Assembly (NCBI GenBank): GCA_041906765.1
Contig: JAYRIP010000009.1
Coordinates: 1 to 48,443 of the forward strand
Direction: 5' to 3'
Length of the DNA: 48,443 nt
Source of the DNA: Candidatus Saccharimonadales bacterium
Lineage (GTDB): Bacteria > Patescibacteriota > Saccharimonadia > Saccharimonadales > JAYRRP01
In this document: one piece after another, positions 1-48,443 of the stretch
Numbering within the stretch: the stretch's first letter is position 1
Layout: each line of letters begins with the position of its first letter
Made by a program: the position numbers and the translations under genes
The notes under the pieces: generated by a model
The model's database searches: none
Seen by the model: only the letters and a program-made list of their open reading frames with translations
Told to the model about the DNA's origin: nothing

Positions 1-16
1 CAAACAGGGGTGGCTA

Positions 17-25
17 TGCTACAGT
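17..25 (+). promoter_or_regulatory. extended -10 box TGcTACAGT upstream of tRNA-Arg
   Basis: TGn+TACAGT ends 9 nt before the tRNA 5' end. A near-identical box TGcTACAAT sits at 43972-43980. Confidence 0.4.
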
Positions 26-34
26 GTATTTTGT

Positions 35-111
35 GCCCGCGTAGCTCAGTGGATTAGAGCATCTGTCTTCGGAACAGAGGGTCGGCGGTTCGAATCCGTC
101 CGCGGGTACCA
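35..111 (+). tRNA. tRNA-Arg (anticodon TCG), CCA encoded
   Basis: Cloverleaf read by eye: acceptor GCCCGCG/CGCGGGT, D stem GCTC/GAGC, anticodon stem TCTGT/ACAGA with loop CTTCGGA, T arm GGCGG-TTCGAAT-CCGTC, then A-CCA. Confidence 0.93.
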
Positions 112-117
112 CGAAAG

Positions 118-144
118 AGTCCCGGCTTTATGCCGGGCTTTTTC
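118..144 (+). terminator. rho-independent terminator after tRNA-Arg
   Basis: Stem CCCGGC (121-126) pairs with GCCGGG (132-137), loop TTTAT, followed by a T-run at 139-143. Confidence 0.7.
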
Positions 145-196
145 GTGTTTGTTACTGGTCTGATACAAATCGATGACCCATCAGAGAGGGGCGGTG

Positions 197-269
197 TGAG
201 ACATGCCAGTGGCATGTCGCAAGGTAATCTACTCTTGCAAACTGGTTTGCAAAGATGTAGTTACGGGCC
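197..269 (+). ncRNA. copy A of a conserved two-hairpin element (candidate structured RNA or recombination-site arm)
   Basis: 59/73 nt identical to 44024-44096. Hairpin 1 is 200-218 (8 bp, 3-nt loop). Hairpin 2 is 229-260 (13 bp, 2 bulges, 4-nt loop). Four double substitutions preserve pairing. Confidence 0.5.
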
Positions 270-280
270 TGCAGAATGTA

Positions 281-306
281 GGTCGAATATCCGTCCGCGG
301 GTACTA
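281..306 (+). repeat. degenerate duplicate of the tRNA-Arg 3' end (T loop plus acceptor strand)
   Basis: GGTCGAATATCCGTCCGCGGGTACTA compared with GGTTCGAATCCGTCCGCGGGTACCA at 87-111. The 14-nt core CCGTCCGCGGGTAC is identical. Confidence 0.75.
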
Positions 307-355
307 ATCTGCTTATACTGGCTTACCTAAAGTCTAATTGTAATAATGAGCACCC

Positions 356-574
356 ATGAGTATTGATACACCCTTAGTACCATACTGGCGTCCCGAGCAT
401 CTCGAATCCGTTGAACGTGCTGATTTATTCAATGCAGATCGAACTCTTTCTAGGATTGGCTCCGAAGAGTTTTCTCGCGTAAATGAACTCCTCGACGAAC
501 TTGCTGCAAGGTGTGGACGAACGCGCAGCCCAGGCGAAATTGCACAGAAATCCTTGTGGATAAGTGGCGTCTGA
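356..574 (+). CDS. hypothetical small acidic protein (72 aa)
   Basis: ORF with protein-like composition. No clear RBS and no recognisable motif. The overlapping minus-strand ORF looks like noise. Confidence 0.3.
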   Translation: MSIDTPLVPYWRPEHLESVERADLFNADRTLSRIGSEEFSRVNELLDELAARCGRTRSPGEIAQKSLWISGV

Positions 575-577
575 GCA

Positions 578-606
578 TTGTTTTCAAGAGGTAGCCACCG
601 TATAAT
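578..606 (+). promoter_or_regulatory. sigma70-like promoter of the giant surface-protein gene
   Basis: TTGTTT (578-583), 17-nt spacer, TATAAT (601-606), about 50 nt upstream of the ATG at 658. Confidence 0.45.
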
Positions 607-657
607 AGTGCTTAAGTTAGACATCGAGAGGGTTGGGTTTTTATAACCTGAGTATTT

Positions 658-3600
658 ATGAGACAAAAAAGTATCAGTGTGGTAAAGCGTTACGGGGGTA
701 AACTCGCCAAAAATAGCGCTCACCATGCCCGCAAGAGCATACACGTGGCAACAAAGAGTGCCCGCATTGGGGCTAGTCAAGCCAAAAGAGTAGCCACGGT
801 TAGCGCCGTGCATGCCGCAAAAAGCTATAAATTTGCGCACCACCATCTAGTACAACGCCCTCACCAAAAGCTTGTACAGCATGTCGGGTGGTACCGTAGA
901 TGGCATGAGTGGCAGTGGCACCGCTTTACTCATTACGCAGCTTTATCTTTGTATACCTTAGTAATTGGCGTGATGCTGTTTAATACTTTCCGTGTGGCGC
1001 TTGCCGCAGATTTAAATGACACCTGGAACTTCTCAACACCAGGGGATTTCACTTTCGACAGCGGACTCGAAACAAGTGGGTCTGCAGCTAGGCTGAAAGC
1101 ACAGAATTATACAGCTGATTCGAATACCAAGGCGCTTTATCACCTTGATGACGGATCGGGCTCCAATTTGTCTGATTCTTCCGGGAGCGCCAATCCGGCA
1201 ACAGCGAGCGGATCACCTTCTTGGGTGACAGGGAACTTACAAGGCGGTCTGCAGTTAAATGGATCTACTCAATATGCTCAAGCAGCTGATTCAAGCTCTT
1301 TGTCATTGTCGCAGCAAAATAGTATAGAAGGCTGGACAAAATTTGGTAGCAGTTTTGGCAATAATACGCACAGCCAAGATCAGACAGTGGTGGACAAGGG
1401 TAGCTACAAACTGTACTACGATCGCACTACCGGCAAAGTTACGTACGAGCTGACGAACTCAGCGGCTACGAGCTGGACCCAACAAGCTGGAAACGACATC
1501 AAAGGCAGTTGGGACACCAACGGTAAATCTAATGTACTAACGCAAGTGGCGATTGGCAGTAATATATATGCTGGACTTGGTATAGGCACTGGCGACGCGG
1601 AAGTCTGGAAATGGAATGGGACAAGCTGGAGCCAGATCGGCGGCGATGGTAAGAATTCGAGTTGGGCTGATCAAACTTTTGAATCAGTTGCCTCGTTGGC
1701 GGCAAATGGCAATACGTTGTATGCCGGACTCGGCACAGGCGCCGGTGACGCGGAAGTCTGGAGTTGTGATACGAGCAGCGGCTGCAGCAGCTGGACCAAA
1801 ATTGGCGGTGACGGTTTGGATCCGGGCGCTCCGGGAAATGCATCGTGGGCTTCTGCGACTTATGAATCAGTTGAGAGCATGACCTACATGGGGAGCTACC
1901 TTTATGTCGGACTGGGAAATAGCGCCCAGGACGGCGAGGTCTGGCGGTTTAATCCGAGCAACTCAGATTGGACCAAGATCGGCGGCGATGGAGTTAATCC
2001 GGGTGGAGGTGCCTCTTGGACTACACTGGCGAATGTTGAAGAAGTCTACTCACTTGTCAACGATGGTACGTATTTATATGCTGGACTAGGTAATAGCACG
2101 AACGATGCGGCAGTCTGGCGGTTTAATCCTTCCACTAATGCCTGGTCCCAATTAGGTGGCCAATCATGCTGTGGCAGCTGGGGCGCAGTCCATGAGGATG
2201 CGCTTTCAATGACTACAATGAGCGGTAGCCTTTATGTTGGACTCGGCACAGGCACCGCCGATGCGGAAGTCTGGAAATATAACGGCAGCACCTGGACCAA
2301 AATCGGCGGCGATGGTACCGGGTGGGCAGATCTCACCTATGAAGGAGTATATTCACTCACGAACGATGGTACGAATGTATATGCAGGACTAGGGTATTCA
2401 ACCGGTGATAATGAAGTCTGGAAATATAACGGCAGCACCTGGACCAAAATCGGCGGCGACACAATAAACGGTGGTTTTAATGGCAGTGGCACTAACTACA
2501 TAACCAGTCTGCTTTATACTGGGGGGAATTTATATAGTGGGCATTCAGTTAACGGAACAAATGCCACCGGCGAAGTCTGGAAATATAACGGCACTAGTTG
2601 GTCACGCCTTGGCGGTAACTTCTTAAATTTAAGCTGGGGAGTATTAAATTATTCCAGTATTGATGCCATGACCGCCAGCGGCAACTATTTGTATGCCGGT
2701 ACAGGCGGCGCATATGCAGATATTGGGCAAGTCTGGCGGTTTGACGGCTCGACCTGGGAACTGATTGGCGGCATGGGGCTCAATAGCAGTTGGCCGGCCT
2801 ATACCTACGAAGGTGTCTATAGCTTGATTAATTATAAGGGTGATTTGTACGCTGGACTTGGTGTTAGTACTAATGATGCCGAAGTCTGGAAGTGGAACGG
2901 TACCACCTGGACGCAAGTGGGAGGGGATGGTCTTAATAGCGGCTGGAGCGGTATCCAAAGGGTGAGCGCGATGACTATCTATAACAATGAAATGTATGTT
3001 GGACTATATGGAACTGCAAATAATGGCCAGGTGTATAAATGGAACGGCACTTTGTGGACGTACGTAGGCGGTAATACCGTCGGTGGTGGTTACAATGCCT
3101 GGCCGGCCGGCTATGAGGCAATTACCAGTCTTTCGGTGGTGAATAACAAGATATATGCGGGGATGGCCAGCAGCACTGGGGATGCTGATGTCTGGCAACT
3201 GTCGGGTACCACCTGGACGCAAGTGGGAGGGGATGGTCTTAATAGCGGCTGGGTGGCGGCAACCTATGAAGATGTTGACAGTATGGTGGCTTATAACGGT
3301 AATTTGTATGCCGGAATTGGTACTAGTGCCGGCGATGCGGAAGTCTGGAAATATAACGGCAGCACCTGGACCAAAATCGGCGGCGATGACAGCGGCGGTG
3401 CTACTACTTGGTCTGACGGTCAATACGAGCAGGTGCGGAGCCTGGCAGTTTATAACGGAGAGCTTTATGCAGGATTGGGTAACTCTACGGGTGATGGCGA
3501 AGTCTGGAAATATAACGGCAGCACCTGGACCAAATCTGCCGGCGGTGGCGTTAACTCTAGCTGGGCTGCTGCCACAGTTTCCTATATTCCGTCTATGTCC

Positions 3601-6600
3601 GACTATAAAGGCAAGCTATATGTAGCTGCCGGCGGAATGGTGGGTTCAAACAATAACCCTCAAATTTGGTCTTTAGGTAGTAACGGCTTTTTGCAGAGTG
3701 CGGCCACTACGCAAGACACCAGTTGGCACCATATCGCAGCAACTTATGATGGTGCGACCATGAAACTATACATTGACGGCACGCTAAACAATTCAACCAG
3801 TGTATCGTTATCGATTCCGGACAATAGCTACCCACTGCTTATCGGCACAAATTATGGTGGTTCGGGGGCAGGTGAACAGCAGGGGTTTTTGGCGGGCTCA
3901 ATAGATGAAATAAGGATCTCAGACACTGCTCGAAGCAGTTTTACCACATTGCCCTACTCCAATTCGGTACAGAAAGTCACGTTGGCGAGTGCGGTGAGAT
4001 TGAGCGGAGTACGTGACTGGGAAGGGTTTAGCGCCAGTGAAACTGCGAACGGTGGCAACATAAAGTACCGGCTAAGTATTGATGGAGGTACTACCTGGAA
4101 GTACTGGACTGGCTCTTCGTGGGGAACATCTAGCTCTACGAGCGAAGCTAATACAGTCAGTACCGTAAACAGTAATATTAGCACGCTACCCGTTACGTTT
4201 GGCGGCATAATGTGGCAGGCAGTGCTATCGGGAGACGGAACACAGCAAGTTACCTTGAATTCAGTCACAGTAACGTCAAATTCTGACAATGTAGAGCCGA
4301 GTGCTAATGCGAGCGCAATCCAGGCGTACAAGTCGAACGGAGGTGCTTCGTTAACATCAAACGGATGGACTAACGGCAGCTCCCCTTACTTTACTTGGAC
4401 AGCTGGTAGCGATGCCGGCTCCGGTATAAAGGGGTATTGTTTATATCTGGGGACTGATAATACTGCTGATCCGGTTACTACCAAAGGTATGCTTGGCACC
4501 AGTCCGGTCACCACGGGTGGGCACTGCCAGTTCTTAATTGCGAGCAGCAACATTGATTTGGCTACTGCGGGATACTTGAGTACAGCTCTGACGACCAGTT
4601 CCAGCCCCTACTATCTCCGTATAAAAGCAATCGATAATGCAGGGAATGTTTACAGTGCCTCCACGGCCCAATTCCAGTTCCGCTTTGATAATACGCCGCC
4701 TTCGAACCCAGGCTACATTACGGCCCCCTCTGGGTTTATCAATACCAAAACGGCGAATCTTACTTGGTCAACTGTTGGCGGTCAGGCTCCGGCAGATAGC
4801 AACTCAGGAGTAGCGGGTCTTCAATACCGCGTAAACAATACTACCTGGTATGGCGACGGGCACACTGGTTCGGGTGACATTAATGATCTGTTAACAAATG
4901 ATGGCGATTACACCACTGCTGATCCGCCGGACTTTGATAATATCAACGAAGGGATCAACACAGTTTATTTCCGCACCTGGGATCAGGCCGGCAACGTAAC
5001 GTCAAGCTATGTTTCGGCAGCGCTTAAGGTCAATACCAACGGCTCTCCGACTGAGCCGCAAAATGTGGCTGCAACTCCTTCGACTAACACGACTAATTCA
5101 TTCTCATTTGATTGGGATGAACCGGCAACATATGTTGGAAGCGCAGGTAATCTAACCTATTGTTACACGATTAACACACTGCCCTCGGCCAATACCTGCA
5201 CCTTTACCTCCGCAGGTGTGACAAGTTTAGGTAGTGGACCCTACGCAACGCAGCCTGGCTCAAACACCTTCTACGTGGTAGCGCGGGATGAGTCCAGCAA
5301 TATAAATTACGCCAATTACGCTTCCACTACTTTTACTGCTAACACTTCTGCGCCTGGCATACCAACCAACACCGATATAGTGGATGTATCTATTAAATCG
5401 ACAAACAGCTGGCGGTTGGCACTTACCTGGGAACAACCGGCCAATACAGGATCGGGCATTACCAGCTACAAAGTATATCGTTCGACCAATAATGTTAGCT
5501 TTAGTTTCGTCGGATCGAGCTCTAGCACGACCTATATTGATGCGAATCTATCTCAACAAACTTATTACTACCGTGTAAGGGCATGTGACAACACTAACAA
5601 TTGTGGCGCAGAGAACGGTACAGTGCATATGCTGCCGACTGGTAAATTTACCACTCCTGCCGACATGACTTCAGAACCTACCGTTAGCAACATTACTACA
5701 AAGCGGGCACGGATCAACTGGTCGACTGACCGAGGGTCCGACAGTAAGATATCTATTGGTACCTCAAGCGGTCAGTACAGTCCTTCGGAAGTGGGCAATT
5801 CTAGCCAGGTTACTTCTCATGTAATCGACCTAGATAATCTGGCGGCAGGTACCACCTATTACTTCAGAGCTAAATGGACAGATGAAGATGGTAATACGGC
5901 GACAAGCGAAGAATATAGCTTCACTACATCGCCTGCCCCCCAACTGAAAGAAGTGGTGACGCTCAAGACAACATTAGCTGGTGCGATCATACAGTTTTCA
6001 ACTAAAGACGCTACCAAAGCAAATCTGTACTTTGGTAAATCTGATGCGTTCGGAGGTTTGAAATCAATTAATACGAGCGCCTCCGAGTCAACCTACAGCA
6101 TTGAACTCACCGGTCTTGATGATGGCACTAAATACTACTACAAGATAAGTACATTTGATGACGAAAATGGTGAATACCAAGGAACTATCTTCTCATTCAC
6201 TACTCCATCCAGGCCTCGGATCAGTAATCTAAAGTTCCAGCCGGTACAGGGGGAGCCCACTAGCACACAGAAAGTAACATGGGATACCAACGTGCCGACC
6301 ACTACTACCATTACTTATGGCAAACTGAATACTTCAGGTACAGATGTCCAGCAGTCACAACTTGTCACCGCACACGAAATAGTTATCCGTCAGCTCGAAG
6401 ATAACAGCCAATACTTCCTTATTGCCTCTGGCAGAGATGCTGATGGTAACTTATCTGCGTCGGACAGACAGCAATTCCACACGGCACTCGATACCAGATC
6501 GCCAAAAGTGACTGAGGTGGTAACCGAGCCTTCGATTAAAGGCTCCGGTGCAGAAGCTAGAGGACAGATCGTCGTATCGTGGAAAACTGATGAACCATCC

Positions 6601-6861
6601 ACCAGCCAGGTGGCTTATGCGGAAGGAAGTTCCAGTACGTCATTCAACAGCAAAACCGCTGAAGATACGCAACTTACCACTGAGCACCTGGTGATTGTTT
6701 CTGACCTGCCGACAAGCCGGGTCTTTAGCATTCAGCCTGTTTCGAAAGACAAAGCTGGTAATGCAGGCACGGGAGAACCGCAATCTGCCATCATAGGGCG
6801 AGCTTCAGATAGTGTGCTTACTATCATATTAAATACGCTAAGACGGGTATTTGGGATCTAG
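658..6861 (+). CDS. giant membrane-anchored surface protein: LamG-like domain, 14 beta-propeller blades, second LamG-like domain, multiple Fn3-like domains
   Basis: 2067-aa ORF with a basic N-terminus and one TM helix (YAALSLYTLVIGVMLF). About 50-aa repeats (LYAGLG..GDAEVWKYNGSTWTKIGGDG) occur 14 times. LamG signature WHHIAATYDG..KLYIDG...IDEIRISD. C-terminal Fn3-like repeats (..WxT....S.V.YG......Y.F). Confidence 0.9.
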   Translation: MRQKSISVVKRYGGKLAKNSAHHARKSIHVATKSARIGASQAKRVATVSAVHAAKSYKFAHHHLVQRPHQKLVQHVGWYRRWHEWQWHRFTHYAALSLYTLVIGVMLFNTFRVALAADLNDTWNFSTPGDFTFDSGLETSGSAARLKAQNYTADSNTKALYHLDDGSGSNLSDSSGSANPATASGSPSWVTGNLQGGLQLNGSTQYAQAADSSSLSLSQQNSIEGWTKFGSSFGNNTHSQDQTVVDKGSYKLYYDRTTGKVTYELTNSAATSWTQQAGNDIKGSWDTNGKSNVLTQVAIGSNIYAGLGIGTGDAEVWKWNGTSWSQIGGDGKNSSWADQTFESVASLAANGNTLYAGLGTGAGDAEVWSCDTSSGCSSWTKIGGDGLDPGAPGNASWASATYESVESMTYMGSYLYVGLGNSAQDGEVWRFNPSNSDWTKIGGDGVNPGGGASWTTLANVEEVYSLVNDGTYLYAGLGNSTNDAAVWRFNPSTNAWSQLGGQSCCGSWGAVHEDALSMTTMSGSLYVGLGTGTADAEVWKYNGSTWTKIGGDGTGWADLTYEGVYSLTNDGTNVYAGLGYSTGDNEVWKYNGSTWTKIGGDTINGGFNGSGTNYITSLLYTGGNLYSGHSVNGTNATGEVWKYNGTSWSRLGGNFLNLSWGVLNYSSIDAMTASGNYLYAGTGGAYADIGQVWRFDGSTWELIGGMGLNSSWPAYTYEGVYSLINYKGDLYAGLGVSTNDAEVWKWNGTTWTQVGGDGLNSGWSGIQRVSAMTIYNNEMYVGLYGTANNGQVYKWNGTLWTYVGGNTVGGGYNAWPAGYEAITSLSVVNNKIYAGMASSTGDADVWQLSGTTWTQVGGDGLNSGWVAATYEDVDSMVAYNGNLYAGIGTSAGDAEVWKYNGSTWTKIGGDDSGGATTWSDGQYEQVRSLAVYNGELYAGLGNSTGDGEVWKYNGSTWTKSAGGGVNSSWAAATVSYIPSMSDYKGKLYVAAGGMVGSNNNPQIWSLGSNGFLQSAATTQDTSWHHIAATYDGATMKLYIDGTLNNSTSVSLSIPDNSYPLLIGTNYGGSGAGEQQGFLAGSIDEIRISDTARSSFTTLPYSNSVQKVTLASAVRLSGVRDWEGFSASETANGGNIKYRLSIDGGTTWKYWTGSSWGTSSSTSEANTVSTVNSNISTLPVTFGGIMWQAVLSGDGTQQVTLNSVTVTSNSDNVEPSANASAIQAYKSNGGASLTSNGWTNGSSPYFTWTAGSDAGSGIKGYCLYLGTDNTADPVTTKGMLGTSPVTTGGHCQFLIASSNIDLATAGYLSTALTTSSSPYYLRIKAIDNAGNVYSASTAQFQFRFDNTPPSNPGYITAPSGFINTKTANLTWSTVGGQAPADSNSGVAGLQYRVNNTTWYGDGHTGSGDINDLLTNDGDYTTADPPDFDNINEGINTVYFRTWDQAGNVTSSYVSAALKVNTNGSPTEPQNVAATPSTNTTNSFSFDWDEPATYVGSAGNLTYCYTINTLPSANTCTFTSAGVTSLGSGPYATQPGSNTFYVVARDESSNINYANYASTTFTANTSAPGIPTNTDIVDVSIKSTNSWRLALTWEQPANTGSGITSYKVYRSTNNVSFSFVGSSSSTTYIDANLSQQTYYYRVRACDNTNNCGAENGTVHMLPTGKFTTPADMTSEPTVSNITTKRARINWSTDRGSDSKISIGTSSGQYSPSEVGNSSQVTSHVIDLDNLAAGTTYYFRAKWTDEDGNTATSEEYSFTTSPAPQLKEVVTLKTTLAGAIIQFSTKDATKANLYFGKSDAFGGLKSINTSASESTYSIELTGLDDGTKYYYKISTFDDENGEYQGTIFSFTTPSRPRISNLKFQPVQGEPTSTQKVTWDTNVPTTTTITYGKLNTSGTDVQQSQLVTAHEIVIRQLEDNSQYFLIASGRDADGNLSASDRQQFHTALDTRSPKVTEVVTEPSIKGSGAEARGQIVVSWKTDEPSTSQVAYAEGSSSTSFNSKTAEDTQLTTEHLVIVSDLPTSRVFSIQPVSKDKAGNAGTGEPQSAIIGRASDSVLTIILNTLRRVFGI
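2266..2312. repeat. identical intragenic block GAAGTCTGGAAATATAACGGCAGCACCTGGACCAAAATCGGCGGCGA
   Basis: Exact copies at 2266-2312, 2413-2459 and 3340-3386. A 36-nt core copy lies at 3499-3534. Copies 1 and 3 also share extra flanking bases. Confidence 0.9.
2899..2946. repeat. second identical intragenic block (48 nt)
   Basis: GGTACCACCTGGACGCAAGTGGGAGGGGATGGTCTTAATAGCGGCTGG occurs at 2899-2946 and 3205-3252. Confidence 0.9.
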
Positions 6862-6863
6862 CC

Positions 6864-7646
6864 ATGAGCACACACGGTAAAGTACTAGTAGAAGCAGTCG
6901 ATATCGAGCAAGCATTCAAAATAGGTGATGACATGGTGCAGATCCTGTTTAGGACTAATTTTTCGATTCGCGAGCAAAGCTTCAATATTATCTATGGTCC
7001 CTCGGGCTCAGGTAAGTCAACATTACTAAATGTCTTAAGTGGCTTACAGCCACCAACGCGGGGAAATATACTTTTTGAAGGGCGGAATATCTATAAACTG
7101 TCCAACAATGATCTCGCCCATTTCAGGGCTAACGAGATTGGAATTGTTTATCAGCAATATTTCTGGATAAAAAGTTTGAGCGTTATCGAAAATGTGTCGA
7201 TGCCACTGTTCTTCCTGGGTTATTCTAGGAGCCGGGCTGCAAAAGCTGCGATGGATGCATTGCAGCGGGTTGATATGGCCACTTATGCACACAAAAACCC
7301 GATGGTTCTCTCTGGTGGTGAACAACAACGCGTCGCAATGGCTCGGGCGATAGTAAATGATCCGAGATACATAATTGCTGATGAGCCAACTGGCTCGCTC
7401 GATAGTAAAAACGGTGACATGATTATAGCCTTACTGCAGAGTTATAACCGTGACTTAAACCGCACTATCATTCTAGTGACCCACAATATGGAATACCTGC
7501 CCCTATCCGACCATCTGTTACATGTGCAGGACGGCCATGTGCAAGAGATGCAAAATGATAACATACAACAGACAGCCGACACACTGATAGCCAATATGAA
7601 GAAACGTATTAATAATCTGGCAAAGGCGAAACACAGTGGAACCTAA
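6864..7646 (+). CDS. ABC transporter ATP-binding protein (MacB/LolD/FtsE-like)
   Basis: Walker A GPSGSGKST, signature LSGGEQQRVAMARA, Walker B IIADEPTGSLD. Starts 2 nt after the giant gene stop. Confidence 0.93.
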   Translation: MSTHGKVLVEAVDIEQAFKIGDDMVQILFRTNFSIREQSFNIIYGPSGSGKSTLLNVLSGLQPPTRGNILFEGRNIYKLSNNDLAHFRANEIGIVYQQYFWIKSLSVIENVSMPLFFLGYSRSRAAKAAMDALQRVDMATYAHKNPMVLSGGEQQRVAMARAIVNDPRYIIADEPTGSLDSKNGDMIIALLQSYNRDLNRTIILVTHNMEYLPLSDHLLHVQDGHVQEMQNDNIQQTADTLIANMKKRINNLAKAKHSGT

Positions 7647-8865
7647 ACCAGACGCTCCTAAGAGACATTACAACGCAGTTAAACTACGCATTATTCTTTA
7701 TATGGCCTGGAGGAACTTAGTCTATAAAAAGCTCCGTACAATTTTGACACTTATGGGTATTGTTATTGGAATCGGCGCTATCTTTTTCCTTGTCTCGTTT
7801 GGGCTAGGCCTTCAGCAATTGGTTGCGAAGGAAGTCATTGGAGACGCTTCGATAAAAGCAGTAGATATATCGAGTCCTAACTCTAAATTGGTGAAACTTG
7901 ATGTGCCACAGGTTAATAAAATACGTACATATCCGCATGTATCAAAAGTTGGAACACAATATTCGTTTGCAAGCAGTCTGCGGTTTAAGGGAGGTGAGGT
8001 AGATAGCGTGGCTTATGGGGTAGATAAGAACTACCAGGAAATGTCGGAACTAAATTTGGTGGCGGGCCGACTACTGAAGCCTGATGACAATAAGTCGTTA
8101 GTCATCAACAAGTCTGCGTTAAAAGCGCTTAGTATCAGTGATGCAGGGAAGGCAATCGACAAACCACTGTCTGTTAACATTCCTCTTCAACTCAGCGGCG
8201 CCAAAGAGAAGGAGATTAAATCGAACTTTACGATTGTTGGCGTCATAGACTCTGGAAGCGGTAGCGAGGTATTCATTCCTGGCAGCTTATTCGAAGTTGC
8301 AGGGGTGCCAAGTTATAAACAAGTAAAAGTTATTGCCGACGATACCAGCAACATACCTGGTTTGCGTAAGCAAATTGAAAGCAGCGGGTTACAAACCACC
8401 TCGCCTATAGATACACTTGATCAGATAAATCAGATATTCCGTTTCTTTAACGTGGTATTAGTTGGATTCGGCGCAATTGGAATGATTGTTGCCGTGCTTG
8501 GCATGTTTAACACACTTACCATTTCACTGCTGGAACGCACTAAAGAAATCGGACTTATGATGACTTTGGGAGGAAGACGATCAGACATGCGCAAACTCTT
8601 TATTATCGAGGCTTGTTTACTGTCGGTGATTGGGGCGTTGCTTGGTATATGTTTCGCATTTGTTAACGGACGTGTAGTGAATATAATTATGAATAATTTT
8701 GCCCACCGAAGGGGCGTGAACGAAAGCTTCACCCTATTCTCTAATCCTATTTGGTTAATACTTGCGCTTGTTGGCTTTATGTTGGCGACAGGGTTGGCAG
8801 TGGTATACATTCCTGCGCGCCGTGCCGAAAAGATAAATCCAATTGACGCGTTGAGACGAGAATAG
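7636..8865 (+). CDS. ABC transporter permease, FtsX/MacB type
   Basis: N-terminal TM helix, large extracytoplasmic loop, then a C-terminal 3-TM FtsX-like block (RTKEIGLMMTLGGRR). The GTG start overlaps the ATPase gene. An alternative ATG lies at 7702. Confidence 0.85.
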   Translation: MEPKPDAPKRHYNAVKLRIILYMAWRNLVYKKLRTILTLMGIVIGIGAIFFLVSFGLGLQQLVAKEVIGDASIKAVDISSPNSKLVKLDVPQVNKIRTYPHVSKVGTQYSFASSLRFKGGEVDSVAYGVDKNYQEMSELNLVAGRLLKPDDNKSLVINKSALKALSISDAGKAIDKPLSVNIPLQLSGAKEKEIKSNFTIVGVIDSGSGSEVFIPGSLFEVAGVPSYKQVKVIADDTSNIPGLRKQIESSGLQTTSPIDTLDQINQIFRFFNVVLVGFGAIGMIVAVLGMFNTLTISLLERTKEIGLMMTLGGRRSDMRKLFIIEACLLSVIGALLGICFAFVNGRVVNIIMNNFAHRRGVNESFTLFSNPIWLILALVGFMLATGLAVVYIPARRAEKINPIDALRRE

Positions 8866-9356
8866 TGATTCGTTGTATTGCAGCTATTGACAGCGAGGGA
8901 GGGCTGGCAGTTGATAAGGGCATACCCTGGCATCTGCCACTTGACCAGCTCTTTTTTCGACAAATGACCCGTCACGCAAAAATTGTGATGGGTTATCGAA
9001 CTTATCAGGAATTTGATCGTCCACTACCTGAAAGACAAAATTATGTAGTCGTGAGACCGGATACTCCACAATTACGAACAGGATTTGAACCAATTGAGGA
9101 TGTACGTGCCTGGCTCCATCGGGAGAAGGGTGACGTCTGGGTAATCGGGGGCGCCGGTCTGTTTGCGGCCACCATTGACCTTGCCGAAGAACTTTATCTT
9201 ACCCATGTTGAAGGGGATTTTCACTGCACCAAATTCTTTCCACCTTATGAACGGGATTTTAAGGTTATATTTCAAAGCGCACCTCTTAAGGAAGATGATA
9301 TTACGTTTCATTTTTCTATCTACAAGCGACAATTCCTTATCAAGACTGCGAGTTGA
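8865..9356 (+). CDS. folA: dihydrofolate reductase
   Basis: IAAID..GG......IPW.LP.D..FF...T......VMGYRTYQ ... VIGGAGLF. The GTG start overlaps the upstream stop by 1 nt. Confidence 0.85.
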   Translation: MIRCIAAIDSEGGLAVDKGIPWHLPLDQLFFRQMTRHAKIVMGYRTYQEFDRPLPERQNYVVVRPDTPQLRTGFEPIEDVRAWLHREKGDVWVIGGAGLFAATIDLAEELYLTHVEGDFHCTKFFPPYERDFKVIFQSAPLKEDDITFHFSIYKRQFLIKTAS

Positions 9357-9406
9357 CAAGCTTGCGAGTTTGGTAGACTATACCAGTATAACTAAGGAGG
9401 GAGACG

Positions 9407-9811
9407 ATGAGTCCGAAGACGACCAATACAACAGGGTGGGTCGGTTGGGTTTACTTTGCCGGAATTTTGATGATTGTAAGAGCACTGTTCCAGGGGATTT
9501 TTGGCCTAGTAGCACTTACCAAGAATACATTCTATCTGGTTACTCCTCATCAGCTGGCAATTTTTAACTACACCGCCTGGGGATGGGTCCACGTACTGCT
9601 GTTTGTCGTATTGCTAACTGGTGGTTTTTCAGTATTAAGCGGACGGATGTGGGGGCGCATTGTTGGAAGCATAATGGCGGGGTTGTCACTGTTTGCGAAC
9701 TTAGTTTTCTTGCCAGCTTATCCTGTGTGGTCAGTAGCTGCCATCGTTATTGATGTTCTGATTCTTTTCGCACTGATTGTACATGGTGCCGAAGCCAGCG
9801 TTACCGACTGA
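9407..9811 (+). CDS. small 4-TM integral membrane protein
   Basis: Strong RBS (AAGGAGGGAG) 5 nt upstream. Four hydrophobic helices. Confidence 0.8.
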   Translation: MSPKTTNTTGWVGWVYFAGILMIVRALFQGIFGLVALTKNTFYLVTPHQLAIFNYTAWGWVHVLLFVVLLTGGFSVLSGRMWGRIVGSIMAGLSLFANLVFLPAYPVWSVAAIVIDVLILFALIVHGAEASVTD

Positions 9812-9869
9812 TATGGGCTATTTGCTGTGACTAGTCATTAGATAACGCATAGTCTAAAATCTATCATAG

Positions 9870-10622
9870 ATGAGTACCGATAGTGATTGGGAAAAATGGG
9901 GTAAGCAGAATCCTTACTTCGGTGTTCTGAGTGACGAAAAATTTTCGGGCAAAAAATTAGCCGCTGCTAAAAAGAAAAACTTCTATGATTCCGGTCGGGG
10001 CGACATTGTTGCTTTAACTGCATCACTGAAGAAAATATCGGGGGGGGTAATACCAAGATTTCAATCGGCGGTAGATTATGGCTGCGGTGTAGGTCGCTTA
10101 ACTATCCCATTAGCTGATATTGCTGAGCACGTAACTGGCTTGGATGTGTCGAGTTCAATGATAAAAGAGGCAAAAAAAACTTTGCCATCAGAGTATCGCA
10201 GAAGAATAACTTACAAAGTTGCCGATACAAGTTTGATAGGCTTGCCAAAAAATTATGACCTGCTTTATTCTTATATTGTATTCCAGCACATTCCAGTCCA
10301 GAAAGGTGAGCAATTGGCTTATATGCTCTTAGATAAATTGGAAGAAGGTGGTTTTGCCGCCCTTCATTTTACCTATCAAAACCACAAATCATTTCCACGG
10401 AAATTTTCGGAACAACTGCGCGGCCGGGTAGTACCGCTGCACTATCTGCTCAACGTCCTTAGGCGTCGGCCATTTAATACACCACTAATGCGCATGCATC
10501 TCTATAATTTAGACAAGTTATTTTCGCTATATCGTCAACACCGATTATGTGAAATTTATTGTTCTACTACTATGCACGGTGATTATGAAGGACTGATGCT
10601 TGTCTCCCAAAAACAGCGTTAG
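9870..10622 (+). CDS. class I SAM-dependent methyltransferase
   Basis: Motif I VDYGCGVGRLT, followed by an acidic motif II (GLDVS). Confidence 0.75.
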   Translation: MSTDSDWEKWGKQNPYFGVLSDEKFSGKKLAAAKKKNFYDSGRGDIVALTASLKKISGGVIPRFQSAVDYGCGVGRLTIPLADIAEHVTGLDVSSSMIKEAKKTLPSEYRRRITYKVADTSLIGLPKNYDLLYSYIVFQHIPVQKGEQLAYMLLDKLEEGGFAALHFTYQNHKSFPRKFSEQLRGRVVPLHYLLNVLRRRPFNTPLMRMHLYNLDKLFSLYRQHRLCEIYCSTTMHGDYEGLMLVSQKQR

Positions 10623-10641
10623 GAGGGGTATAATACTTATC

Positions 10642-11355
10642 ATGAGTAGGGAGTATGACTATAGTGACTTGAGAGCAGTTTATATAAACTGTACGCTTAA
10701 AAAATCTCCTGAAGTGTCAAATACTGAAGGATTGCTTTCTGCCAGCCGCAAGATTATGGAAAAACACGGTGTGCAGACTACGCTCATCAGAGCAGTTGAC
10801 CATGATATTGCGACGGGTGTATATCCGGATATGCGCGAACACGGATGGAAAACTGATGAATGGCCTGAGATTTACAAGACGGTTCGCGAAGCCAATATAT
10901 TAGTGCTTTGTGGCCCTATCTGGTTGGGGGACAACAGCTCGGTTACGAAGAGAGTAATTGAGCGACTTTATGCGAATTCTGGCGAATTGAACGACAAAGG
11001 CCAGTATGCATATTACGGTAAAGTTGGCGGTTGTATTATCACAGGTAACGAGGACGGGGTAAAACATTGTGCTATGGACATCCTCTATAGCTTGCAGCAT
11101 ATTGGATACACCATTCCTCCTCAAGCTGATGCAGGCTGGATTGGTGAAGCCGGCCCAGGTCCGAGTTATCTCGATAAAGGCTCAGGTGGCCCAGAAAATG
11201 ACTTCACTAATCGAAATGTGACCTTTATGACCTGGAATCTTATGCACTTTGCTCGCCTTCTGAAAGATGCCGGTGGTGTGCCAACTTATGGCAACCAACG
11301 CAGTGAGTGGGATGCCGGCACTCGGTTTGATTTCGAAAACCCAGAGTACCGTTAG
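10642..11355 (+). CDS. flavodoxin-like NAD(P)H-dependent FMN reductase family protein
   Basis: RBS AGGAGG at 10621-10626. Typical pattern YINCTLKKSP....T ... ILVLCGPIWLG. The start was moved from the ORF-track 10600 to the ATG at 10642. Confidence 0.7.
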   Translation: MSREYDYSDLRAVYINCTLKKSPEVSNTEGLLSASRKIMEKHGVQTTLIRAVDHDIATGVYPDMREHGWKTDEWPEIYKTVREANILVLCGPIWLGDNSSVTKRVIERLYANSGELNDKGQYAYYGKVGGCIITGNEDGVKHCAMDILYSLQHIGYTIPPQADAGWIGEAGPGPSYLDKGSGGPENDFTNRNVTFMTWNLMHFARLLKDAGGVPTYGNQRSEWDAGTRFDFENPEYR

Positions 11356-11452
11356 AACACACACTAACGCCGCAGCAATAGGATTTGCTTACTCTTAGCT
11401 GTGGTTGCGTGCCCTGTATGTTTCCGCATACAATATAGTTAACACAAGCATT

Positions 11453-12769
11453 ATGGTATATAGATTTATTGCTCGTCTTGGTTGGATAGCGGTATTGCTG
11501 CTCTGTGTGATTCCGATAGCTTTGTGGACATTTCAGCAACCTTTAAGTGAACGTTTTGCTACCACCTATATTGCTCTTGGCAGTATAGGTAAACTCGCCG
11601 GTATTCTTGCCATAGTTTTGTTTTGTATAAATGTGATTCTCACCACGAGACTCAAACCTATTGAGCTGCTATTCGGTGGGCTTAATAAAATGTATATTGC
11701 TCATCATCTCACCGGCGGCATTGCTCTTTGTATTATCTTAATCCATCCTTTGGCTTTCTCTTTTCAAAAAGTCACCTATTCTTTGCACACTGCGGCAACT
11801 TTTTTACTGCCAAATATACAGGACATCCCAACTGCACTGGGTATTCTTGGTCTGTGGCTATTCATTGCGCTGATGGTGATAACATTTTTCTTCTCCTTGC
11901 CATATAAAGTTTGGCTTTTGACACATAAATTCCTGGGAGTGGTTTTGTTGCTCATAGGCTTGCACGTAATTTTAATTTCCAGCGATACCACCAATAACCC
12001 GTTGCTCAAGGGTTTTCTGCTAGTTCTACTGGGCGCTGCAGGTATTTCATTTATCTACCGGACACTACTGCCAAGGATTTTAGTGAGACGCTATAAATAT
12101 GTGATAACAAAAGTTACTCAACCAGCATCTGCAGTCGTGCGCATATACATGGAGCCAAGAAACAAACAAACGTCTTTTAAATCAGGACAGTTTATTTTTG
12201 TTAGTTTCTTAGGCGAAGGATTCTCTCATGAATGGCACCCATTCAGTATCTCGTCAAATTCTACTGATAGTCAGATTAGCATCACAGTAAAGTCACTTGG
12301 CAAATATACTGACACGCTCGTTAAGCTTGCTCCTGGGATGATAGGCATGGAGGTAGGTGTAGAAGGGGCATACGGTCGATTTTCGTTCCGTAACTTTAAG
12401 GCAAAACGACAAATTTGGGTTGCCGGGGGGATTGGTATTACGCCTTTTCTTGGCATGATAAAAGACATAAGCCAAGATTATAAAGTAGACTTGTACTATA
12501 GCGTAAAAACTGATGCTGAGATGATTGATGGCCAGGAGATACAACAACTAGCGGCAGTTAACAGCAATAGTTTTCGATTTATTCCTTTTGTCACTGACAA
12601 ATCTGGATTTCTGACAGCAAAAACAATCCAACAATCTTCCAGCGATCTTAAAGAGGCGGAAATACTCTTATGTGGCCCACCACCGATGATGCATGCATTG
12701 AGGGATCAGTTTAAGGAAATTGGTGTCAAGAATTGGGCTGTTCACTCAGAGGAGTTTGCAATGTCATGA
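11453..12769 (+). CDS. NOX/FRE-type ferric reductase: 6-TM di-heme domain fused to an FAD/NAD(P)H-binding domain
   Basis: Two His pairs spaced 13 residues apart (HLTGGIALCIILIH and HKFLGVVLLLIGLH). FAD motif HPFSIS, NAD(P)H motif GGIGITPF, C-terminal LLCGPPPM. Confidence 0.85.
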   Translation: MVYRFIARLGWIAVLLLCVIPIALWTFQQPLSERFATTYIALGSIGKLAGILAIVLFCINVILTTRLKPIELLFGGLNKMYIAHHLTGGIALCIILIHPLAFSFQKVTYSLHTAATFLLPNIQDIPTALGILGLWLFIALMVITFFFSLPYKVWLLTHKFLGVVLLLIGLHVILISSDTTNNPLLKGFLLVLLGAAGISFIYRTLLPRILVRRYKYVITKVTQPASAVVRIYMEPRNKQTSFKSGQFIFVSFLGEGFSHEWHPFSISSNSTDSQISITVKSLGKYTDTLVKLAPGMIGMEVGVEGAYGRFSFRNFKAKRQIWVAGGIGITPFLGMIKDISQDYKVDLYYSVKTDAEMIDGQEIQQLAAVNSNSFRFIPFVTDKSGFLTAKTIQQSSSDLKEAEILLCGPPPMMHALRDQFKEIGVKNWAVHSEEFAMS

Positions 12770-13407
12770 AACTAAAACGACTCATTGCAATCTGCTTGTC
12801 TGCTTTCATATTTTCCACTGCTACAATTTTGGTGATGGGATTGTGGGTTGTGCCTCAAGACAGCAAACAGAAAGTGGCAGAAGGATCTCAGTCTTCCCCG
12901 ACAACTAATCAACAGTCTACTTCTAATAATTCAGGTGAGAATCCTGCGACGCCAGTATCACCAAACACAACGCAGCCTCCTACTCCCAGTACTCCTTCAA
13001 CAGGCTCGAGCACTACTCCACCCAAGAATAACTCGACTTCGACAAATAAATCATCAACGCCTTCTTCGGGGGGTGGTGGCACTAGCGGTAGTGGGGGAGG
13101 TACGTCAACCCCGCCACCACCTTCACAACCAGCCTGCGGTAGCTCCGGGGGCCCATGCTCTGCCGCTCAGGTTGCCAGCCACAATAGCCAAGGTAACTGT
13201 TGGGTAATATACAGCGGCAACTATTATATAGTCACGAGCTATGTAAATCAGCATCCTGGAGGGACTTCAGTATTTAATTCTTCGACATGCGGCCATGATA
13301 TTACAGGGTATCTTAACGGCAGCCAATCTACTGTCGGCCAACGTAAAAATCATCCAGGCTCCGCTTACAGCATTCTCAACAGTTACAAAGTAGGACCGGT
13401 ACAATGA
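12766..13407 (+). CDS. membrane-anchored cytochrome b5-like heme-binding domain protein with a P/S/T-rich linker
   Basis: ATGA overlap with the upstream gene. N-terminal TM helix. C-terminal domain has CWVIYSGNYYIVTSYVNQHPGG (the HPGG heme-ligand motif). Confidence 0.75.
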   Translation: MKLKRLIAICLSAFIFSTATILVMGLWVVPQDSKQKVAEGSQSSPTTNQQSTSNNSGENPATPVSPNTTQPPTPSTPSTGSSTTPPKNNSTSTNKSSTPSSGGGGTSGSGGGTSTPPPPSQPACGSSGGPCSAAQVASHNSQGNCWVIYSGNYYIVTSYVNQHPGGTSVFNSSTCGHDITGYLNGSQSTVGQRKNHPGSAYSILNSYKVGPVQ

Positions 13408-13979
13408 GGCGAACTAAATCTGATACGAAACAACGTAAGACCAAAGCAAAAAGGCATGGTGGTGCATGGTTAGGCAGACACTTGCATACAAAAGTACCGA
13501 AATATACTGTCGTTTTGCTGCTAATCAGCTACACTGTACTCGGGGTATTGGCCGGCACGATGATTTTGCATGAATTACGTGAAGGTAACGAAGCAGAACC
13601 ATCGCGCGTAGTTTCTCATAATTCGAGTGAGATTACCTCGCTGCGAGTGACGTCAGTGCGCACGGGCGAAAAGAGCCAAACTCCTTTTGAGGCTCCACAA
13701 GGCGAGTCATTTGTTGTAGTAGATGTTACGCTCTATAACAATAGTAGCCAACCTTTCTATTTTGCACCGGTTCTTCAAACATATATTTCTGACGCAAGTG
13801 GTGCGCAATATAAGATGTCCCCGGCTGTTCTGGACAAACCAATAGAAGCGGGTTCTGTAGAAGCAAAACAGAGTATTAACGGAATGCTTAGCTATCTAGT
13901 ACCGGATGACGCCACGGGGCTTGTATTGCACTTTCAACCCGACCAACCCAATGCTAAACTGCTTGATATACCTCTCTAA
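13404..13979 (+). CDS. membrane-anchored DUF4352-like immunoglobulin-fold protein
   Basis: ATGA overlap with the upstream gene. TM helix, then GESFVVVDVTLYNNSSQPFYF ... NGMLSYLVP. Confidence 0.6.
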   Translation: MRRTKSDTKQRKTKAKRHGGAWLGRHLHTKVPKYTVVLLLISYTVLGVLAGTMILHELREGNEAEPSRVVSHNSSEITSLRVTSVRTGEKSQTPFEAPQGESFVVVDVTLYNNSSQPFYFAPVLQTYISDASGAQYKMSPAVLDKPIEAGSVEAKQSINGMLSYLVPDDATGLVLHFQPDQPNAKLLDIPL

Positions 13980-14034
13980 GGACGACCGTTAGCATAGGCT
14001 AGGTTAATCCTCAGCACCATAGGAACTGCGCCTC

Positions 14035-14613
14035 TTAATAGTCTATATGCTGACTATCTTTGTAGGAATCGTATGACTTTTTATATTCAATGTGGAGTTT
14101 TAAAGAGTAGCTCCCAATCAAAAGCATTAAAATTAACATGGACGAAGATACTATCAAACCTAAAAGACCTAGAGCACTACGGGTGTCTTCACTCCTTTGG
14201 TTTATGTAGCCAAACACCATGCCTGACGCTGACAATGAAATGCTTACTAATAGTATAACTATTATCCATGCCCCACTAAGTGTCGGCCCTATAGTTAAGA
14301 GTCTACTAAAGAAAATGATTACAATGGTAAATAGTAATGTACCGACTCCGCCGATTATACTGAACAACGCGCTCTTGCCACTTATACCTGGACCGAACAA
14401 ACCCCTTCTTTCATTAAATAGGTCACTGGAGCTCTTGGTCAAATATGGAGTTGGTTGAGCAACTGGCGTGCTGGACTCTGCTGCAGGATATACCATTGCC
14501 GTAGTTTGAGGTTGGATGCTTGCGGGTGTAATGGTATTAGTTGCGGGAACATTAGCAGGCAACGGTGCCGGCGGCGCAGGATTTGGCTGTGGTTGTGTTT
14601 GTTTTGGCGGCAT
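14035..14613 (-). CDS. Pro-rich N-terminus plus 4-TM membrane protein, hypothetical
   Basis: ORF with a Pro/Thr-rich head and four hydrophobic helices. Confidence 0.6.
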   Translation of the reverse strand: MPPKQTQPQPNPAPPAPLPANVPATNTITPASIQPQTTAMVYPAAESSTPVAQPTPYLTKSSSDLFNERRGLFGPGISGKSALFSIIGGVGTLLFTIVIIFFSRLLTIGPTLSGAWIIVILLVSISLSASGMVFGYINQRSEDTRSALGLLGLIVSSSMLILMLLIGSYSLKLHIEYKKSYDSYKDSQHIDY

Positions 14614-14688
14614 TTTGCTTATCCTTTTATATAGGATACTACAGACTACAGAACTAGAAAATACTCCTTTGTCTGCTTTGCATTAGCA

Positions 14689-15693
14689 TCACGCATTGTT
14701 AGGATTGCCGTTAATAAACTGTCGAGGATTTACGGGTTGGCCGTTTATTCGTATCTCAAAGTGTAAATGCGGACCGGTTGATGCGCCTGTCGAGCCTTCG
14801 TAGCCAAGGATAGTATTATTGTCGACTTGTTGCCCGACACTTACTGCTATTGAATACATATGCCCATATACAGAAGTTAAACCTCCGCCATGATCTATTA
14901 TCAAGTGGTTCCCGAGCCCTTGGGTTGAGCGGACAATACCAATTACGGTGCCTGATTTAAAAGGATGAATTGCAGTGATACCCGCGCGTTGCCCACTACT
15001 GATGTCTAAACCCGTATGCGTGACTTGATAGGGGCGGTGAGGTACACCAAATTGTGTAGTCACTTGACCGTGAATAGGCCATGCAGTGTTTTGGCTGGTT
15101 TGTGGCGCTATGGATTGGGTGGGACTTTTCGGCGCAGGAGTTGGATGTGCTGAATAGAGTGCTGATAACTGTGAATCTATTACTGGGACTTTTGTGTTTT
15201 CGGAGGGCCGGATAATTGAACGCAAACTCGGTACCTTGCCGATGGAGCTAATCAGCTTTCCGGGTACACGAACAATAAATAGGACAGAATTACCAACAAA
15301 TCGAACTGTAAAGGTAGCAGATTTAAGCACGCCGTTTGCTGCAAACTTTACGCCGCTGGCCCCCGTCTTAATAAGAGCACTACTGCCTTTTGCAAGGTTA
15401 TCTGCAGTTACGTTTACACCGCTTGCCATTGATTTTTCCGCTGCCGCTGCAGAACGGGCAAGACCGTTAAACATTGTACCCATGCCATCGGCAATGACAT
15501 TGGGGTTGCCAGAATCTTCGCTTGTGAAGCTGGTATTTACATCGGCGGCTTCAACATGCAGGGAGCCACTTTGCGAGCTAAACAAAGCAAATATGAGCGG
15601 CAGAATAATAAGGGCGGCAAAGATTAGTAATCCGCCAATGAATAATCTTAATTTGAATGAATTATTTACTAGCTCCACCGCAGAGCTCCTCAT
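14689..15693 (-). CDS. M23 family peptidoglycan metalloendopeptidase
   Basis: HTGLDI ... GNHLIIDHG ... GSTGASTGPHLHFEI. N-terminal TM anchor. Confidence 0.92.
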   Translation of the reverse strand: MRSSAVELVNNSFKLRLFIGGLLIFAALIILPLIFALFSSQSGSLHVEAADVNTSFTSEDSGNPNVIADGMGTMFNGLARSAAAAEKSMASGVNVTADNLAKGSSALIKTGASGVKFAANGVLKSATFTVRFVGNSVLFIVRVPGKLISSIGKVPSLRSIIRPSENTKVPVIDSQLSALYSAHPTPAPKSPTQSIAPQTSQNTAWPIHGQVTTQFGVPHRPYQVTHTGLDISSGQRAGITAIHPFKSGTVIGIVRSTQGLGNHLIIDHGGGLTSVYGHMYSIAVSVGQQVDNNTILGYEGSTGASTGPHLHFEIRINGQPVNPRQFINGNPNNA

Positions 15694-15794
15694 CTTCCCA
15701 CTAATCCCTTAAAGCTACAATACTATACCATATTTACAAGATAGTATATGTGTAAAGACTTGACATAAATGTTTAGTAGATTAGTATCAGTCCG

Positions 15795-17060
15795 CTAAAC
15801 ATTAATTGCCAGTAGTGGTCTGATGTGGTTTAAAAGATAGAACGATCCCGTAATCACGAGCAACTGGTTGGAGCTTCCCATTAGCTTGTAAAAGGCTTTT
15901 TTTGGATCAGACTCAATCTCAATAGATGTGAAACCAAGTTCCTTACAATAATTAGATAGAGCATTCGGATCAATCGCATGTCGCGGTTCATCTTGACTTA
16001 AGTGAAATTTGGTTAGGATTATATTGCTAGATAATTTCCGTAATTCTAATAAGCTTTGTTGGATAAATGGAGCTCTTGTGTGATCAAAACTAACAAGTAG
16101 TACAATAGACTTTTGCGGCAAAATCCGCTGCACTCCTTCTACGAAAGCATGTAGTTTTTGCTGGTTATGTGAGCCATCAAGGACAATAGTTTTTTGTTTC
16201 CAACTCACCACTTCCATACGGCCTGGTATGTACGTTTGACTTGTAGCTCGCACTTGTAGCCGAGTCAAACTTTTTAACTTGTCGCGTTGAGCTAGGTAGT
16301 CAAAAACTGTGTGTGCCAAATGGAAGTTGCGTAGCTGGAACGGTGGCAAGTTATCTAGTTTGGTCGATTCTTGATGAGCAACGATAATTAATCTCCCTTC
16401 TTTTTGTGTGGTCCGGCGCCGGATGACTTTCATAATCTCTTGAGGTTGCGTATTGGTAAACACCGTATTGTGCTTGTGAATAATGCCTGCTTTTTGGGCT
16501 GTAATCTCCTGGGGTGTTGTGCCCAAAATATTGGTATGGTCCAAACCGATATCTGTAATAACGCAGATCTTGTCTTCTCGCTCAATTACATTTGTGCCAT
16601 CAAGCAGGCCGCCCAATCCAACTTCCATTACTGCATACTCAACGGCTTGTTTTTCAAATACCCAAAATGCAAATGCTATTAAGACTTCAAAGTAAGTAGG
16701 GGATAGGCCGCTCTTTTGTATCAAGGCCAGGAATTTTTCGAGCTGGTGACAAAATTCACCTTCCACAAGCGGCTGCATATTAATTTGTACACGCTCATTA
16801 ATTTCATCGATGTGCGGTGAAATTGATAAACCTACTTTAGCTCCTGACTGAGTGAGGAGCGCAGCTATATAATAACTGGTCGAGGTCTTTCCCGATGTGC
16901 CGGCTACATGGACAATCTTTAATTTATTTTGTGGGTCGCCGAGATAAGTCATTAGACTTTTCATGCGATGTAACGAGTATTGAGGTTCTCGTCCTGCGTC
17001 AGGAGGTATAAAGCCATGCAGGGCTCGATTAGCGTCAACGAAATTAGAAATTAGACTCAT
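15795..17060 (-). CDS. folC: folylpolyglutamate synthase/dihydrofolate synthase (Mur ligase family)
   Basis: P-loop VAGTSGKTSTS, about 420 aa, C-terminal ITGSFYL. The start was trimmed to the ATG at 17060. Confidence 0.8.
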   Translation of the reverse strand: MSLISNFVDANRALHGFIPPDAGREPQYSLHRMKSLMTYLGDPQNKLKIVHVAGTSGKTSTSYYIAALLTQSGAKVGLSISPHIDEINERVQINMQPLVEGEFCHQLEKFLALIQKSGLSPTYFEVLIAFAFWVFEKQAVEYAVMEVGLGGLLDGTNVIEREDKICVITDIGLDHTNILGTTPQEITAQKAGIIHKHNTVFTNTQPQEIMKVIRRRTTQKEGRLIIVAHQESTKLDNLPPFQLRNFHLAHTVFDYLAQRDKLKSLTRLQVRATSQTYIPGRMEVVSWKQKTIVLDGSHNQQKLHAFVEGVQRILPQKSIVLLVSFDHTRAPFIQQSLLELRKLSSNIILTKFHLSQDEPRHAIDPNALSNYCKELGFTSIEIESDPKKAFYKLMGSSNQLLVITGSFYLLNHIRPLLAINV

Positions 17061-17421
17061 AATATATAGTCTACTACCTGGCAAATAATTTTGTATGGAA
17101 GACTAATGCAGGGGGATATTAGCTGCTGGTTTTAGAAGCAAACCACTAAACGAGTAGAAAAGTGGCACTTATTCATTGTCCGGAGGCTGTTATTTGTCAC
17201 GATATATCGCCTTCAACCTTGCAACTAGTTACCAGCTGCGATTTGTAAGAGCTAAAGCTTCAAATTTTGTTTTGCGGCGGAATAATGACATTTGTTTTTG
17301 GCTTATTTATGGGGTAAGCATAACAACCTCAAATTCGTTTTGCAACATTCCGCAGTTTTTAAGCGTTATTTGAATGAACGAAGGGAAGTTTCATTTGGAG
17401 ACTTGGCCTTTGTGAGTGAGT

Positions 17422-17761
17422 TTAGGATTGCTGATTTTGCGTAGAATTAAAATGCGTGTTTGGCTCTGCTTGGGACACTACTTCATCAGGACTATTGGCA
17501 GTTTCAATAGGGATTTGTTGGACTTCATGGATTGCTGCCGCTTCGCCTATTGCTTTTGGCAGAGGTGTCGAGGCATAAGCAAATCTGATACCTTCAGCTG
17601 ACTCAACAAGTACTCCACCTGTTCGACGTTGTTTTATATTCCCAAAGACAGTTTTTCGTAAAGAGGGATCACCTATCTCGAAACGTTCTTGTAGTCTCTC
17701 TTGGTGGGCAGTTTCTCGTTGTTTTTTCTGCCTTTACTTCTGGAGTGTTTAGTAACCTCAT
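17422..17761 (-). pseudogene. frameshifted small gene (about 112 codons) broken at an A6 run
   Basis: The ATG at 17761 opens a 30-codon frame ending at a TGA. A stop-free stretch of about 105 codons with no start codon continues in the +1 frame from the A6 run (plus-strand T6 at 17722-17727) to the TAA at 17422-17424. Confidence 0.4.
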
Positions 17762-17833
17762 AGCTCTAATTCTACAATGATCACGTTAAAAACAAAGTCT
17801 TTATGACAAGAGAACTAGCGCACACCGGCGTGA

Positions 17834-18277
17834 CTAAAATTGGCTCTCAGCTTCGCCAAGCCTATTAAAAATTTTGTATGCTAACCTGTGGATGATTGTC
17901 ACGCTCAAGACAACGAACAGTACGCCGAAGAAGCCATTGACGTTGATATAGCCGCCGAAGATTAAGTCCAGCGCCCAAATAAATACAAACTTGGATATGA
18001 ACATTACAAGCCAAACACAGAAGAACATCAGCACGCGGTACATTTTACCTTGACGGTTTTTGAGCCAACCAATAATCTTGCTCTTCAGTTGAAACGCTAA
18101 ATAGGTGAGTACTTCCAAAATAATAGATGCAAAGAATATTGTGGAGAAACTTTTAGCGTACACAATCGATGTATAGTCATTAAAAAAGCCGAGCGCCACA
18201 GCATAAATGAATGTCCCGATGAATAGTTCCTGGAAAAGTAATTGCCGTGAACTAAATGTATTTCTTTGAGGCTTCAT
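17834..18277 (-). CDS. 4-TM membrane protein, hypothetical
   Basis: ORF with four hydrophobic helices. Confidence 0.6.
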   Translation of the reverse strand: MKPQRNTFSSRQLLFQELFIGTFIYAVALGFFNDYTSIVYAKSFSTIFFASIILEVLTYLAFQLKSKIIGWLKNRQGKMYRVLMFFCVWLVMFISKFVFIWALDLIFGGYINVNGFFGVLFVVLSVTIIHRLAYKIFNRLGEAESQF

Positions 18278-18370
18278 ATAGTAATTTTATCAAAAGATCG
18301 AGACATAAGACCCGGGGTTGACTAAGGGATTCTAGCAGATGTTATTGCAGCCAAAACTAAAAGCGACTGG

Positions 18371-18874
18371 TTAAGGTTTCAGCCTTCTAACTCCGTAGAT
18401 TTGCTTGTACTTTTCATAGTCTTGGAATTTTTGGAGAGGCCAGACTGTTACTGTGTTATCTACGGGGGTGGCATGAAGTATTTCAAAATCGGAAGTTTTA
18501 TCTCCTGTGTAAATGCCGACATGCCTGACTGGAAAGTCGTGCCAATTTAAGAGCTCACCGTCTTTGTAATCGGGTTCAAACTCATCAAGCTTTATCGGTG
18601 GATCTGACAAGCCGAACCATACTAAATCACCGAGTTTCATTGATTCCACATCGCTAACATCGTCAAAGTATTCCGTGTCTTTATATAGTTCTAAACTTTT
18701 GAAATTAGTAGGCAGAGTAACACCGAATAGTTCTTTAAGCATAAAATGTGCCAGAGAAATGCAGTTTATGCCATCAACTACTGCAAGTTCAAAAGTATGA
18801 GCGTTGTCAGGCCCTTGTGTAAATTCATACTTGAACTCAGCGTTGAGATATTTCTGTACAACGGGGTCCATCAC
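18371..18874 (-). CDS. NlpC/P60 (C40)-like cysteine peptidase-fold protein, no signal peptide
   Basis: Ordered motifs: Cys (INCISLAH), GDLVWFG, HVGIYTG, ILHATP. Confidence 0.55.
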   Translation of the reverse strand: MMDPVVQKYLNAEFKYEFTQGPDNAHTFELAVVDGINCISLAHFMLKELFGVTLPTNFKSLELYKDTEYFDDVSDVESMKLGDLVWFGLSDPPIKLDEFEPDYKDGELLNWHDFPVRHVGIYTGDKTSDFEILHATPVDNTVTVWPLQKFQDYEKYKQIYGVRRLKP

Positions 18875-18974
18875 TGGTAATTATAATCAGTACAGAAGGG
18901 TATACAATACAAAAACTCAAATAACTTAAAGGACTCTTGTGGATACCGGTGCAATTTTATTTAATCAAAGAAAC

Positions 18975-19589
18975 CTAAAAGGGTTGTCTAATAATGGTTT
19001 TTAGTTTTGACGGATCTGTGCGTCGCGCGTCATTTATATATATTTCGTGATGATGCTTATTGGTTTCCTCAAGCGCACCGCCTTGTTCTTTAATGAACTT
19101 ATGTAAACCTAAAATAGTAGGTCCCTCGTTTGAATAAGGCCCTTCGTACATTACTTGGGCGGCTCGGCCCTCATCATATATTTCAAATCTAAGTTTATCT
19201 AATGATGGGGGATTTTTTCGTTGGTAAACTAACTCGACAGCTTCTTTGAACTTATTTTCATCAACTACATCTGGTTGCATAATCATTGCCGTCCACAGCC
19301 AATTACTTTTATCTTTTTCGCTGAAATCGGCCATGTTTTCGGTCCACCAAAGTCCCTCGAGAGGCATCACTCCGAAGTCTTGATTGTGTTTATTTTTGCA
19401 CAAGAATTTTATGGTATAGGCAACAGGATAAAGCGTCTGAATTGCATCGATGTACTCCTGAGAAGTATTAGGGTCACCCTTGCCGTCAAGCATCAAGAAG
19501 TTCATTTTTGGCACGGTAACTACGACTGGTTTACCAACCTTTGCGGTATAAAACTCTTTTAGCTCTTTTTTATAGTCCGTTTTCACCAT
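18975..19589 (-). CDS. GyrI-like small-molecule-binding domain protein
   Basis: Typical pattern: FLMLDGKGDP...Y..A...LY ... PLEGLWW ... W.W.AMI.QP ... HHEIYL-like HHEIYINDARR. Confidence 0.6.
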   Translation of the reverse strand: MVKTDYKKELKEFYTAKVGKPVVVTVPKMNFLMLDGKGDPNTSQEYIDAIQTLYPVAYTIKFLCKNKHNQDFGVMPLEGLWWTENMADFSEKDKSNWLWTAMIMQPDVVDENKFKEAVELVYQRKNPPSLDKLRFEIYDEGRAAQVMYEGPYSNEGPTILGLHKFIKEQGGALEETNKHHHEIYINDARRTDPSKLKTIIRQPF

Positions 19590-19673
19590 AGTTTGATTGT
19601 ATCAAAAAGTTCAAAGTCCCTGTTTAACAACCAAAATTAAGATCTTGTTTCTAAATACTGGTATAGTTTGCTT

Positions 19674-19901
19674 ATGCGAAAGAAACAAAAATTATTAGTG
19701 GTGGCAATAGTGATAATCGCTGTAGTTGCTGGCTTGGCGTTCTATTTTGTTAGGCAGCCATCTGATAGATGTACCTCCCAAGACAGAGGACAGAACAATT
19801 GTGTACCTGCGGGAAGATGTACGCCACCGGGTGACCCGCGTGAGGCAACTATCGACTGCCAAGTGAAGGACTACGATCACAAGTTCAACCTAGACAAATA
19901 A
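19674..19901 (+). CDS. small membrane-anchored Cys-containing protein, hypothetical
   Basis: N-terminal TM helix with an ATG at 19674. Confidence 0.4.
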   Translation: MRKKQKLLVVAIVIIAVVAGLAFYFVRQPSDRCTSQDRGQNNCVPAGRCTPPGDPREATIDCQVKDYDHKFNLDK

Positions 19902-19971
19902 ACATTGCCTAAAATATTACGCTCAAAGCATATTGTGGAGAGCTATCATAATTCATATATACTTATTCAAG

Positions 19972-20259
19972 ATGAATAGCGACCCCAAAATATCTATTTC
20001 ACCAACCCGGCTGAGAGTTGGTGTTTTACTAATATTTATCTGGTGGCTTCCAATTTGGCTCGTGGCTCCACAGATAGCAAATCTACTTGGGGTTGATAGT
20101 AATAATGCCCGAATTTTTATTATGATAATCCAAACTATAATCGGCTTTTTTGGCTTGCTAATAGTTGGTAAACAAGTCGCTAGCATTATGAAAGGTACAC
20201 CTTTCAAGAAGATGATACCAACAGTCTGGAAGGTACTCCGCTCCGGCTCATTTGACTAG
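19972..20259 (+). CDS. small 3-TM membrane protein, hypothetical
   Basis: ORF trimmed to the ATG at 19972. Hydrophobic helices present. Confidence 0.45.
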   Translation: MNSDPKISISPTRLRVGVLLIFIWWLPIWLVAPQIANLLGVDSNNARIFIMIIQTIIGFFGLLIVGKQVASIMKGTPFKKMIPTVWKVLRSGSFD

Positions 20260-20970
20260 TTAATGGTAAGGTTTAATGTCAAGCAACGTATTAACCGTAA
20301 CAAAACTATAGCCGTTCTTTTTTAGTGCCTTTACGGTAAGTTTTAATCCTTCCACGGTTTGGTTGCGTACGGCTCCTTTGCCGTTATAGCCATCGTGGAA
20401 AATTAATATACTGCCAGGTTTGGCGCGTTTTACCGCAGTTTTTGATAGGTGCCGAGCGTTAATATGAAACACTTCTAGATTATGACAAAAAACACCCGAT
20501 ATTGGTTTTAGCCCCAGCGATCTCGCTGTGCCTAACAAAAGTGGAGTTCGAAATAGCCACGGTGGGCGAAATAAAGCCGGTTTTTTGCCTAGTATGGAAT
20601 TGAAAATTTTTTGTGATGCCTTCAACTCTTGCCTAAAGCCGGGTTGCAAAAAATATTTTCCAAAACTATGGCTAAGAGAATGGTTGCCGATTATGTGTCC
20701 AGATTTGACCATTCGTTTTGAAACCTCAGGATGGGCTTGAGCTGCTTTAGCAACCTGAAAGAAAGTTGCTTTAATACCTTCTGAATCTAGAAAATCTAAT
20801 ATCTGAGAAGTATAGGGTTCGTTTGGGCCATCATCAAAAGTAAGGGCAATAACTTTGTTTTTTTCACCTATTTTTCGATAAGGGAAGTCTCCAAAAATTT
20901 GGGAATAAGGTGACATAAACAGCCAATAAGAAAGCGCTAAGGGCGCAATAATTACGGTAACAAAAATCAT
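20260..20970 (-). CDS. polysaccharide deacetylase (NodB homology domain)
   Basis: TFDDGP, ATFF, GNHSLSH. ATGA overlap with the upstream GT2 gene. Confidence 0.88.
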   Translation of the reverse strand: MIFVTVIIAPLALSYWLFMSPYSQIFGDFPYRKIGEKNKVIALTFDDGPNEPYTSQILDFLDSEGIKATFFQVAKAAQAHPEVSKRMVKSGHIIGNHSLSHSFGKYFLQPGFRQELKASQKIFNSILGKKPALFRPPWLFRTPLLLGTARSLGLKPISGVFCHNLEVFHINARHLSKTAVKRAKPGSILIFHDGYNGKGAVRNQTVEGLKLTVKALKKNGYSFVTVNTLLDIKPYH

Positions 20971-21734
20971 CGATTATTAAATTCTTGTAGCTTAGCACTA
21001 ATCTTTTCGCGAATATTTGGAGCTGACCCAATCAACTGAGTGTTGAAGATACGATTCAGATAATATTCCAAAAGATAATAGTAGATTAAGGTTACAAAGA
21101 GGTTATACATTAGACCTCTTTGTAGCCTCCTCGAAGAGGTGAGAGTGGGGTTGGAATTATTAAATACGACCTTGCCCTGTTTTCTTAACTTTCTTAGTAG
21201 ATCCAGTTCGTCACCGCCTTGTGTTAGAGTCGTGTCATAACCGCTCCAGGCAGTTTTTAAAAAGGCCGTATTAGTGGCTGTGATATAAAATGGTCCTCTT
21301 GTAAGTCCAGATAATTTACTAACCAATCCAAACAAGAGGCGTGAGTAAATTGCGCCCCAATATGGTGGATCAACAAACCTGCATGGTCCGGTAACGGCCA
21401 CCACACCCGCTTTGTTAAATTCCTTATCTATTTTTGAAAGCCAGCTTTTACCAAACACGGTATCGGCGTCAGTCGATACTACAATTTCGCCTTTGGCGGC
21501 TTCTGTGCCCTTTTGTCTAGCCCAGCAAACTCCGGGATGTTTTTCTCTGACGACCCGAACGCCATAACTCTTGGCCAGTACTGCCGTAGAGTCGGTACTA
21601 TTGTTGTCGACCACTATTATTTCGTAGCTACCCCGAAAGTCTTGCTCCAGCAACGATTCTAAAGTTTGCCCCAAATAACCCTCCTCATTGAAGGCAGGTA
21701 TTACCACACTAAAACGAGGTTTTACATTTTTCAT
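20967..21734 (-). CDS. family 2 glycosyltransferase
   Basis: SVVIPAFNEE ... VVDNNSTD ... TDADT. Confidence 0.88.
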   Translation of the reverse strand: MKNVKPRFSVVIPAFNEEGYLGQTLESLLEQDFRGSYEIIVVDNNSTDSTAVLAKSYGVRVVREKHPGVCWARQKGTEAAKGEIVVSTDADTVFGKSWLSKIDKEFNKAGVVAVTGPCRFVDPPYWGAIYSRLLFGLVSKLSGLTRGPFYITATNTAFLKTAWSGYDTTLTQGGDELDLLRKLRKQGKVVFNNSNPTLTSSRRLQRGLMYNLFVTLIYYYLLEYYLNRIFNTQLIGSAPNIREKISAKLQEFNNR

Positions 21735-21914
21735 TTCCTTAATTCTACAATAGATAGCTTAGAAATATAGAGTTTAATAGCAGTGCCAGAGATATGTGTG
21801 TAATGTTGCAACTTAACTAAAAGAAAATTACAGTCGCACGTATTTCCAATTACAACCGTTCAGGGTCGGTGTGCCTATAGCGTAGCCATCACTTGAGTTC
21901 TGTCGTAACTAGGA

Positions 21915-22442
21915 TTAAAGTATACGTTCAAATTTAGCGACTTTTACGTGTTTGTTATAAAAGGTTGAGAAACTTTGAGCCATACCAATGTTGTTAAATC
22001 CAGCATCAGCGTAGAAGTTTATTAATTTAGGATTATCTCCAAGACAACATAATCTCAACCCGACCTTATCTCGTTTTCTTGCTTCAACTTCAATATCGGG
22101 CAGCATAGTGTTGCGAAAAAACTGTGTGCCTCTCACTGTATTGCTAGTTGCAAGCTTGCCTATATATAAGTGAGGTGAGTCCGCTTCTGACCAAACAACA
22201 GGAGGACAATCCGCTTCAGCCAAGTTGACGGCTCCAGCAATTCGATCATCCAAATCAAAACAGTGCAGCTCTTCAGCCTCGATATAAGGTACAAAGTAGT
22301 CTTCATCATATCGATCTGGTCTATCAATATGACCTACCTGATTAGCATGTCTGGTTGACTCAGTAAATAAGGTTTGTAGACTTTTGGTTTCTTCTAAGGT
22401 AGCTAACCGCATTTCAGGCACAATAATACCATATTCTGGCAT
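21915..22442 (-). CDS. GNAT-like N-acetyltransferase (tentative)
   Basis: C-terminal L.NFYADAGF motif and appropriate size. Confidence 0.45.
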   Translation of the reverse strand: MPEYGIIVPEMRLATLEETKSLQTLFTESTRHANQVGHIDRPDRYDEDYFVPYIEAEELHCFDLDDRIAGAVNLAEADCPPVVWSEADSPHLYIGKLATSNTVRGTQFFRNTMLPDIEVEARKRDKVGLRLCCLGDNPKLINFYADAGFNNIGMAQSFSTFYNKHVKVAKFERIL

Positions 22443-22494
22443 TATTACAATTTTTGAGGGCTATCTGCTACGCTATCGCAACTACTATTAGAAA

Positions 22495-22995
22495 TTACCA
22501 AGGACATTTAGAAGTTTCTGTGCCAGGTTGGATTTCCTGATTTCCCCATACTAATGCATGCCTTGACCAGAATGGTTTACTCTCAGCATTTGCGTGTGGG
22601 CTATTTGGTGTCGGCGGAGTTTGCGAACCTAGCCATGCGCTATATAAGTCATAGCTCCTATCATCAAGACGTTTTAATGTGATGGCAACCATTGATGACG
22701 GCTGGGGCTGCTGAGATTTGGTAAACCGTATGTGCCTGTCGCGGTTTTTCCGAATGGCGTATACTATTGCATCGCTTTCATTAGTTTCTACCAAGTCGGA
22801 CATTCCTAACGGCTGGCCCGTGTTGGCATCAAATTCCATAATGTCACCTGATATGTCAGTTTTTTCTAGAATTGATTTTACATACGGTCGTATTTGCGGA
22901 GTGTCCTCAAAGTGGGTTGATGCGTGGGAATGGACGGGGTCATATGTTACCTCAATACCATTTTTGGAGCGAGCAAAAAACTCGCGATTATCCAT
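22495..22995 (-). CDS. hypothetical protein (166 aa)
   Basis: ORF trimmed to the ATG at 22995 because the upstream extension runs antisense through tRNA-Lys. Confidence 0.5.
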   Translation of the reverse strand: MDNREFFARSKNGIEVTYDPVHSHASTHFEDTPQIRPYVKSILEKTDISGDIMEFDANTGQPLGMSDLVETNESDAIVYAIRKNRDRHIRFTKSQQPQPSSMVAITLKRLDDRSYDLYSAWLGSQTPPTPNSPHANAESKPFWSRHALVWGNQEIQPGTETSKCPW

Positions 22996-23052
22996 GGGTC
23001 TTATGATAACAAAAGGACCTCTGAAGAGTGGAGGTCTTAAAACGCTTATGCT

Positions 23053-23129
23053 TGGAGGGCCCACTGGGACTCGAACCCAGGACACTCTGCTTAAGAGGCA
23101 GATGCTCTAACCAACTGAGCTATGGGCCC
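23053..23129 (-). tRNA. tRNA-Lys (anticodon CTT), CCA encoded
   Basis: The reverse complement reads GGGCCCA-TA-GCTC..GAGC-A-TCTGC-CTCTTAA-GCAGA-GTGTC-CTGGG-TTCGAGT-CCCAG-TGGGCCC-T-CCA. Confidence 0.93.
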
Positions 23130-23371
23130 ATTTAGAACAGGCGAATAATAGCACATACCTCTGTTGTTGAGCAATCGTACAGCGGCTTTAAGCATTTTCT
23201 AAGCTTTGGTAGGTAAGCTAAGTTTGTCACGGGGGAGAGGCGTGACAGCAACAGGTACCTTCATGAAAGTGGCAAGTCATAGATGGCATGAAAAAGCGCA
23301 GCGGCGCAGGCGAAGAGCCCCATGCCAGGCTTTACCCACGAAACCTCAATGACATTAAATAAGGAGTATGG

Positions 23372-23875
23372 ATGAAGTATAAAAAACACCTAATGGTGGC
23401 GGCCGCGGCGGGGACTGTCGGCTTGGCATCATTAGGAGCAGTAGTTTCGGCACAAACGACTGGCACCACCGCGCAAAGTAGCTTGATTGATAAGATTGCT
23501 CAGAAGTTTAATCTCAAAAAGGAGGATGTAAAAGCAGTCTTTGATCAGGATCATGCCGAACGCGAAACCACCATGCAAAAGCAAGTGGAGGATGAGCTTA
23601 CCCAAGCGGTTAAGGATAAGAAGATTACGGAGGATCAGAAGCAAAAGCTATTAGCAAAACGCAAAGAACTCCAAGCCCAACGGGAGGCAGACCGCGAAAG
23701 TTTTAAGGATAAAACTGAAGCTGAGCGACACACAGCGATGGAGCAGAAGCGAACTGAGCTGGAACAATGGGCAAAAGATAACGGTATTTCTAGCGAATAT
23801 TTACGCTACGTGGCGGGTCATGGTCCGCATGGTCATATGGGGCCACCGCCAGGAGGTGCCAATGTAAATCAGTAG
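23372..23875 (+). CDS. secreted coiled-coil protein with a His/Pro/Gly tail (possibly Spy/CpxP-like)
   Basis: RBS AAGGAG, signal peptide, charged helical repeats including an LTxxQ-like ITEDQ, and a C-terminal GHGPHGHMGPPPGG. Confidence 0.7.
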   Translation: MKYKKHLMVAAAAGTVGLASLGAVVSAQTTGTTAQSSLIDKIAQKFNLKKEDVKAVFDQDHAERETTMQKQVEDELTQAVKDKKITEDQKQKLLAKRKELQAQREADRESFKDKTEAERHTAMEQKRTELEQWAKDNGISSEYLRYVAGHGPHGHMGPPPGGANVNQ

Positions 23876-23908
23876 CCACATGAACACGCAGGCCAGCTTA
23901 CGGTTATT

Positions 23909-23940
23909 GGCCGCCGGATTACCGGCGGCCGTCCCTTTTT
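23909..23940 (+). terminator. rho-independent terminator
   Basis: GGCCGCCGG-ATTA-CCGGCGGCC followed by CCCTTTTT. Confidence 0.8.
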
Positions 23941-23977
23941 AGGCTGAGCCTTACTGATAAGCAGGTACAATATTTAT

Positions 23978-24658
23978 ATGAGGATTTTGATTGTTGAGGA
24001 TGAGCAGAAAATTGCGGACGCCATAAAAAGGGGCTTGGAGCAACATGCCTTTGCAGCCGATACGGCTTATGATGGTGACCGTGGTCTGGCGTTGGCTACC
24101 ACCGAGCCCTACGATTTAGTCATATTAGACCGCATGCTGCCTGGCTCGATCGACGGCATAGGCATCTTAAAGAAAATGCGCGAAGCCGGTTTGCATATAC
24201 CTGTTTTGCTATTGACCGCAAAAGACAAAGTGCTTGATAAGGCCTTTGGTCTTAACAGTGGTGCCGATGATTATCTGGTCAAGCCATTCGCGTTTGTCGA
24301 ACTTATTGCTCGCGTTCGTGCCTTATTGCGACGGCCTGTCGCGGGAGCCGGCACCAAACTGATTTACCAGGATTTAACACTAGATCCTGAAGCGTTAAAA
24401 GTGGGGCGTGCCGGCAAGAATATCGATCTTACCAGCAAAGAATTTGCCTTGTTGGAATATATGATGCGAAACCCGGAACAAACGCTGCGCAAGGAAACAA
24501 TTATGGCGCATGTGTGGGACTATGACGCTGATATTTTGCCTAATACCGTCGAAGTCTACATAGGTTATCTTCGCGGCAAGGTAGATAAACCGTTTACTAG
24601 TCCATCACTTATTCACACCAAACGCGGATTTGGCTATTACTTTGGAGTGAAAACTTAA
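23978..24658 (+). CDS. OmpR/PhoB-family response regulator
   Basis: Receiver domain (DD..., LDRMLPG, LLTAK) plus a C-terminal winged-helix domain (LT.KEF.LLEY..., RGFGY). Confidence 0.93.
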   Translation: MRILIVEDEQKIADAIKRGLEQHAFAADTAYDGDRGLALATTEPYDLVILDRMLPGSIDGIGILKKMREAGLHIPVLLLTAKDKVLDKAFGLNSGADDYLVKPFAFVELIARVRALLRRPVAGAGTKLIYQDLTLDPEALKVGRAGKNIDLTSKEFALLEYMMRNPEQTLRKETIMAHVWDYDADILPNTVEVYIGYLRGKVDKPFTSPSLIHTKRGFGYYFGVKT

Positions 24659-24660
24659 AG

Positions 24661-25680
24661 ATGTTTCACAAGACTATCACCAAGCTGACTGCACTATATC
24701 TGGCAATTATTATGGTGGTGAGTTTATTCTTTAGCGCCAATATTTATAGATTATCCGTTCAGGAATTTGATCGTGATGTGCGTCGCCAACGTGAAGTCAT
24801 TGATCGAGCTCCCGATTTTACTGGTCCGGTTCGTCCACCATTAGACAGGCTTATCCCTTTGCGCGAGACACTTGCCAGCGAAGCAAAGGCACATATACTT
24901 GCCAATTTGTTAGTGACTAATTTGGCGATTTTAGTAGTAGGCGGTTTCCTGAGCTTTTATCTTGCCCGCCGTACTTTACGCCCTATTGAAGAAGCGCATG
25001 AAGCTCTGGAGCGTTTTACGGCTGACGCAAGCCATGAATTGCGCACGCCAATTACCGCTATGAAAACCGAAACTGAGGTCGCGCTGATGAATCCCCAGTT
25101 ATCCCTTAAGCAAGCAAAAGCACAGCTAAGGAGCATACTTGAGGAACTGGGAAAGCTGACAACCTTATCAGATGGTTTATTGCGCTTGGCGCGAATGAAA
25201 AATGCTGATTTACCACAAGACAACCTTCCTCTCAAAGATGTGTTAACAGTTGCAGTGGACCGCGTTAGCCCGCTGGCGCAGCAAAAGCATATCACCGTGC
25301 GTGTACCCAAAACCATTACAGGTAATTACCGGGGCGACAAAGACAGCTTGGTTGAAGCTTTGGTGATAATTCTAGAGAATGCTATTAAATACAGTGCCGA
25401 GAAAAAGGCTATCAATATTACTTCGAGCACAGATCAGCACGTAGTGACATTGGCGATAAAGGATCAAGGGATTGGCATCAAAGCGTCAGAGTTGCCCCAT
25501 ATTTTTGAGCGTTTTTATAGAGCCGATTCGTCACGGCATAAACAAGGTTCTGCCGATGGTTATGGACTAGGTTTGGCGATTGCTAAAAGCATTGTAGATT
25601 TACACGATGGTTCAATAAGCGCCAAAAGTATGCTCGGACAAGGGACTACGGTCACTGTCCAATTACCGATTGCCAAATAA
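24661..25680 (+). CDS. sensor histidine kinase (2 TM, HisKA, HATPase_c)
   Basis: H-box FTADASHELRTPIT, N-box ENAIKYS, G-boxes DQGIGI and GYGLGLAI. Confidence 0.93.
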   Translation: MFHKTITKLTALYLAIIMVVSLFFSANIYRLSVQEFDRDVRRQREVIDRAPDFTGPVRPPLDRLIPLRETLASEAKAHILANLLVTNLAILVVGGFLSFYLARRTLRPIEEAHEALERFTADASHELRTPITAMKTETEVALMNPQLSLKQAKAQLRSILEELGKLTTLSDGLLRLARMKNADLPQDNLPLKDVLTVAVDRVSPLAQQKHITVRVPKTITGNYRGDKDSLVEALVIILENAIKYSAEKKAINITSSTDQHVVTLAIKDQGIGIKASELPHIFERFYRADSSRHKQGSADGYGLGLAIAKSIVDLHDGSISAKSMLGQGTTVTVQLPIAK

Positions 25681-25720
25681 AAATACCTGCTCCAACTTAT
25701 TGATGAACAGGTATTTTATT
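25681..25720. terminator. bidirectional hairpin terminator between convergent genes
   Basis: AAATACCTG (25681-25689) pairs with CAGGTATTT (25708-25716). An A-run lies upstream and a T-run downstream. Confidence 0.55.
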
Positions 25721-25727
25721 ACGTGGC

Positions 25728-26030
25728 TTATACGCCCAGGGGAGTACTACCGCCGATTCCAGGATCGGAGTTTGTATCGGGAGTAAGTTGTTCACTACCC
25801 GGTGCCGACTCTGTTTCTGGCGCTGGTGTAACTGGCGGCGTATCTGCGCCGGGAACTGGCTCGCTGCTAGGTGCAGAGTCCGGAGTTGGTTCCACTGGCG
25901 GCACGAGGCCTGGGTTTGGTACCGGCGGTTCCGGCATAGGGTTTTCCGGCGGTGTTGGCGCCGGTGGTACACCGGGGTCTGTTGGTTGCGGTGTCACCCC
26001 TGGGTCTGGCGTAGGTCCTTGTGGGTCCAT
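25728..26030 (-). CDS. Pro-rich intrinsically disordered small protein (100 aa), tentative
   Basis: RBS GAAAGGAAG lies 5 nt upstream of the ATG at 26030, and a terminator follows. The region is open in several frames because of its composition. Confidence 0.4.
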   Translation of the reverse strand: MDPQGPTPDPGVTPQPTDPGVPPAPTPPENPMPEPPVPNPGLVPPVEPTPDSAPSSEPVPGADTPPVTPAPETESAPGSEQLTPDTNSDPGIGGSTPLGV

Positions 26031-26090
26031 GGTGGCTTCCTTTCTATCTTTTTATATACTCCATCAGTATAACACCATTGCGCAGTGCGC

Positions 26091-26099
26091 TGTTATAAT
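26091..26099 (+). promoter_or_regulatory. extended -10 promoter TGtTATAAT of folD (probably leaderless)
   Basis: The hexamer ends 7 nt before the folD ATG at 26107, leaving no room for an SD sequence. Confidence 0.5.
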
Positions 26100-26106
26100 C
26101 TTTGCC

Positions 26107-26925
26107 ATGAGACTATTGAATGGCCGTGAACTGGCTGGTTTTATTAAAGAGCGCCAAGCCAAGCAGGTGAGATCGCTCCGTCAGACGTACGGCATTATTC
26201 CACGCCTGGCAATTGTCCAAACCAAAGATGATCCAGTGATTAACACCTATGTACGTCTGAAAAAACAGTATGGTCATGACATACTTGCGGAAGTTGATCT
26301 GCATTTTGTGGACCAGACCAAAGTATCCGGCTTGTTGGAAAAACTTAATCGTGACGACAAGATACAAGGTATTATCGTCCAGCTTCCGTTAGCGGATCCA
26401 ACGGCAACTACGGAATTTTTGGATATGGTTGCACCACAAAAAGACATTGATGCGCTGGGTAAAAGCCCTGAGTTTGACCCAGCTACGCCAATGGCCATTA
26501 TGTGGTTGCTTGCTGGATATAACATTGATTTGAGTGGAAAAAATATTCTGCTCATTGGCCGCGGCAAACTGGTCGGCCAGCCGCTAGAGAAAATGTTGAG
26601 ATCATCTGGCTACACAGTAGAAACTGCTGATCGTCAGACTAAAAACCTGAAAGAGTTGACACTAGCGGCCGACATTATTGTGACCGCAACAGGTAGCCCG
26701 AGCATTTTGTACCCTGATATGGTAAAACAAGGCGCCGTCATTGTAGATGCGGGCGTTGCCAGTGAAGAAGGTAAAACGGTAGGCGATGTGGCGCCTTCGT
26801 TATTCGAACGTGACGATGTAACTATCACCCCCGATAAGGGTGGTGTTGGGCCGCTGACTGTCTGTGCGTTATTCGACAACCTTATACGTAGCGCCCGGCG
26901 GCAAGCTGAGGCAAACAAGAAATGA
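26107..26925 (+). CDS. folD: bifunctional methylenetetrahydrofolate dehydrogenase/cyclohydrolase
   Basis: LNGRELA...K, GIIVQLPL, GRGKLVGQP, PDKGGVGPLTV. Trimmed from the ORF-track 25723 to the ATG at 26107. Confidence 0.9.
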   Translation: MRLLNGRELAGFIKERQAKQVRSLRQTYGIIPRLAIVQTKDDPVINTYVRLKKQYGHDILAEVDLHFVDQTKVSGLLEKLNRDDKIQGIIVQLPLADPTATTEFLDMVAPQKDIDALGKSPEFDPATPMAIMWLLAGYNIDLSGKNILLIGRGKLVGQPLEKMLRSSGYTVETADRQTKNLKELTLAADIIVTATGSPSILYPDMVKQGAVIVDAGVASEEGKTVGDVAPSLFERDDVTITPDKGGVGPLTVCALFDNLIRSARRQAEANKK

Positions 26926-27596
26926 TTACAAACCATGTGATCGGTGTGTTTGACTCTGGAGTGGGGGGTCAGTCGGTAGCAAATGCCATCAAGCGAGCGC
27001 TGCCGGATTGCCAGGTAATTTACGTTGATGACAAAACGCACGTACCTTATGGCTCGAAAAAACCAGAAGAGCTGCGCCGTTTGGTGCTACCCATTTTGCT
27101 GGACTTACAAGAGAAGGGATGTGAGGTAATTGTAGTTGCCTGCAATACCGTAACAACGACACTTATCGATGAGCTACGCCAAACACTCAAAGTGCCACTT
27201 ATCGGGATGGAGCCAATGGTAAAACCCGCTGCCAGGCAAACAAAAACCGGAGTGATTGCGGTTTGTGCGACACCTACGACTCTGTCTAGCCCGCGCTACC
27301 GTTGGCTCAAGCAAACGTATACGGCGGGCATCAAAGTGGTAGAGCCGGATTGTAGCGACTGGTCACGTTTAATTGAACAGAGGGAAATAGATCGGCACCA
27401 TATCGAAGAACAGATTGAATCAGCTCTTGGTCAGAATGCTGATGTTATTATCCTTGGCTGCACACATTACCACTGGATAGAAGAACTTATTTGCCGAATT
27501 GTGGACGAACGCGCCGAAGTCATACAGCCAGAACAAGCCGTCATTAACCGATTGAAAGAAATGCTTGGTATTACAGCGAGTTCACGATCGTCTTAA
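26922..27596 (+). CDS. murI: glutamate racemase
   Basis: GVFDSGVGG, VVACNT, LGCTHY. ATGA overlap with folD. Confidence 0.9.
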   Translation: MITNHVIGVFDSGVGGQSVANAIKRALPDCQVIYVDDKTHVPYGSKKPEELRRLVLPILLDLQEKGCEVIVVACNTVTTTLIDELRQTLKVPLIGMEPMVKPAARQTKTGVIAVCATPTTLSSPRYRWLKQTYTAGIKVVEPDCSDWSRLIEQREIDRHHIEEQIESALGQNADVIILGCTHYHWIEELICRIVDERAEVIQPEQAVINRLKEMLGITASSRSS

Positions 27597-28896
27597 ATTG
27601 GTCGCCGCGATCCTGGTAATCCTTAAACATATCAAAGCTTGCACAAGCGGTAGAAAGTAATACTACATCGCCGGGTTGGGCATAATTACGGGCTGTTGCA
27701 ACAATTTCGCCCATGTTGCGGCCACCATCAACATGTTCATGAAATCTGGCATTATCTAGTGCTGCACGAATTTTAGCTGCCGTTTGGCCGATGAGTACAA
27801 CCTTTTTTACATTCTGGCTTGTAACTGCTTTTGCCAACTGCGCATAATCGGCGCCTTTGTCTGATCCCCCCAGGATAATTACTTTTGGTTGTGAAAAAGC
27901 TTCGAGGGCGACAATGGCTGTTTCGGGGGTGGTGCCGAATGAATCGTCATAGTACTGCACATCACCAATCGTACGGATGTATTCCAGGCGGTGCACTAAA
28001 CCGGTAAAGGAAGTAATGGCCGCTTTGGCGATATCACCTCGTCCACCGATTAGTTCCCAGGTAGCTGCAAGTGCGGCACAAACATTCTCGAGATTATGAC
28101 GCCCGCGCAACAGCACTTCACTTGTGTGACAAACCTGAGTACGATCCATGCAAACAGTGTCCCCGGTAACGGTTGCGCCGCTTGTCGATTGTGGCAATTG
28201 CCCGATAGGTGGCACCTCATAAGAAACTTTGCGGGCCGGTGAACTGCTGGCCACCTCAACTGAGAGCTGGTTTGCCCGGTTAAATATCGTTAGTTTCCCT
28301 TGATCTTGATGGCGGAACAGGTTTTGTTTAGATCTAATGTATTCAGCCATATCTTCATGCCAGTTTAGATGCTCCGGTACAACCATCAAGCATACAGCGA
28401 TAGCAGGCGATAGGCGCAAGTCGATAAGTTGGAAATTGGCCAGTTCCAACACCACCCAGTCAGAAGGATCTATGCGGTTTTTGAGTAAGTCCAATGGTGG
28501 AATACCAATATTGCCGCCGAGGTGCACGCGCATACCGGCTTGCTGTAGTATTTTGGTAATCAGTGCCGAAGTAGTGCCCTTACCTTTGGTGCCAGTTACG
28601 CCAATAATACGTGCCGGGCACACTCGCATAAATTCTTCGGTAACAGTGGTAACCTTTTCAAGAATCTGGGGAGAGTTGGCCTTAATAATATCACTGGGAT
28701 GAACACTGGGAGACCGGACGATGAGGTCATAGTTATCAAGCTCCCATAGGTAATCTGGCCCCAGGCGGGTTTGTACACCTTGGGGCAAGTTGGGAATATT
28801 TTCCTCCAAATCACAGATAGTGATGTCCTTGCCCGATTTCCAATACTCATAGGCAGATCGCCCTTGATCGCCATATCCTAAAATTGCGATTTTCAC
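27571..28896 (-). CDS. murD: UDP-N-acetylmuramoylalanine--D-glutamate ligase
   Basis: GVTGTKGKGTTS, and C-terminal LLSTACASFDMFKDYQDRGDQF. Convergent 26-nt overlap with murI. Confidence 0.9.
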   Translation of the reverse strand: MKIAILGYGDQGRSAYEYWKSGKDITICDLEENIPNLPQGVQTRLGPDYLWELDNYDLIVRSPSVHPSDIIKANSPQILEKVTTVTEEFMRVCPARIIGVTGTKGKGTTSALITKILQQAGMRVHLGGNIGIPPLDLLKNRIDPSDWVVLELANFQLIDLRLSPAIAVCLMVVPEHLNWHEDMAEYIRSKQNLFRHQDQGKLTIFNRANQLSVEVASSSPARKVSYEVPPIGQLPQSTSGATVTGDTVCMDRTQVCHTSEVLLRGRHNLENVCAALAATWELIGGRGDIAKAAITSFTGLVHRLEYIRTIGDVQYYDDSFGTTPETAIVALEAFSQPKVIILGGSDKGADYAQLAKAVTSQNVKKVVLIGQTAAKIRAALDNARFHEHVDGGRNMGEIVATARNYAQPGDVVLLSTACASFDMFKDYQDRGDQFKTIVNSL

Positions 28897-28925
28897 ACCA
28901 TAAAGTATACAGGTTTGAGGCGAGT

Positions 28926-29303
28926 TTAGTGCTTAGTTTTTAGCTGGTTCTGAACGAGTTCGGCTACTTGTCGAGGAGTCATGTCTGCCTTCAAAATAAC
29001 GGCAGAAACACCTAGCTCTTTGACTGGTTCGGGAATTTCTTGTTCACCGACGTTAGTTAAAATGACCACCATGGTATCTTTGCCCCAGGTGGTTTTTCGC
29101 ATTTGTGCAAGCATTTGGTCGCCGGTCATCTCCGGCATCATCAGGTCGAGCAACACAATATCTGGTCGCATCTTTTCACACAGTTCCAGGCCAAGTTTAC
29201 CGTTTTCAGCAGTTTCTACTTGATAACCTTCGCCCTCGAACTTGATGCGATACATCTGACTTATCGCTATGTCATCTTCTATGATGGCAATTTTGGCTGC
29301 CAT
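28926..29303 (-). CDS. standalone CheY-like receiver protein 1
   Basis: IIEDD, LLDLMMP (phospho-Asp), LTN, LKA. Confidence 0.9.
   Translation of the reverse strand: MAAKIAIIEDDIAISQMYRIKFEGEGYQVETAENGKLGLELCEKMRPDIVLLDLMMPEMTGDQMLAQMRKTTWGKDTMVVILTNVGEQEIPEPVKELGVSAVILKADMTPRQVAELVQNQLKTKH
29108..29166. repeat. 59-nt block identical between receiver genes 1 and 2
   Basis: 29108-29166 equals 29522-29580 (CAAGCATTTGGTCGCCGGTCATCTCCGGCATCATCAGGTCGAGCAACACAATATCTGGT). The flanking codons have diverged. Confidence 0.9.
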
Positions 29304-29345
29304 GTATGTATGTTACGGGATGGCGCAAGCGAATACAACCGGGCT

Positions 29346-29723
29346 TTATTTTGCTTGCAGCACATCTTTGATGGCTTCAACTACTTGTTGAGGGGTAAGG
29401 CTGGCCTTTACGAGGTAACGGGAAACATCAAGGTGTAATAAGCTTTCGGGAGCTTCATCTGCACTGATATTGGTGAGCACCACTACTTTCATTTGTCCCC
29501 AGTTTTCTTGACGTACCTTTTCAAGCATTTGGTCGCCGGTCATCTCCGGCATCATCAGGTCGAGCAACACAATATCTGGTTGGAAGCGCTTAATAAGTTC
29601 GTATCCTGTAGCCCCGTCTTGCGCAATTGCAGTATTGAATCCCTCGCCGTCGAATTTGATTTTATACATCTCTGCGATGGCAAGGTCATCCTCAACAATG
29701 GCAACCTTATAAGCTCTCGACAT
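29346..29723 (-). CDS. standalone CheY-like receiver protein 2
   Basis: IVEDD, LLDLMMP, LTN, VKA. The start was set to MSRAYK by analogy with its paralogues. Confidence 0.88.
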   Translation of the reverse strand: MSRAYKVAIVEDDLAIAEMYKIKFDGEGFNTAIAQDGATGYELIKRFQPDIVLLDLMMPEMTGDQMLEKVRQENWGQMKVVVLTNISADEAPESLLHLDVSRYLVKASLTPQQVVEAIKDVLQAK

Positions 29724-29779
29724 ATTACCCAGCATACGCCCCGCAATGTCACAACACAAATTGCGTCAAGAGACGCAAG

Positions 29780-30178
29780 TCAGGCATCTGTGCGGCTAGT
29801 GCCAAGCACTTCATCCACAATTGCCAGCACCTGCCCAGGGGTGTAGTGTGCTTTTACTATGTAGCGGTCAACGCTTAACAGGCGAAGCTTGCTGGGGGCC
29901 TCATCCTTACTGATGTTCGTAAGGATAATTACCCGAATATCGCCGCCCCAGCTTGTGGCACGGAGCTGTTCCAGCATGTCATCACCGGTCATTACGGGCA
30001 TACGGATATCAAGTAGCACCAGGTCTGGTCGATTTTCTTCTATAATCTCGAGTCCTTGTTTACCGTTATAGGCGACCACTGTATCAAAACCGGCTTTCTG
30101 TAGCTTTAATTGATACATGTGCGCAATTGGCAGGTCATCTTCAATGATGGCTATTTTTTGTTTATTCTGTTTGCGCAT
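29780..30178 (-). CDS. standalone CheY-like receiver protein 3
   Basis: IIEDD, LLDIRMP, LTN, VKA. Confidence 0.9.
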   Translation of the reverse strand: MRKQNKQKIAIIEDDLPIAHMYQLKLQKAGFDTVVAYNGKQGLEIIEENRPDLVLLDIRMPVMTGDDMLEQLRATSWGGDIRVIILTNISKDEAPSKLRLLSVDRYIVKAHYTPGQVLAIVDEVLGTSRTDA

Positions 30179-30310
30179 ACACTTTCAGAATAACAGCAAC
30201 TGAAAATTACTTAAATCTTTAGAATTAGAACTCAACGAAATAATTTTATATTGCTTTTATAAAGAGATGAATATGATGATTATTTCGATCACTATGTAGT
30301 TAACCTACTA

Positions 30311-30898
30311 TTAATAATCAGACTTATACATTTCTTGCTGTATTAAGTCTCTGATTATTTCAGATTTTGTCTTACCGGTCTGCAGTCCGACCCAGTTCAA
30401 ATAATTTAATAATTTTCTAGTAATGAAGAAATTAAAACGGATGTTTTTTCCGTCCATACTATTTTCACTTATAAATTTCTTGATAACCCCTTCAACGTTA
30501 CTGTCTGTATAATGGGAATATTTAATTATATCTTCACTAAGGCTAACACCTAATACACTATCTATTTTCTCTAACTTTGATAGAAGTAAAATTGGTTTCT
30601 TCAACTGGAGTGCATGCGCCACTTGAAACCCGACTAAAAAAGATTTTTGACCGACTTCAGCAACTACGATATCGGCTCGAGATATGGCATTAATATTTTC
30701 GCGGTATATTTCTGACCAAGATAATTCATTTTTAGCGTTACTGTCAGAAAGAGTGTGTCGTCTATGGGCGTTCTCAAGCCAATTACTTGTAAGCTCGACA
30801 CCATGCTTTTTGAGTATATTAATAATTAATCGATATGAGTGAATTTCTGACTCAAGTTCGATGGTAGACGTAATAAAATGAGCCCTCATATTAGGCAT
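30311..30898 (-). CDS. nucleoside 2-deoxyribosyltransferase-like domain fused to a C-terminal ribbon-helix-helix domain (putative ligand-sensing regulator)
   Basis: ADIVVAEV....S.LVGFQVAHALQLKKPILLL resembles the NDT fold, with Gln where the catalytic Glu is expected. The C-terminal RFNFFITRKLLNYL...GKTKSEIIRDLI looks RHH-like. Start set to the ATG at 30898. Confidence 0.5.
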   Translation of the reverse strand: MPNMRAHFITSTIELESEIHSYRLIINILKKHGVELTSNWLENAHRRHTLSDSNAKNELSWSEIYRENINAISRADIVVAEVGQKSFLVGFQVAHALQLKKPILLLSKLEKIDSVLGVSLSEDIIKYSHYTDSNVEGVIKKFISENSMDGKNIRFNFFITRKLLNYLNWVGLQTGKTKSEIIRDLIQQEMYKSDY

Positions 30899-30906
30899 TG
30901 TAACAT

Positions 30907-30933
30907 TGTATATACATACTTCGTGTGTATATA
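30907..30933. promoter_or_regulatory. divergent promoter region with two direct TGTATATA boxes (candidate operator)
   Basis: TGTATATA occurs at 30907-30914 and 30926-30933, 19 bp apart. The boxes overlap the minus-strand -10 (TACAAT, 30905-30910) and the plus-strand -10 (TATAAT, 30930-30935). Confidence 0.35.
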
Positions 30934-30965
30934 ATATAAACTGATAATTCTGTGAGCTAAAGTAC

Positions 30966-31859
30966 ATGACAGATATTCCCAAAGTTGAGACAGCAATTAA
31001 CGCAGAAACAGCCGAGCTTGAAAACTCTCCACAAATTTATGTTGGTTCTCCAGATTTTCAGTTGCCAGTCGTTGGACACGAAGTTATTGCGTATAGAGAG
31101 ACGGAGTTTTTTGTTGGTAAAGTTGCACTTGATGGTTGCTGTAGAACAGGGAAAGGAGAGCAGCTAAGATCTCTCCATAGTTATTTTACTTCTAGAGGGG
31201 TGCCAACAATGCTATTAAAAGGTGACGGTACTCGCCTAGGGGCCGGTGAAGCGTGGCACGATCTCGGCTCCTGTTATTGGACACATCGGCATGATTATCA
31301 TGCTGGCCTTCATACACCTCGAGCCGAATGGGATGTTGATGCATATACTTTAGCCAGAGAGAATCGGGTATGGCTAAAAACTTTAGATGAGATCGCTAAG
31401 ATATCTCGTAGTCGGTTTGCGGTTGCAATATTTGACAGGTCCATTATATCTAGAGCTACGCTTGCTATTCAACGAGAAGGTTTAACAGAAGGTCGACTCA
31501 CAGAAGAACAAATGTGGCCTTCGTACATTCAAATACCTGGTGAAGAAATTACTTATGCAGAAACGCAGCCTGATATCTTGTTTAATCTGACAGCACCGCA
31601 AAATGTGCTGGAAGCACGTATCTCACAAGATGATTCTGACCGTGCTTTCAGGATGCGAGCCGTCTACGAGTATTATGATGATTTCATGCGCGCGAAAGAA
31701 GCACTACCAGAAAGCACGAAGACTAAAATAATTGATTTAGATGGTGAAGCTTCAATTGGTGAGAATACCACCATTATCTTGGAGCACTTGAGTGAAGTAT
31801 TTCCAGAAGTGGAACAACTAAAAGTAGTGCCGCCAATGTATGAGAGATACACATCATGA
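30966..31859 (+). CDS. thymidylate-kinase/dNK-like P-loop protein with an atypical Walker A
   Basis: LDGCCRTGKGEQ (GxxxxGKG) followed by FDRSIISRATL, which is DRY/S-like. Confidence 0.5.
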   Translation: MTDIPKVETAINAETAELENSPQIYVGSPDFQLPVVGHEVIAYRETEFFVGKVALDGCCRTGKGEQLRSLHSYFTSRGVPTMLLKGDGTRLGAGEAWHDLGSCYWTHRHDYHAGLHTPRAEWDVDAYTLARENRVWLKTLDEIAKISRSRFAVAIFDRSIISRATLAIQREGLTEGRLTEEQMWPSYIQIPGEEITYAETQPDILFNLTAPQNVLEARISQDDSDRAFRMRAVYEYYDDFMRAKEALPESTKTKIIDLDGEASIGENTTIILEHLSEVFPEVEQLKVVPPMYERYTS

Positions 31860-32269
31860 ATGTAAATGTGAGTGCAATTATAACCCACAATCGTAGAGTG
31901 CTTTTAATTCAACGAGATATTAATGATGAGCATTTTCCTGGTCACTGGGGTATACCTGGAGGTGGCATGGAGAAGGGGGATATGTCTATTGAGGAAACTG
32001 CTATAAGAGAGGTTCTGGAAGAGGTCGGACTTCACATTATTCCTACTGAAATCAGATTTAATAATAGGTATAAAGATGTTTTGTTTATAGTGATCACCGC
32101 AATACTCGCCAATAGAAAGGAATATTCTAATAAGCTAAATACTTCAAGTGAGGTTTATGGCCATGAGTGGGTAGGGCGGGATGAACTCGAAGATAAAAAT
32201 TTTACCCCGTTTACGAAAGAGAGAGTACTAGAAGTGTTAGAAGAGCTTAATTTGGATGCAGATAAGTAG
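31856..32269 (+). CDS. Nudix hydrolase
   Basis: Nudix box GGGMEKGDMSIEETAIREVLEEVGL. ATGA overlap with the upstream gene. Confidence 0.85.
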   Translation: MNVNVSAIITHNRRVLLIQRDINDEHFPGHWGIPGGGMEKGDMSIEETAIREVLEEVGLHIIPTEIRFNNRYKDVLFIVITAILANRKEYSNKLNTSSEVYGHEWVGRDELEDKNFTPFTKERVLEVLEELNLDADK

Positions 32270-33656
32270 GATCATCCTTGTCGGCTTTGGTCGTCACGCA
32301 AAAAGAATCTATCAACCTATTATAAGCAGTTTACCCAACGCCCAAATAGTGGGTGTTGTTGATCTTCAAGAAGAAAAAGAAGCTTTACAAGCATATTTAT
32401 CACAGCATGATATCAATACTGCTACTCTATTTGTGCGAAAAAATGATTTTAGCCTGACCAAACTGAGTGTATTCGCCAAGCAACTTGGTGCGAATGTGGC
32501 TGTTATTAGTACTGATCCTGAGAATCATGTCATATATGCAACATGGGCGCTTAAAAGTGGTCTTCATGTTCTAATGGATAAACCAGTGCACGCGGAGCCA
32601 GAATCAGCCCATGATGTCACAGCTGCACGATGCATCCACTTACGATATCAAGAGTTACTGAGTCAGTTCCACGAGAGCAAAGAGGTGTATCCGCATCTTA
32701 AATGCATAATTCTGACACAACGTCGGTACCATCCGGCATACAGGTTAATTAGAGATATTATCAAGGAAGTATTTGAAAAGACCGGTAGCCCGATTACTTA
32801 TTACTATAGCTTCCACAACGACGGGCAATGGCGTCTCCCAAAAGAGTTAGCGACACTTGAATACCACGGGTTTAATAAAGGTTTTGGTAAGGCTTCTCAT
32901 TCAGGCTATCATTTTTATGATTTGCTGAATTGGTTTTCTGAACCATATCGAAAAGCCTTTTGTATAGATAGATTATCCGTGAAAGCTTGGCCAAATTTTC
33001 CTAATAACTATTATCGGCAAGTAACACCTACAGTCATTAATAGCGTATTTCAGGATTATCGTGTGCATTCCTCAGAAAAGAACAAATTTTCTAATTACGG
33101 TGAGATCGACGTTATGAGCACAATACAACTTTGTTCTGAGGAAAGTACTATTACTCACGCCCAGGTGGATCTACTGCATTCCGGCATATCTACCAGATCA
33201 TGGTTGGCGATCGAAGGGAGAGATTTATATAAAAATAACGGGAGAGTACGACACGAGCAACACTATATAAACATGGGACCATTTCTCGCTATTTCACTTA
33301 CCTCTTGGCAATCAAAACCGTTTCATGCAGAGAATATAGAAGATAAAGCAATCTTCAGACCAGGACACGAATTTAATCTTGATATTTCGATTTGCCGTAA
33401 CAGCAAGCTCATCGGTGGAAAGGATGCGGAGACAATTTCCCTAAGAGATATTTATGAACCAACCCTAGAAGATTACTCAAGGGGCCACCAGGAAGACGCA
33501 AGAAGGAGCGCCATAGTAGAATTCTTTCAACTTGTTGAGACGAACCGAGGAGACAATACCTCTTCATTAGAGTCACATATGCTCTCAAGTATGATTATGT
33601 CGACTGTCTACGAGTCAATCGCAAGCAAAGATAGAGTAGTAAATAGATTTGTATAA
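32256..33656 (+). CDS. Gfo/Idh/MocA-family oxidoreductase
   Basis: N-terminal Rossmann motif ILVGFGRHA and ...VLMDKP. Overlaps the Nudix gene stop. Confidence 0.65.
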   Translation: MQISRIILVGFGRHAKRIYQPIISSLPNAQIVGVVDLQEEKEALQAYLSQHDINTATLFVRKNDFSLTKLSVFAKQLGANVAVISTDPENHVIYATWALKSGLHVLMDKPVHAEPESAHDVTAARCIHLRYQELLSQFHESKEVYPHLKCIILTQRRYHPAYRLIRDIIKEVFEKTGSPITYYYSFHNDGQWRLPKELATLEYHGFNKGFGKASHSGYHFYDLLNWFSEPYRKAFCIDRLSVKAWPNFPNNYYRQVTPTVINSVFQDYRVHSSEKNKFSNYGEIDVMSTIQLCSEESTITHAQVDLLHSGISTRSWLAIEGRDLYKNNGRVRHEQHYINMGPFLAISLTSWQSKPFHAENIEDKAIFRPGHEFNLDISICRNSKLIGGKDAETISLRDIYEPTLEDYSRGHQEDARRSAIVEFFQLVETNRGDNTSSLESHMLSSMIMSTVYESIASKDRVVNRFV

Positions 33657-34026
33657 GGTAATTAAATTGAGAAAAGATTGGAAGAACTTAGCCCCAGGTT
33701 TAGTTCGACAAAGGGTGATTATTGAAGGTACGACAAGTAAAATAATCAAACAGATAGAGATTAAAAAATATTTGAATGAACTTGCTAAAGTAACGGGTAT
33801 GGAAAAATTGTCCGGGCCTTATGCGTATTCTGCACATGAGATGGGATACGGAGGATGGATTCACTGGAAAACATCTGGCGCTACCTTTTACTCATATCCG
33901 GTTGAGCCACCTTTCTTTACAGTTGATTGTTATACATGTAAACCTTTTTCTGCTAAGGAAGCAGCGGAATTCACTAAGAGTTACTTTTTAACTATCGAGC
34001 TTGTTTGGCAAGAAGTTGAAGTATAG
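33649..34026 (+). CDS. S-adenosylmethionine decarboxylase-like (pyruvoyl-enzyme fold) protein
   Basis: 125 aa. WKTSGATFYSYPVEPPFFTVDCYTCKPF resembles the SHI.IHTWPE....D.FTCG core of small AdoMetDCs. Only a TTG start is available. Confidence 0.5.
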   Translation: MYKVIKLRKDWKNLAPGLVRQRVIIEGTTSKIIKQIEIKKYLNELAKVTGMEKLSGPYAYSAHEMGYGGWIHWKTSGATFYSYPVEPPFFTVDCYTCKPFSAKEAAEFTKSYFLTIELVWQEVEV

Positions 34027-34180
34027 AAAGTAGCTGGCTAGACTAAATAATGACAGCTGATTTTCTAGTTGTATACTTCCATTACCTTTTTAAGATCTAG
34101 GGTTATAAAAAGGCAACTAGGGAAATATTGACTTTTTAAACCATTTATGCTATTTTACAACTCAGTACTTTAGCAGAATA

Positions 34181-34235
34181 AAGCCGACGCTGAAGCCCTG
34201 AGGGCAAATACATGGCGTCGGTTTTTTATTTTTCG
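34181..34235 (+). terminator. rho-independent terminator or attenuator
   Basis: CCGACGC (34184-34190) pairs with GCGTCGG (34215-34221), enclosing an inner hairpin GCCC-TGA-GGGC, followed by TTTTTTATTTTT. Confidence 0.7.
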
Positions 34236-34280
34236 CAAGCATGTGTACTCGTGCGTAGCTATTTGAGGATATGCCAGAGA

Positions 34281-35663
34281 ATGCCAGAAAAACATAAAAG
34301 TAAACTAAGTATATATCCGCAGGTATTAATTGGTAGCGTACTAAGCTCTACACTTCAAAAATTATATGGTGTTCAGTTTGATCTTAGGATGGTACGCCAA
34401 AATAGGAAAAAAAAGGTGGGAACACTTGATTTTATCGATTATGCAATCCCTTGTTTCGAGCTTGCGAGAGAGCTTAATATTAGTCCGGAAGTAATCGCTA
34501 AAAGACTGGCTGAGAGCGTCTCTAGCAGTAAAGATGAGTCAGACGTAGGTCAATATATTCGTGATTCATATATTGAGGCTGTAGATGGCTATTTAAACTT
34601 TCAACTTTCTGATAACTACCTTGCCAAATTGATATCGCAAGCTGCACAGTGGTTCAGCCTCCCTCAGTTAATTACTGCTTCTGTAAGACCTCAGGCTATG
34701 CTAGTGATTGGACCTACCATTTCTGAAACTGTCCAACCGTATGACACGATGTATCAAGCTCTTTTCTGTGCTGATGCAATGTATAAATTACTAGGTAAGG
34801 AAGTTCCGAAATATTGTCTTCTACGTGATTACTCTGAAGATACCCTTGATATACTTACCGGGTTGCTGGAAGCGATCGATAATTCAAAACTTCCTGGAGT
34901 ATATCCTAATTCTAGGACGTTTGAATTTACGCGCCAAACAAAATCCTTTATGACAAAATCAGGAGAAAATCCGGAGAACGAAAAAGTAACGAAATTATAC
35001 GGGGAAAAGCGAAATGACTGGCTGAAACTACATAAGAAATCGTTGAGTTTCTTGGATCAACCGGAGAATAGGGTCTTGTTTGAATCATCATTGGCATATC
35101 AGGTCAATGGTTTCATTGATGAACTATCTGACAATAGATTGAAAGGTATCATCCACGATGCAGAGACTGGAGCTGTATATTATATAACTCCCGGTAATGA
35201 AGCGCTTGCTCTTAGGTCTGCAGGCGGATTGTTATATAGCTTTGCTTACTTATTGTTTGCTCTCGAAGCCATACTAGGAGTGATAGAAGAAAAAAGAAAT
35301 GGTGAAGTCCTAATAATTGTCCCACAGAAACTTCACCCAATTATTTACCAGTATTTCGCTATGTTAAAGGAATATAAAAGCTTATCATCAACGATCATTT
35401 GTTTTGATCCTGCAGTCTCACAAGCTGACATAGTTGAAATAAACCGAAGTATCCCTAGATTAATGGAGCACTTTACTAATCTATCGACCGTCCTTAAGGA
35501 CGTAATGGCAAGCGATCTGGATCATTATAAGGCGCGACAAAATGTATTGTCATTAATTGACTTACCTTCTGAACTCAGCAGCTATATTGCTGGTGGGAAT
35601 TTGGCGGCACTTTTTGATGCCTTAAATCACTCTGCGTTAGCAGCTAATGAACTTAGTCGCTAA
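34281..35663 (+). CDS. arginyl-tRNA synthetase-like paralogue lacking the HIGH motif
   Basis: The N-terminus resembles the ArgRS add-on domain (DFIDYAIPCFELARELNISPEVIAKRLAE). In the Rossmann entry strand VIGPTISETVQPYDTMYQALFCADAMYKLLG, the expected S.NP.GPLH.GH is replaced. Start trimmed past the terminator hairpin. Confidence 0.5.
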   Translation: MPEKHKSKLSIYPQVLIGSVLSSTLQKLYGVQFDLRMVRQNRKKKVGTLDFIDYAIPCFELARELNISPEVIAKRLAESVSSSKDESDVGQYIRDSYIEAVDGYLNFQLSDNYLAKLISQAAQWFSLPQLITASVRPQAMLVIGPTISETVQPYDTMYQALFCADAMYKLLGKEVPKYCLLRDYSEDTLDILTGLLEAIDNSKLPGVYPNSRTFEFTRQTKSFMTKSGENPENEKVTKLYGEKRNDWLKLHKKSLSFLDQPENRVLFESSLAYQVNGFIDELSDNRLKGIIHDAETGAVYYITPGNEALALRSAGGLLYSFAYLLFALEAILGVIEEKRNGEVLIIVPQKLHPIIYQYFAMLKEYKSLSSTIICFDPAVSQADIVEINRSIPRLMEHFTNLSTVLKDVMASDLDHYKARQNVLSLIDLPSELSSYIAGGNLAALFDALNHSALAANELSR

Positions 35664-36858
35664 AAAAGACATGGATATCTCTACTAATGAGGATAGGATG
35701 CACAATTTTTTGATCACCGTATAACAAGAAATTGGCCTTAGAACCAAAGCCACCGTATTCATCGTTGCCATGTTCAACATCATTGACTATTTTATTCCGA
35801 ATGATTTTTACGAAGTCTAATTTATTCTCGATTGCAGAGTTGCTTCCAAAAATACTCGCATACATCCCTCGGTCAACAAAATTAGATTCGGTCAGTGCTT
35901 CACTCAATTCTTCTTCGTTATTGTACTCGAGGATGTAAAAAATTGGCGCGAAAAATTCATGGTAATCTTTGCCTCTTTCCGATATTTTTTTGCGTATGAT
36001 GGTGGGGTGGACGAGACGTTGTTTCTGATCTATCTTACCTCCGTAAATAATGTGACTTTTTTCTTTATCTAACCATTTTTGTAGTTCTGCTATGTAGGAT
36101 TCTTTAACTGTGGGTCCAATAAGACACGCAGGATCAGTAGTGGCACCTACTTTAATACTGGAAAGCAACCGTTTTAGTTCAGCTGTAAAATCGTTCGAAA
36201 TTTCGGTAGGGACAAAAAATGCATCTGGTCCGGCACAATCCTGACCGCTGTTAAAGCATCGCATCTCAATGGCCTTTTTAGCAGCTAGACGCACATTCGC
36301 ATTTTTAAATAATAAGAAGGGATTAATGCCACTGCCGTTATATACCAAAAGCGTATGTGGACATTGTCTGTGTATATCTAAAGCGTTTTGGTATTTACCT
36401 GTAAATATGATGACATCAGACTCCGTGGCATATAAATCCATAAATATATTGCGGGGTGATTCTTTTAGGGAGATGTTTGGAAAACGTTCTTCTATCTTGA
36501 GCATTTTCCAGAGTTTGTTTAGAATTTCACGCATTACTTCTGGTGGACGTATGAAAATGTGATCTGCAAATACACTTGGAGCGATACCAAATAGCACTAG
36601 TGAATACAGGGGCAAATTCATAGGAAAGAAAGTGGCAAATGTCAATCCAGAGGCCTGGTTCTTGATACTGCTTAACTCCTTGCGCATACCTTGGAGTGTA
36701 TCAATAGACCGATCCAATTCATCTCTAGCTGTCTCGTAGGTTTCGTAGTTTACCAGTAATTTAATAACCTGTTCTGAATGTGTGGTTAGTTCTCTCGATA
36801 AGTCAGAACAACTGAGAAGAAACTGCTCTGATTTGGTGTCAGTAGTAACTAAGGGCAT
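35653..36858 (-). CDS. short aldehyde dehydrogenase-superfamily protein
   Basis: Catalytic Cys motif FNSGQDCAGPD. The YNGSGINP segment aligns to ELGGKNP, with Asn replacing the general-base Glu. Confidence 0.6.
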   Translation of the reverse strand: MPLVTTDTKSEQFLLSCSDLSRELTTHSEQVIKLLVNYETYETARDELDRSIDTLQGMRKELSSIKNQASGLTFATFFPMNLPLYSLVLFGIAPSVFADHIFIRPPEVMREILNKLWKMLKIEERFPNISLKESPRNIFMDLYATESDVIIFTGKYQNALDIHRQCPHTLLVYNGSGINPFLLFKNANVRLAAKKAIEMRCFNSGQDCAGPDAFFVPTEISNDFTAELKRLLSSIKVGATTDPACLIGPTVKESYIAELQKWLDKEKSHIIYGGKIDQKQRLVHPTIIRKKISERGKDYHEFFAPIFYILEYNNEEELSEALTESNFVDRGMYASIFGSNSAIENKLDFVKIIRNKIVNDVEHGNDEYGGFGSKANFLLYGDQKIVHPILISRDIHVFFSD

Positions 36859-37001
36859 AAGGACTCTTCTTATTGCTTAGTAATAACTATTATGTTATAA
36901 TAATACATGTTATACACTGCTGTGTACTTAGTTAATTCTACAATATATCTGTTGAGATTACATTTAAAAGAAGATATCGAAGAAGCATAGGAGTTACTGG
37001 C

Positions 37002-37715
37002 GTGCCAGAAAGCAACTACGAACCAAGACATCTTAGGCCAGAAGGAAACTCTGCTCTACCTATGGGTTGTGGGGAGGTATCCCCGGAGAACCAAAGTTGG
37101 CTTAAAAGGGCGCTCCATGTGGGCAAGCGTGGGGTTGAAGCTGCAGTTATTGTGGCAGAGGTAACTCCTGCCAACGAAGCTATTCGCGTTGCAGCATTCG
37201 CAACTGCGCAAGCAATTTCAGGTGATCCGGTTACTGGTGCTCTCGCTTACGGTGGCTCTACATTTATTATTGAAGGTGCTGCAGCAGTAGCAGCCGGTGA
37301 TTATCTCGCCACAAGGTCTAAGGATCCTATAGTGAAAGATGGGCTTATGAGGAAAGCTATTGATTGGACCGATGACAAAGTAGACAGGATTATACCTCGC
37401 GATGGGCAGATGTCCTTGGCTGCGCAAGGTGCCACTGCTTTTCTGGGTGGGTCTGCGGTGTTAATGTGGGCTCATGATCGGCAGAACCCTGGACTTACGC
37501 GAGGGGAGCAGATTCGCTACGGTCTGTCTATGTCTGGTGTCATGGCTGGTATTTGTGCAGTTCAAGGGGCACTGGTGGCAGAAGGTATCAGTTCACCCTC
37601 ACCTAGGTCAATAGGGATTGCTTTACTGGGTGTCGCAGGGATACCTGCTGCAGCAAGTTGGATGAAGAAACATTTTACTAAGGGTGGAGGAAAAATCGAT
37701 GAAGGAAATGAGTAA
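37002..37715 (+). CDS. Gly/Ala-rich multi-TM membrane protein, hypothetical
   Basis: RBS AGGAG lies 8 nt upstream of the GTG. Several hydrophobic helices. Confidence 0.6.
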   Translation: MPESNYEPRHLRPEGNSALPMGCGEVSPENQSWLKRALHVGKRGVEAAVIVAEVTPANEAIRVAAFATAQAISGDPVTGALAYGGSTFIIEGAAAVAAGDYLATRSKDPIVKDGLMRKAIDWTDDKVDRIIPRDGQMSLAAQGATAFLGGSAVLMWAHDRQNPGLTRGEQIRYGLSMSGVMAGICAVQGALVAEGISSPSPRSIGIALLGVAGIPAAASWMKKHFTKGGGKIDEGNE

Positions 37716-38841
37716 TCAAGAGATCGCTTCGGCTGAACTTGCGAGAAGCTATGAGCTTTATAGTTCACTATTTGAGGGCATAAATTCTGAATTTCCACAG
37801 CACCAAGGCTTTTTTGAGGAAGAATTTAAACGGGCCTTACATAATCCAAGTGTCATAAAAACTACTGTACAGTCGCTTGGTGAAACATGCCTCTTGCCTC
37901 AAATAGAGCCGATTAATTCCTTTGAATGGCTCAATGAAGATTATTATAAAAGACGTTACCCAGATGAACATAAGAAGGGTCGGCTTTTACATTTTACAGA
38001 TATACCAAGTATTGAGCCGGGGGAAGCAGTGAAAGATTCCCTACTGAATTTAGCAGCAGAAAAGGGCGTACTGGTGTTTGATTATCCATCTGTTGATCAA
38101 ACTTATCCTGAGCGAGTCACCACTCTTTTGAACAATATAGGAATAACGTGTGGAGAGATCGAACTCCTTGGTACTCAGACGTATCATGCTGGCCAAGTTT
38201 ACCTGAAGCGTGTTGCTCCGTTTGATAAGCCACTCGATACTATAGAAGCCTTTAAAAGGCTCGATTCAACAGGTGAATTTGATGCTGCCAGTTATGTAAA
38301 TGGAGCATCGGTACACGAGGAAGTTGCAGGTGAAGAAGCCGACAATATGTATAGGGTTTATGAAAAAGCGTATGAAACTTTGAATGATCACCCCTGTAAG
38401 CAAGGGATTGATGCCGACGAATTTTTAGACATGGTTTCAAACGATAAAGCTATAGCTAAAGTTGTATACGCTGAAAATAATCAAATCGCTACACTTTGCC
38501 TCATTGCTACTGATCTAGGAAAATTGACTTGGGTCAACAGTGATTATTACAAGGATAACTTCGCTAACAAATATGACAAGGGCCAGGTCACCTGGTTTCC
38601 TGCGATAGCTACCGATCCCGAAAGAACTGGGGAGCGAAACGCTGCTAAAATCATTGAATTACTAACTCAATTGGCTGAAGTAGGAGGAAATGACTACGTA
38701 GTTGTTTTTGATACTCCTGATAAAAACGCTTTCCTTGCGGATTATCTAGGCTATCTTATTAATAGTTCAGATGAAGCAGGTATAGATTTTACAGTTTTAG
38801 GTGCACAGCAATATTGTGCTGCACGGCTTGGTCATCACTAA
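37699..38841 (+). CDS. hypothetical cytoplasmic protein (380 aa)
   Basis: RBS GGAGG lies 8 nt upstream of the ATG at 37699. Overlaps the upstream gene end. No motif recognised. Confidence 0.6.
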   Translation: MKEMSNQEIASAELARSYELYSSLFEGINSEFPQHQGFFEEEFKRALHNPSVIKTTVQSLGETCLLPQIEPINSFEWLNEDYYKRRYPDEHKKGRLLHFTDIPSIEPGEAVKDSLLNLAAEKGVLVFDYPSVDQTYPERVTTLLNNIGITCGEIELLGTQTYHAGQVYLKRVAPFDKPLDTIEAFKRLDSTGEFDAASYVNGASVHEEVAGEEADNMYRVYEKAYETLNDHPCKQGIDADEFLDMVSNDKAIAKVVYAENNQIATLCLIATDLGKLTWVNSDYYKDNFANKYDKGQVTWFPAIATDPERTGERNAAKIIELLTQLAEVGGNDYVVVFDTPDKNAFLADYLGYLINSSDEAGIDFTVLGAQQYCAARLGHH

Positions 38842-38907
38842 CATGCAATAGAAACAGCGTAGAACATTGCTCTGTTATAAGGTAAACTCATAACAGGTAT
38901 AGTTATT

Positions 38908-41079
38908 ATGCTTTTTCCGAATATTTTACTGGCAGTTTCAGCTACCGTAGTGTTGCTATTGGTATTGTTTGTCTTTGTAAGCAATCCCAAAAAACTCGAA
39001 AATCGAATACTAGCGCTGTTCTTGTCCAGTATATTCTTATGGTTGTTTGCTAATTTTCTCACTAATATTACCGCCAACCAAGGTCTTTCCCTCTTCTTTG
39101 CACGCACAACTCTCATAGGCCCAGTACTTTTAGCTTATAGTTTTCTTATATTCTGCCATGTCTTTACGAGAGTGAGTTATTTCAGCAAGAAGGAGGCGCT
39201 ACTACTTGCTATACCCCCCGTCCTGCTCCTTTTCACATTCCCTACAACCCTCAATATTGAAAGCGTAAAGTCTTATGGACGTGATACAGTCACTGGCCCA
39301 ATTTACATAGCTCTTATACCCATGCTCTTAGTCTATTTTATTTGGGGCTTCGTACTTTTACGGCGTAACCACAAGAGCACAAAAAATACTCTGAAAAAAG
39401 CTCAAATTCGATACATATTTTTTGGCGTTGGGGCTGCATTTATACCAAGCGTTATCATTAATGGTATTTTGCCAATTTTTGGCAACTTAACATTATCCCT
39501 GTATGGTCCAAACGCCATAGTGCTATTCGCTATTTTTATGAGTTTGGCAATCGTCAAACACCGTTTACTTGATATTAGATTGATAGTAGCAAGATCAGCA
39601 ACATACATTTTCACTATACTGATCGTTGGGTTCATCTACGGCTTCACGGCTTTTACGTTAATCGGGAACATTTTCTTTAAAGACAAGCCATACACAACTT
39701 TGCAACAGGTTGTAAACACGGTTTTGGCCATTATTTTAGTATTTACTTTTCCGGTAATTAAGCGATTTATAGATAGATTGTCGAATAAGTTCTTCTACCG
39801 TGACGCTTATGATGCTCAAACATTGTTGGATCATCTAAACCAAGTATTAGTATCAACGATTGATTTAAACGATCTGCTCAAAAGTACGGCACAAATTCTA
39901 GATAGTGAATTCAAGGTTAGATTTAGCATTTTTCAGATAAATGAAAAAAATGGCACAAAACCTCGGCTTATTGGATACAACAAAGATAAAACCATAATAA
40001 ACGATTCGCAAATACTGACAGGATTTGAAAAGTATATGAAGGGTAGGATTGCAATTGCTGACGAATTGCAAGAAGGGGAGCCACTTCATGAAATGATGCG
40101 TGAAAATGATATAGCAATAATTATTAGATTGGGTACCACAGGTGTACATCAAGCTGCGATCGGTTACTTAGTCTTAGGAGATAAGCAGAATGGTAGCCCC
40201 TATGACACGCAAGATCTAAGGGTTTTAGAGATCATCACTAATGAACTTGTCATTGCTATCCAGAATGCTTTGCGGTTTGAAGAGATTCAACAGTTCAACA
40301 TTACCCTGCAGCAGAAGGTGGATGAGGCGACGCGGCAACTCCGTAAGACCAACGAAAAGCTCAAAGAACTGGATGAAACTAAGGATGAGTTTATCAGCAT
40401 GGCATCCCATCAGTTACGCACACCTCTAACCAGCATGAAGGGCTATGTAAGCATGGTGCTGGAGGGTGACACTGGCCGAATTACCCCCAAACAGCGGCAA
40501 ATGCTTGACCAGGCTTTCGCCAGTGCTCAGCGTATGGTGTATTTGATCGCTGACCTACTCAATGTCTCACGCCTGCGCACGGGTAAATTTGTCATTGAAA
40601 ACAAACCCACCCAACTAATAGACGTTGTTAGTTCTGAAATGGAGCAACTCACAGGGGCGGCACGGGCCAAAAACCTTGAACTGGCCTTCGATAAGCCTAA
40701 GAGTCTGCCCGCTTTGAACCTGGATGAAACCAAAATACGTCAGGTAGTGATGAACTTTATCGACAACGCCCTTTATTACACACCGGTAGGCGGCCGCATC
40801 CAGGTAAAGTTAACTGATCAGAACGGCAGTGTAGAGTTTACTGTCACTGATGACGGATTAGGGGTGCCAAAATCCGAGCAGCATCACTTATTTACCAAGT
40901 TCTATCGAGCTGGAAATGCCCGCAAGGCTCGCCCAGACGGCACGGGTCTGGGGCTGTTTATGGCCAAGAAAGTCATTGTGGCCCAAGGTGGAGCAATTAT
41001 CTTTTCAAGTACAGAGGGCAAAGGGAGCACCTTTGGCTTTACGCTGCCCAAGACTAAATTAGCTGCACCTACCACGTAG
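38908..41079 (+). CDS. sensor histidine kinase: about 7-TM N-terminal domain, GAF-like domain, HisKA, HATPase_c
   Basis: H-box FISMASHQLRTPLTSM, N-box NFIDNALYYT, G-boxes DDGLGV and GTGLGLFMAK. Seven hydrophobic helices in the first ~270 aa. Confidence 0.9.
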   Translation: MLFPNILLAVSATVVLLLVLFVFVSNPKKLENRILALFLSSIFLWLFANFLTNITANQGLSLFFARTTLIGPVLLAYSFLIFCHVFTRVSYFSKKEALLLAIPPVLLLFTFPTTLNIESVKSYGRDTVTGPIYIALIPMLLVYFIWGFVLLRRNHKSTKNTLKKAQIRYIFFGVGAAFIPSVIINGILPIFGNLTLSLYGPNAIVLFAIFMSLAIVKHRLLDIRLIVARSATYIFTILIVGFIYGFTAFTLIGNIFFKDKPYTTLQQVVNTVLAIILVFTFPVIKRFIDRLSNKFFYRDAYDAQTLLDHLNQVLVSTIDLNDLLKSTAQILDSEFKVRFSIFQINEKNGTKPRLIGYNKDKTIINDSQILTGFEKYMKGRIAIADELQEGEPLHEMMRENDIAIIIRLGTTGVHQAAIGYLVLGDKQNGSPYDTQDLRVLEIITNELVIAIQNALRFEEIQQFNITLQQKVDEATRQLRKTNEKLKELDETKDEFISMASHQLRTPLTSMKGYVSMVLEGDTGRITPKQRQMLDQAFASAQRMVYLIADLLNVSRLRTGKFVIENKPTQLIDVVSSEMEQLTGAARAKNLELAFDKPKSLPALNLDETKIRQVVMNFIDNALYYTPVGGRIQVKLTDQNGSVEFTVTDDGLGVPKSEQHHLFTKFYRAGNARKARPDGTGLGLFMAKKVIVAQGGAIIFSSTEGKGSTFGFTLPKTKLAAPTT

Positions 41080-41247
41080 TAGTTATTATCTGATCTTATA
41101 GGAGTAAGGTGAAAATCTTCGCTGCAATTTGCTGCGAAGCATGAGTATTATTGCATTTGCAGGCACAATTTCGTGAGGGTTTTTGAACACGGGGAAACAC
41201 AAGCCTAAACAATATGCTTGTGCTAATCCAAAATTATTACATAAGGC

Positions 41248-41276
41248 TTGACATAAAGTAGTGCTTGTGGTAAAGT
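41248..41276 (+). promoter_or_regulatory. sigma70-like promoter
   Basis: TTGACA (41248-41253), 17-nt spacer, TAAAGT (41271-41276), about 100 nt upstream of the ATG at 41377. Confidence 0.45.
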
Positions 41277-41376
41277 TAAGCACGATAACCCAAGATAGAG
41301 GTGGGCTATCCCCTAAAGAGGAAATTAAGCAATTAAGCCAGCTACTGGCAGTTGCATAAGGAGAGACATAATAATT

Positions 41377-42675
41377 ATGGAACGACCACTTATTATTCCA
41401 TCGGGACAAGAAAGTAATATACCCCAGTTACCCTCTCAATATGAGGAAACCACATGGGCCAATGCCGTAACTGCTCCCATGTCTGACAACAATGCCTCAG
41501 AAGCTTATGCGTCGCAACCCTCCAATGAGAGCGAGCAAAAGCCAAGTTGGATTAAGACCCGTAAGGGTATAGCTACTCTTGGGCTGATTACTTTAGGTGC
41601 TGGAACTGCCGGTGCTGTTGGTTACAACAACTTGTCTGAATCTGACTCTCAACGTGAGAACAGTAGTGCTGTTGTTGTAGAAGTAAACGATTATAAAGTT
41701 GAAGTTTGCCCGGAGGGAATGTTTCCTCATGGTCCGCTCGAGTCTAGTTCTAAAGCTTTTGGCGATGACCTAAATGAGCGCCCAGATAGCAACCTCGATA
41801 CTGCTCTACACGCTGTTAATTATCTGTTTGCAGGTCCAGAAGGTGACAAGGTAAGAGGTGTAGCCTGTGAAAATGCACCAACATTAGCTGCATTTACCGC
41901 TGTATACAACGATATTCTGGGCGGTGGATCAGGTGGACGTGGTTTTCGATCTACCAATATACCGGAGTTGCAAGCTCAATTTGCAGCAGATAAACCTGCC
42001 TCCAAACAAGCAGCCGACATCTTGGCTAAAGCTTGGGCAAGGGCAGAAGACAACAAAGACTTAATAGAAGGTCCTATGTTTAGGTTTGCTGGTAAGAATA
42101 TCAAAGTTATGGGTCCAGATGGCAATTTGATTTTACAGAACACGGAAGTTGAGCTAGTGCAAGAAGCAGTTAAGTTTCCTGCAGGTAGCGTTTTGGTACT
42201 CGAATGGAGCAAGATAGTAGGAGACAAAGATCCCAATAACGTTAACCAAGATCAAGTTGTAGTGCTAGAAAAGAGTACTGGACGCTTGTATGTCCTTAAG
42301 GCAGTTGGCGCGCCTATTCGTCAACCAGAACAACAGCCTCTACCAGAGCAAATTCCCCTACCTCAGCCTCAGGCTGAAGCCCAAGGTCAAGAAGAGCAGG
42401 GCCAGGGTGCGCAAGGCAAGAGTGGTGGCGGTGGATCAGGCGTTCACAAGGGCAAGGGCGGCGGTAAAGGCGGCACGTCCGGCGGTGGCTGCGGTGGAAC
42501 CTGCGGTCAAGGTAGCGGAGGCGGCCAAGGTGGTGGTGGTCAGCCCTCAGGCGGCGGCCAACCATCTGGTGGTGGAAATCAAGGTGGCGGCGGAAACCAC
42601 GGCGGTGGTGGTGGCGGCGGTCTCCCACCCAAAGATAACCCAGGACCATTACCTAAACCTCCAGCAGGCTATTAA
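41377..42675 (+). CDS. type II membrane-anchored protein with a Gly-rich C-terminal tail
   Basis: RBS AAGGAG, one TM helix (IATLGLITLGAGTAGAVG), and a tail GGGGSG...GGGQPSGGGQPSGGGNQGGGGNHGGGGGGG. Confidence 0.75.
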   Translation: MERPLIIPSGQESNIPQLPSQYEETTWANAVTAPMSDNNASEAYASQPSNESEQKPSWIKTRKGIATLGLITLGAGTAGAVGYNNLSESDSQRENSSAVVVEVNDYKVEVCPEGMFPHGPLESSSKAFGDDLNERPDSNLDTALHAVNYLFAGPEGDKVRGVACENAPTLAAFTAVYNDILGGGSGGRGFRSTNIPELQAQFAADKPASKQAADILAKAWARAEDNKDLIEGPMFRFAGKNIKVMGPDGNLILQNTEVELVQEAVKFPAGSVLVLEWSKIVGDKDPNNVNQDQVVVLEKSTGRLYVLKAVGAPIRQPEQQPLPEQIPLPQPQAEAQGQEEQGQGAQGKSGGGGSGVHKGKGGGKGGTSGGGCGGTCGQGSGGGQGGGGQPSGGGQPSGGGNQGGGGNHGGGGGGGLPPKDNPGPLPKPPAGY

Positions 42676-42703
42676 GGAATCGAAGGAATAAGGAGTAAAT
42701 ATA

Positions 42704-43828
42704 ATGCGTAAATTCAACCGAATCGTAACTGGCCTGAGCGCCGCGCTGCTAACCTTGGCAATCAGCCTTGTCTTGTTCGGCGGCCAGAGCCATGCAATTG
42801 CCTGGGATCCAAATTCTCCCGGCCTTGACCATCCTGGCTTTAACGTCTTTACTGGCGTGCCTGATGTTGGCAACGAAGCTGACTTCGTCCGTGGTCGTGT
42901 AACCGGTACCACAAACGACTTCACTGACCCGGTAAGTGCAAACTGTACAAACGGTACCCAATTTAGCGTCCGGGTATATGTACACAACGGTGCGAACCAA
43001 ACCCTTAACAATGGTGGTAACGGTCCAGCTGTTGCTAAGAACACGAAAGTAAAAGTTGATGTTCCATCATTAACAAGCAGCCAAATTCGAGGCACAATTT
43101 CTGCAAGCAATGCAGCTAGTGTCAGCGACACATTGTCTCTCATCTGTAATGGTAAAGTCATGGAATTGTCTTACGTAGGGGGTTCTGCCGTACAGCAAAA
43201 GATGGACGGCACAACAGCAGCGTTGAGTGACTCAATTGTCACGACTGGTGCGCCTATAGGTACAAATGCACCTGACGGCAACATGTGGGGATGTTTTGCT
43301 CAGAGGATAGTCGTATACCTAAAGGTTCAAGTAAAAGAAAAGCCAACTCCTCCACCTCCTGTACAAGTGTTGAAGTGTGAAAGCTTGAATGTCGTGCACA
43401 TCGAAAACCGTAAATTCCGTTTTACTGCCAAAGGTAACGTCCAAAACGGCGCAACTATCAGCGGCTATATCTATAACTTTGGCGATGGTTCATCTGATAC
43501 GCACAACTCTAGCGCAACTAGCGATGTGATTGACCACACTTACGCGAATGCTGGCAACTACACTGCTATGGTAAGCGTAAGAGGTCGTGTAAACGGCCAA
43601 GACCAGACTGTAACCAGTGACCATTGTAAAGTAAAGATAAGTATTCCTGAGAAGCCGGTGGTACCTCCAACAGTTACTCCTGTAACTCCTACTCCAGTTA
43701 CCCCTGCATCTACTAATAGCTTGCCAAACACTGGAGCAGAGGGTCTGTTCGGCCTCTTTGCAGGAACAAGTGCGATTGGTACGGTAGTACACCGTATCGT
43801 TAGCCGACGCTTCTACGGCAAAGTATAA
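42704..43828 (+). CDS. LPXTG-anchored surface protein with a PKD-like domain
   Basis: RBS AAGGAG, signal peptide, PKD signature YNFGDGS....H.Y...G.Y.....V, and C-terminal LPNTG followed by a hydrophobic helix and RR. Confidence 0.85.
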   Translation: MRKFNRIVTGLSAALLTLAISLVLFGGQSHAIAWDPNSPGLDHPGFNVFTGVPDVGNEADFVRGRVTGTTNDFTDPVSANCTNGTQFSVRVYVHNGANQTLNNGGNGPAVAKNTKVKVDVPSLTSSQIRGTISASNAASVSDTLSLICNGKVMELSYVGGSAVQQKMDGTTAALSDSIVTTGAPIGTNAPDGNMWGCFAQRIVVYLKVQVKEKPTPPPPVQVLKCESLNVVHIENRKFRFTAKGNVQNGATISGYIYNFGDGSSDTHNSSATSDVIDHTYANAGNYTAMVSVRGRVNGQDQTVTSDHCKVKISIPEKPVVPPTVTPVTPTPVTPASTNSLPNTGAEGLFGLFAGTSAIGTVVHRIVSRRFYGKV

Positions 43829-43929
43829 ATACGGAAACATCCAAAAAGCAGATCTGGCGTAATCGGTCAGAATATGCTACGATTAACTTGATAGCATGAG
43901 CATAGACTGACCGCTCACCAGACTCTTAA

Positions 43930-43961
43930 AAGAAATCCCTTGTATGAGGGATTTCTTTTTT
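43930..43961 (+). terminator. rho-independent terminator
   Basis: AAGAAATCCCT-TGTATG-AGGGATTTCTT followed by TTTT. Confidence 0.8.
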
Positions 43962-43971
43962 ACCCCTGTTA

Positions 43972-43980
43972 TGCTACAAT
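43972..43980 (+). promoter_or_regulatory. extended -10 box TGcTACAAT upstream of the tRNA-Glu locus
   Basis: Lies 26 nt upstream of the 17-nt tRNA-Glu 5' fragment. Same box type as upstream of tRNA-Arg. Confidence 0.45.
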
Positions 43981-44006
43981 TTGCCAGTCTTGTAAAAGCC
44001 AAACGG

Positions 44007-44023
44007 GGCCTCATCGTCTAACG
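44007..44023 (+). repeat. 17-nt duplicate of the tRNA-Glu 5' end
   Basis: GGCCTCATCGTCTAACG is identical to 44182-44198. Confidence 0.85.
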
Positions 44024-44096
44024 TGAGAATTGCCGGTGGCAATTCGCAAGGGAATCTTCTCTTGAAAACTTGTTTTCAAAGATGAAGTTCCGGGGT
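44024..44096 (+). ncRNA. copy B of the conserved two-hairpin element
   Basis: Homologous to 197-269. Hairpins at 44027-44045 and 44056-44087. Confidence 0.5.
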
Positions 44097-44181
44097 CGCC
44101 AGAGGTGACTAGGACATCTTAACCGTTAAGGCTAAATGATTGGCACAAGTACCTTAAAATCATAGATAAGTATCCAGATAT

Positions 44182-44256
44182 GGCCTCATCGTCTAACGGT
44201 TAGGACACCAGGTTTTCATCCTGGCAATAGGGGTTCGATTCCCCTTGAGGTCACCA
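44182..44256 (+). tRNA. tRNA-Glu (anticodon TTC), CCA encoded
   Basis: GGCCTCA..CGTCTAACGGTTAGGAC-A-CCAGG-TTTTCAT-CCTGG-CAAT-AGGGG-TTCGATT-CCCCT-TGAGGTC-A-CCA. Confidence 0.92.
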
Positions 44257-45925
44257 TAGGAAAATTATCGCCAAGCAAGGCTTGGAAGACTGGATTCACC
44301 CCTGTAATATGGGGTGATTTTTGGTTTCGGAAAGCTAAATCATTGTAGGTTGGTAATTTCTTGAATATGACCCCGAAAAGTTGAGCTTTTTTGGTATCGT
44401 TACTCTGTTGATTGATAACCTGTCCGATGTTTTCGGAAAACTTCTTGACTCTGGTTATAACCTTGTCTATATCCATAGGTTTTTTAGTTTCCATGTTCAT
44501 CCTTTCTAGTGCTAGGCGCTTAATCTGTTGATCGATATTCTCTAGCTCTTCATTGACATACTTCTGAGCTGAGGAAGCAATAGTGGTAAAACTTTTGGTG
44601 AGCTCTCTGGCTTGAGCTTCAAGCCGAGTAATCTGTGAATCAGTGGCCGCCGTCTTAGCTTCATAAAGGGCTAGATGTTGCTCATACTTTTCGCGTACAA
44701 CCGCAAAGACCTCATCCACTCGTTCTTTAGAAAAGACTAAGTCATTAATGAAATCATAGACCTTAGTCTCAAGATCTTCTTTCGTGACTCTGAATTTGTG
44801 ACCTCGTTTATCACAGTGGTAGTACGAGTAGTATTTGCCGGTTTTGCCTCGTGAAGTGCTACCTGACAGGGGTTTATTACACTCAGGGCACATAACATAG
44901 TGCTTGAACGCAAAGTCATTGTTGCGCGTGCCTCGTACGGTGGCATTGCGTGGAGCGATGCTATCATGGATGGCTATTTTGTTTCCGGGCATTTCAATAA
45001 TGACTCGTTTGCCTTTATTGGCGCGGTTGAATAGCTCGACTGACACCAGACCATCGAACATACATTTCACTGGCTGGTATTTTGTCCACTTTTCGACATT
45101 TACACCTACATAGATTGGATTGCGTACCATTTTCCAGAGCTTTTTATGGTCAAGTAGACTACCTTCAGTTTTGCCAACCACACGATTTCGGTTTTCTTTA
45201 GAACGTCGGTACTGTGGCCGACCATGATAACCCAAGTCATTGAGCTTGGTGGCAATTTCTTTATCTGAGAATTGTTCACTGGCTCTGAGCTCAAATAGTT
45301 TAACGATAAACTTTGCTTCTTCAGGATGCGGCTTCAATATAGTGCGTTTGCCGTGCTGAGTCTCGACTTTTTCTCCCGTAAAGCCGTAAGGTGGTTTACG
45401 CATCCAGTAGCCCATCTGGGTATAGCGAATTTCAGCACCAATAACTCGGCTTAGTATGTCTCGTACTTCATCCTTAGATCTTTCAGCTTCTAACATCTCG
45501 GACTTACGACTAGGTGAGTAGGTGCTCCACTTGTAGCTATGACCGAGATGCTCTAGAGTATTAACTTTCTCCTGACTAATAACGCCGTAGGTATCAATGA
45601 GGGTCACGCCGTGGCTATCGAGCTGGGTTTTTAGCGCATCGTAAGACATTGAGCCTCCGCGGGTAAAACGATCGATTGACTTAACGATGAATAAGTCAAT
45701 ATCGTTTTTCTTATCCTTGCAGTAATCAACCGCTCCTTGCATAGGCTGTTGTTCTTTGCTGGCCGATTCCATAAAGACAAAGAACTTTTTAATTACAATA
45801 CCTTTGTTTTGGGCAAAGCGTTCGATTTGCTCCTTCTGAGCCTCGGGTGAGTCGCCATCACGACCTTGCTTAGAAGTTGAGACCCGAATAGCAGCGATAG
45901 CGTTTCGGTTACGAGCTGGTATCAT
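44216..45925 (-). CDS. large serine recombinase (integrase)
   Basis: Catalytic AAIRVSTSKQ and DRFTR, recombinase domain, zinc ribbon CPECNKPL...YYHCDKRGH, and a coiled coil. RBS GAGGAG lies upstream of the ATG at 45925. The last 41 nt run antisense to tRNA-Glu. Confidence 0.92.
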   Translation of the reverse strand: MIPARNRNAIAAIRVSTSKQGRDGDSPEAQKEQIERFAQNKGIVIKKFFVFMESASKEQQPMQGAVDYCKDKKNDIDLFIVKSIDRFTRGGSMSYDALKTQLDSHGVTLIDTYGVISQEKVNTLEHLGHSYKWSTYSPSRKSEMLEAERSKDEVRDILSRVIGAEIRYTQMGYWMRKPPYGFTGEKVETQHGKRTILKPHPEEAKFIVKLFELRASEQFSDKEIATKLNDLGYHGRPQYRRSKENRNRVVGKTEGSLLDHKKLWKMVRNPIYVGVNVEKWTKYQPVKCMFDGLVSVELFNRANKGKRVIIEMPGNKIAIHDSIAPRNATVRGTRNNDFAFKHYVMCPECNKPLSGSTSRGKTGKYYSYYHCDKRGHKFRVTKEDLETKVYDFINDLVFSKERVDEVFAVVREKYEQHLALYEAKTAATDSQITRLEAQARELTKSFTTIASSAQKYVNEELENIDQQIKRLALERMNMETKKPMDIDKVITRVKKFSENIGQVINQQSNDTKKAQLFGVIFKKLPTYNDLAFRNQKSPHITGVNPVFQALLGDNFPMVTSRGIEPLLPG

Positions 45926-46022
45926 CCTGATTCTCCTCAAGTACAAGTTCAAGTAAAATATCCGCTAGTAGATCGATCTGCTCGTCTCTTTCTACTTCAC
46001 TAGTCGATATTTCATTAGCCAT
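45909..46022 (-). CDS. 37-aa acidic small ORF overlapping the recombinase start (candidate directionality or regulatory factor)
   Basis: MANEISTSEVERDEQIDLLADILLELVLEENQDDTSS. RBS GAGGG lies 5 nt upstream. 17-nt overlap with the recombinase gene. Too short for the ORF track. Confidence 0.3.
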   Translation of the reverse strand: MANEISTSEVERDEQIDLLADILLELVLEENQDDTSS

Positions 46023-46217
46023 GATACCCTCGTAAACTATTGATTATAGCTATAGTTTACTATAGAATATAGCGTTAGTTCAATAGTATAGCCACAGTAA
46101 TATTTACAATTGTGGATATCTTATCGTTAAGATACCTATATAATCATTTCTAATCAGTTATATTTGTACGTTATTGTTATATAATTACCTATACTGCGTA
46201 TAGGAGTAGATAGTACA

Positions 46218-46952
46218 GTGAAAGAGCCAAAATACCGACGACCATTAAACCCTCAGCAAATTACTATTCTTAATACTCTCTATAAGTTTAGATTTACTAA
46301 TATTGCTTTACTTGCACAGAACCAACAAGCCAACCCTAGAGTTATATCAAGCAGACTAAAGATATTAGTAGATCAAGGCTATATCGGTATGAACTATGAT
46401 AGTAGCTATAAGATAGCTAGAAGACCAGCTACATACTATCTAGCTACTAAAGGTGTCCGATTCTTACGAACACAACCATACACAAGCGAATCAGCTCTTA
46501 GAAGCATCTACCACGACAAGCGAGTTGAAGACCATAGAATTAGTCACCGATTGAATGTTTTCAAAGCCTATATACAGCTCAAACATAGCTATCCAGATAG
46601 ATATAAGTTCTACAGCAAAACTGAGCTTATGGACAAAGATTACGTACCTAAAACTAAGCCAGACGCATACATAGTAGATAAAGAAGCCGACAATTCCTAC
46701 TTCCTGGAGTGTCTAGAGGACAATATGACCTACTGGACGCTACGCAAAACCATACGGAAATACATAACTTTCACTGAGATGGAGATATGGAGACAATATA
46801 AAACCAATCAATCACATCCGGAAGTGCTACTTATATGTGAGTCGGAGAGGCTTGAGAGGACAGTAAAAAAGCTGGTCGAGAAAGAATTAGATCGTAGCTA
46901 TGTTGAGCTAGGGGTCAAGGTGGTTGATCCAGACGAAGAATTTCTGGTTTGA
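46218..46952 (+). CDS. replication-relaxation (Replic_Relax)-like winged-helix protein
   Basis: N-terminal wHTH pattern L..QQI.IL..LYKFRF....LLA........V..RL..LVDQGYI......YY.L..KG..FL. GTG start 11 nt after AGGAG. Confidence 0.5.
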   Translation: MKEPKYRRPLNPQQITILNTLYKFRFTNIALLAQNQQANPRVISSRLKILVDQGYIGMNYDSSYKIARRPATYYLATKGVRFLRTQPYTSESALRSIYHDKRVEDHRISHRLNVFKAYIQLKHSYPDRYKFYSKTELMDKDYVPKTKPDAYIVDKEADNSYFLECLEDNMTYWTLRKTIRKYITFTEMEIWRQYKTNQSHPEVLLICESERLERTVKKLVEKELDRSYVELGVKVVDPDEEFLV

Positions 46953-47056
46953 ATTTTAGAGCAACCAATGTACTATATACGTAAGCGTTTCTATATTTTA
47001 TGATCAAACATATGCATACAAATAAACTAACAACAAAGGACACCTAATAAAACATC

Positions 47057-48443
47057 ATGGACAGCCAAACCGTAACTCAAACCATCAATCTCCTGGTTGG
47101 ACCCGGTGTACCTAACACTGGTCTTGGTCCTACTCAATCATCGCCACTCCTCCCACTGGCCATCGGTACAACCCTAACCCTCCTGATTGCATGTTTGCTC
47201 ACCTGGTATTTCCTTGTCCATCGCTCTCGTAATTCACATAACTCCCATTCTCATTCAATCTCTAAGCTACCAAAACTTAGCTCTCGTAGCTTCAGTATCC
47301 TTGTCCTGCTTGCCCTGACTGCAGCGCTCCTCGCTACCAATCTCCCAATTGTCTCTGCAGCTCCCACTCTCTCCCTCGGTACAGACCAAGGCACCATTCA
47401 AGTCACTGTTCCTCAGGGTGGTGGTACCACTACGGCTACCACAACCCTCACCAGTGGCACCGCCAACGCTCACGGCTATACCTTGACCGCCAGTCTGACT
47501 GAACCAGAACCAGGTATTGGCATCAAGCTCACAGGTGGAGACATCACCACCAGTACCACTCTCAACCCAGGCGGTAACCCCCTGACTCTCAAAACTACCA
47601 GTGTAGCCTCATCGGGTGACGCCACAGATGTAACCCTAACCTTCAATATAGATAGTACTGTCGTATCCGGGAAGAAAGAACTCAAGCTCAACTATGCCGT
47701 AGCAGACAATGAGTCTACAACACCACCAATAGATAGTACTGTCGTATCCGGGAAGAAAGAACTCAAGCTCAACTATGCCGTAGCAGACAATGAGTCTACA
47801 ACACCACCAGCTGCCACTCTCCAAAGCTTCACCACAAGCCAATGTAGTGCTCTACCTACCTACACTGGCAGCAATGAAGAAGCTGTCATAACCCTAACTG
47901 ACACCAGAGGAGACAACCAAGAATACCAAGTAGCCAAACTAGCTGATGGCAACTGCTGGATGCTCAATAACCTCAAGCTTGGTAGTACCACAAGCACCAT
48001 AACCCTCACACCAAGTGATACCAACATAGCTAGTAACTTTACGTTACCACAACTGACCACCGCCGGCACGGCCGACTACGATAATCCTGGAGCTTACGGC
48101 CCAATCCCTGGTGACACGGGAGCAGGACAGACTAACTACGGCTACCTCTACAACTGGAGTGCGGCTACAGCCGGTGAATCCCGAACCTCCCACACCGAAA
48201 CTGATGGTGATGCACCGTACTCCATCTGCCCTAGCGGTTGGAGACTACCAACCGTTGGCTTCACCGAAGAATACGATGAGATAGAAGACGAGTATAGCTA
48301 CATTGCTTCTGGCGACTACTCTAACCTCGACATTTCCTTTGGTGGTACTGGCCAATACGCTGATAGCGGTGCCAACATTGCCAAGTGGCAACATGACGGT
48401 CCCTTTAGAGGAGTTCTTGCTGGCGGCTGGGTCGAGGGCTTCG
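47057..48443 (+). CDS. surface protein with a Fibrobacter-succinogenes-major-paralogous (FISUMP)-like domain, 3'-truncated by the window end
   Basis: Frame open from the ATG at 47057 to the window end (absent from the ORF track because it has no stop). Motifs: LTDTRGDNQEYQVAKLADGNCWMLNNL ... GYLYNWSAA ... CPSGWRLPT. Confidence 0.75.
   Translation, partial: MDSQTVTQTINLLVGPGVPNTGLGPTQSSPLLPLAIGTTLTLLIACLLTWYFLVHRSRNSHNSHSHSISKLPKLSSRSFSILVLLALTAALLATNLPIVSAAPTLSLGTDQGTIQVTVPQGGGTTTATTTLTSGTANAHGYTLTASLTEPEPGIGIKLTGGDITTSTTLNPGGNPLTLKTTSVASSGDATDVTLTFNIDSTVVSGKKELKLNYAVADNESTTPPIDSTVVSGKKELKLNYAVADNESTTPPAATLQSFTTSQCSALPTYTGSNEEAVITLTDTRGDNQEYQVAKLADGNCWMLNNLKLGSTTSTITLTPSDTNIASNFTLPQLTTAGTADYDNPGAYGPIPGDTGAGQTNYGYLYNWSAATAGESRTSHTETDGDAPYSICPSGWRLPTVGFTEEYDEIEDEYSYIASGDYSNLDISFGGTGQYADSGANIAKWQHDGPFRGVLAGGWVEGF
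47648..47809 (+). repeat. perfect 81-bp tandem duplication (2 copies), in frame
   Basis: 47648-47728 equals 47729-47809. It encodes IDSTVVSGKKELKLNYAVADNESTTPP twice. Confidence 0.95.

What the first reader, a model, noticed from the sequence alone, without database searches (positions are those of the whole stretch)
197..269. Conserved 73-nt two-hairpin element present twice, each copy fused to a tRNA-gene fragment, with four compensatory base-pair swaps
197-269 and 44024-44096 align without gaps, with 59/73 positions identical. Eight of the 14 differences form four double substitutions that keep Watson-Crick pairing. In hairpin 1, C202-G216 becomes A-T and A203-T215 becomes T-A. In hairpin 2, A231-T258 becomes T-A and C238-G249 becomes A-T. 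Two more differences fall in the hairpin loops and the rest in the linker or tail. The shared skeleton is TGAGA-[8-bp stem, 3-nt loop]-TCGCAAGG.AATCT-[13-bp stem with two conserved bulges, 4-nt loop]-TT.CGGG. Copy A ends 11 nt before a degenerate tRNA-Arg 3' fragment. Copy B starts immediately after a 17-nt tRNA-Glu 5' fragment. Both lie downstream of TGnTACA-type -10 boxes (161-169 and 43972-43980), so both could be transcribed. I could not match it to tmRNA, SRP RNA, RNase P RNA, a T-box, common riboswitches or small ribozymes. It could be an uncharacterised structured RNA, or a palindromic recombination arm of tRNA-targeting elements.
Basis: seen in the sequence. Interest (0 to 1): 0.78.

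Follow-up and report, generated by a model that had tools for sequence, protein, structure and literature searches.

The report
tRNA-gene-associated three-hairpin insertion element
The two repeats are members of a large, apparently undescribed family of about 88-nt, three-hairpin elements that Saccharibacteria carry inside leftover pieces of tRNA genes next to intact tRNA genes, and they look like the conserved module of small mobile insertions rather than a free-standing regulatory RNA.

Summary
The two copies (59/73 identical) are the first 73 nt of an 87-nt element with a third hairpin: 197-283 and 44024-44110. A pattern scan found the element in 116 loci from about 92 Saccharibacteria species genomes. 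A covariance model then found about 140 copies. The structure is strongly supported: 97.5% of cells paired, and 23 of 34 pairs carry compensatory changes. Rfam has no match. The element sits at a loop position of a partial tRNA copy, on the tRNA-sense strand, beside an intact tRNA. Copy A is in the T-loop of a tRNA-Arg 3' fragment downstream of tRNA-Arg. Copy B is in the D-loop of a tRNA-Glu 5' fragment upstream of tRNA-Glu. Removing the element almost never restores a tRNA, so it is not a normal intron. Tandem arrays, nested copies, decayed copies, cargo genes and hits in a non-tRNA hairpin all point to a mobile module without a protein gene. It appears to insert at tRNA genes while an intact gene is kept. 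The enzyme, and whether the active form is RNA or single-stranded DNA, are unknown.

The parts
35..111 (+). intact tRNA-Arg(TCG), the gene that copy A is associated with
   Evidence: ARAGORN; Rfam tRNA 67.9 bits
121..146 (+). intrinsic terminator of tRNA-Arg, between the intact gene and the insertion unit
   Evidence: terminator scan. Related downstream-type units in other genomes have the same layout
157..179 (+). possible degenerate antisense copy ('a') of the tRNA-Arg variable-loop/T-arm region
   Evidence: local alignment of the reverse complement to tRNA 3' part, score 18. Not significant for this copy alone. The segment is significant across the family
183..196 (+). short sense copy ('s') of tRNA-Arg variable loop and 5' strand of the T-stem, directly 5' of core A
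   Evidence: 185-194 AGAGGGGCGG matches 76-85 AGAGGGTCGG at 90%
197..283 (+). core copy A, 87 nt: P1 197-221, P2 224-264, P3 267-283
   Evidence: covariance model hit at 97.0 bits, E 1e-21; consensus structure
284..304 (+). displaced, decaying tRNA-Arg 3' fragment (rest of T-loop, T-stem 3' strand, acceptor 3' strand; CCA lost)
   Evidence: 289-304 identical to 94-109; junction mapped to the T-loop
43970..43980 (+). native tRNA-type extended -10 promoter (TATGCTACAAT) that now drives the displaced tRNA-Glu fragment plus core B
   Evidence: the exact motif occurs only here and before tRNA-Arg at 15-24
44007..44023 (+). displaced tRNA-Glu 5' fragment (positions 1-17, up to the D-loop)
   Evidence: identical to 44182-44198; junction mapped to the D-loop
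44024..44110 (+). core copy B, 87 nt: P1 44024-44048, P2 44051-44091, P3 44094-44110
   Evidence: covariance model hit at 99.6 bits, E 3e-22
44110..44131 (+). short sense continuation of tRNA-Glu (TAGGACA, D-stem 3' strand), then a quasi-palindromic segment (TCTTAACCGTTAAGG) antisense-like to the D-loop region
   Evidence: read from the sequence. The same flank is conserved in L033
44132..44181 (+). A/T-rich spacer or leader between the unit and the intact tRNA-Glu
   Evidence: read from the sequence. No consensus promoter was found by the scan
44182..44256 (+). intact tRNA-Glu(TTC), the gene that copy B is associated with
   Evidence: ARAGORN; Rfam tRNA

Best explanation
The repeat is the conserved core of a family of small mobile insertion units that carry no protein gene and live at tRNA genes of Saccharibacteria. 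SHOWN: the core is 87-90 nt and folds, on the tRNA-sense strand, into three hairpins with conserved joining sequences. It always lies in the tRNA's orientation. It sits at a loop position of a partial tRNA copy: the T-loop 54/55 in most cases, and also the D-loop, anticodon loop or variable loop. On the short side the interrupted stem is completed by a roughly 10-nt sense stub. This stub is often followed or preceded by a segment antisense to the uninterrupted target. Next to the unit lies an intact tRNA, usually of the same identity. It is separated from the unit by a terminator in 'downstream' units such as copy A, or by an A/T-rich leader in 'upstream' units such as copy B. INFERRED: the unit enters a tRNA gene by recombination in the tRNA segment it shares with the gene. 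An intact gene is thereby regenerated from element-borne sequence and the native piece is displaced outward, as with classical tRNA-targeting islands. The folded core, more likely as single-stranded DNA of the sense strand than as RNA, marks and presents the interrupted stem-loop to an enzyme encoded elsewhere. The core can also insert alone at sites resembling GG^(N)TCG. Copy A is an old, decaying downstream unit at tRNA-Arg. Copy B is an upstream unit at tRNA-Glu that is read through from the native tRNA promoter.
For: Family size and taxonomy: 118 pattern loci, of which 116 are real, from about 92 species genomes, nearly all Saccharibacteria; the scan was truncated. Structure: 97.5% of cells paired against 78% in shuffles and 27-45% in slid controls, and 23/34 pairs have compensatory changes. 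G-U pairs at two P3 positions are retained, which makes the fold strand-specific. Architecture: 41 downstream and 36 upstream units, and every neighbouring tRNA is on the same strand. The tRNA 3' end lies 69-94 nt before the core, or the tRNA start lies 120-165 nt after the core start. Junctions lie in the T-loop (38/41 downstream; 14 upstream), D-loop or D-arm (9), anticodon loop (5) and variable region (2). The direct repeat usually stops exactly at the mature tRNA end, and the flanks beyond it are unrelated. This is what is expected if one copy is element-borne. The antisense segment matches the unit's own tRNA better than other tRNAs: mean score 19.2 against 12.4, with 21/41 above the 95th percentile. 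Signs of mobility include tandem arrays on both sides of one tRNA in L040 and four nested cores at the same site of another core. There are also hits in a conserved non-tRNA hairpin in four genomes and a spread of intact to decayed copies at 27-110 bits. The same tRNA carries different unit types in different species. Cargo genes (OLD-family ATPase, PLD nuclease, methyltransferase-NUDIX) lie between the tRNA and the core in 'orphan' units. Downstream units sit behind a terminator, which argues against a need for transcription.
Against: No recombinase or transposase is linked to the core. ORF clustering around 118 loci found only housekeeping synteny, and the window's serine recombinase is unrelated. 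No empty site or excised form was found: close strains all carry copy B, and the empty-site pattern was absent from metagenomes. No copy was found in viral contigs. The role of the antisense segment is unexplained. It is weak in upstream units (7/36) and in window copy A. Its pairing with the 3' flank is not clearly above permuted controls. In L014 and L067 the interrupted copy and the intact neighbour are diverged or even different tRNAs, which does not fit a simple insertion-with-duplication model. The Glu D-loop units of the window, L033 and L054 look orthologous, so some copies are old and stably inherited rather than recently mobile. RNA versus ssDNA cannot be decided from sequence.
Confidence: 0.55

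Rival explanations
1. The 87-nt core alone is a miniature single-strand transposon, comparable to IS200/IS605-derived PATEs or REPINs moved by an HUH enzyme in trans. It inserts into loops of hairpins formed by the sense strand. It is lethal in functional tRNA genes, so it survives only in redundant partial tRNA copies (att scars) left earlier by ordinary tRNA-integrating islands. On this view the tRNA fragments, stubs and terminators are not part of the element.
For: Four nested insertions of a bare core into the same site of another core carry no stub or repeat. The core also inserts in a non-tRNA hairpin loop. There are no terminal inverted repeats or target-site duplication, and there are hairpins at both ends. 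The orientation is strictly sense-strand. Other displaced tRNA fragments without this core exist in the same genomes, for example L037 and L073. The short stubs are what the core-type arms of a classical attP would leave.
Against: The spacing between the intact tRNA and the core is very tight in 77 units, which is not expected for random scars. The non-tRNA hairpin target also has an intact copy right beside the hit copy. This suggests that the duplication comes with the insertion. P1 and P3 are unlike each other, whereas IS200/IS605 ends resemble each other. No Y1/HUH gene was seen near any copy.
Confidence: 0.2
2. The core is a functional structured RNA. It could be an intron-like or self-processing element of tRNA transcripts, or a small RNA released from tRNA leaders and trailers. 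On this view the antisense segment acts as a splint that aligns the two flanks for cleavage and ligation or for RNase processing.
For: Covariation is strong and the fold is specific to the tRNA-sense strand. Insertion points lie in single-stranded loops of the folded tRNA and in a junction of the core itself. Upstream units are transcribed from the native tRNA promoter. One complete tRNA-Gly(GCC) gene (L113) is interrupted in the T-loop, and a tRNA is recovered when 84 nt are removed. Predicted folds place the core as a branched bulge on a helix formed by the antisense segment and both flanks. The core of window copy A is intact (97 bits) although its tRNA flanks have decayed.
Against: In-silico excision over about 108,000 boundary combinations restored a tRNA spanning the junction convincingly in only one of 121 instances. 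Most interrupted copies lack half of the tRNA. Downstream units lie behind strong terminators without a recognisable promoter. No Rfam ribozyme, intron or other family matched, even at E up to 10. Many copies are decayed, and this kind of birth-and-death pattern is typical of mobile DNA.
Confidence: 0.17
3. The two copies are a recent local duplication or a chance palindrome pair without wider significance.
For: Only two copies exist in the 48-kb window.
Against: There are more than 140 homologues in about 92 species, with compensatory variation. The two window copies differ at 22/87 positions, almost all compensatory.
Confidence: 0.01

Closest known systems
Genomic islands and integrative elements that target tRNA genes, including tandem island arrays at tRNA/tmRNA genes such as tycheposons or the Dehalococcoides ssrA islands
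   Same: There is an intact tRNA plus a displaced partial copy as a direct repeat. The repeat ends at the mature gene end. Element-borne sequence restores the gene. Crossover positions lie in the T-loop or anticodon loop. Arrays build up at one tRNA, and cargo or defence genes are sometimes enclosed.
   Different: Most units are only about 175-195 bp and encode no integrase. An 87-nt structured core lies inside the loop of the displaced stem-loop. 5'-side (upstream) units are as common as 3'-side units. The D-loop and variable loop are also used.
Folded single-strand recombination sites: integron attC sites and the CTX-phage attP(+) hairpin used by Xer recombinases
   Same: The imperfect hairpins are strand-specific, with conserved bulges and covarying stems. 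Inverted copies of the target can pair to mimic the duplex target. Insertion regenerates the target and allows arrays of small cassettes, some with a single gene.
   Different: No R'/R'' boxes or dif-like sequence are present. The fold is three separate hairpins rather than one. No integron integrase is linked. The target is a tRNA gene. The pairing of the antisense segment is only partly supported statistically.
Small non-autonomous structured repeats (REPINs/REPs moved by RAYT, PATEs derived from IS200/IS605, MITEs)
   Same: The size is about 90 nt. The hairpin structure is conserved through compensatory change. There are many copies per clade, nested and decayed copies, and no coding capacity.
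   Different: There are no terminal inverted repeats or target-site duplication. The end hairpins are dissimilar. Location is strictly inside tRNA-gene fragments beside intact tRNAs. No RAYT or TnpA gene was found nearby.
tRNA introns (bacterial group I introns in anticodon loops; archaeal introns at non-canonical positions; split and permuted tRNA genes)
   Same: The interruption of tRNA sequence falls at loop positions, including 37/38, the D-loop and the T-loop. One complete interrupted gene exists (L113).
   Different: The element is too small and lacks a group I core (no Rfam hit). The interrupted copies are nearly always truncated and sit beside an intact gene, so splicing is neither needed nor able to yield a tRNA.

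Membership tests
Any curated RNA family (Rfam 15: tmRNA, SRP, RNase P, T-box, riboswitches, small ribozymes, group I/II introns) | covariance-model match at or near the gathering score | tested here: not met
   The whole window at gathering gave only three tRNAs. Both copies with flanks at E up to 10 gave only weak spurious hits of at most 22 bits. Ten further loci gave nothing at the element.
tRNA intron | removal of the insert restores a complete, foldable tRNA | tested here: not met
   About 108,000 excision variants of 121 instances were run through ARAGORN. Only L113 gave a convincing result. Neither window copy did.
tRNA intron | group I catalytic core or bulge-helix-bulge splice motif | tested here: not met
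   No group I match in Rfam. The 87-nt, three-hairpin fold has no BHB at the junctions. The BHB check was by inspection only.
tRNA-targeting integrative element (island) | intact tRNA plus displaced partial tRNA as a direct repeat bounding the insert | tested here: met
   Window: 94-109 = 289-304 and 44182-44198 = 44007-44023. There are 77 further units.
tRNA-targeting integrative element (island) | integrase gene within the element, next to the att site | tested here: not met
   Mini-units have no ORF. ORFs next to 'orphan' cores are OLD ATPase, PLD, methyltransferase-NUDIX or unknown. No shared protein cluster was found. The window LSR has no homologue in 118 loci.
MITE | terminal inverted repeats and a short target-site duplication | tested here: not met
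   The ends TGAGA... and ...GTGAC/GTAGG are not inverted repeats. No constant short duplication flanks the core.
IS200/IS605-derived PATE or REPIN | similar subterminal hairpins recognised by a Y1/HUH enzyme, with that enzyme present in the genome | tested here: inconclusive
   Hairpins lie at both ends, but P1 and P3 differ in sequence. No candidate enzyme was seen within 8-kb loci. Whole genomes could not be searched.
Integron attC | R''/L''...L'/R' boxes (RYYYAAC / GTTRRRY) in a single imperfect hairpin, arrays next to intI | tested here: not met
   The consensus has GNAAUCU.../...AGUUNC at the P2 base and GTTNCGG, which does not fit GTTRRRY. The fold has three hairpins, and there is no integrase nearby.
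IS110/IS1111 bridge or seek RNA | non-coding RNA with two internal guide loops, encoded beside a DEDD recombinase gene at the element end | tested here: not met
   No adjacent ORF. The target-specific segments lie outside the conserved hairpins, not in internal loops.
Retron ncRNA | adjacent reverse transcriptase gene | tested here: not met
   No ORF is associated with the units.
CTX-type folded ssDNA attP (IMEX) | two inverted copies of the target site that pair in the single strand; use of host Xer at dif | tested here: inconclusive
   An inverted copy of the target is present and specific in about half of downstream units. Pairing with both flanks is seen in predicted folds, but it is not clearly above permuted controls for the 3' flank. 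Xer/dif involvement is not testable here.

The most novel reading that the evidence does not exclude
This could be a new class of mobile element whose unit of recognition is a folded single strand. In this reading an 87-nt three-hairpin core inserts into hairpin loops of structured-RNA genes (tRNA T-, D-, anticodon and variable loops, its own junction, and a terminator-like hairpin). It carries element-borne sense and antisense copies of the target that act as a splint or guide, which would make the target choice programmable, and it always leaves an intact gene copy behind. Alternatively, the core could be a new small self-processing RNA of bacterial tRNA transcripts.
Probability: 0.25. Interest if true: 0.9.

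Novelty: new variant of a known kind. Interest (0 to 1): 0.78.

Why it matters
Saccharibacteria and other CPR bacteria have tiny genomes and few recognised mobile elements. This work shows that their tRNA genes are bordered by a large, previously uncurated family of structured mini-insertions, plus at least two sister families with the same layout. These insertions enclose accessory and defence genes in some cases. If the mobile-module reading is right, it describes how small gene cassettes enter and accumulate at essential genes in streamlined genomes without a linked integrase. The core is also a practical marker for island boundaries and tRNA pseudo-fragments in metagenome-assembled genomes. 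If the target-specific sense and antisense segments really guide insertion, the system would be a new, very compact route to site-specific insertion. If the core is instead an RNA that is processed out of tRNA transcripts, it would be a new kind of bacterial tRNA intervening sequence. In either case the family has enough sequences and covariation to be curated now.

Tried and rejected
1. Known RNA family: rejected.
2. Ordinary intron: in-silico excision with ARAGORN failed except for L113.
3. A linked protein: all-against-all clustering of 925 ORFs from 118 loci gave only housekeeping synteny groups such as ABC transporters, histidine kinases, SHMT and LemA. Pfam on the ORFs next to 'orphan' cores gave cargo, not recombinases. 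L066's neighbouring ORF is EF-G.
4. The window's large serine recombinase as the mobilising enzyme: it has no homologue in any locus. Exact-sequence look-ups of it failed.
5. Phage origin: no match in viral contigs.
6. Empty-site or polymorphism search: two close strains carry an identical filled site B, and the predicted empty-site sequence is absent from metagenome contigs.
7. A third copy near tRNA-Lys in the window: none found with the unfiltered model search.
8. A splint pairing test by longest exact complement was only marginal for the 3' flank. I therefore do not claim it as shown.
9. Identity of the conserved non-tRNA hairpin target: no Rfam family.
10. Literature: seven full-text searches found no description of this element.
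11. Considered and set aside on anatomy alone: CAST delocalised crRNA, IscB/TnpB guide RNA, IS110 bridge RNA, retron and integron attC (see membership tests).

Full report
**1. Observation**

The two stretches are as described. 197-269 and 44024-44096 align without gaps with 59/73 identical. A fifth lies at 225/263. The last two differences (208, 244) are in hairpin loops. So none of the 14 differences disrupts pairing.

The conserved linker occurs exactly twice in the window, against 0.01 expected. Both copies fold better than shuffles.

The element is longer than reported. A third hairpin follows (267-283 in copy A, 44094-44110 in copy B), giving an 87-nt unit. The '11 nt' between copy A and the tRNA-Arg fragment is that hairpin.

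**2. Not a known RNA**

Rfam 15 finds only the three tRNAs in the window at gathering thresholds. With permissive thresholds around each copy it finds nothing meaningful.

**3. A large family**

I scanned one genome per species with the pattern TGAGA-N15-TCGCAAGG-N-AATCT. About 116 are true members, from about 92 assemblies. Almost all are labelled Candidatus Saccharibacteria, Saccharimonadales or Saccharimonadia. The few other labels are on short contigs of metagenome bins.

An alignment of 102 distinct copies (A2) gives a three-hairpin consensus:
- P1 has 10 pairs around a conserved A/G mismatch and a GCC-NGU-GGC top.
- P2 has about 17 pairs with conserved bulges and a conserved GNAAUCU/AGUUNC base.
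- P3 has 7 pairs with an RRA triloop.
- The joiners are AG and GG.

97.5% of cells are paired, against 78% in column shuffles and 27-45% when partners are slid. 23 of 34 pairs show changes on both sides, and there are 634 double-change cells against 181 in shuffles. Two P3 positions keep G-U in 86 and 48 of 102 sequences. This makes the fold specific to the strand that is also the tRNA-sense strand.

A covariance model (R1) finds only the two copies in the window, at 99.6 and 97.0 bits. In the 118 loci it finds about 140 copies, scoring from 110 down to 27 bits. These include copies the pattern had missed.

**4. Context**

The flanks of the core are pieces of tRNA genes. ARAGORN on the oriented contexts shows that every tRNA within 400 nt is on the same strand as the core. 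The units fall into two tight classes.

*Downstream units (41).* The order is: intact tRNA; terminator; about 20 nt; often a segment antisense to the variable loop and T-arm of that tRNA; a roughly 10-nt sense stub (variable loop plus T-stem 5' strand); the core; then the rest of the T-loop, the T-stem 3' strand, the acceptor 3' strand and CCA. The tRNA 3' end lies 69-94 nt before the core.

*Upstream units (36).* The order is: a tRNA 5' part that starts at +1 and runs to the junction; the core; a short sense continuation; a short antisense-like segment; an A/T-rich leader; then the intact tRNA, which starts 120-165 nt after the core start.

Junctions lie as follows:
- T-loop in 38/41 downstream units.
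- In upstream units: T-loop (14), D-loop or D-arm (9, plus two Glu cases), anticodon loop or stem (5) and variable region (2).

Beyond the mature tRNA ends the two repeat copies are usually unrelated. This is the pattern expected when one copy was brought by an element. Exceptions where the repeat runs into the terminator or promoter are L009, L040, L078, L104 and L023.

The antisense segment is specific for the unit's own tRNA in about half of the downstream units. The mean score is 19.2 against 12.4 for other tRNAs, with 21/41 above the 95th percentile. It is weaker in upstream units (7/36).

**5. The window copies**

*Copy A* is a downstream unit at tRNA-Arg(TCG):
- tRNA at 35-111.
- Terminator at 121-146.
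- Degenerate stub at 183-196.
- Core at 197-283.
- Decaying fragment at 284-304 with a 2-nt insertion in the T-loop and no CCA.

*Copy B* is an upstream unit at tRNA-Glu(TTC):
- Native tRNA-type promoter TATGCTACAAT at 43970-43980. The same motif precedes tRNA-Arg.
- tRNA-Glu positions 1-17 at 44007-44023.
- Core at 44024-44110, inserted in the D-loop.
- TAGGACA (D-stem 3' strand) and a quasi-palindrome.
- A 50-nt spacer.
- The intact gene at 44182-44256.

The same Glu D-loop unit, with similar flanks, occurs in L033 and L054. So this insertion is old and inherited. The 43.7 kb between the copies is ordinary chromosome: a giant surface protein, ABC transporter, DHFR-like protein and histidine kinase, among others.

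**6. Not an ordinary intron**

I removed the insert in silico with about 108,000 boundary combinations over 121 instances. A tRNA spanning the junction was recovered convincingly only for L113. L113 is a complete tRNA-Gly(GCC) gene with its own promoter and the core in its T-loop. In all other cases the interrupted copy lacks a large part of the tRNA and sits beside an intact gene. The rarity of complete interrupted genes suggests that the insert is not efficiently removed from RNA, and that hits in sole-copy genes are selected against.

**7. Signs of mobility**

- One tRNA-Arg(TCT) in L040 carries three tandem 190-nt upstream units and one downstream unit.
- Four loci (L010, L069, L072, L100) have a second bare core inserted at the same point of a first core, CGGG^GTCGC. 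This site resembles the T-loop site GGG^TTCGA and the variable-loop site GG^GTCG.
- Four genomes have the core in the loop of a conserved non-tRNA hairpin (stem-AGAGGG^GGTGGGCACC-stem), again with an intact copy next to it.
- Copies range from intact to badly decayed.
- The same tRNA carries different unit types in different species. For example, tRNA-Glu(TTC) has downstream T-loop units in L002, L060, L062 and L096 but upstream D-loop units in the window and L054.
- In 'orphan' downstream units the space between the tRNA and the core holds one or a few accessory genes: an OLD-family ATPase, a PLD nuclease, a methyltransferase-NUDIX fusion and unknowns. In L095, 4.4 kb with a P-type ATPase lies between two identical copies.

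**8. What is missing**

No protein is consistently linked. Clustering of 925 ORFs around the cores gave only housekeeping synteny. The window's large serine recombinase (44216-45952, overlapping the 3' end of tRNA-Glu) has no homologue in any locus. Together with a Replic_Relax protein (46218-46952), it belongs to a separate integrated element on the other side of tRNA-Glu.

There are no copies in viral contigs. I found no empty allele: two close strains are identical at copy B, and the predicted empty-site sequence is absent from metagenome contigs.

**9. Mechanism**

*Shown:* the three-hairpin, sense-strand-specific core; its placement at loop positions of partial tRNA copies; the intact neighbour; the stub and the (often present) antisense copy; and the arrays, nesting and decay.

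*Inferred:* the units are protein-less mobile modules. They recombine with a tRNA gene in the tRNA segment they share with it. Recombination on the long-arm side of the core reproduces both observed layouts. It regenerates an intact gene and pushes the native piece outward, in the manner of classical tRNA-targeting islands.

The core is probably recognised as a folded single strand. I favour ssDNA of the sense strand. For co-oriented, highly transcribed tRNA genes this is the strand that is exposed during replication and transcription. Downstream units also lie behind terminators, which argues against a need for transcription. Predicted folds show the antisense segment pairing with both flanks, so that the core is a branched bulge on a helix. 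This recalls folded single-strand att sites (integron attC, CTX attP(+)). My simple statistical test supports only the pairing with the 5' stub clearly (14/41 against 10% in controls). The pairing with the 3' flank is marginal. I therefore treat the splint idea as a hypothesis.

*Rivals:*
- The core alone is a hairpin-loop-seeking mini-transposon that survives only in redundant att scars.
- The core is a functional or self-processing RNA.

Both are kept in the report with their tests.

**10. Comparison and novelty**

The closest known systems are:
- tRNA-targeting integrative islands and their arrays. The repeat logic is the same, but there is no integrase, the size is tiny, and there is a structured insert in the loop.
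- Folded single-strand recombination sites.
- REPIN/PATE-type structured mini-repeats.
- tRNA introns. The positions are the same, but the defining test failed.

Seven full-text literature searches found no description, and Rfam has no model. I rate the finding as a new variant of known kinds (tRNA-associated integrative or mini-repeat elements). There is a real chance (about 0.25) that the mechanism is categorically new.

**11. Sister families**

The same layout (tRNA, terminator, antisense copy, stub, structured insert, displaced tRNA 3' piece) occurs with unrelated inserts. A 'type 2' insert sits in the T-loop of tRNA-Ser, tRNA-Arg and tRNA-Val in L009, L015, L050 and L094. A 'type 4' module follows tRNA-Thr and tRNA-Tyr in L073. 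It ends with a hairpin that is almost identical to P1 of the present core. So the phenomenon is broader than this one family.

Noticed in passing
window 44216-46952: A large serine recombinase gene (Resolvase + Recombinase + Zn-ribbon domains) on the minus strand runs into the 3' end of tRNA-Glu. It is followed by a Replic_Relax family gene. Together they look like a separate integrated plasmid-like element on the right side of tRNA-Glu, whose far end lies beyond the window.
   Followed up: partly
L009 3590-3765; L050 5230-5440 (minus strand); L094 6740-6880; L015 about 2100-2260 (minus strand): A second, unrelated structured insert ('type 2': GGTTCGG-YG-AGCGAA ... GAGCGGAA ... GATAT) sits in the T-loop of displaced tRNA 3' fragments with the same layout. 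It has a conserved CTTTTGCG-N-AGCAAAAG hairpin between the antisense copy and the stub.
   Followed up: partly
L073 about 1250-1950 (minus strand): A third module ('type 4', about 110 nt) follows tRNA-Thr and tRNA-Tyr. It starts with an antisense T-arm copy and ends with a hairpin GAAGTGCC-ACT-GGCACTTC, nearly identical to P1 of the core, placed 4 nt before an uninterrupted displaced T-loop. This suggests a shared recognition hairpin across families.
   Followed up: no
L118 2170-2215; L020, L041, L114: A conserved terminator-like hairpin has a covarying stem and an invariant loop, (A/T)GGGGGTGGGCACC. It has no Rfam match and is also a target of the core. Its identity is unknown.
   Followed up: partly
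L113 2739-2930 (minus strand): A complete tRNA-Gly(GCC) gene with its own promoter is interrupted by the core in the T-loop, with no intact copy in the next 170 nt. It is either a pseudogene or the one case that would need removal of the insert.
   Followed up: partly
L095 841-931 and 5235-5325: Two identical units (antisense copy, stub, core, tRNA-Lys 3' fragment) flank a 4.4-kb segment encoding a heavy-metal-type P-type ATPase and two other proteins. This could be a cassette-like islet or a tandem duplication.
   Followed up: no
L091, L027, L003 (ORFs just upstream of the core): The genes enclosed between the tRNA and the core include an OLD-family AAA ATPase/TOPRIM nuclease, a PLD-like nuclease and a methyltransferase-NUDIX fusion. 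This content is accessory or defence-like.
   Followed up: partly
window 112-146 and many loci: tRNA terminators in these genomes are long palindromes whose A-tract/T-tract arms extend to pair with the encoded CCA end (CCA ... TGG).
   Followed up: no
L067 4000-4290; L014: In L067 the interrupted 5' fragment is tRNA-Met(CAT)-like but the adjacent intact gene is tRNA-Val(CAC). In L014 the interrupted and intact tRNA-Leu(TAA) copies differ throughout, and each is internally co-adapted. The two copies therefore need not share a recent origin.
   Followed up: no
L037 1155-1240 and L062 (downstream of the unit): The same ~45-nt sequence AAGACGCTTCGCTCGTGTCTAC-AAAAAGCCAAGACATTGGCTTTT occurs next to tRNA genes in two different assemblies. 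In L037 it is directly followed by a displaced tRNA-Pro 3' fragment with no core.
   Followed up: no
window 658-6861: A 2067-aa ORF encodes a repeat-rich predicted surface protein directly downstream of unit A.
   Followed up: no

What the first reader, a model, noticed from the sequence alone, without database searches (positions are those of the whole stretch)
30179..36999. AT-rich 6.7-kb island with an unusual enzyme set: NDT-like/RHH regulator, atypical dTMP-kinase-like protein, Nudix, Gfo/Idh/MocA oxidoreductase, AdoMetDC-like protein, degenerate ArgRS paralogue, ALDH-like protein
I counted G+C in individual 60-nt lines by hand. Inside the island the counts were about 25-37% (lines starting at 30301, 32401 and 35101). 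In flanking genes they were about 45-60% (lines starting at 2281, 27001 and 37201). The shift begins right after receiver gene 3 and ends before 37002, which suggests horizontal acquisition. Four genes (30966-34026) overlap or abut as one operon, divergent from a putative ligand-sensing repressor. The operon combines a nucleotide kinase-like protein with a noncanonical P-loop, a Nudix pyrophosphatase, a sugar- or nucleotide-type dehydrogenase and a pyruvoyl-decarboxylase-fold protein. Together with an aaRS-like protein and an aldehyde dehydrogenase-like protein, this resembles pathways that build or dismantle amino-acid-decorated nucleotides or nucleosides. Several key catalytic residues appear substituted: Glu to Gln in the NDT-like domain, Ser/Thr to Gly in the Walker A, loss of HIGH in the ArgRS-like protein, and Glu to Asn in the ALDH-like protein. 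I cannot assign the cluster to any described pathway or defence system.
Basis: partly seen in the sequence, partly recalled or inferred. Interest (0 to 1): 0.68.

Follow-up and report, generated by a model that had tools for sequence, protein, structure and literature searches.

The report
Accessory nucleotide-modifying operon in Saccharibacteria
The AT-rich stretch is two separate things: a 4-kb five-gene cassette that sister genomes lack, which probably converts a nucleotide into a modified one under a nucleotide-sensing repressor, and next to it a conserved pair of degenerate enzyme-like genes that belong to the lineage's core genome.

Summary
A sister genome (86% nucleotide identity) joins window ~30165 directly to ~34127. 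The variable unit is therefore only the 3.96-kb cassette at 30164-34126.

The cassette has five genes. A DNPH1-like/RHH regulator is read divergently from an operon of four: a thymidylate-kinase-fold kinase, a Nudix hydrolase, a long Gfo/Idh/MocA NAD oxidoreductase and an AdoMetDC-fold pyruvoyl decarboxylase. The five-gene set recurs in about ten loci, all Saccharibacteria/Patescibacteria, in unrelated contexts. It carries a conserved palindromic operator over its promoter.

The cassette is one variant of a much larger, undescribed Patescibacteria-centred module: long Gfo plus kinase plus phosphohydrolase (25 of 36 loci). Elsewhere the Gfo is fused to Nudix, HD or APH domains.

The ArgRS-like and ALDH-like genes (34212-36858) are syntenic core genes in four other genomes, none of which has the cassette.

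Best reading (about 0.45): a regulated pathway that makes a modified (deoxy)nucleotide. Its logic resembles the puromycin/ADG (Pur10 + Pur7) and cordycepin pathways, but it is not a member of either. The product is unknown.

It matches no described pathway or defence system.

The parts
30164..34126 (.). Accessory cassette: the segment present in the window and absent from sister contig L097. L097 has 61 bp here in place of 3963 bp. GC is 0.387.
   Evidence: blastn: L097 1-598 matches window 29553-30163, and L097 660-7978 matches window 34127-41445 at 86% identity. Junction alignment. No flanking direct repeats, integrase or tRNA.
30311..30898 (-). Regulator: a DNPH1/Rcl-like (nucleoside 2-deoxyribosyltransferase superfamily) pseudo-enzyme sensor domain fused to a C-terminal ribbon-helix-helix/CopG DNA-binding domain. 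Length is 195 aa; the longer TTG ORF reaching 30982 is probably not used.
   Evidence: Pfam Nuc_deoxyrib_tr 27 bits, plus weak RHH_1. Closest solved protein is DNPH1/Rcl, E 1.4e-6. PHROG CopG-like repressor hit on residues 145-189. The catalytic Tyr/Asp/Glu are His/Asn/Gln in nearly all RHH-fused homologues (all have Gln for the Glu except L025, which has Phe). An RHH-less relative (L055) keeps Tyr/Asp/Glu. The gene call in L001 is 195 aa.
30910..30935 (.). Putative operator and promoter of the operon. Inverted repeat ATATACATAC (30910-30919) / GTGTGTATAT (30923-30932), 9 of 10 complementary. It overlaps a perfect -10 TATAAT (30930-30935), 31 nt upstream of the kinase ATG.
   Evidence: Read from the sequence. 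Alignment of the divergent intergenic regions of 7 cassette loci gives the consensus TTGACATACATATATnATATGTATATAAT, with invariant ATAC...G.ATA. The consensus scan did not call this promoter in the window because its -35 is weak.
30966..31859 (+). Thymidylate-kinase-fold NMP kinase. P-loop is DGCCRTGKGEQ; it also has KGDGTR and DRSIISR motifs. The first ~45 residues are disordered and variable.
   Evidence: No Pfam hit. AF2 pLDDT 80.6. Foldseek top hits are thymidylate kinases, E ~5e-6. PHROG thymidylate kinase, E 1.8e-6. The family has 32 clusters at 56-84% identity with about 90 invariant positions.
31856..32269 (+). Nudix pyrophosphohydrolase. The REVLEEVG core is intact; the Nudix box is slightly non-canonical.
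   Evidence: Pfam NUDIX, E 7.6e-21. Below the cut-off of every NCBIfam equivalog. It overlaps the kinase gene by 4 nt.
32256..33656 (+). Long (466 aa) Gfo/Idh/MocA-family NAD-dependent oxidoreductase. It has GxGxxA, Asp36 and a DKP motif, and a divergent C-terminal domain rich in invariant His and Arg.
   Evidence: Pfam GFO_IDH_MocA, N-terminal part only. 857 relatives at E<=1e-3. Invariant motifs. Full-length relatives at 30% identity on Streptomyces and Bacillus plasmids.
33649..34026 (+). AdoMetDC-fold protein, a putative pyruvoyl-dependent amino-acid decarboxylase. The processing Ser76 (KT|SG) and Cys97 are kept.
   Evidence: Pfam AdoMet_dc 31.6 bits, above the cut-off of 25. Alignment to Aquifex AdoMetDC 2III. 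Ser is nearly invariant and many relatives have E|S. Replaced by a PLP group II decarboxylase in L006 and L020.
34212..35663 (+). Not part of the cassette. A shrunken ArgRS paralogue without a HIGH motif; the start is probably at 34281 (460 aa). It is a lineage core gene.
   Evidence: Pfam Arg_tRNA_synt_N only. AF2 pLDDT 78.6. The Foldseek top 20 are all ArgRS, E 1e-12 to 2e-7. Only 6 clusters in 5.8 billion proteins. Syntenic in L097, L099, L100 and L101.
35653..36858 (-). Not part of the cassette. A truncated ALDH-superfamily protein with the catalytic Cys kept and Asn at the general-base position. It is always convergent with the ArgRS paralogue.
   Evidence: Pfam Aldedh, E 9e-30. PDB alignment. 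YNGSG and GQDCAGPD are invariant in five genomes at 57-89% identity. Neighbourhoods.

Best explanation
The stretch holds two unrelated units.

(1) 30164-34126 is a variably present five-gene cassette of Saccharibacteria.

Shown:
- It is an indel between sister genomes.
- The five-gene set is conserved across unrelated contexts.
- The regulator is a DNPH1-like domain with all three catalytic residues replaced (Tyr/Asp/Glu to His/Asn/Gln), fused to an RHH domain.
- A conserved palindrome overlaps the operon promoter.
- The Gfo partners with a kinase and a phosphohydrolase across a large family, and is sometimes fused to them.

Inferred mechanism:
- The repressor sits on the palindrome and is released, or tightened, by a (deoxy)nucleoside 5'-monophosphate bound in its dead active site.
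- The Nudix enzyme converts an NTP or dNTP to the monophosphate.
- The long Gfo oxidoreductase uses NAD to oxidise a hydroxyl of that nucleotide. The target could be a sugar 3'-OH, as with Pur10, or a base hydroxymethyl.
- The pyruvoyl decarboxylase (a PLP decarboxylase in some variants) makes or trims an amino-acid-derived amine that ends up on, or reacts with, the oxidised nucleotide.
- The TMPK-fold kinase re-phosphorylates the modified monophosphate.
- The product would be a modified nucleotide or nucleoside: either an antimetabolite/chain terminator or a modified DNA precursor.

(2) 34127-36999 is a conserved convergent pair, a degenerate ArgRS paralogue and a Cys-only ALDH-like protein. 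It belongs to the core genome between the receiver genes and the 7TM histidine kinase. Its low GC is intrinsic to the genes, not a sign of acquisition.
For: Indel and boundaries.

Cassette conservation: the same regulator / kinase / (Nudix) / Gfo / decarboxylase set occurs in L006, L007, L009, L014-L016 and L018-L020. Neighbours differ: T4SS plus type III R-M, serine recombinase plus OLD nuclease, or a ribosomal operon.

Rarity: the kinase family was found in 3 of 185,579 species genomes, all Saccharibacteria/Patescibacteria.

Enzyme assignments.

Sensor logic:
- The triad is replaced only in RHH-fused members.
- The E104Q mutant of DNPH1 binds hmdUMP without cleaving it (PMC10603095).
- The operator is conserved.

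The module is real:
- Of 36 non-redundant long-Gfo loci, 29 have a kinase, 27 a phosphohydrolase and 25 both within 2.5 kb.
- Fusions: HD-Gfo, Gfo-NUDIX and Gfo-APH.

Nucleotide context: class II RNR, ThyA-like genes, a dCMP deaminase and further TMPK-like kinases lie next to relatives.

An alpha-amino-acid decarboxylation step is supported by non-homologous replacement of the AdoMetDC-fold gene by a Pyridoxal_deC gene (E 2e-17).

Precedents: Pur10 (NAD-dependent ATP dehydrogenase) with Pur7 (Nudix) in the puromycin and ADG clusters (PMC11641026 and PMC9239236). Cordycepin uses an oxidoreductase plus a phosphohydrolase (PMC10710699).

Core status of the ArgRS-like/ALDH-like pair.
Against: - No substrate or product is shown. 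The order of steps and the oxidised position are guesses.
- Gfo/Idh/MocA enzymes usually act on sugars or inositols, not nucleotides. Homology of this Gfo to Pur10 could not be tested because no Pur10 sequence was on hand.
- The puromycin-type aminotransferase and monophosphatase are absent. There is no exporter or resistance gene, which weakens an antibiotic reading.
- Two variants (L006, L020) lack the Nudix gene.
- The kinase P-loop reads GKGEQ where relatives have GKGTQ. Activity is assumed from conservation alone.
- The direction of the indel (gain or loss) rests on parsimony over five genomes. L016 carries the cassette in the same receiver-to-kinase interval.
Confidence: 0.45

Rival explanations
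1. One reading: one horizontally acquired 6.7-kb island (30179-36999) whose seven genes form a single pathway for amino-acid-decorated nucleosides. In this view the ArgRS-like protein attaches the amino acid and the ALDH-like protein processes it.
For: GC is uniformly low across all seven genes. Puromycin-type pathways do attach an amino acid to a modified nucleoside. A Bacillus plasmid relative of the Gfo lies next to an NRPS-like adenylation-condensation protein.
Against: The sister genome keeps the ArgRS-like and ALDH-like genes in place and lacks only 30164-34126. None of about ten other cassette loci has either gene. All five ArgRS-like loci have the ALDH-like gene, and four of the five lack the cassette. 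The pair is AT-rich relative to its flanks in every genome. The ArgRS paralogue has no HIGH motif.
Confidence: 0.03
2. The cassette is an anti-phage defence system. The pseudo-DNPH1 sensor would detect a phage-type nucleotide such as a 5-hydroxymethyl-pyrimidine dNMP. The operon would then make a chain-terminating nucleotide, or destroy the nucleotide pool, to block phage replication.
For: - It is present or absent between sister strains.
- Neighbours include a type III R-M system, an OLD-family nuclease, a serine recombinase, T4SS genes and a methyltransferase.
- The Nudix protein matches PADLOC candidate PDC-S07, E 2.7e-13.
- DNPH1 and MilB bind hydroxymethyl-pyrimidine nucleotides.
- The enzyme logic resembles that of pathways making nucleotide analogues.
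Against: - No PADLOC system or other component matches.
- The Nudix hit is weaker than the generic Pfam NUDIX hit.
- One locus lies beside a ribosomal-protein operon, and the window locus lies among core genes.
- There are no relatives in viral contigs or phage genomes that would point to an arms race.
- No experiment exists.
Confidence: 0.15
3. The cassette is a salvage or detoxification pathway. Saccharibacteria depend on scavenged nucleosides. The operon would sanitise or dismantle an abnormal or toxic nucleotide taken up from the host or environment, rather than build one.
For: DNPH1 is a nucleotide-pool sanitiser. Pur7 (Nudix) is listed as resistance-mediating in puromycin producers. The cassette has no exporter. 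A repressor that senses a nucleotide fits substrate induction. The family sits in reduced-genome Patescibacteria.
Against: A kinase that re-phosphorylates the product fits synthesis better than disposal. The amino-acid decarboxylase has no obvious role in detoxification. Relatives on Bacillus and Streptomyces plasmids sit in biosynthetic-looking contexts with an NRPS-like protein, a PPTase and an MFS transporter.
Confidence: 0.2
4. The substrate is not a nucleotide. The long-Gfo modules would act on a sugar phosphate, cyclitol or hydroxy-acid, as in inositol, aminocyclitol or coenzyme-M-like chemistry. The kinase, phosphatase and decarboxylase would work on that scaffold.
For: The best named hits of the Gfo are inositol 2-dehydrogenase and generic sugar oxidoreductases. 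Other variants carry an APH-type kinase, a 2-phosphosulfolactate phosphatase, a radical SAM/SPASM enzyme and a TPP enzyme. These recall aminocyclitol and coenzyme M pathways (own knowledge).
Against: In this cassette the kinase has a TMPK fold with the DRxxxS motif. The hydrolase is a Nudix, and the sensor derives from a dNMP hydrolase. Relatives are flanked by RNR, ThyA-like and dCMP deaminase genes.
Confidence: 0.1

Closest known systems
3'-amino-3'-deoxynucleoside pathways: puromycin pur cluster of Streptomyces alboniger and the adgA-E cluster of Photorhabdus luminescens (Pur10, Pur7, Pur4, Pur3)
   Same: A small, low-GC, 4-5-gene operon that combines an NAD-dependent oxidoreductase acting on a nucleotide sugar hydroxyl (Pur10) with a Nudix NTP pyrophosphohydrolase (Pur7). 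It yields a nucleoside analogue that kinases activate (PMC11641026, PMC9239236).
   Different: There is no Pur4-type aminotransferase, no Pur3 monophosphatase and no exporter. Instead it has a TMPK-fold kinase, a pyruvoyl decarboxylase and a nucleotide-sensing RHH repressor. Homology of this 466-aa Gfo to Pur10 was not testable here.
Cordycepin cluster Cns1-Cns3 of Cordyceps militaris
   Same: An oxidoreductase, a phosphohydrolase and a nucleotide-kinase function together remodel a nucleotide's sugar (PMC10710699). The HD-Gfo fusion in L011 mirrors the Cns1/Cns2 partnership.
   Different: That cluster is fungal. Its phosphohydrolase is an HD protein, not a Nudix, and it has no decarboxylase or regulator. 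No sequence relationship was tested.
Phage modified-base pathways (T4 hydroxymethyl-dCMP route; thymidine hypermodification) - own knowledge
   Same: The logic is the same: a pyrophosphatase takes dNTP to dNMP, an enzyme modifies the monophosphate, and a dNMP kinase re-phosphorylates it. The PLP decarboxylases, radical SAM enzymes, ThyA-like hydroxymethylases and dCMP deaminases of those pathways also occur around relatives of the Gfo.
   Different: No relative was found in viral contigs or phage genomes. The constant enzyme here is a Gfo oxidoreductase, which those pathways lack. The window cassette has no ThyA-like gene.
DNPH1/Rcl and MilB (2'-deoxynucleoside 5'-phosphate N-hydrolases)
   Same: The regulator's N-terminal domain aligns to DNPH1/Rcl across the active-site strand, E 1.4e-6.
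   Different: The catalytic Tyr/Asp/Glu are His/Asn/Gln, and an RHH domain is added. It is a sensor, not a hydrolase.
Class 1 AdoMetDC (SpeD) and its amino-acid-decarboxylase offshoots
   Same: Same fold, with the processing Ser and the catalytic Cys conserved.
   Different: It is far from SpeD: phmmer finds only 212 representatives in 1.84 billion proteins. The His five residues after the Ser is Tyr, and the cleavage site is T|S in this clade. The substrate is unknown.

Membership tests
Puromycin/ADG-type 3'-aminonucleoside biosynthetic cluster | NAD-dependent NTP 3'-dehydrogenase (Pur10 homologue) | tested here: inconclusive
   A Gfo/Idh/MocA NAD oxidoreductase is present. No Pur10 or AdgB sequence was available to test orthology, and NCBIfam gives only weak iolG-type hits.
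Puromycin/ADG-type 3'-aminonucleoside biosynthetic cluster | Nudix NTP pyrophosphohydrolase (Pur7 homologue) | tested here: inconclusive
   A Nudix gene is present and translationally coupled. Specific relatedness to Pur7 was not tested.
Puromycin/ADG-type 3'-aminonucleoside biosynthetic cluster | Sugar aminotransferase (Pur4) and monophosphatase (Pur3) | tested here: not met
   No aminotransferase or phosphatase domain occurs in any of the five cassette genes or in the conserved neighbours. The PLP protein of L006 scores as a decarboxylase (Pyridoxal_deC, 2e-17), far above DegT (2e-3).
Known anti-phage defence systems (PADLOC-DB v2) | Match of the system's component proteins to PADLOC models | tested here: not met
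   The only hits are Nudix to the candidate PDC-S07, and a marginal PDC-S06 hit (E 0.009). There is nothing for the regulator, kinase or Gfo.
   The sister contig L097 joins ~30165 to ~34127, not to ~37000. The region 34127-36999 is syntenic in four genomes.
Genomic island acquired by horizontal transfer (cassette 30164-34126 only) | Variable presence, different contexts in other genomes, and mobility signatures | tested here: inconclusive
   Variable presence and unrelated contexts are met. No integrase, tRNA or flanking repeats were found. GC is no different from the adjacent core genes. L016 has the cassette in the same receiver-to-kinase interval.
Thymidylate kinase (dTMP kinase) | TMPK fold with P-loop, DR(Y/H) motif and lid; score above the family cut-off | tested here: inconclusive
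   Fold match at E ~5e-6, TM (target-normalised) 0.55-0.73. PHROG thymidylate kinase, E 1.8e-6. The DRSIISR motif is present. There is no Pfam or NCBIfam hit at all, and identity to solved TMPKs is 14-18%. It is a TMPK-fold kinase, not an orthologue of Tmk.
DNPH1/nucleoside 2-deoxyribosyltransferase enzymes | Catalytic Glu nucleophile with Asp and Tyr | tested here: not met
   The residues are Gln, Asn and His instead, conserved in nearly all RHH-fused members. The Pfam score of 27 is below the cut-off of 28.8.
Arginyl-tRNA synthetase | Class I catalytic core with HIGH (and KMSK) motifs; score above the argS cut-off | tested here: not met
   The fold is ArgRS. Sequence models match only the N-terminal domain: TIGR00456 scores 15 bits against a cut-off of 262. 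No HIGH-like motif is conserved. The protein is 460 aa against about 580.
Hydrolytic aldehyde dehydrogenases | Catalytic Cys plus general-base Glu | tested here: not met
   Cys is kept (GQDCAGPD). The general-base position is an invariant Asn (YNGSG). About 90 N-terminal residues are missing.

The most novel reading that the evidence does not exclude
The long-Gfo plus kinase plus phosphohydrolase modules could be an undescribed, widespread route in Patescibacteria for making non-canonical (deoxy)nucleotides. There are 857 or more Gfo proteins in at least five operon architectures, some beside class II RNR, ThyA-like and radical SAM genes.

In the window's variant, an NAD-dependent oxidation would be followed by coupling to an amine made by the pyruvoyl decarboxylase. 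That would give an amino-alkylated nucleotide. The nucleotide would either be incorporated into the cell's own DNA (a hypermodified base in a cellular organism) or used as a chain terminator against phage or host. The whole pathway would be switched by a transcription factor built from a catalytically dead DNPH1 domain.
Probability: 0.12. Interest if true: 0.85.

Novelty: new variant of a known kind. Interest (0 to 1): 0.6.

Why it matters
Saccharibacteria and other Patescibacteria are reduced-genome epibionts that depend on scavenged nucleotides. A conserved, regulated, strain-variable operon that remodels nucleotides would bear on three questions: how they manage or weaponise nucleotide pools, whether they produce nucleoside analogues (a possible source of antimetabolites), and whether their DNA carries unusual bases.

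The regulator is a clean natural case of an enzyme turned sensor. All three catalytic residues are swapped for near-isosteric non-catalytic ones, and a DNA-binding domain is added.

There is also a practical lesson for genome scanning. Here low GC did not separate acquired genes from core genes; only comparison with a sister genome did.

Tried and rejected
Searches and tests that led nowhere:
- Sequence search of the kinase against PDB, as a single sequence and as a profile, gave only noise and a weak APS-kinase P-loop match at E 0.4. The fold search was needed.
- PADLOC gave only a generic Nudix hit.
- The viral-contig scan with the Gfo profile and the phage tblastn with the kinase found nothing.
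- Rfam found no riboswitch or RNA gene in 29700-37200.
- Contigs of four metagenome runs laid across the junctions showed the cassette-bearing form only. No cassette-less joint was seen, so no within-population polymorphism was detected; contigs do drop rare variants.
- No direct repeats or att-like sites were found at the indel ends.
- The consensus promoter scan did not call the operon promoter in the window because the -35 is weak. The promoter rests on the cross-locus alignment.

Ideas considered and rejected:
- The GKG P-loop as an inactivating change. Relatives have GKGTQ and the motif is invariant.
- The ArgRS-like and ALDH-like genes as pathway members. Synteny contradicts this.
- The 272-aa gene next to the Bacillus Gfo-Nudix fusion as a kinase homologue. 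It is Ldh-like.

Full report
**Observation**

The composition profile shows a real dip. It is the lowest-GC 6.8-kb stretch in the window; only 0.1% of sliding windows are as low. All seven genes have GC3 of 0.315-0.366, against a gene mean of 0.406 (sd 0.057). Several genes elsewhere are equally low: 20260-20970, 21915-22442 and 37684-38841.

The ORFs and their overlaps are as described.
- Nuc_deoxyrib_tr (27 bits, just under the cut-off) plus a weak RHH
- NUDIX
- GFO_IDH_MocA (N-terminal half only)
- AdoMet_dc
- Arg_tRNA_synt_N
- Aldedh

There was no hit for the 297-aa protein. The window carries no tRNA or integrase near the stretch.

**The stretch is two units**

Exact-protein and homologue look-ups recovered the cassette in other contigs. 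tblastn of all window proteins against them shows one recurring set: regulator, kinase, Nudix, Gfo and AdoMetDC-like gene. It occurs in L006, L007, L009, L014, L015, L016 and L018-L020. The ArgRS-like, ALDH-like, 237-aa and 385-aa genes never accompany it.

Conversely, the ArgRS-like protein has only five relatives in 5.8 billion proteins. In the contigs inspected (L097/L098, L099, L100, L101), the gene sits convergent with the ALDH-like gene. In L097, L099 and L100 the pair lies between receiver genes and the 7TM histidine kinase. In L099 and L100 it lies downstream of MurL and MurD, as in the window. None of these contigs has the cassette.

The decisive comparison is contig L097, which is 86% identical over 7.3 kb. 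L097 1-598 aligns to window 29553-30163, and L097 660-7978 aligns to window 34127-41445. The sister genome therefore joins ~30165 to ~34127, not 30178 to ~37000. The variable segment is 3.96 kb, and its ends carry no repeats.

The ArgRS-like/ALDH-like pair is also 1-6 GC points below its flanks in all four other genomes. Its AT-richness is therefore a property of the genes. In another Saccharibacteria MAG (L016; MurD 57% identical, receiver 80%), the cassette lies in the same receiver-to-kinase interval and the ArgRS-like block is absent. This interval looks like a slot of variable content. Gain in the window lineage is the parsimonious reading, but it is not proven.

**The cassette genes**

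*Kinase (30966-31859).* It has no Pfam match, but the family is highly constrained: 32 clusters at 56-84% identity with about 90 invariant positions. An AlphaFold model (pLDDT 80.6) matches thymidylate kinases, and a PHROG thymidylate-kinase profile hits at 1.8e-6. Its P-loop is DGCCRTGKGEQ. More distant relatives in the wider module carry GSGKGTQ, which is the ordinary adenylate-kinase P-loop (own knowledge).

*Nudix (31856-32269).* It has an intact REVLEEVG core.

*Gfo protein (32256-33656).* It has GxGxxA, Asp36 (implying NAD rather than NADP) and a DKP motif. Its long C-terminal domain is full of invariant His and Arg residues.

*AdoMetDC-fold protein (33649-34026).* It aligns to Aquifex AdoMetDC with the processing Ser and the catalytic Cys conserved. 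Many relatives carry the canonical E|S cleavage site. The family is small and remote from SpeD: 212 representatives in 1.84 billion proteins. In L006 and L020 a PLP group II decarboxylase (Pyridoxal_deC, 2e-17) replaces it. This is a non-homologous replacement, and it argues that the step is an alpha-amino-acid decarboxylation.

**The regulator**

The divergent gene most likely starts at 30898 (195 aa). Its N-terminal domain aligns to DNPH1/Rcl. Its C-terminus matches CopG-like repressors.

In an alignment of 20 relatives from the long-Gfo loci, 18 of the 19 RHH-bearing members have Gln at the catalytic Glu position; the exception (L025) has Phe. Asn (Thr or others in the more distant members) replaces the Asp, and His usually replaces the Tyr. 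The one neighbour that lacks the RHH domain (L055 11248-11676) keeps Tyr/Asp/Glu and the GSIRGG phosphate loop. The engineered E104Q mutant of human DNPH1 binds hmdUMP without cleaving it (PMC10603095).

The intergenic regions of seven cassette loci share TTGACATACATATATnATATGTATATAAT. This is a -35, an 8-bp inverted repeat and a -10. In the window the arms are 30910-30919 and 30923-30932, overlapping TATAAT at 30930-35.

Taken together, this is a one-component repressor whose sensor is a dead dNMP hydrolase. That the ligand is a nucleoside monophosphate is inferred.

**The wider family**

The Gfo has 857 relatives at E<=1e-3, mostly about 487 aa and 35-40% identical, largely from Patescibacteria. 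Eighty metagenome loci were fetched and their neighbours clustered. Five architectures recur:
- A: the window's type.
- B: Gfo, TMPK-like kinase and Nudix in any order, often with the same type of regulator.
- C: class II RNR read divergently from an APH-type kinase, Gfo, a 2-phosphosulfolactate-phosphatase-family protein and a radical SAM/SPASM enzyme.
- D: Gfo with an unknown 330-390-aa protein, a kinase or HD protein, and a ThyA-like protein.
- E: regulator, Gfo, a TPP enzyme and a kinase.

Among 36 non-redundant loci with at least 2.5 kb on both sides, 29 have a kinase, 27 a phosphohydrolase and 25 both.

The partners are fused in places:
- HD-Gfo in L011, next to a TMPK-like kinase, a ThyA-like gene, a Nudix and a dCMP deaminase.
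- Gfo-NUDIX on a Bacillus tropicus plasmid, next to a histidine phosphatase, an NRPS-like adenylation-condensation protein, an MFS transporter and a PPTase.
- Gfo-APH on Streptomyces plasmids.

No relatives were found in viral contigs or phage genomes.

**How it most likely works**

The constant trio of oxidoreductase, kinase and phosphohydrolase points to a nucleotide substrate. So do the TMPK fold, the Nudix, the dNMP-derived sensor and the nucleotide-metabolism neighbours.

The nearest documented logic is the puromycin/ADG route. There Pur10 (an NAD-dependent ATP dehydrogenase) and Pur7 (a Nudix) act with an aminotransferase and a phosphatase (PMC11641026, PMC9239236). The cordycepin route uses an oxidoreductase plus a phosphohydrolase (PMC10710699).

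I therefore propose this sequence: Nudix takes NTP or dNTP to the monophosphate; Gfo oxidises a hydroxyl; the decarboxylase provides or trims an amino-acid-derived amine; the kinase re-phosphorylates. Expression would be set by the nucleotide-sensing repressor.

The order of steps, the position oxidised (sugar or base hydroxymethyl) and the product are all inferences. The cassette is not a member of the pur/adg family, because the aminotransferase and phosphatase are absent.

Three rivals remain open: a defence role, a salvage or detoxification role, and a non-nucleotide substrate.

**The ArgRS-like/ALDH-like pair**

A model of the ArgRS-like protein (pLDDT 78.6) matches ArgRS structures in the top 20 hits (E 1e-12 to 2e-7), ahead of CysRS, MshC and MetRS. 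It is thus a true but shrunken paralogue (460 aa). No HIGH motif is conserved.

The ALDH-like protein is strongly conserved (57-89% identity). It has an invariant catalytic Cys and an invariant Asn at the general-base position.

The function of the pair is unknown. It is a separate curiosity of this lineage.

**Source**

The cassette sequence occurs in activated-sludge, compost and wastewater metagenomes. The related MAGs are labelled Candidatus Saccharibacteria or Patescibacteria.

**Verdict**

The cassette is an uncharacterised variant of nucleotide-remodelling operons. It has a well-supported architecture and regulator and an unresolved product.

Noticed in passing
window 34212-36858; L097, L099, L100, L101: A conserved convergent pair whose 3' ends overlap by 11 nt in the window: a shrunken ArgRS paralogue without HIGH (only 6 clusters known) and a Cys-only, N-terminally truncated ALDH-like protein. 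In L097, L099 and L100 the pair sits between stand-alone receiver genes and a 7TM histidine kinase, as in the window. Function unknown.
   Followed up: partly
window 28926-30178 and 38908-41079; L009 13720-16126; L016 13178-14689: Three tandem stand-alone receiver-domain genes flank the cassette on one side, and a HisKA_7TM histidine kinase lies downstream. In L009/L017 and L016 the cassette is also directly followed by a histidine kinase, with a receiver in L009/L017. This could be a functional link or just a variable slot.
   Followed up: no
window 37002-38841: Two overlapping genes (237 aa, probably membrane; 385 aa) with no Pfam, NCBIfam or PADLOC match. They are conserved in the same position in L097 and L099 and apparently fused into a single 617-aa gene in L100.
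   Followed up: no
L021, L024, L031, L032, L035, L037, L050, L052, L053, L056 (architecture C): A recurring operon in Patescibacteria metagenome contigs: class II ribonucleotide reductase read divergently from an APH-type kinase, the long Gfo, a 2-phosphosulfolactate-phosphatase-family protein and a radical SAM/SPASM enzyme, sometimes with a HIT protein. No described pathway is known to me.
   Followed up: partly
L103 9010-15234 (Bacillus tropicus plasmid pBEMB20-1); L102 9001-11556 (Streptomyces plasmid): Gfo-NUDIX and Gfo-APH fusion proteins at 30% identity to the window Gfo. The Bacillus one sits in a biosynthetic-looking cluster with an Ldh-like dehydrogenase, a histidine phosphatase, an NRPS-like A-C protein, an MFS transporter and a PPTase. 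It is a candidate nucleoside natural-product cluster.
   Followed up: partly
L055 11248-11676: A 142-aa DNPH1-like protein with the catalytic Tyr/Asp/Glu and the GSIRGG loop intact and no RHH domain. It lies beside a Gfo-kinase-Nudix trio and is the enzyme counterpart of the sensor-type regulators.
   Followed up: partly
proteins P0165 and P0194-P0200: Relatives of the AdoMetDC-fold protein include tandem two-domain forms of about 240-250 aa and one 1785-aa protein with 11 matched stretches.
   Followed up: no
L006 8598-9242; L015 8654-9292: A TauD-family Fe/2-oxoglutarate dioxygenase lies next to the regulator in two cassette variants. It may add a hydroxylation step.
   Followed up: no
L016 5645-6193: By my reading of the sequence alone (no profile search was run), a 182-aa ORF looks like a pyruvoyl-dependent arginine decarboxylase. 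It lies between the receiver gene and the cassette in the Saccharibacteria MAG that carries the cassette in the same interval.
   Followed up: no
window 16000-22500 and 658-6861: A second low-GC region (0.40) with small genes on the minus strand, and a 2067-aa ORF at the start of the window. Neither was examined.
   Followed up: no

Follow-up and report, generated by a model that had tools for sequence, protein, structure and literature searches.

A tRNA-Glu 5' end orphaned beside its intact gene in Saccharibacteria, and a family of structured inserts in partial tRNA copies

Integrative elements at tRNA genes, and the attL–attR remnants known as CIME, leave a partial tRNA copy next to an intact gene that has been rebuilt; the repeat extends as far as the tRNA end, units may be stacked in tandem at a single tRNA, and they bring a terminator or promoter of their own. 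Recombination sites can also be folded single strands, as in the attC sites of integrons and the attP(+) hairpin of the CTX phage, and single-strand transposition by HUH enzymes moves the miniature IS200/IS605 and REP elements. Thermoproteales archaea carry tRNA introns at non-canonical positions, and the tRNA operons of Escherichia coli contain tRNA-linked repeats (tyrT/rtT).

The window analysed here, a 48,443-nt stretch of a Candidatus Saccharimonadales contig, contains a tRNA-Glu gene whose 5' end is present twice, with an 87-nt structured core, named E, between the two copies. Like the CIME type, the modules built around E have flanking tRNA direct repeats that reach the tRNA end and a restored intact tRNA, and they share its tandem stacking and its own terminators or promoters. 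They differ from it in that no integrase lies in or near the unit, the unit measures only ~150–190 bp, and one conserved core is found in the D loop, at nt 25/26, and in the anticodon, variable and T loops, replacing two target bases and splitting what would be the integrase core site (stem-loop-stem). A contiguous integrase core site at the junction was accordingly discarded as a description: the 87-nt element splits that site, and no recurrent integrase is nearby.

With attC and attP(+) sites E shares strand specificity and a structure kept by compensatory change, not by sequence alone, and with attC the stacking of short gene-less or single-gene cassettes at one site. Unlike attC, where R and L boxes flank one imperfect hairpin, E forms a three-hairpin junction and its target is a tRNA loop; any dependence of E on IntI or Xer would be hypothetical. 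The IS200/IS605 and REP elements are similar in size (~100 nt), in the lack of an ORF, in hairpins near both ends, in a single orientation relative to the target strand and in the lack of a classical target duplication; E differs from them in its two dissimilar terminal hairpins, in a target reduced to a G within a structured context, in the loss of two bases (at 43 of 57 sharp junctions among the matches listed) and in the partial duplication of the target gene that always accompanies it, and no TnpA or RAYT gene was seen nearby. As in the Thermoproteales introns, small insertions occupy D-loop and T-loop positions, and as in the tyrT/rtT repeats, which lack a structured core, short tRNA-end copies lie beside the gene. 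In contrast to introns, E sits in non-functional partial copies and never in the sole functional gene, and no bulge-helix-bulge motif was identified; to our knowledge, bacteria have no splicing endonuclease. A group I or protein-spliced tRNA intron was rejected, since E lies in a partial copy with the intact tRNA adjacent and Rfam returns no intron match.

Two tRNA loci in the window and their structured core

The window contains exactly two copies of the 17-mer GGCCTCATCGTCTAACG (44007–44023 and 44182–44198), where none is expected by chance (100 shuffles, even with 2 mismatches allowed). The second copy forms nt 1–17 of an intact tRNA-Glu(UUC), recognised by ARAGORN and by the Rfam tRNA model at 63.5 bits. 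The initial annotation, made from this DNA alone, had described a direct repeat of the tRNA-Glu 5' end bracketing a 158-nt insert, with a promoter box about 26 nt ahead of the first copy, and both observations hold (Table 1). The same promoter motif recurs at 15–25, ahead of tRNA-Arg, and 15–36 nt before the +1 of tRNA-Glu in plain loci of four relatives (L006, L012, L018 and L023). Because the box stands at its normal spacing, the first 17-mer copy occupies the position of a tRNA gene start. Its last base, G44023, is at the same time the first base of E. Behind the core the tRNA-Glu sequence picks up again, with TAGGACA corresponding to nt 20–26 and nt 18–19 (GT) absent between core and short arm, so that the core sits inside a partial tRNA copy and not just after a 17-nt repeat. 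The spacer from there to the intact gene contains no terminator and no strong promoter. The tRNA-Lys gene of the window is plain.

Table 1. Features of the tRNA-Glu and tRNA-Arg loci, with positions in the window
Feature	Position	Strand	Remarks
Sister module behind tRNA-Arg (35–111)	182–304	+	short arm 182–195, core 196–282, long arm 283–304
Host tRNA promoter box TATGCTACAAT	43970–43980	+	26 nt upstream of the orphan 5' end
Orphan tRNA-Glu nt 1–17 (long arm)	44007–44023	+	exact 17-mer; promoter spacing as at a normal tRNA start
87-nt core E, three hairpins	44023–44109	+	H1 44027–44045, H2 44051–44094, H3 44098–44109
Short arm TAGGACATC	44110–44118	+	tRNA-Glu nt 20–28, 8 of 9 identical
Spacer, interrupted copy to intact gene	44119–44181	+	start TCTTAACCGTTA.. 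kept in the same module of L100 and L126
Intact tRNA-Glu(UUC)	44182–44256	+	nt 1–17 are the second repeat copy
Large serine recombinase, 578 aa	44216–45952	-	Pfam Resolvase, Recombinase, Zn_ribbon_recom
Terminator-like hairpin and T run	44296–44317	+ (tRNA strand)	inside the recombinase 3' region

A comparison with the tRNA-Arg locus, suggested in the same annotation, proved informative: a homologous 87-nt core lies at 196–282, likewise within a partial tRNA copy, E interrupting the D loop of the Glu copy and the T loop of the Arg copy. The Arg core has GGCGGT, the 5' strand of the T stem, before it and TCGAAT-AT-CCGTCCGCGGGTAC after it; positions 289–304 repeat tRNA-Arg nt 60–75 exactly (ATCCGTCCGCGGGTAC), and a terminator at 121–137 separates the gene from its module. 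The two window cores are five compensatory pair changes apart and share three hairpins on a junction. A structured element had indeed been placed at the head of the 158-nt insert, although with two hairpins rather than the three found here.

The Glu core scores 103 bits with a covariance model of the family (R1). Its limits, 44023 and 44109, are also the limits of copies from other loci in public runs, where the flanks are unrelated. Cores start with GTGAGA and end in ..GGTGAC, ..GTAGG or similar; hairpins H1 and H3 are unrelated in sequence, and GTGAGA, TCGCAAGG and CGGG form the invariant single-stranded motifs. When 53 distinct cores were aligned, 95.5% of pair cells held standard pairs and 22 of 33 pairs showed compensatory, two-sided change, the first 29 columns of this alignment being invariant by construction because the first 29 nt of the core served as the search pattern. 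None of 500 shuffles fitted the fold as well, and slid registers came nowhere near. The conserved fold is strand-specific, as in attC-type sites: G-T/T-G pairs outnumber A-C/C-A pairs by 77 to 17, which identifies the folding strand as the tRNA-sense strand, and one G-U pair in hairpin 3 is preserved in 48 of the 53 cores. By its pairing pattern, E is predicted to fold on the tRNA-sense strand, either as RNA or as single-stranded DNA.

Searches against described families returned little. Rfam 15 at gathering scores matched only three tRNAs in the whole window, and over 43900–44300, up to an E-value of 10, it gave no match over 44023–44109 and no intron match. E had no match among viral contigs, phage records or plasmid records, and a full-text literature search found no description of the family. 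E is a conserved module of a large Saccharibacteria family that has apparently not been described.

Recurrence and positional rules of E

The 29-nt pattern matched at least 120 metagenome contigs, and together with the window and one further locus (L033) the total is at least 132 copies of E. Among the matches listed, a tRNA lies within 420 nt of 98 copies; every one of these is on the same strand as that tRNA, none on the opposite one, and sits inside a partial copy of it, with at least 15 amino-acid specificities represented. The listed matches comprise two architectures. In 51 'down' modules, an exact long arm from nt 1 is followed by E, a short arm, a spacer and the intact tRNA; in 47 'up' modules, the tRNA is followed by ~77 nt, which usually hold a terminator, then by a short, imperfect arm of ~10 nt, E, and an exact long arm that extends to the CCA. 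The Glu locus of the window is of the 'down' type and the Arg locus of the 'up' type. Across 870 kb of sequence not selected for E, the covariance model R1 found five copies, of which the window and L022 have two each and L033 has one; each copy lies beside a tRNA.

E enters at the D loop (nt 17), nt 24–26, the anticodon loop (37–38), the variable loop (46) or the T loop, and the first G of the core, often GT, coincides with the target G. The tRNA resumes 3 nt past the shared G at the 43 of 57 sharp junctions mentioned above, which amounts to the replacement of two bases. The repeated part of the tRNA spans 15–52 nt in 'down' and 16–28 nt in 'up' modules and reaches from the point of insertion as far as the tRNA terminus; because its length is set by that distance, it is no fixed target-site duplication. 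A transposon or MITE with target-site duplication was rejected, the repeat of 15–52 nt being of no fixed length and terminal inverted repeats being absent. The short arm always measures ~8–13 nt.

Where does the repeated stretch stop? In 25 of 30 'down' modules and 19 of 28 'up' modules it ends 0–2 nt beyond the mature tRNA end, past which the sequence differs and holds terminators or promoter-like motifs of its own. Promoter-like motifs precede the orphan in 13 of 34 'down' modules, compared with 3 of 34 shuffled controls, and about one third of the spacers have a promoter-like box of their own. In five loci (L022, L052, L059, L118 and L120) the repeat runs 15–40 nt past the tRNA end. Antisense copies of the long arm in the spacer are visible in some modules, including those of L100 and L126; a general fold-back of this kind is not seen, with a median z of ~0 relative to shuffled sequences and z > 3 in 3 of 75 modules.

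Position 17 of tRNA-Glu is occupied in the window and in L100, L126, L104 and L022 by two E subtypes that show the same architecture. Presence of a module varies between related loci, L015 and L046 differing from L100 and L126, and L001, L003 and L012 from the window; L100 itself resembles an L015-type locus with a Glu-17 module added, and carries stacked insertions. Tandem stacks with differing terminators occur as well (L150), and in L131 a single long pseudo-copy (nt 1–74) contains two cores. E is also found in the loops of non-tRNA hairpins (..CAGAGG|E|GGGCACC) in L065, L074, L075 and L161, and in L075 an uninterrupted copy of that hairpin adjoins the E-bearing one.

Wherever the contig allows this to be seen, the E-bearing partial copy has an intact, uninterrupted tRNA of its own type next to it. 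A scan of 189 tRNAs revealed no plain, uninterrupted partial copy among fragments of at least 12 nt, and those examined adjoin either E or a different small structured element; among the 53 tRNAs not chosen for E, every clear fragment likewise borders on E or on some other structured element. Clustering of 604 ORFs within 3 kb of 120 loci gave no recurrent enzyme gene beside the modules, the clusters being housekeeping genes apart from a single one of serine recombinases, found at 4 loci; no reverse transcriptase, HUH transposase (TnpA/RAYT) or integrase was among the recurrent neighbours.

Origin of the 17-nt repeat

The repeat is an orphaned tRNA-Glu 5' end, most likely made by a member of a family of structured, tRNA-sparing inserts. 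How was it made? We tentatively favour the following model, in which the 17-nt repeat would be the scar of a gene-less insertion cassette of ~175 bp that preserves the tRNA gene. The cassette would comprise the 87-nt E, the ~9-nt remnant of nt 20–28, the ~63-nt spacer and its own copy of tRNA-Glu nt 1–17, and would have entered the tRNA-Glu D loop as a whole and in one step, right after the G of ..TAACG. Nucleotides 1–17 of the host would thereby have been stranded as an orphan by the original promoter, and the cassette's nt 1–17 joined to host nt 18–75 would have rebuilt an intact gene. E, oriented with the tRNA, would begin on the target G and usually replace two target bases, perhaps by way of a single-stranded intermediate, and would presumably be handled by a factor encoded elsewhere. 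Since the stretch from the promoter at 43970–43980 to the tRNA contains no terminator, and the spacer no convincing promoter, transcription of the intact tRNA would most likely start at the old promoter and read through orphan, E and spacer, with RNase P releasing the tRNA. A sigma-70 two-hexamer scan returned nothing, the promoters here being of the extended -10 type.

Several observations argue for such a cassette: the two E subtypes at Glu nt 17 result in identical architectures, orphans lie behind host-type promoters and 'up' spacers have terminators of their own, and L100 reads as an L015-type locus plus a Glu-17 module, with no plain partial copy seen at the 189 tRNAs. The initial annotation's alternative of a small, non-autonomous insert that is read through survives in kind, given a core at many tRNAs with different repeats, whereas its 17-bp target duplication gives way to repeats of 15–52 nt that extend to the tRNA terminus. 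It had also considered that the 175-nt unit might recur with other flanking duplications; what is found again at other tRNAs is the 87-nt core and not the 175-nt unit.

The empty site and the circular junction, both proposed earlier as things to look for, were absent from the contigs of eight public DNA runs, although absence from assembler contigs is weak evidence. Only the filled form was met, in contigs of several sludge, compost and wastewater runs, none of which skips the 175 nt. They include a 2179-nt contig over 43000–44244 with two differences and a variant strain over 44056–44700, and tRNA-Glu loci of other organisms were also met in the same DNA runs. Counting against the cassette, a double-stranded circle of 175 bp would be physically awkward, and where repeats run 15–40 nt past the tRNA end, in the five loci named above, host DNA looks to have been duplicated locally. 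At L102, pairing with the 3' acceptor strand is poorer for the orphan than for the intact copy, contrary to the simplest prediction of the cassette, although decay of the orphan would also explain this and informative cases are few.

Near-identical cores in different tRNAs, positions and module types suggest that E may move without spacer and tRNA part. It is conceivable, if somewhat doubtful, that only the 87-nt E is mobile and that it inserted into a pre-existing, spare tRNA-Glu 5' fragment, such as the att remnant of an earlier element. Insertions into functional tRNA genes would then be lethal and hence never seen, and unoccupied spare fragments would be rare, being lost quickly by excision or by deletion between the repeats. 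Cores with 95–98% identity (over 58 variable nt) in different tRNAs, loop positions and module types speak for such movement, as do the sharp common ends of E at 44023 and 44109 despite unrelated flanks, its presence in the non-tRNA hairpins (L065, L074, L075 and L161), with the uninterrupted hairpin beside it in L075, and the pseudo-copy of nt 1–74 with two cores in L131. E also stands between the stem and the loop of a tRNA arm, so that it interrupts a classical integrase core site instead of constituting one. Against this, no uninterrupted partial tRNA copy was seen at the 189 tRNAs, and the clear fragments of the unselected 53 border on E or some other structured element. The single architecture shared by two E subtypes at Glu nt 17 also counts against it, the constant short arm of ~8–13 nt ties the duplication boundary to E, and cores may resemble each other because they lie close to the consensus, not because they moved recently.

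Could the module instead be a functional RNA and not mobile DNA? We consider it improbable that E is a structured RNA on a tRNA-derived scaffold, arisen from the leader or trailer of a tRNA transcript, acting for example as a stable small RNA or as a processing or regulatory element, with new copies made by local duplication. The strong covariation and the G-U pair kept on the sense strand in 48 of 53 cores would suit this proposal. At the Glu locus E lies between promoter and tRNA with no terminator and must therefore be transcribed there, and partial tRNA copies could supply ends of the RNase P or CCA type. Copies of E from other loci appear in contigs of RNA-labelled runs with ends at 44023 and 44109, but these are assembled contigs at a depth of 3–14 that may stem from DNA carry-over. 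'Up' modules, moreover, lie behind an intrinsic terminator, as at tRNA-Arg (121–137), so that many copies should be poorly transcribed. The contexts are diverse, with four kinds of tRNA position, either half of the tRNA and non-tRNA hairpins, and no common flanking architecture, and presence varies between relatives (L015 and L046 against L100 and L126; L001, L003 and L012 against the window).

Less probable still is an origin at the RNA level, whereby E would insert into loops of the tRNA molecule in a manner resembling reverse splicing and the chimera would be copied back into DNA beside the gene. Repeat ends within 0–2 nt of the mature terminus (25 of 30 'down', 19 of 28 'up'), insertion points that are exposed positions of the folded tRNA following a G, and a folded strand that is the RNA-sense strand all point this way. 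Against it, repeats reach into promoter or terminator DNA in L022, L052, L059, L118 and L120, spacers with their own terminators and promoter motifs belong to no tRNA, no reverse transcriptase is among the recurrent neighbours, and the 87 nt of E are far below the size of known self-inserting ribozymes.

A recombinase island at the same tRNA, and implications

The initial annotation rightly noted a serine recombinase near the repeat, although its span of 44216–45925 needs revision, the ORF running on the minus strand from 45952 to 44216. The gene's final 13 codons (..PMVTSRGIEPLLPG) run antisense to nt 37–75 of tRNA-Glu. Resolvase, Recombinase and zinc-ribbon domains and a short common core liken this neighbour to islands of the phiC31, Bxb1 and SCCmec-Ccr type. 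Among 55 homologous recombinase loci compared, 36 end antisense inside a tRNA, which is Glu in 28 and Arg, Gln, Asp, Leu or Lys in the others. In the unintegrated forms (L004, L008, L009 and L007) no tRNA is present at this place and the protein continues for ~30 residues past ..FPLVTS; free and integrated forms part right after the codons for ..VTS, and the overlap of the free forms with tRNA-Glu is GAGGTCACCA or a near match only, ~10 nt. As nothing but GAGGTCACCA is shared with the tRNA, the crossover falls at tRNA nt ~66–75, the 3' end. Judged from these junctions, the recombinase family carries its attachment site in its own last codons and integrates at the tRNA 3' end. Unlike in the phiC31, Bxb1 and Ccr systems, the attachment site thus lies within the end of the recombinase gene itself, and integration swaps ~30 native C-terminal residues for 13 tRNA-antisense ones. 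The terminator sequence GGATTCACCCCTGTAAA..GGGGTG is present in free and integrated forms and is therefore carried by the island; the copy at 44296–44317 probably ends tRNA-Glu transcription.

The recombinase belongs to a separate island, which uses the 3' end of this tRNA for its attachment, and it is not part of the 17-nt repeat system. The view advanced earlier, that the repeat is attL/attR of this island, which recombined in the D arm and brought a complete replacement tRNA-Glu, is hardly tenable: the gene does overlap tRNA-Glu, and homology between the window and L001 (recombinase 93% identical) does begin exactly at the tRNA +1, a start that follows from tRNA conservation, but the crossover lies at nt ~66–75 and not at nt 17, an orphan 5' end accompanies the recombinase in L022 alone (1 of 28 tRNA-Glu junctions), many tRNAs, tRNA-Arg of the window among them, have E modules but no recombinase close by, and L003, syntenic upstream, has another insert type at the same place. 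The displaced 58-nt remainder of the host tRNA-Glu, which that view predicted, was not found within 10 kb in relatives.

What does the presence of such modules mean for their hosts? Saccharibacteria have genomes of ~1 Mb in which most tRNA genes are single-copy, yet many of these genes have modules, so that whatever makes a module must be built to leave the gene intact. One could imagine, although we judge it unlikely, that E is the core of a new class of mobile elements that act on folded single strands, RNA or single-stranded DNA, without an enzyme gene of their own, aimed at exposed loop Gs, with insertion mechanistically coupled to partial copying of the target, whereby an essential single-copy tRNA gene would survive, and with the arms defining the target.

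E, whose 87 nt are under strong selection for structure, is either an undescribed structured RNA family or a cis-acting part of an undescribed insertion mechanism, and either would be new for the candidate phyla radiation. At the tRNA-Glu hotspot two layers can now be told apart, a D-loop mini-insert and, at the 3' end, a serine-recombinase island. E modules explain orphan tRNA fragments that confuse tRNA annotation and the calling of island boundaries, and the covariance model together with the positional rules allows a census of the E family. Were the reading as a single-strand mobile class true, the module would represent a naturally addressable insertion device.

Placement and stacking of the E core

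The 87-nt, three-hairpin core E is also found outside tRNA sequence. In five of the comparison loci (L065, L074, L093, L075 and L161) the loop of a non-tRNA hairpin holds the element, in the order AAAAAGNGCCTCYRGAGG, E, GGGCACC, and L075 and L074 have, shortly downstream of the E-bearing hairpin, a second copy of it that is uninterrupted (..AGAGGGGGTGGGCACC..). Modules may also be stacked at a single tRNA, as in L131, L115, L159, L150, L158 and L128. The L131 stack (2703-3198) consists of a nearly full pseudo-tRNA-Leu (nt 1-74) with two cores, followed by the intact gene and then by an 'up' module, the arrangement in which short arm, E and long arm follow the tRNA. L158 carries a tandem pair of identical 175-nt units, and the terminators of the two units in L150 differ from each other.

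Other small inserts at tRNA genes

A second insert type, unrelated to E, lies upstream of tRNA-Glu in L030, L031, L052, L024 and L003. It is composed, in order, of an orphan copy of tRNA-Glu nt 1-8 (GGNCNCAT), ACTTTGTATG, a hairpin and a further hairpin containing ..ATGTAAAC.., and is followed by the intact tRNA, with the repeat in L052 including 18 nt of the leader (cttttcgctcacctgcgaGGTCCCAT). Immediately 5' of tRNA-Glu in L015 and L100 is a third type (..GGCTTGGT..GCAAGTAGTGCCNAGCAAACTTGTTTTGTNGGCA..CACACGNTGACG), which is similar to part of E (GCAAG, AAACTTGTTTT) and, in L100, has an E module stacked within it.

L104, L105, L126, L082, L162, L122 and L148, among others, show further families of small structured elements. 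Some occur 5' of 3' tRNA fragments and terminate in, for example, ..GGAGCGNAGCGATAT or ..TATACCTTAGTAT, and some come after 5' tRNA fragments ending at nt 19. Several tRNAs are flanked by modules on both sides.

Surroundings of tRNA-Glu and other features of the window

Immediately upstream of the tRNA-Glu promoter lies a small unit (see table) whose GACTGACCGCTC and terminator are also present upstream of tRNA-Glu in L003, L015, L023, L031, L038 and L046. The unit, for which Rfam gave no match, may be a small RNA gene.

Additional features of the window
Feature	Position	Strand	Remark
Small unit	43873-43961		upstream of tRNA-Glu promoter
Promoter-like TATGCTACGAT	43873-43883		in small unit
Conserved GACTGACCGCTC	43906-43917		in small unit
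Terminator hairpin and T run	43932-43961		in small unit
tRNA-Lys(CUU)	23053-23129	minus	promoter box and terminator, no module
2067-aa ORF	658-6861		immediately after tRNA-Arg module

The tRNA-Lys(CUU) gene is a plain tRNA locus and provides a same-genome comparison for the module-bearing tRNAs. The 2067-aa ORF contains extended arrays of a repeat of ~45 residues (..YAGLG.S.GDAEVWKYNGS.WT.IGGD..) and resembles a gene for a large surface protein.

Comparison of the window (44216-44256) with the free forms L004, L008 and L009 reveals that, on integration, the serine recombinase exchanges ~30 native C-terminal residues (..PGMERNTLSLQELDEKLEELGLVEVNGK..) for 13 residues encoded antisense to the tRNA (..RGIEPLLPG). 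The island supplies a probable terminator for the tRNA (44296-44317), on the strand opposite the 3' coding region of the recombinase.
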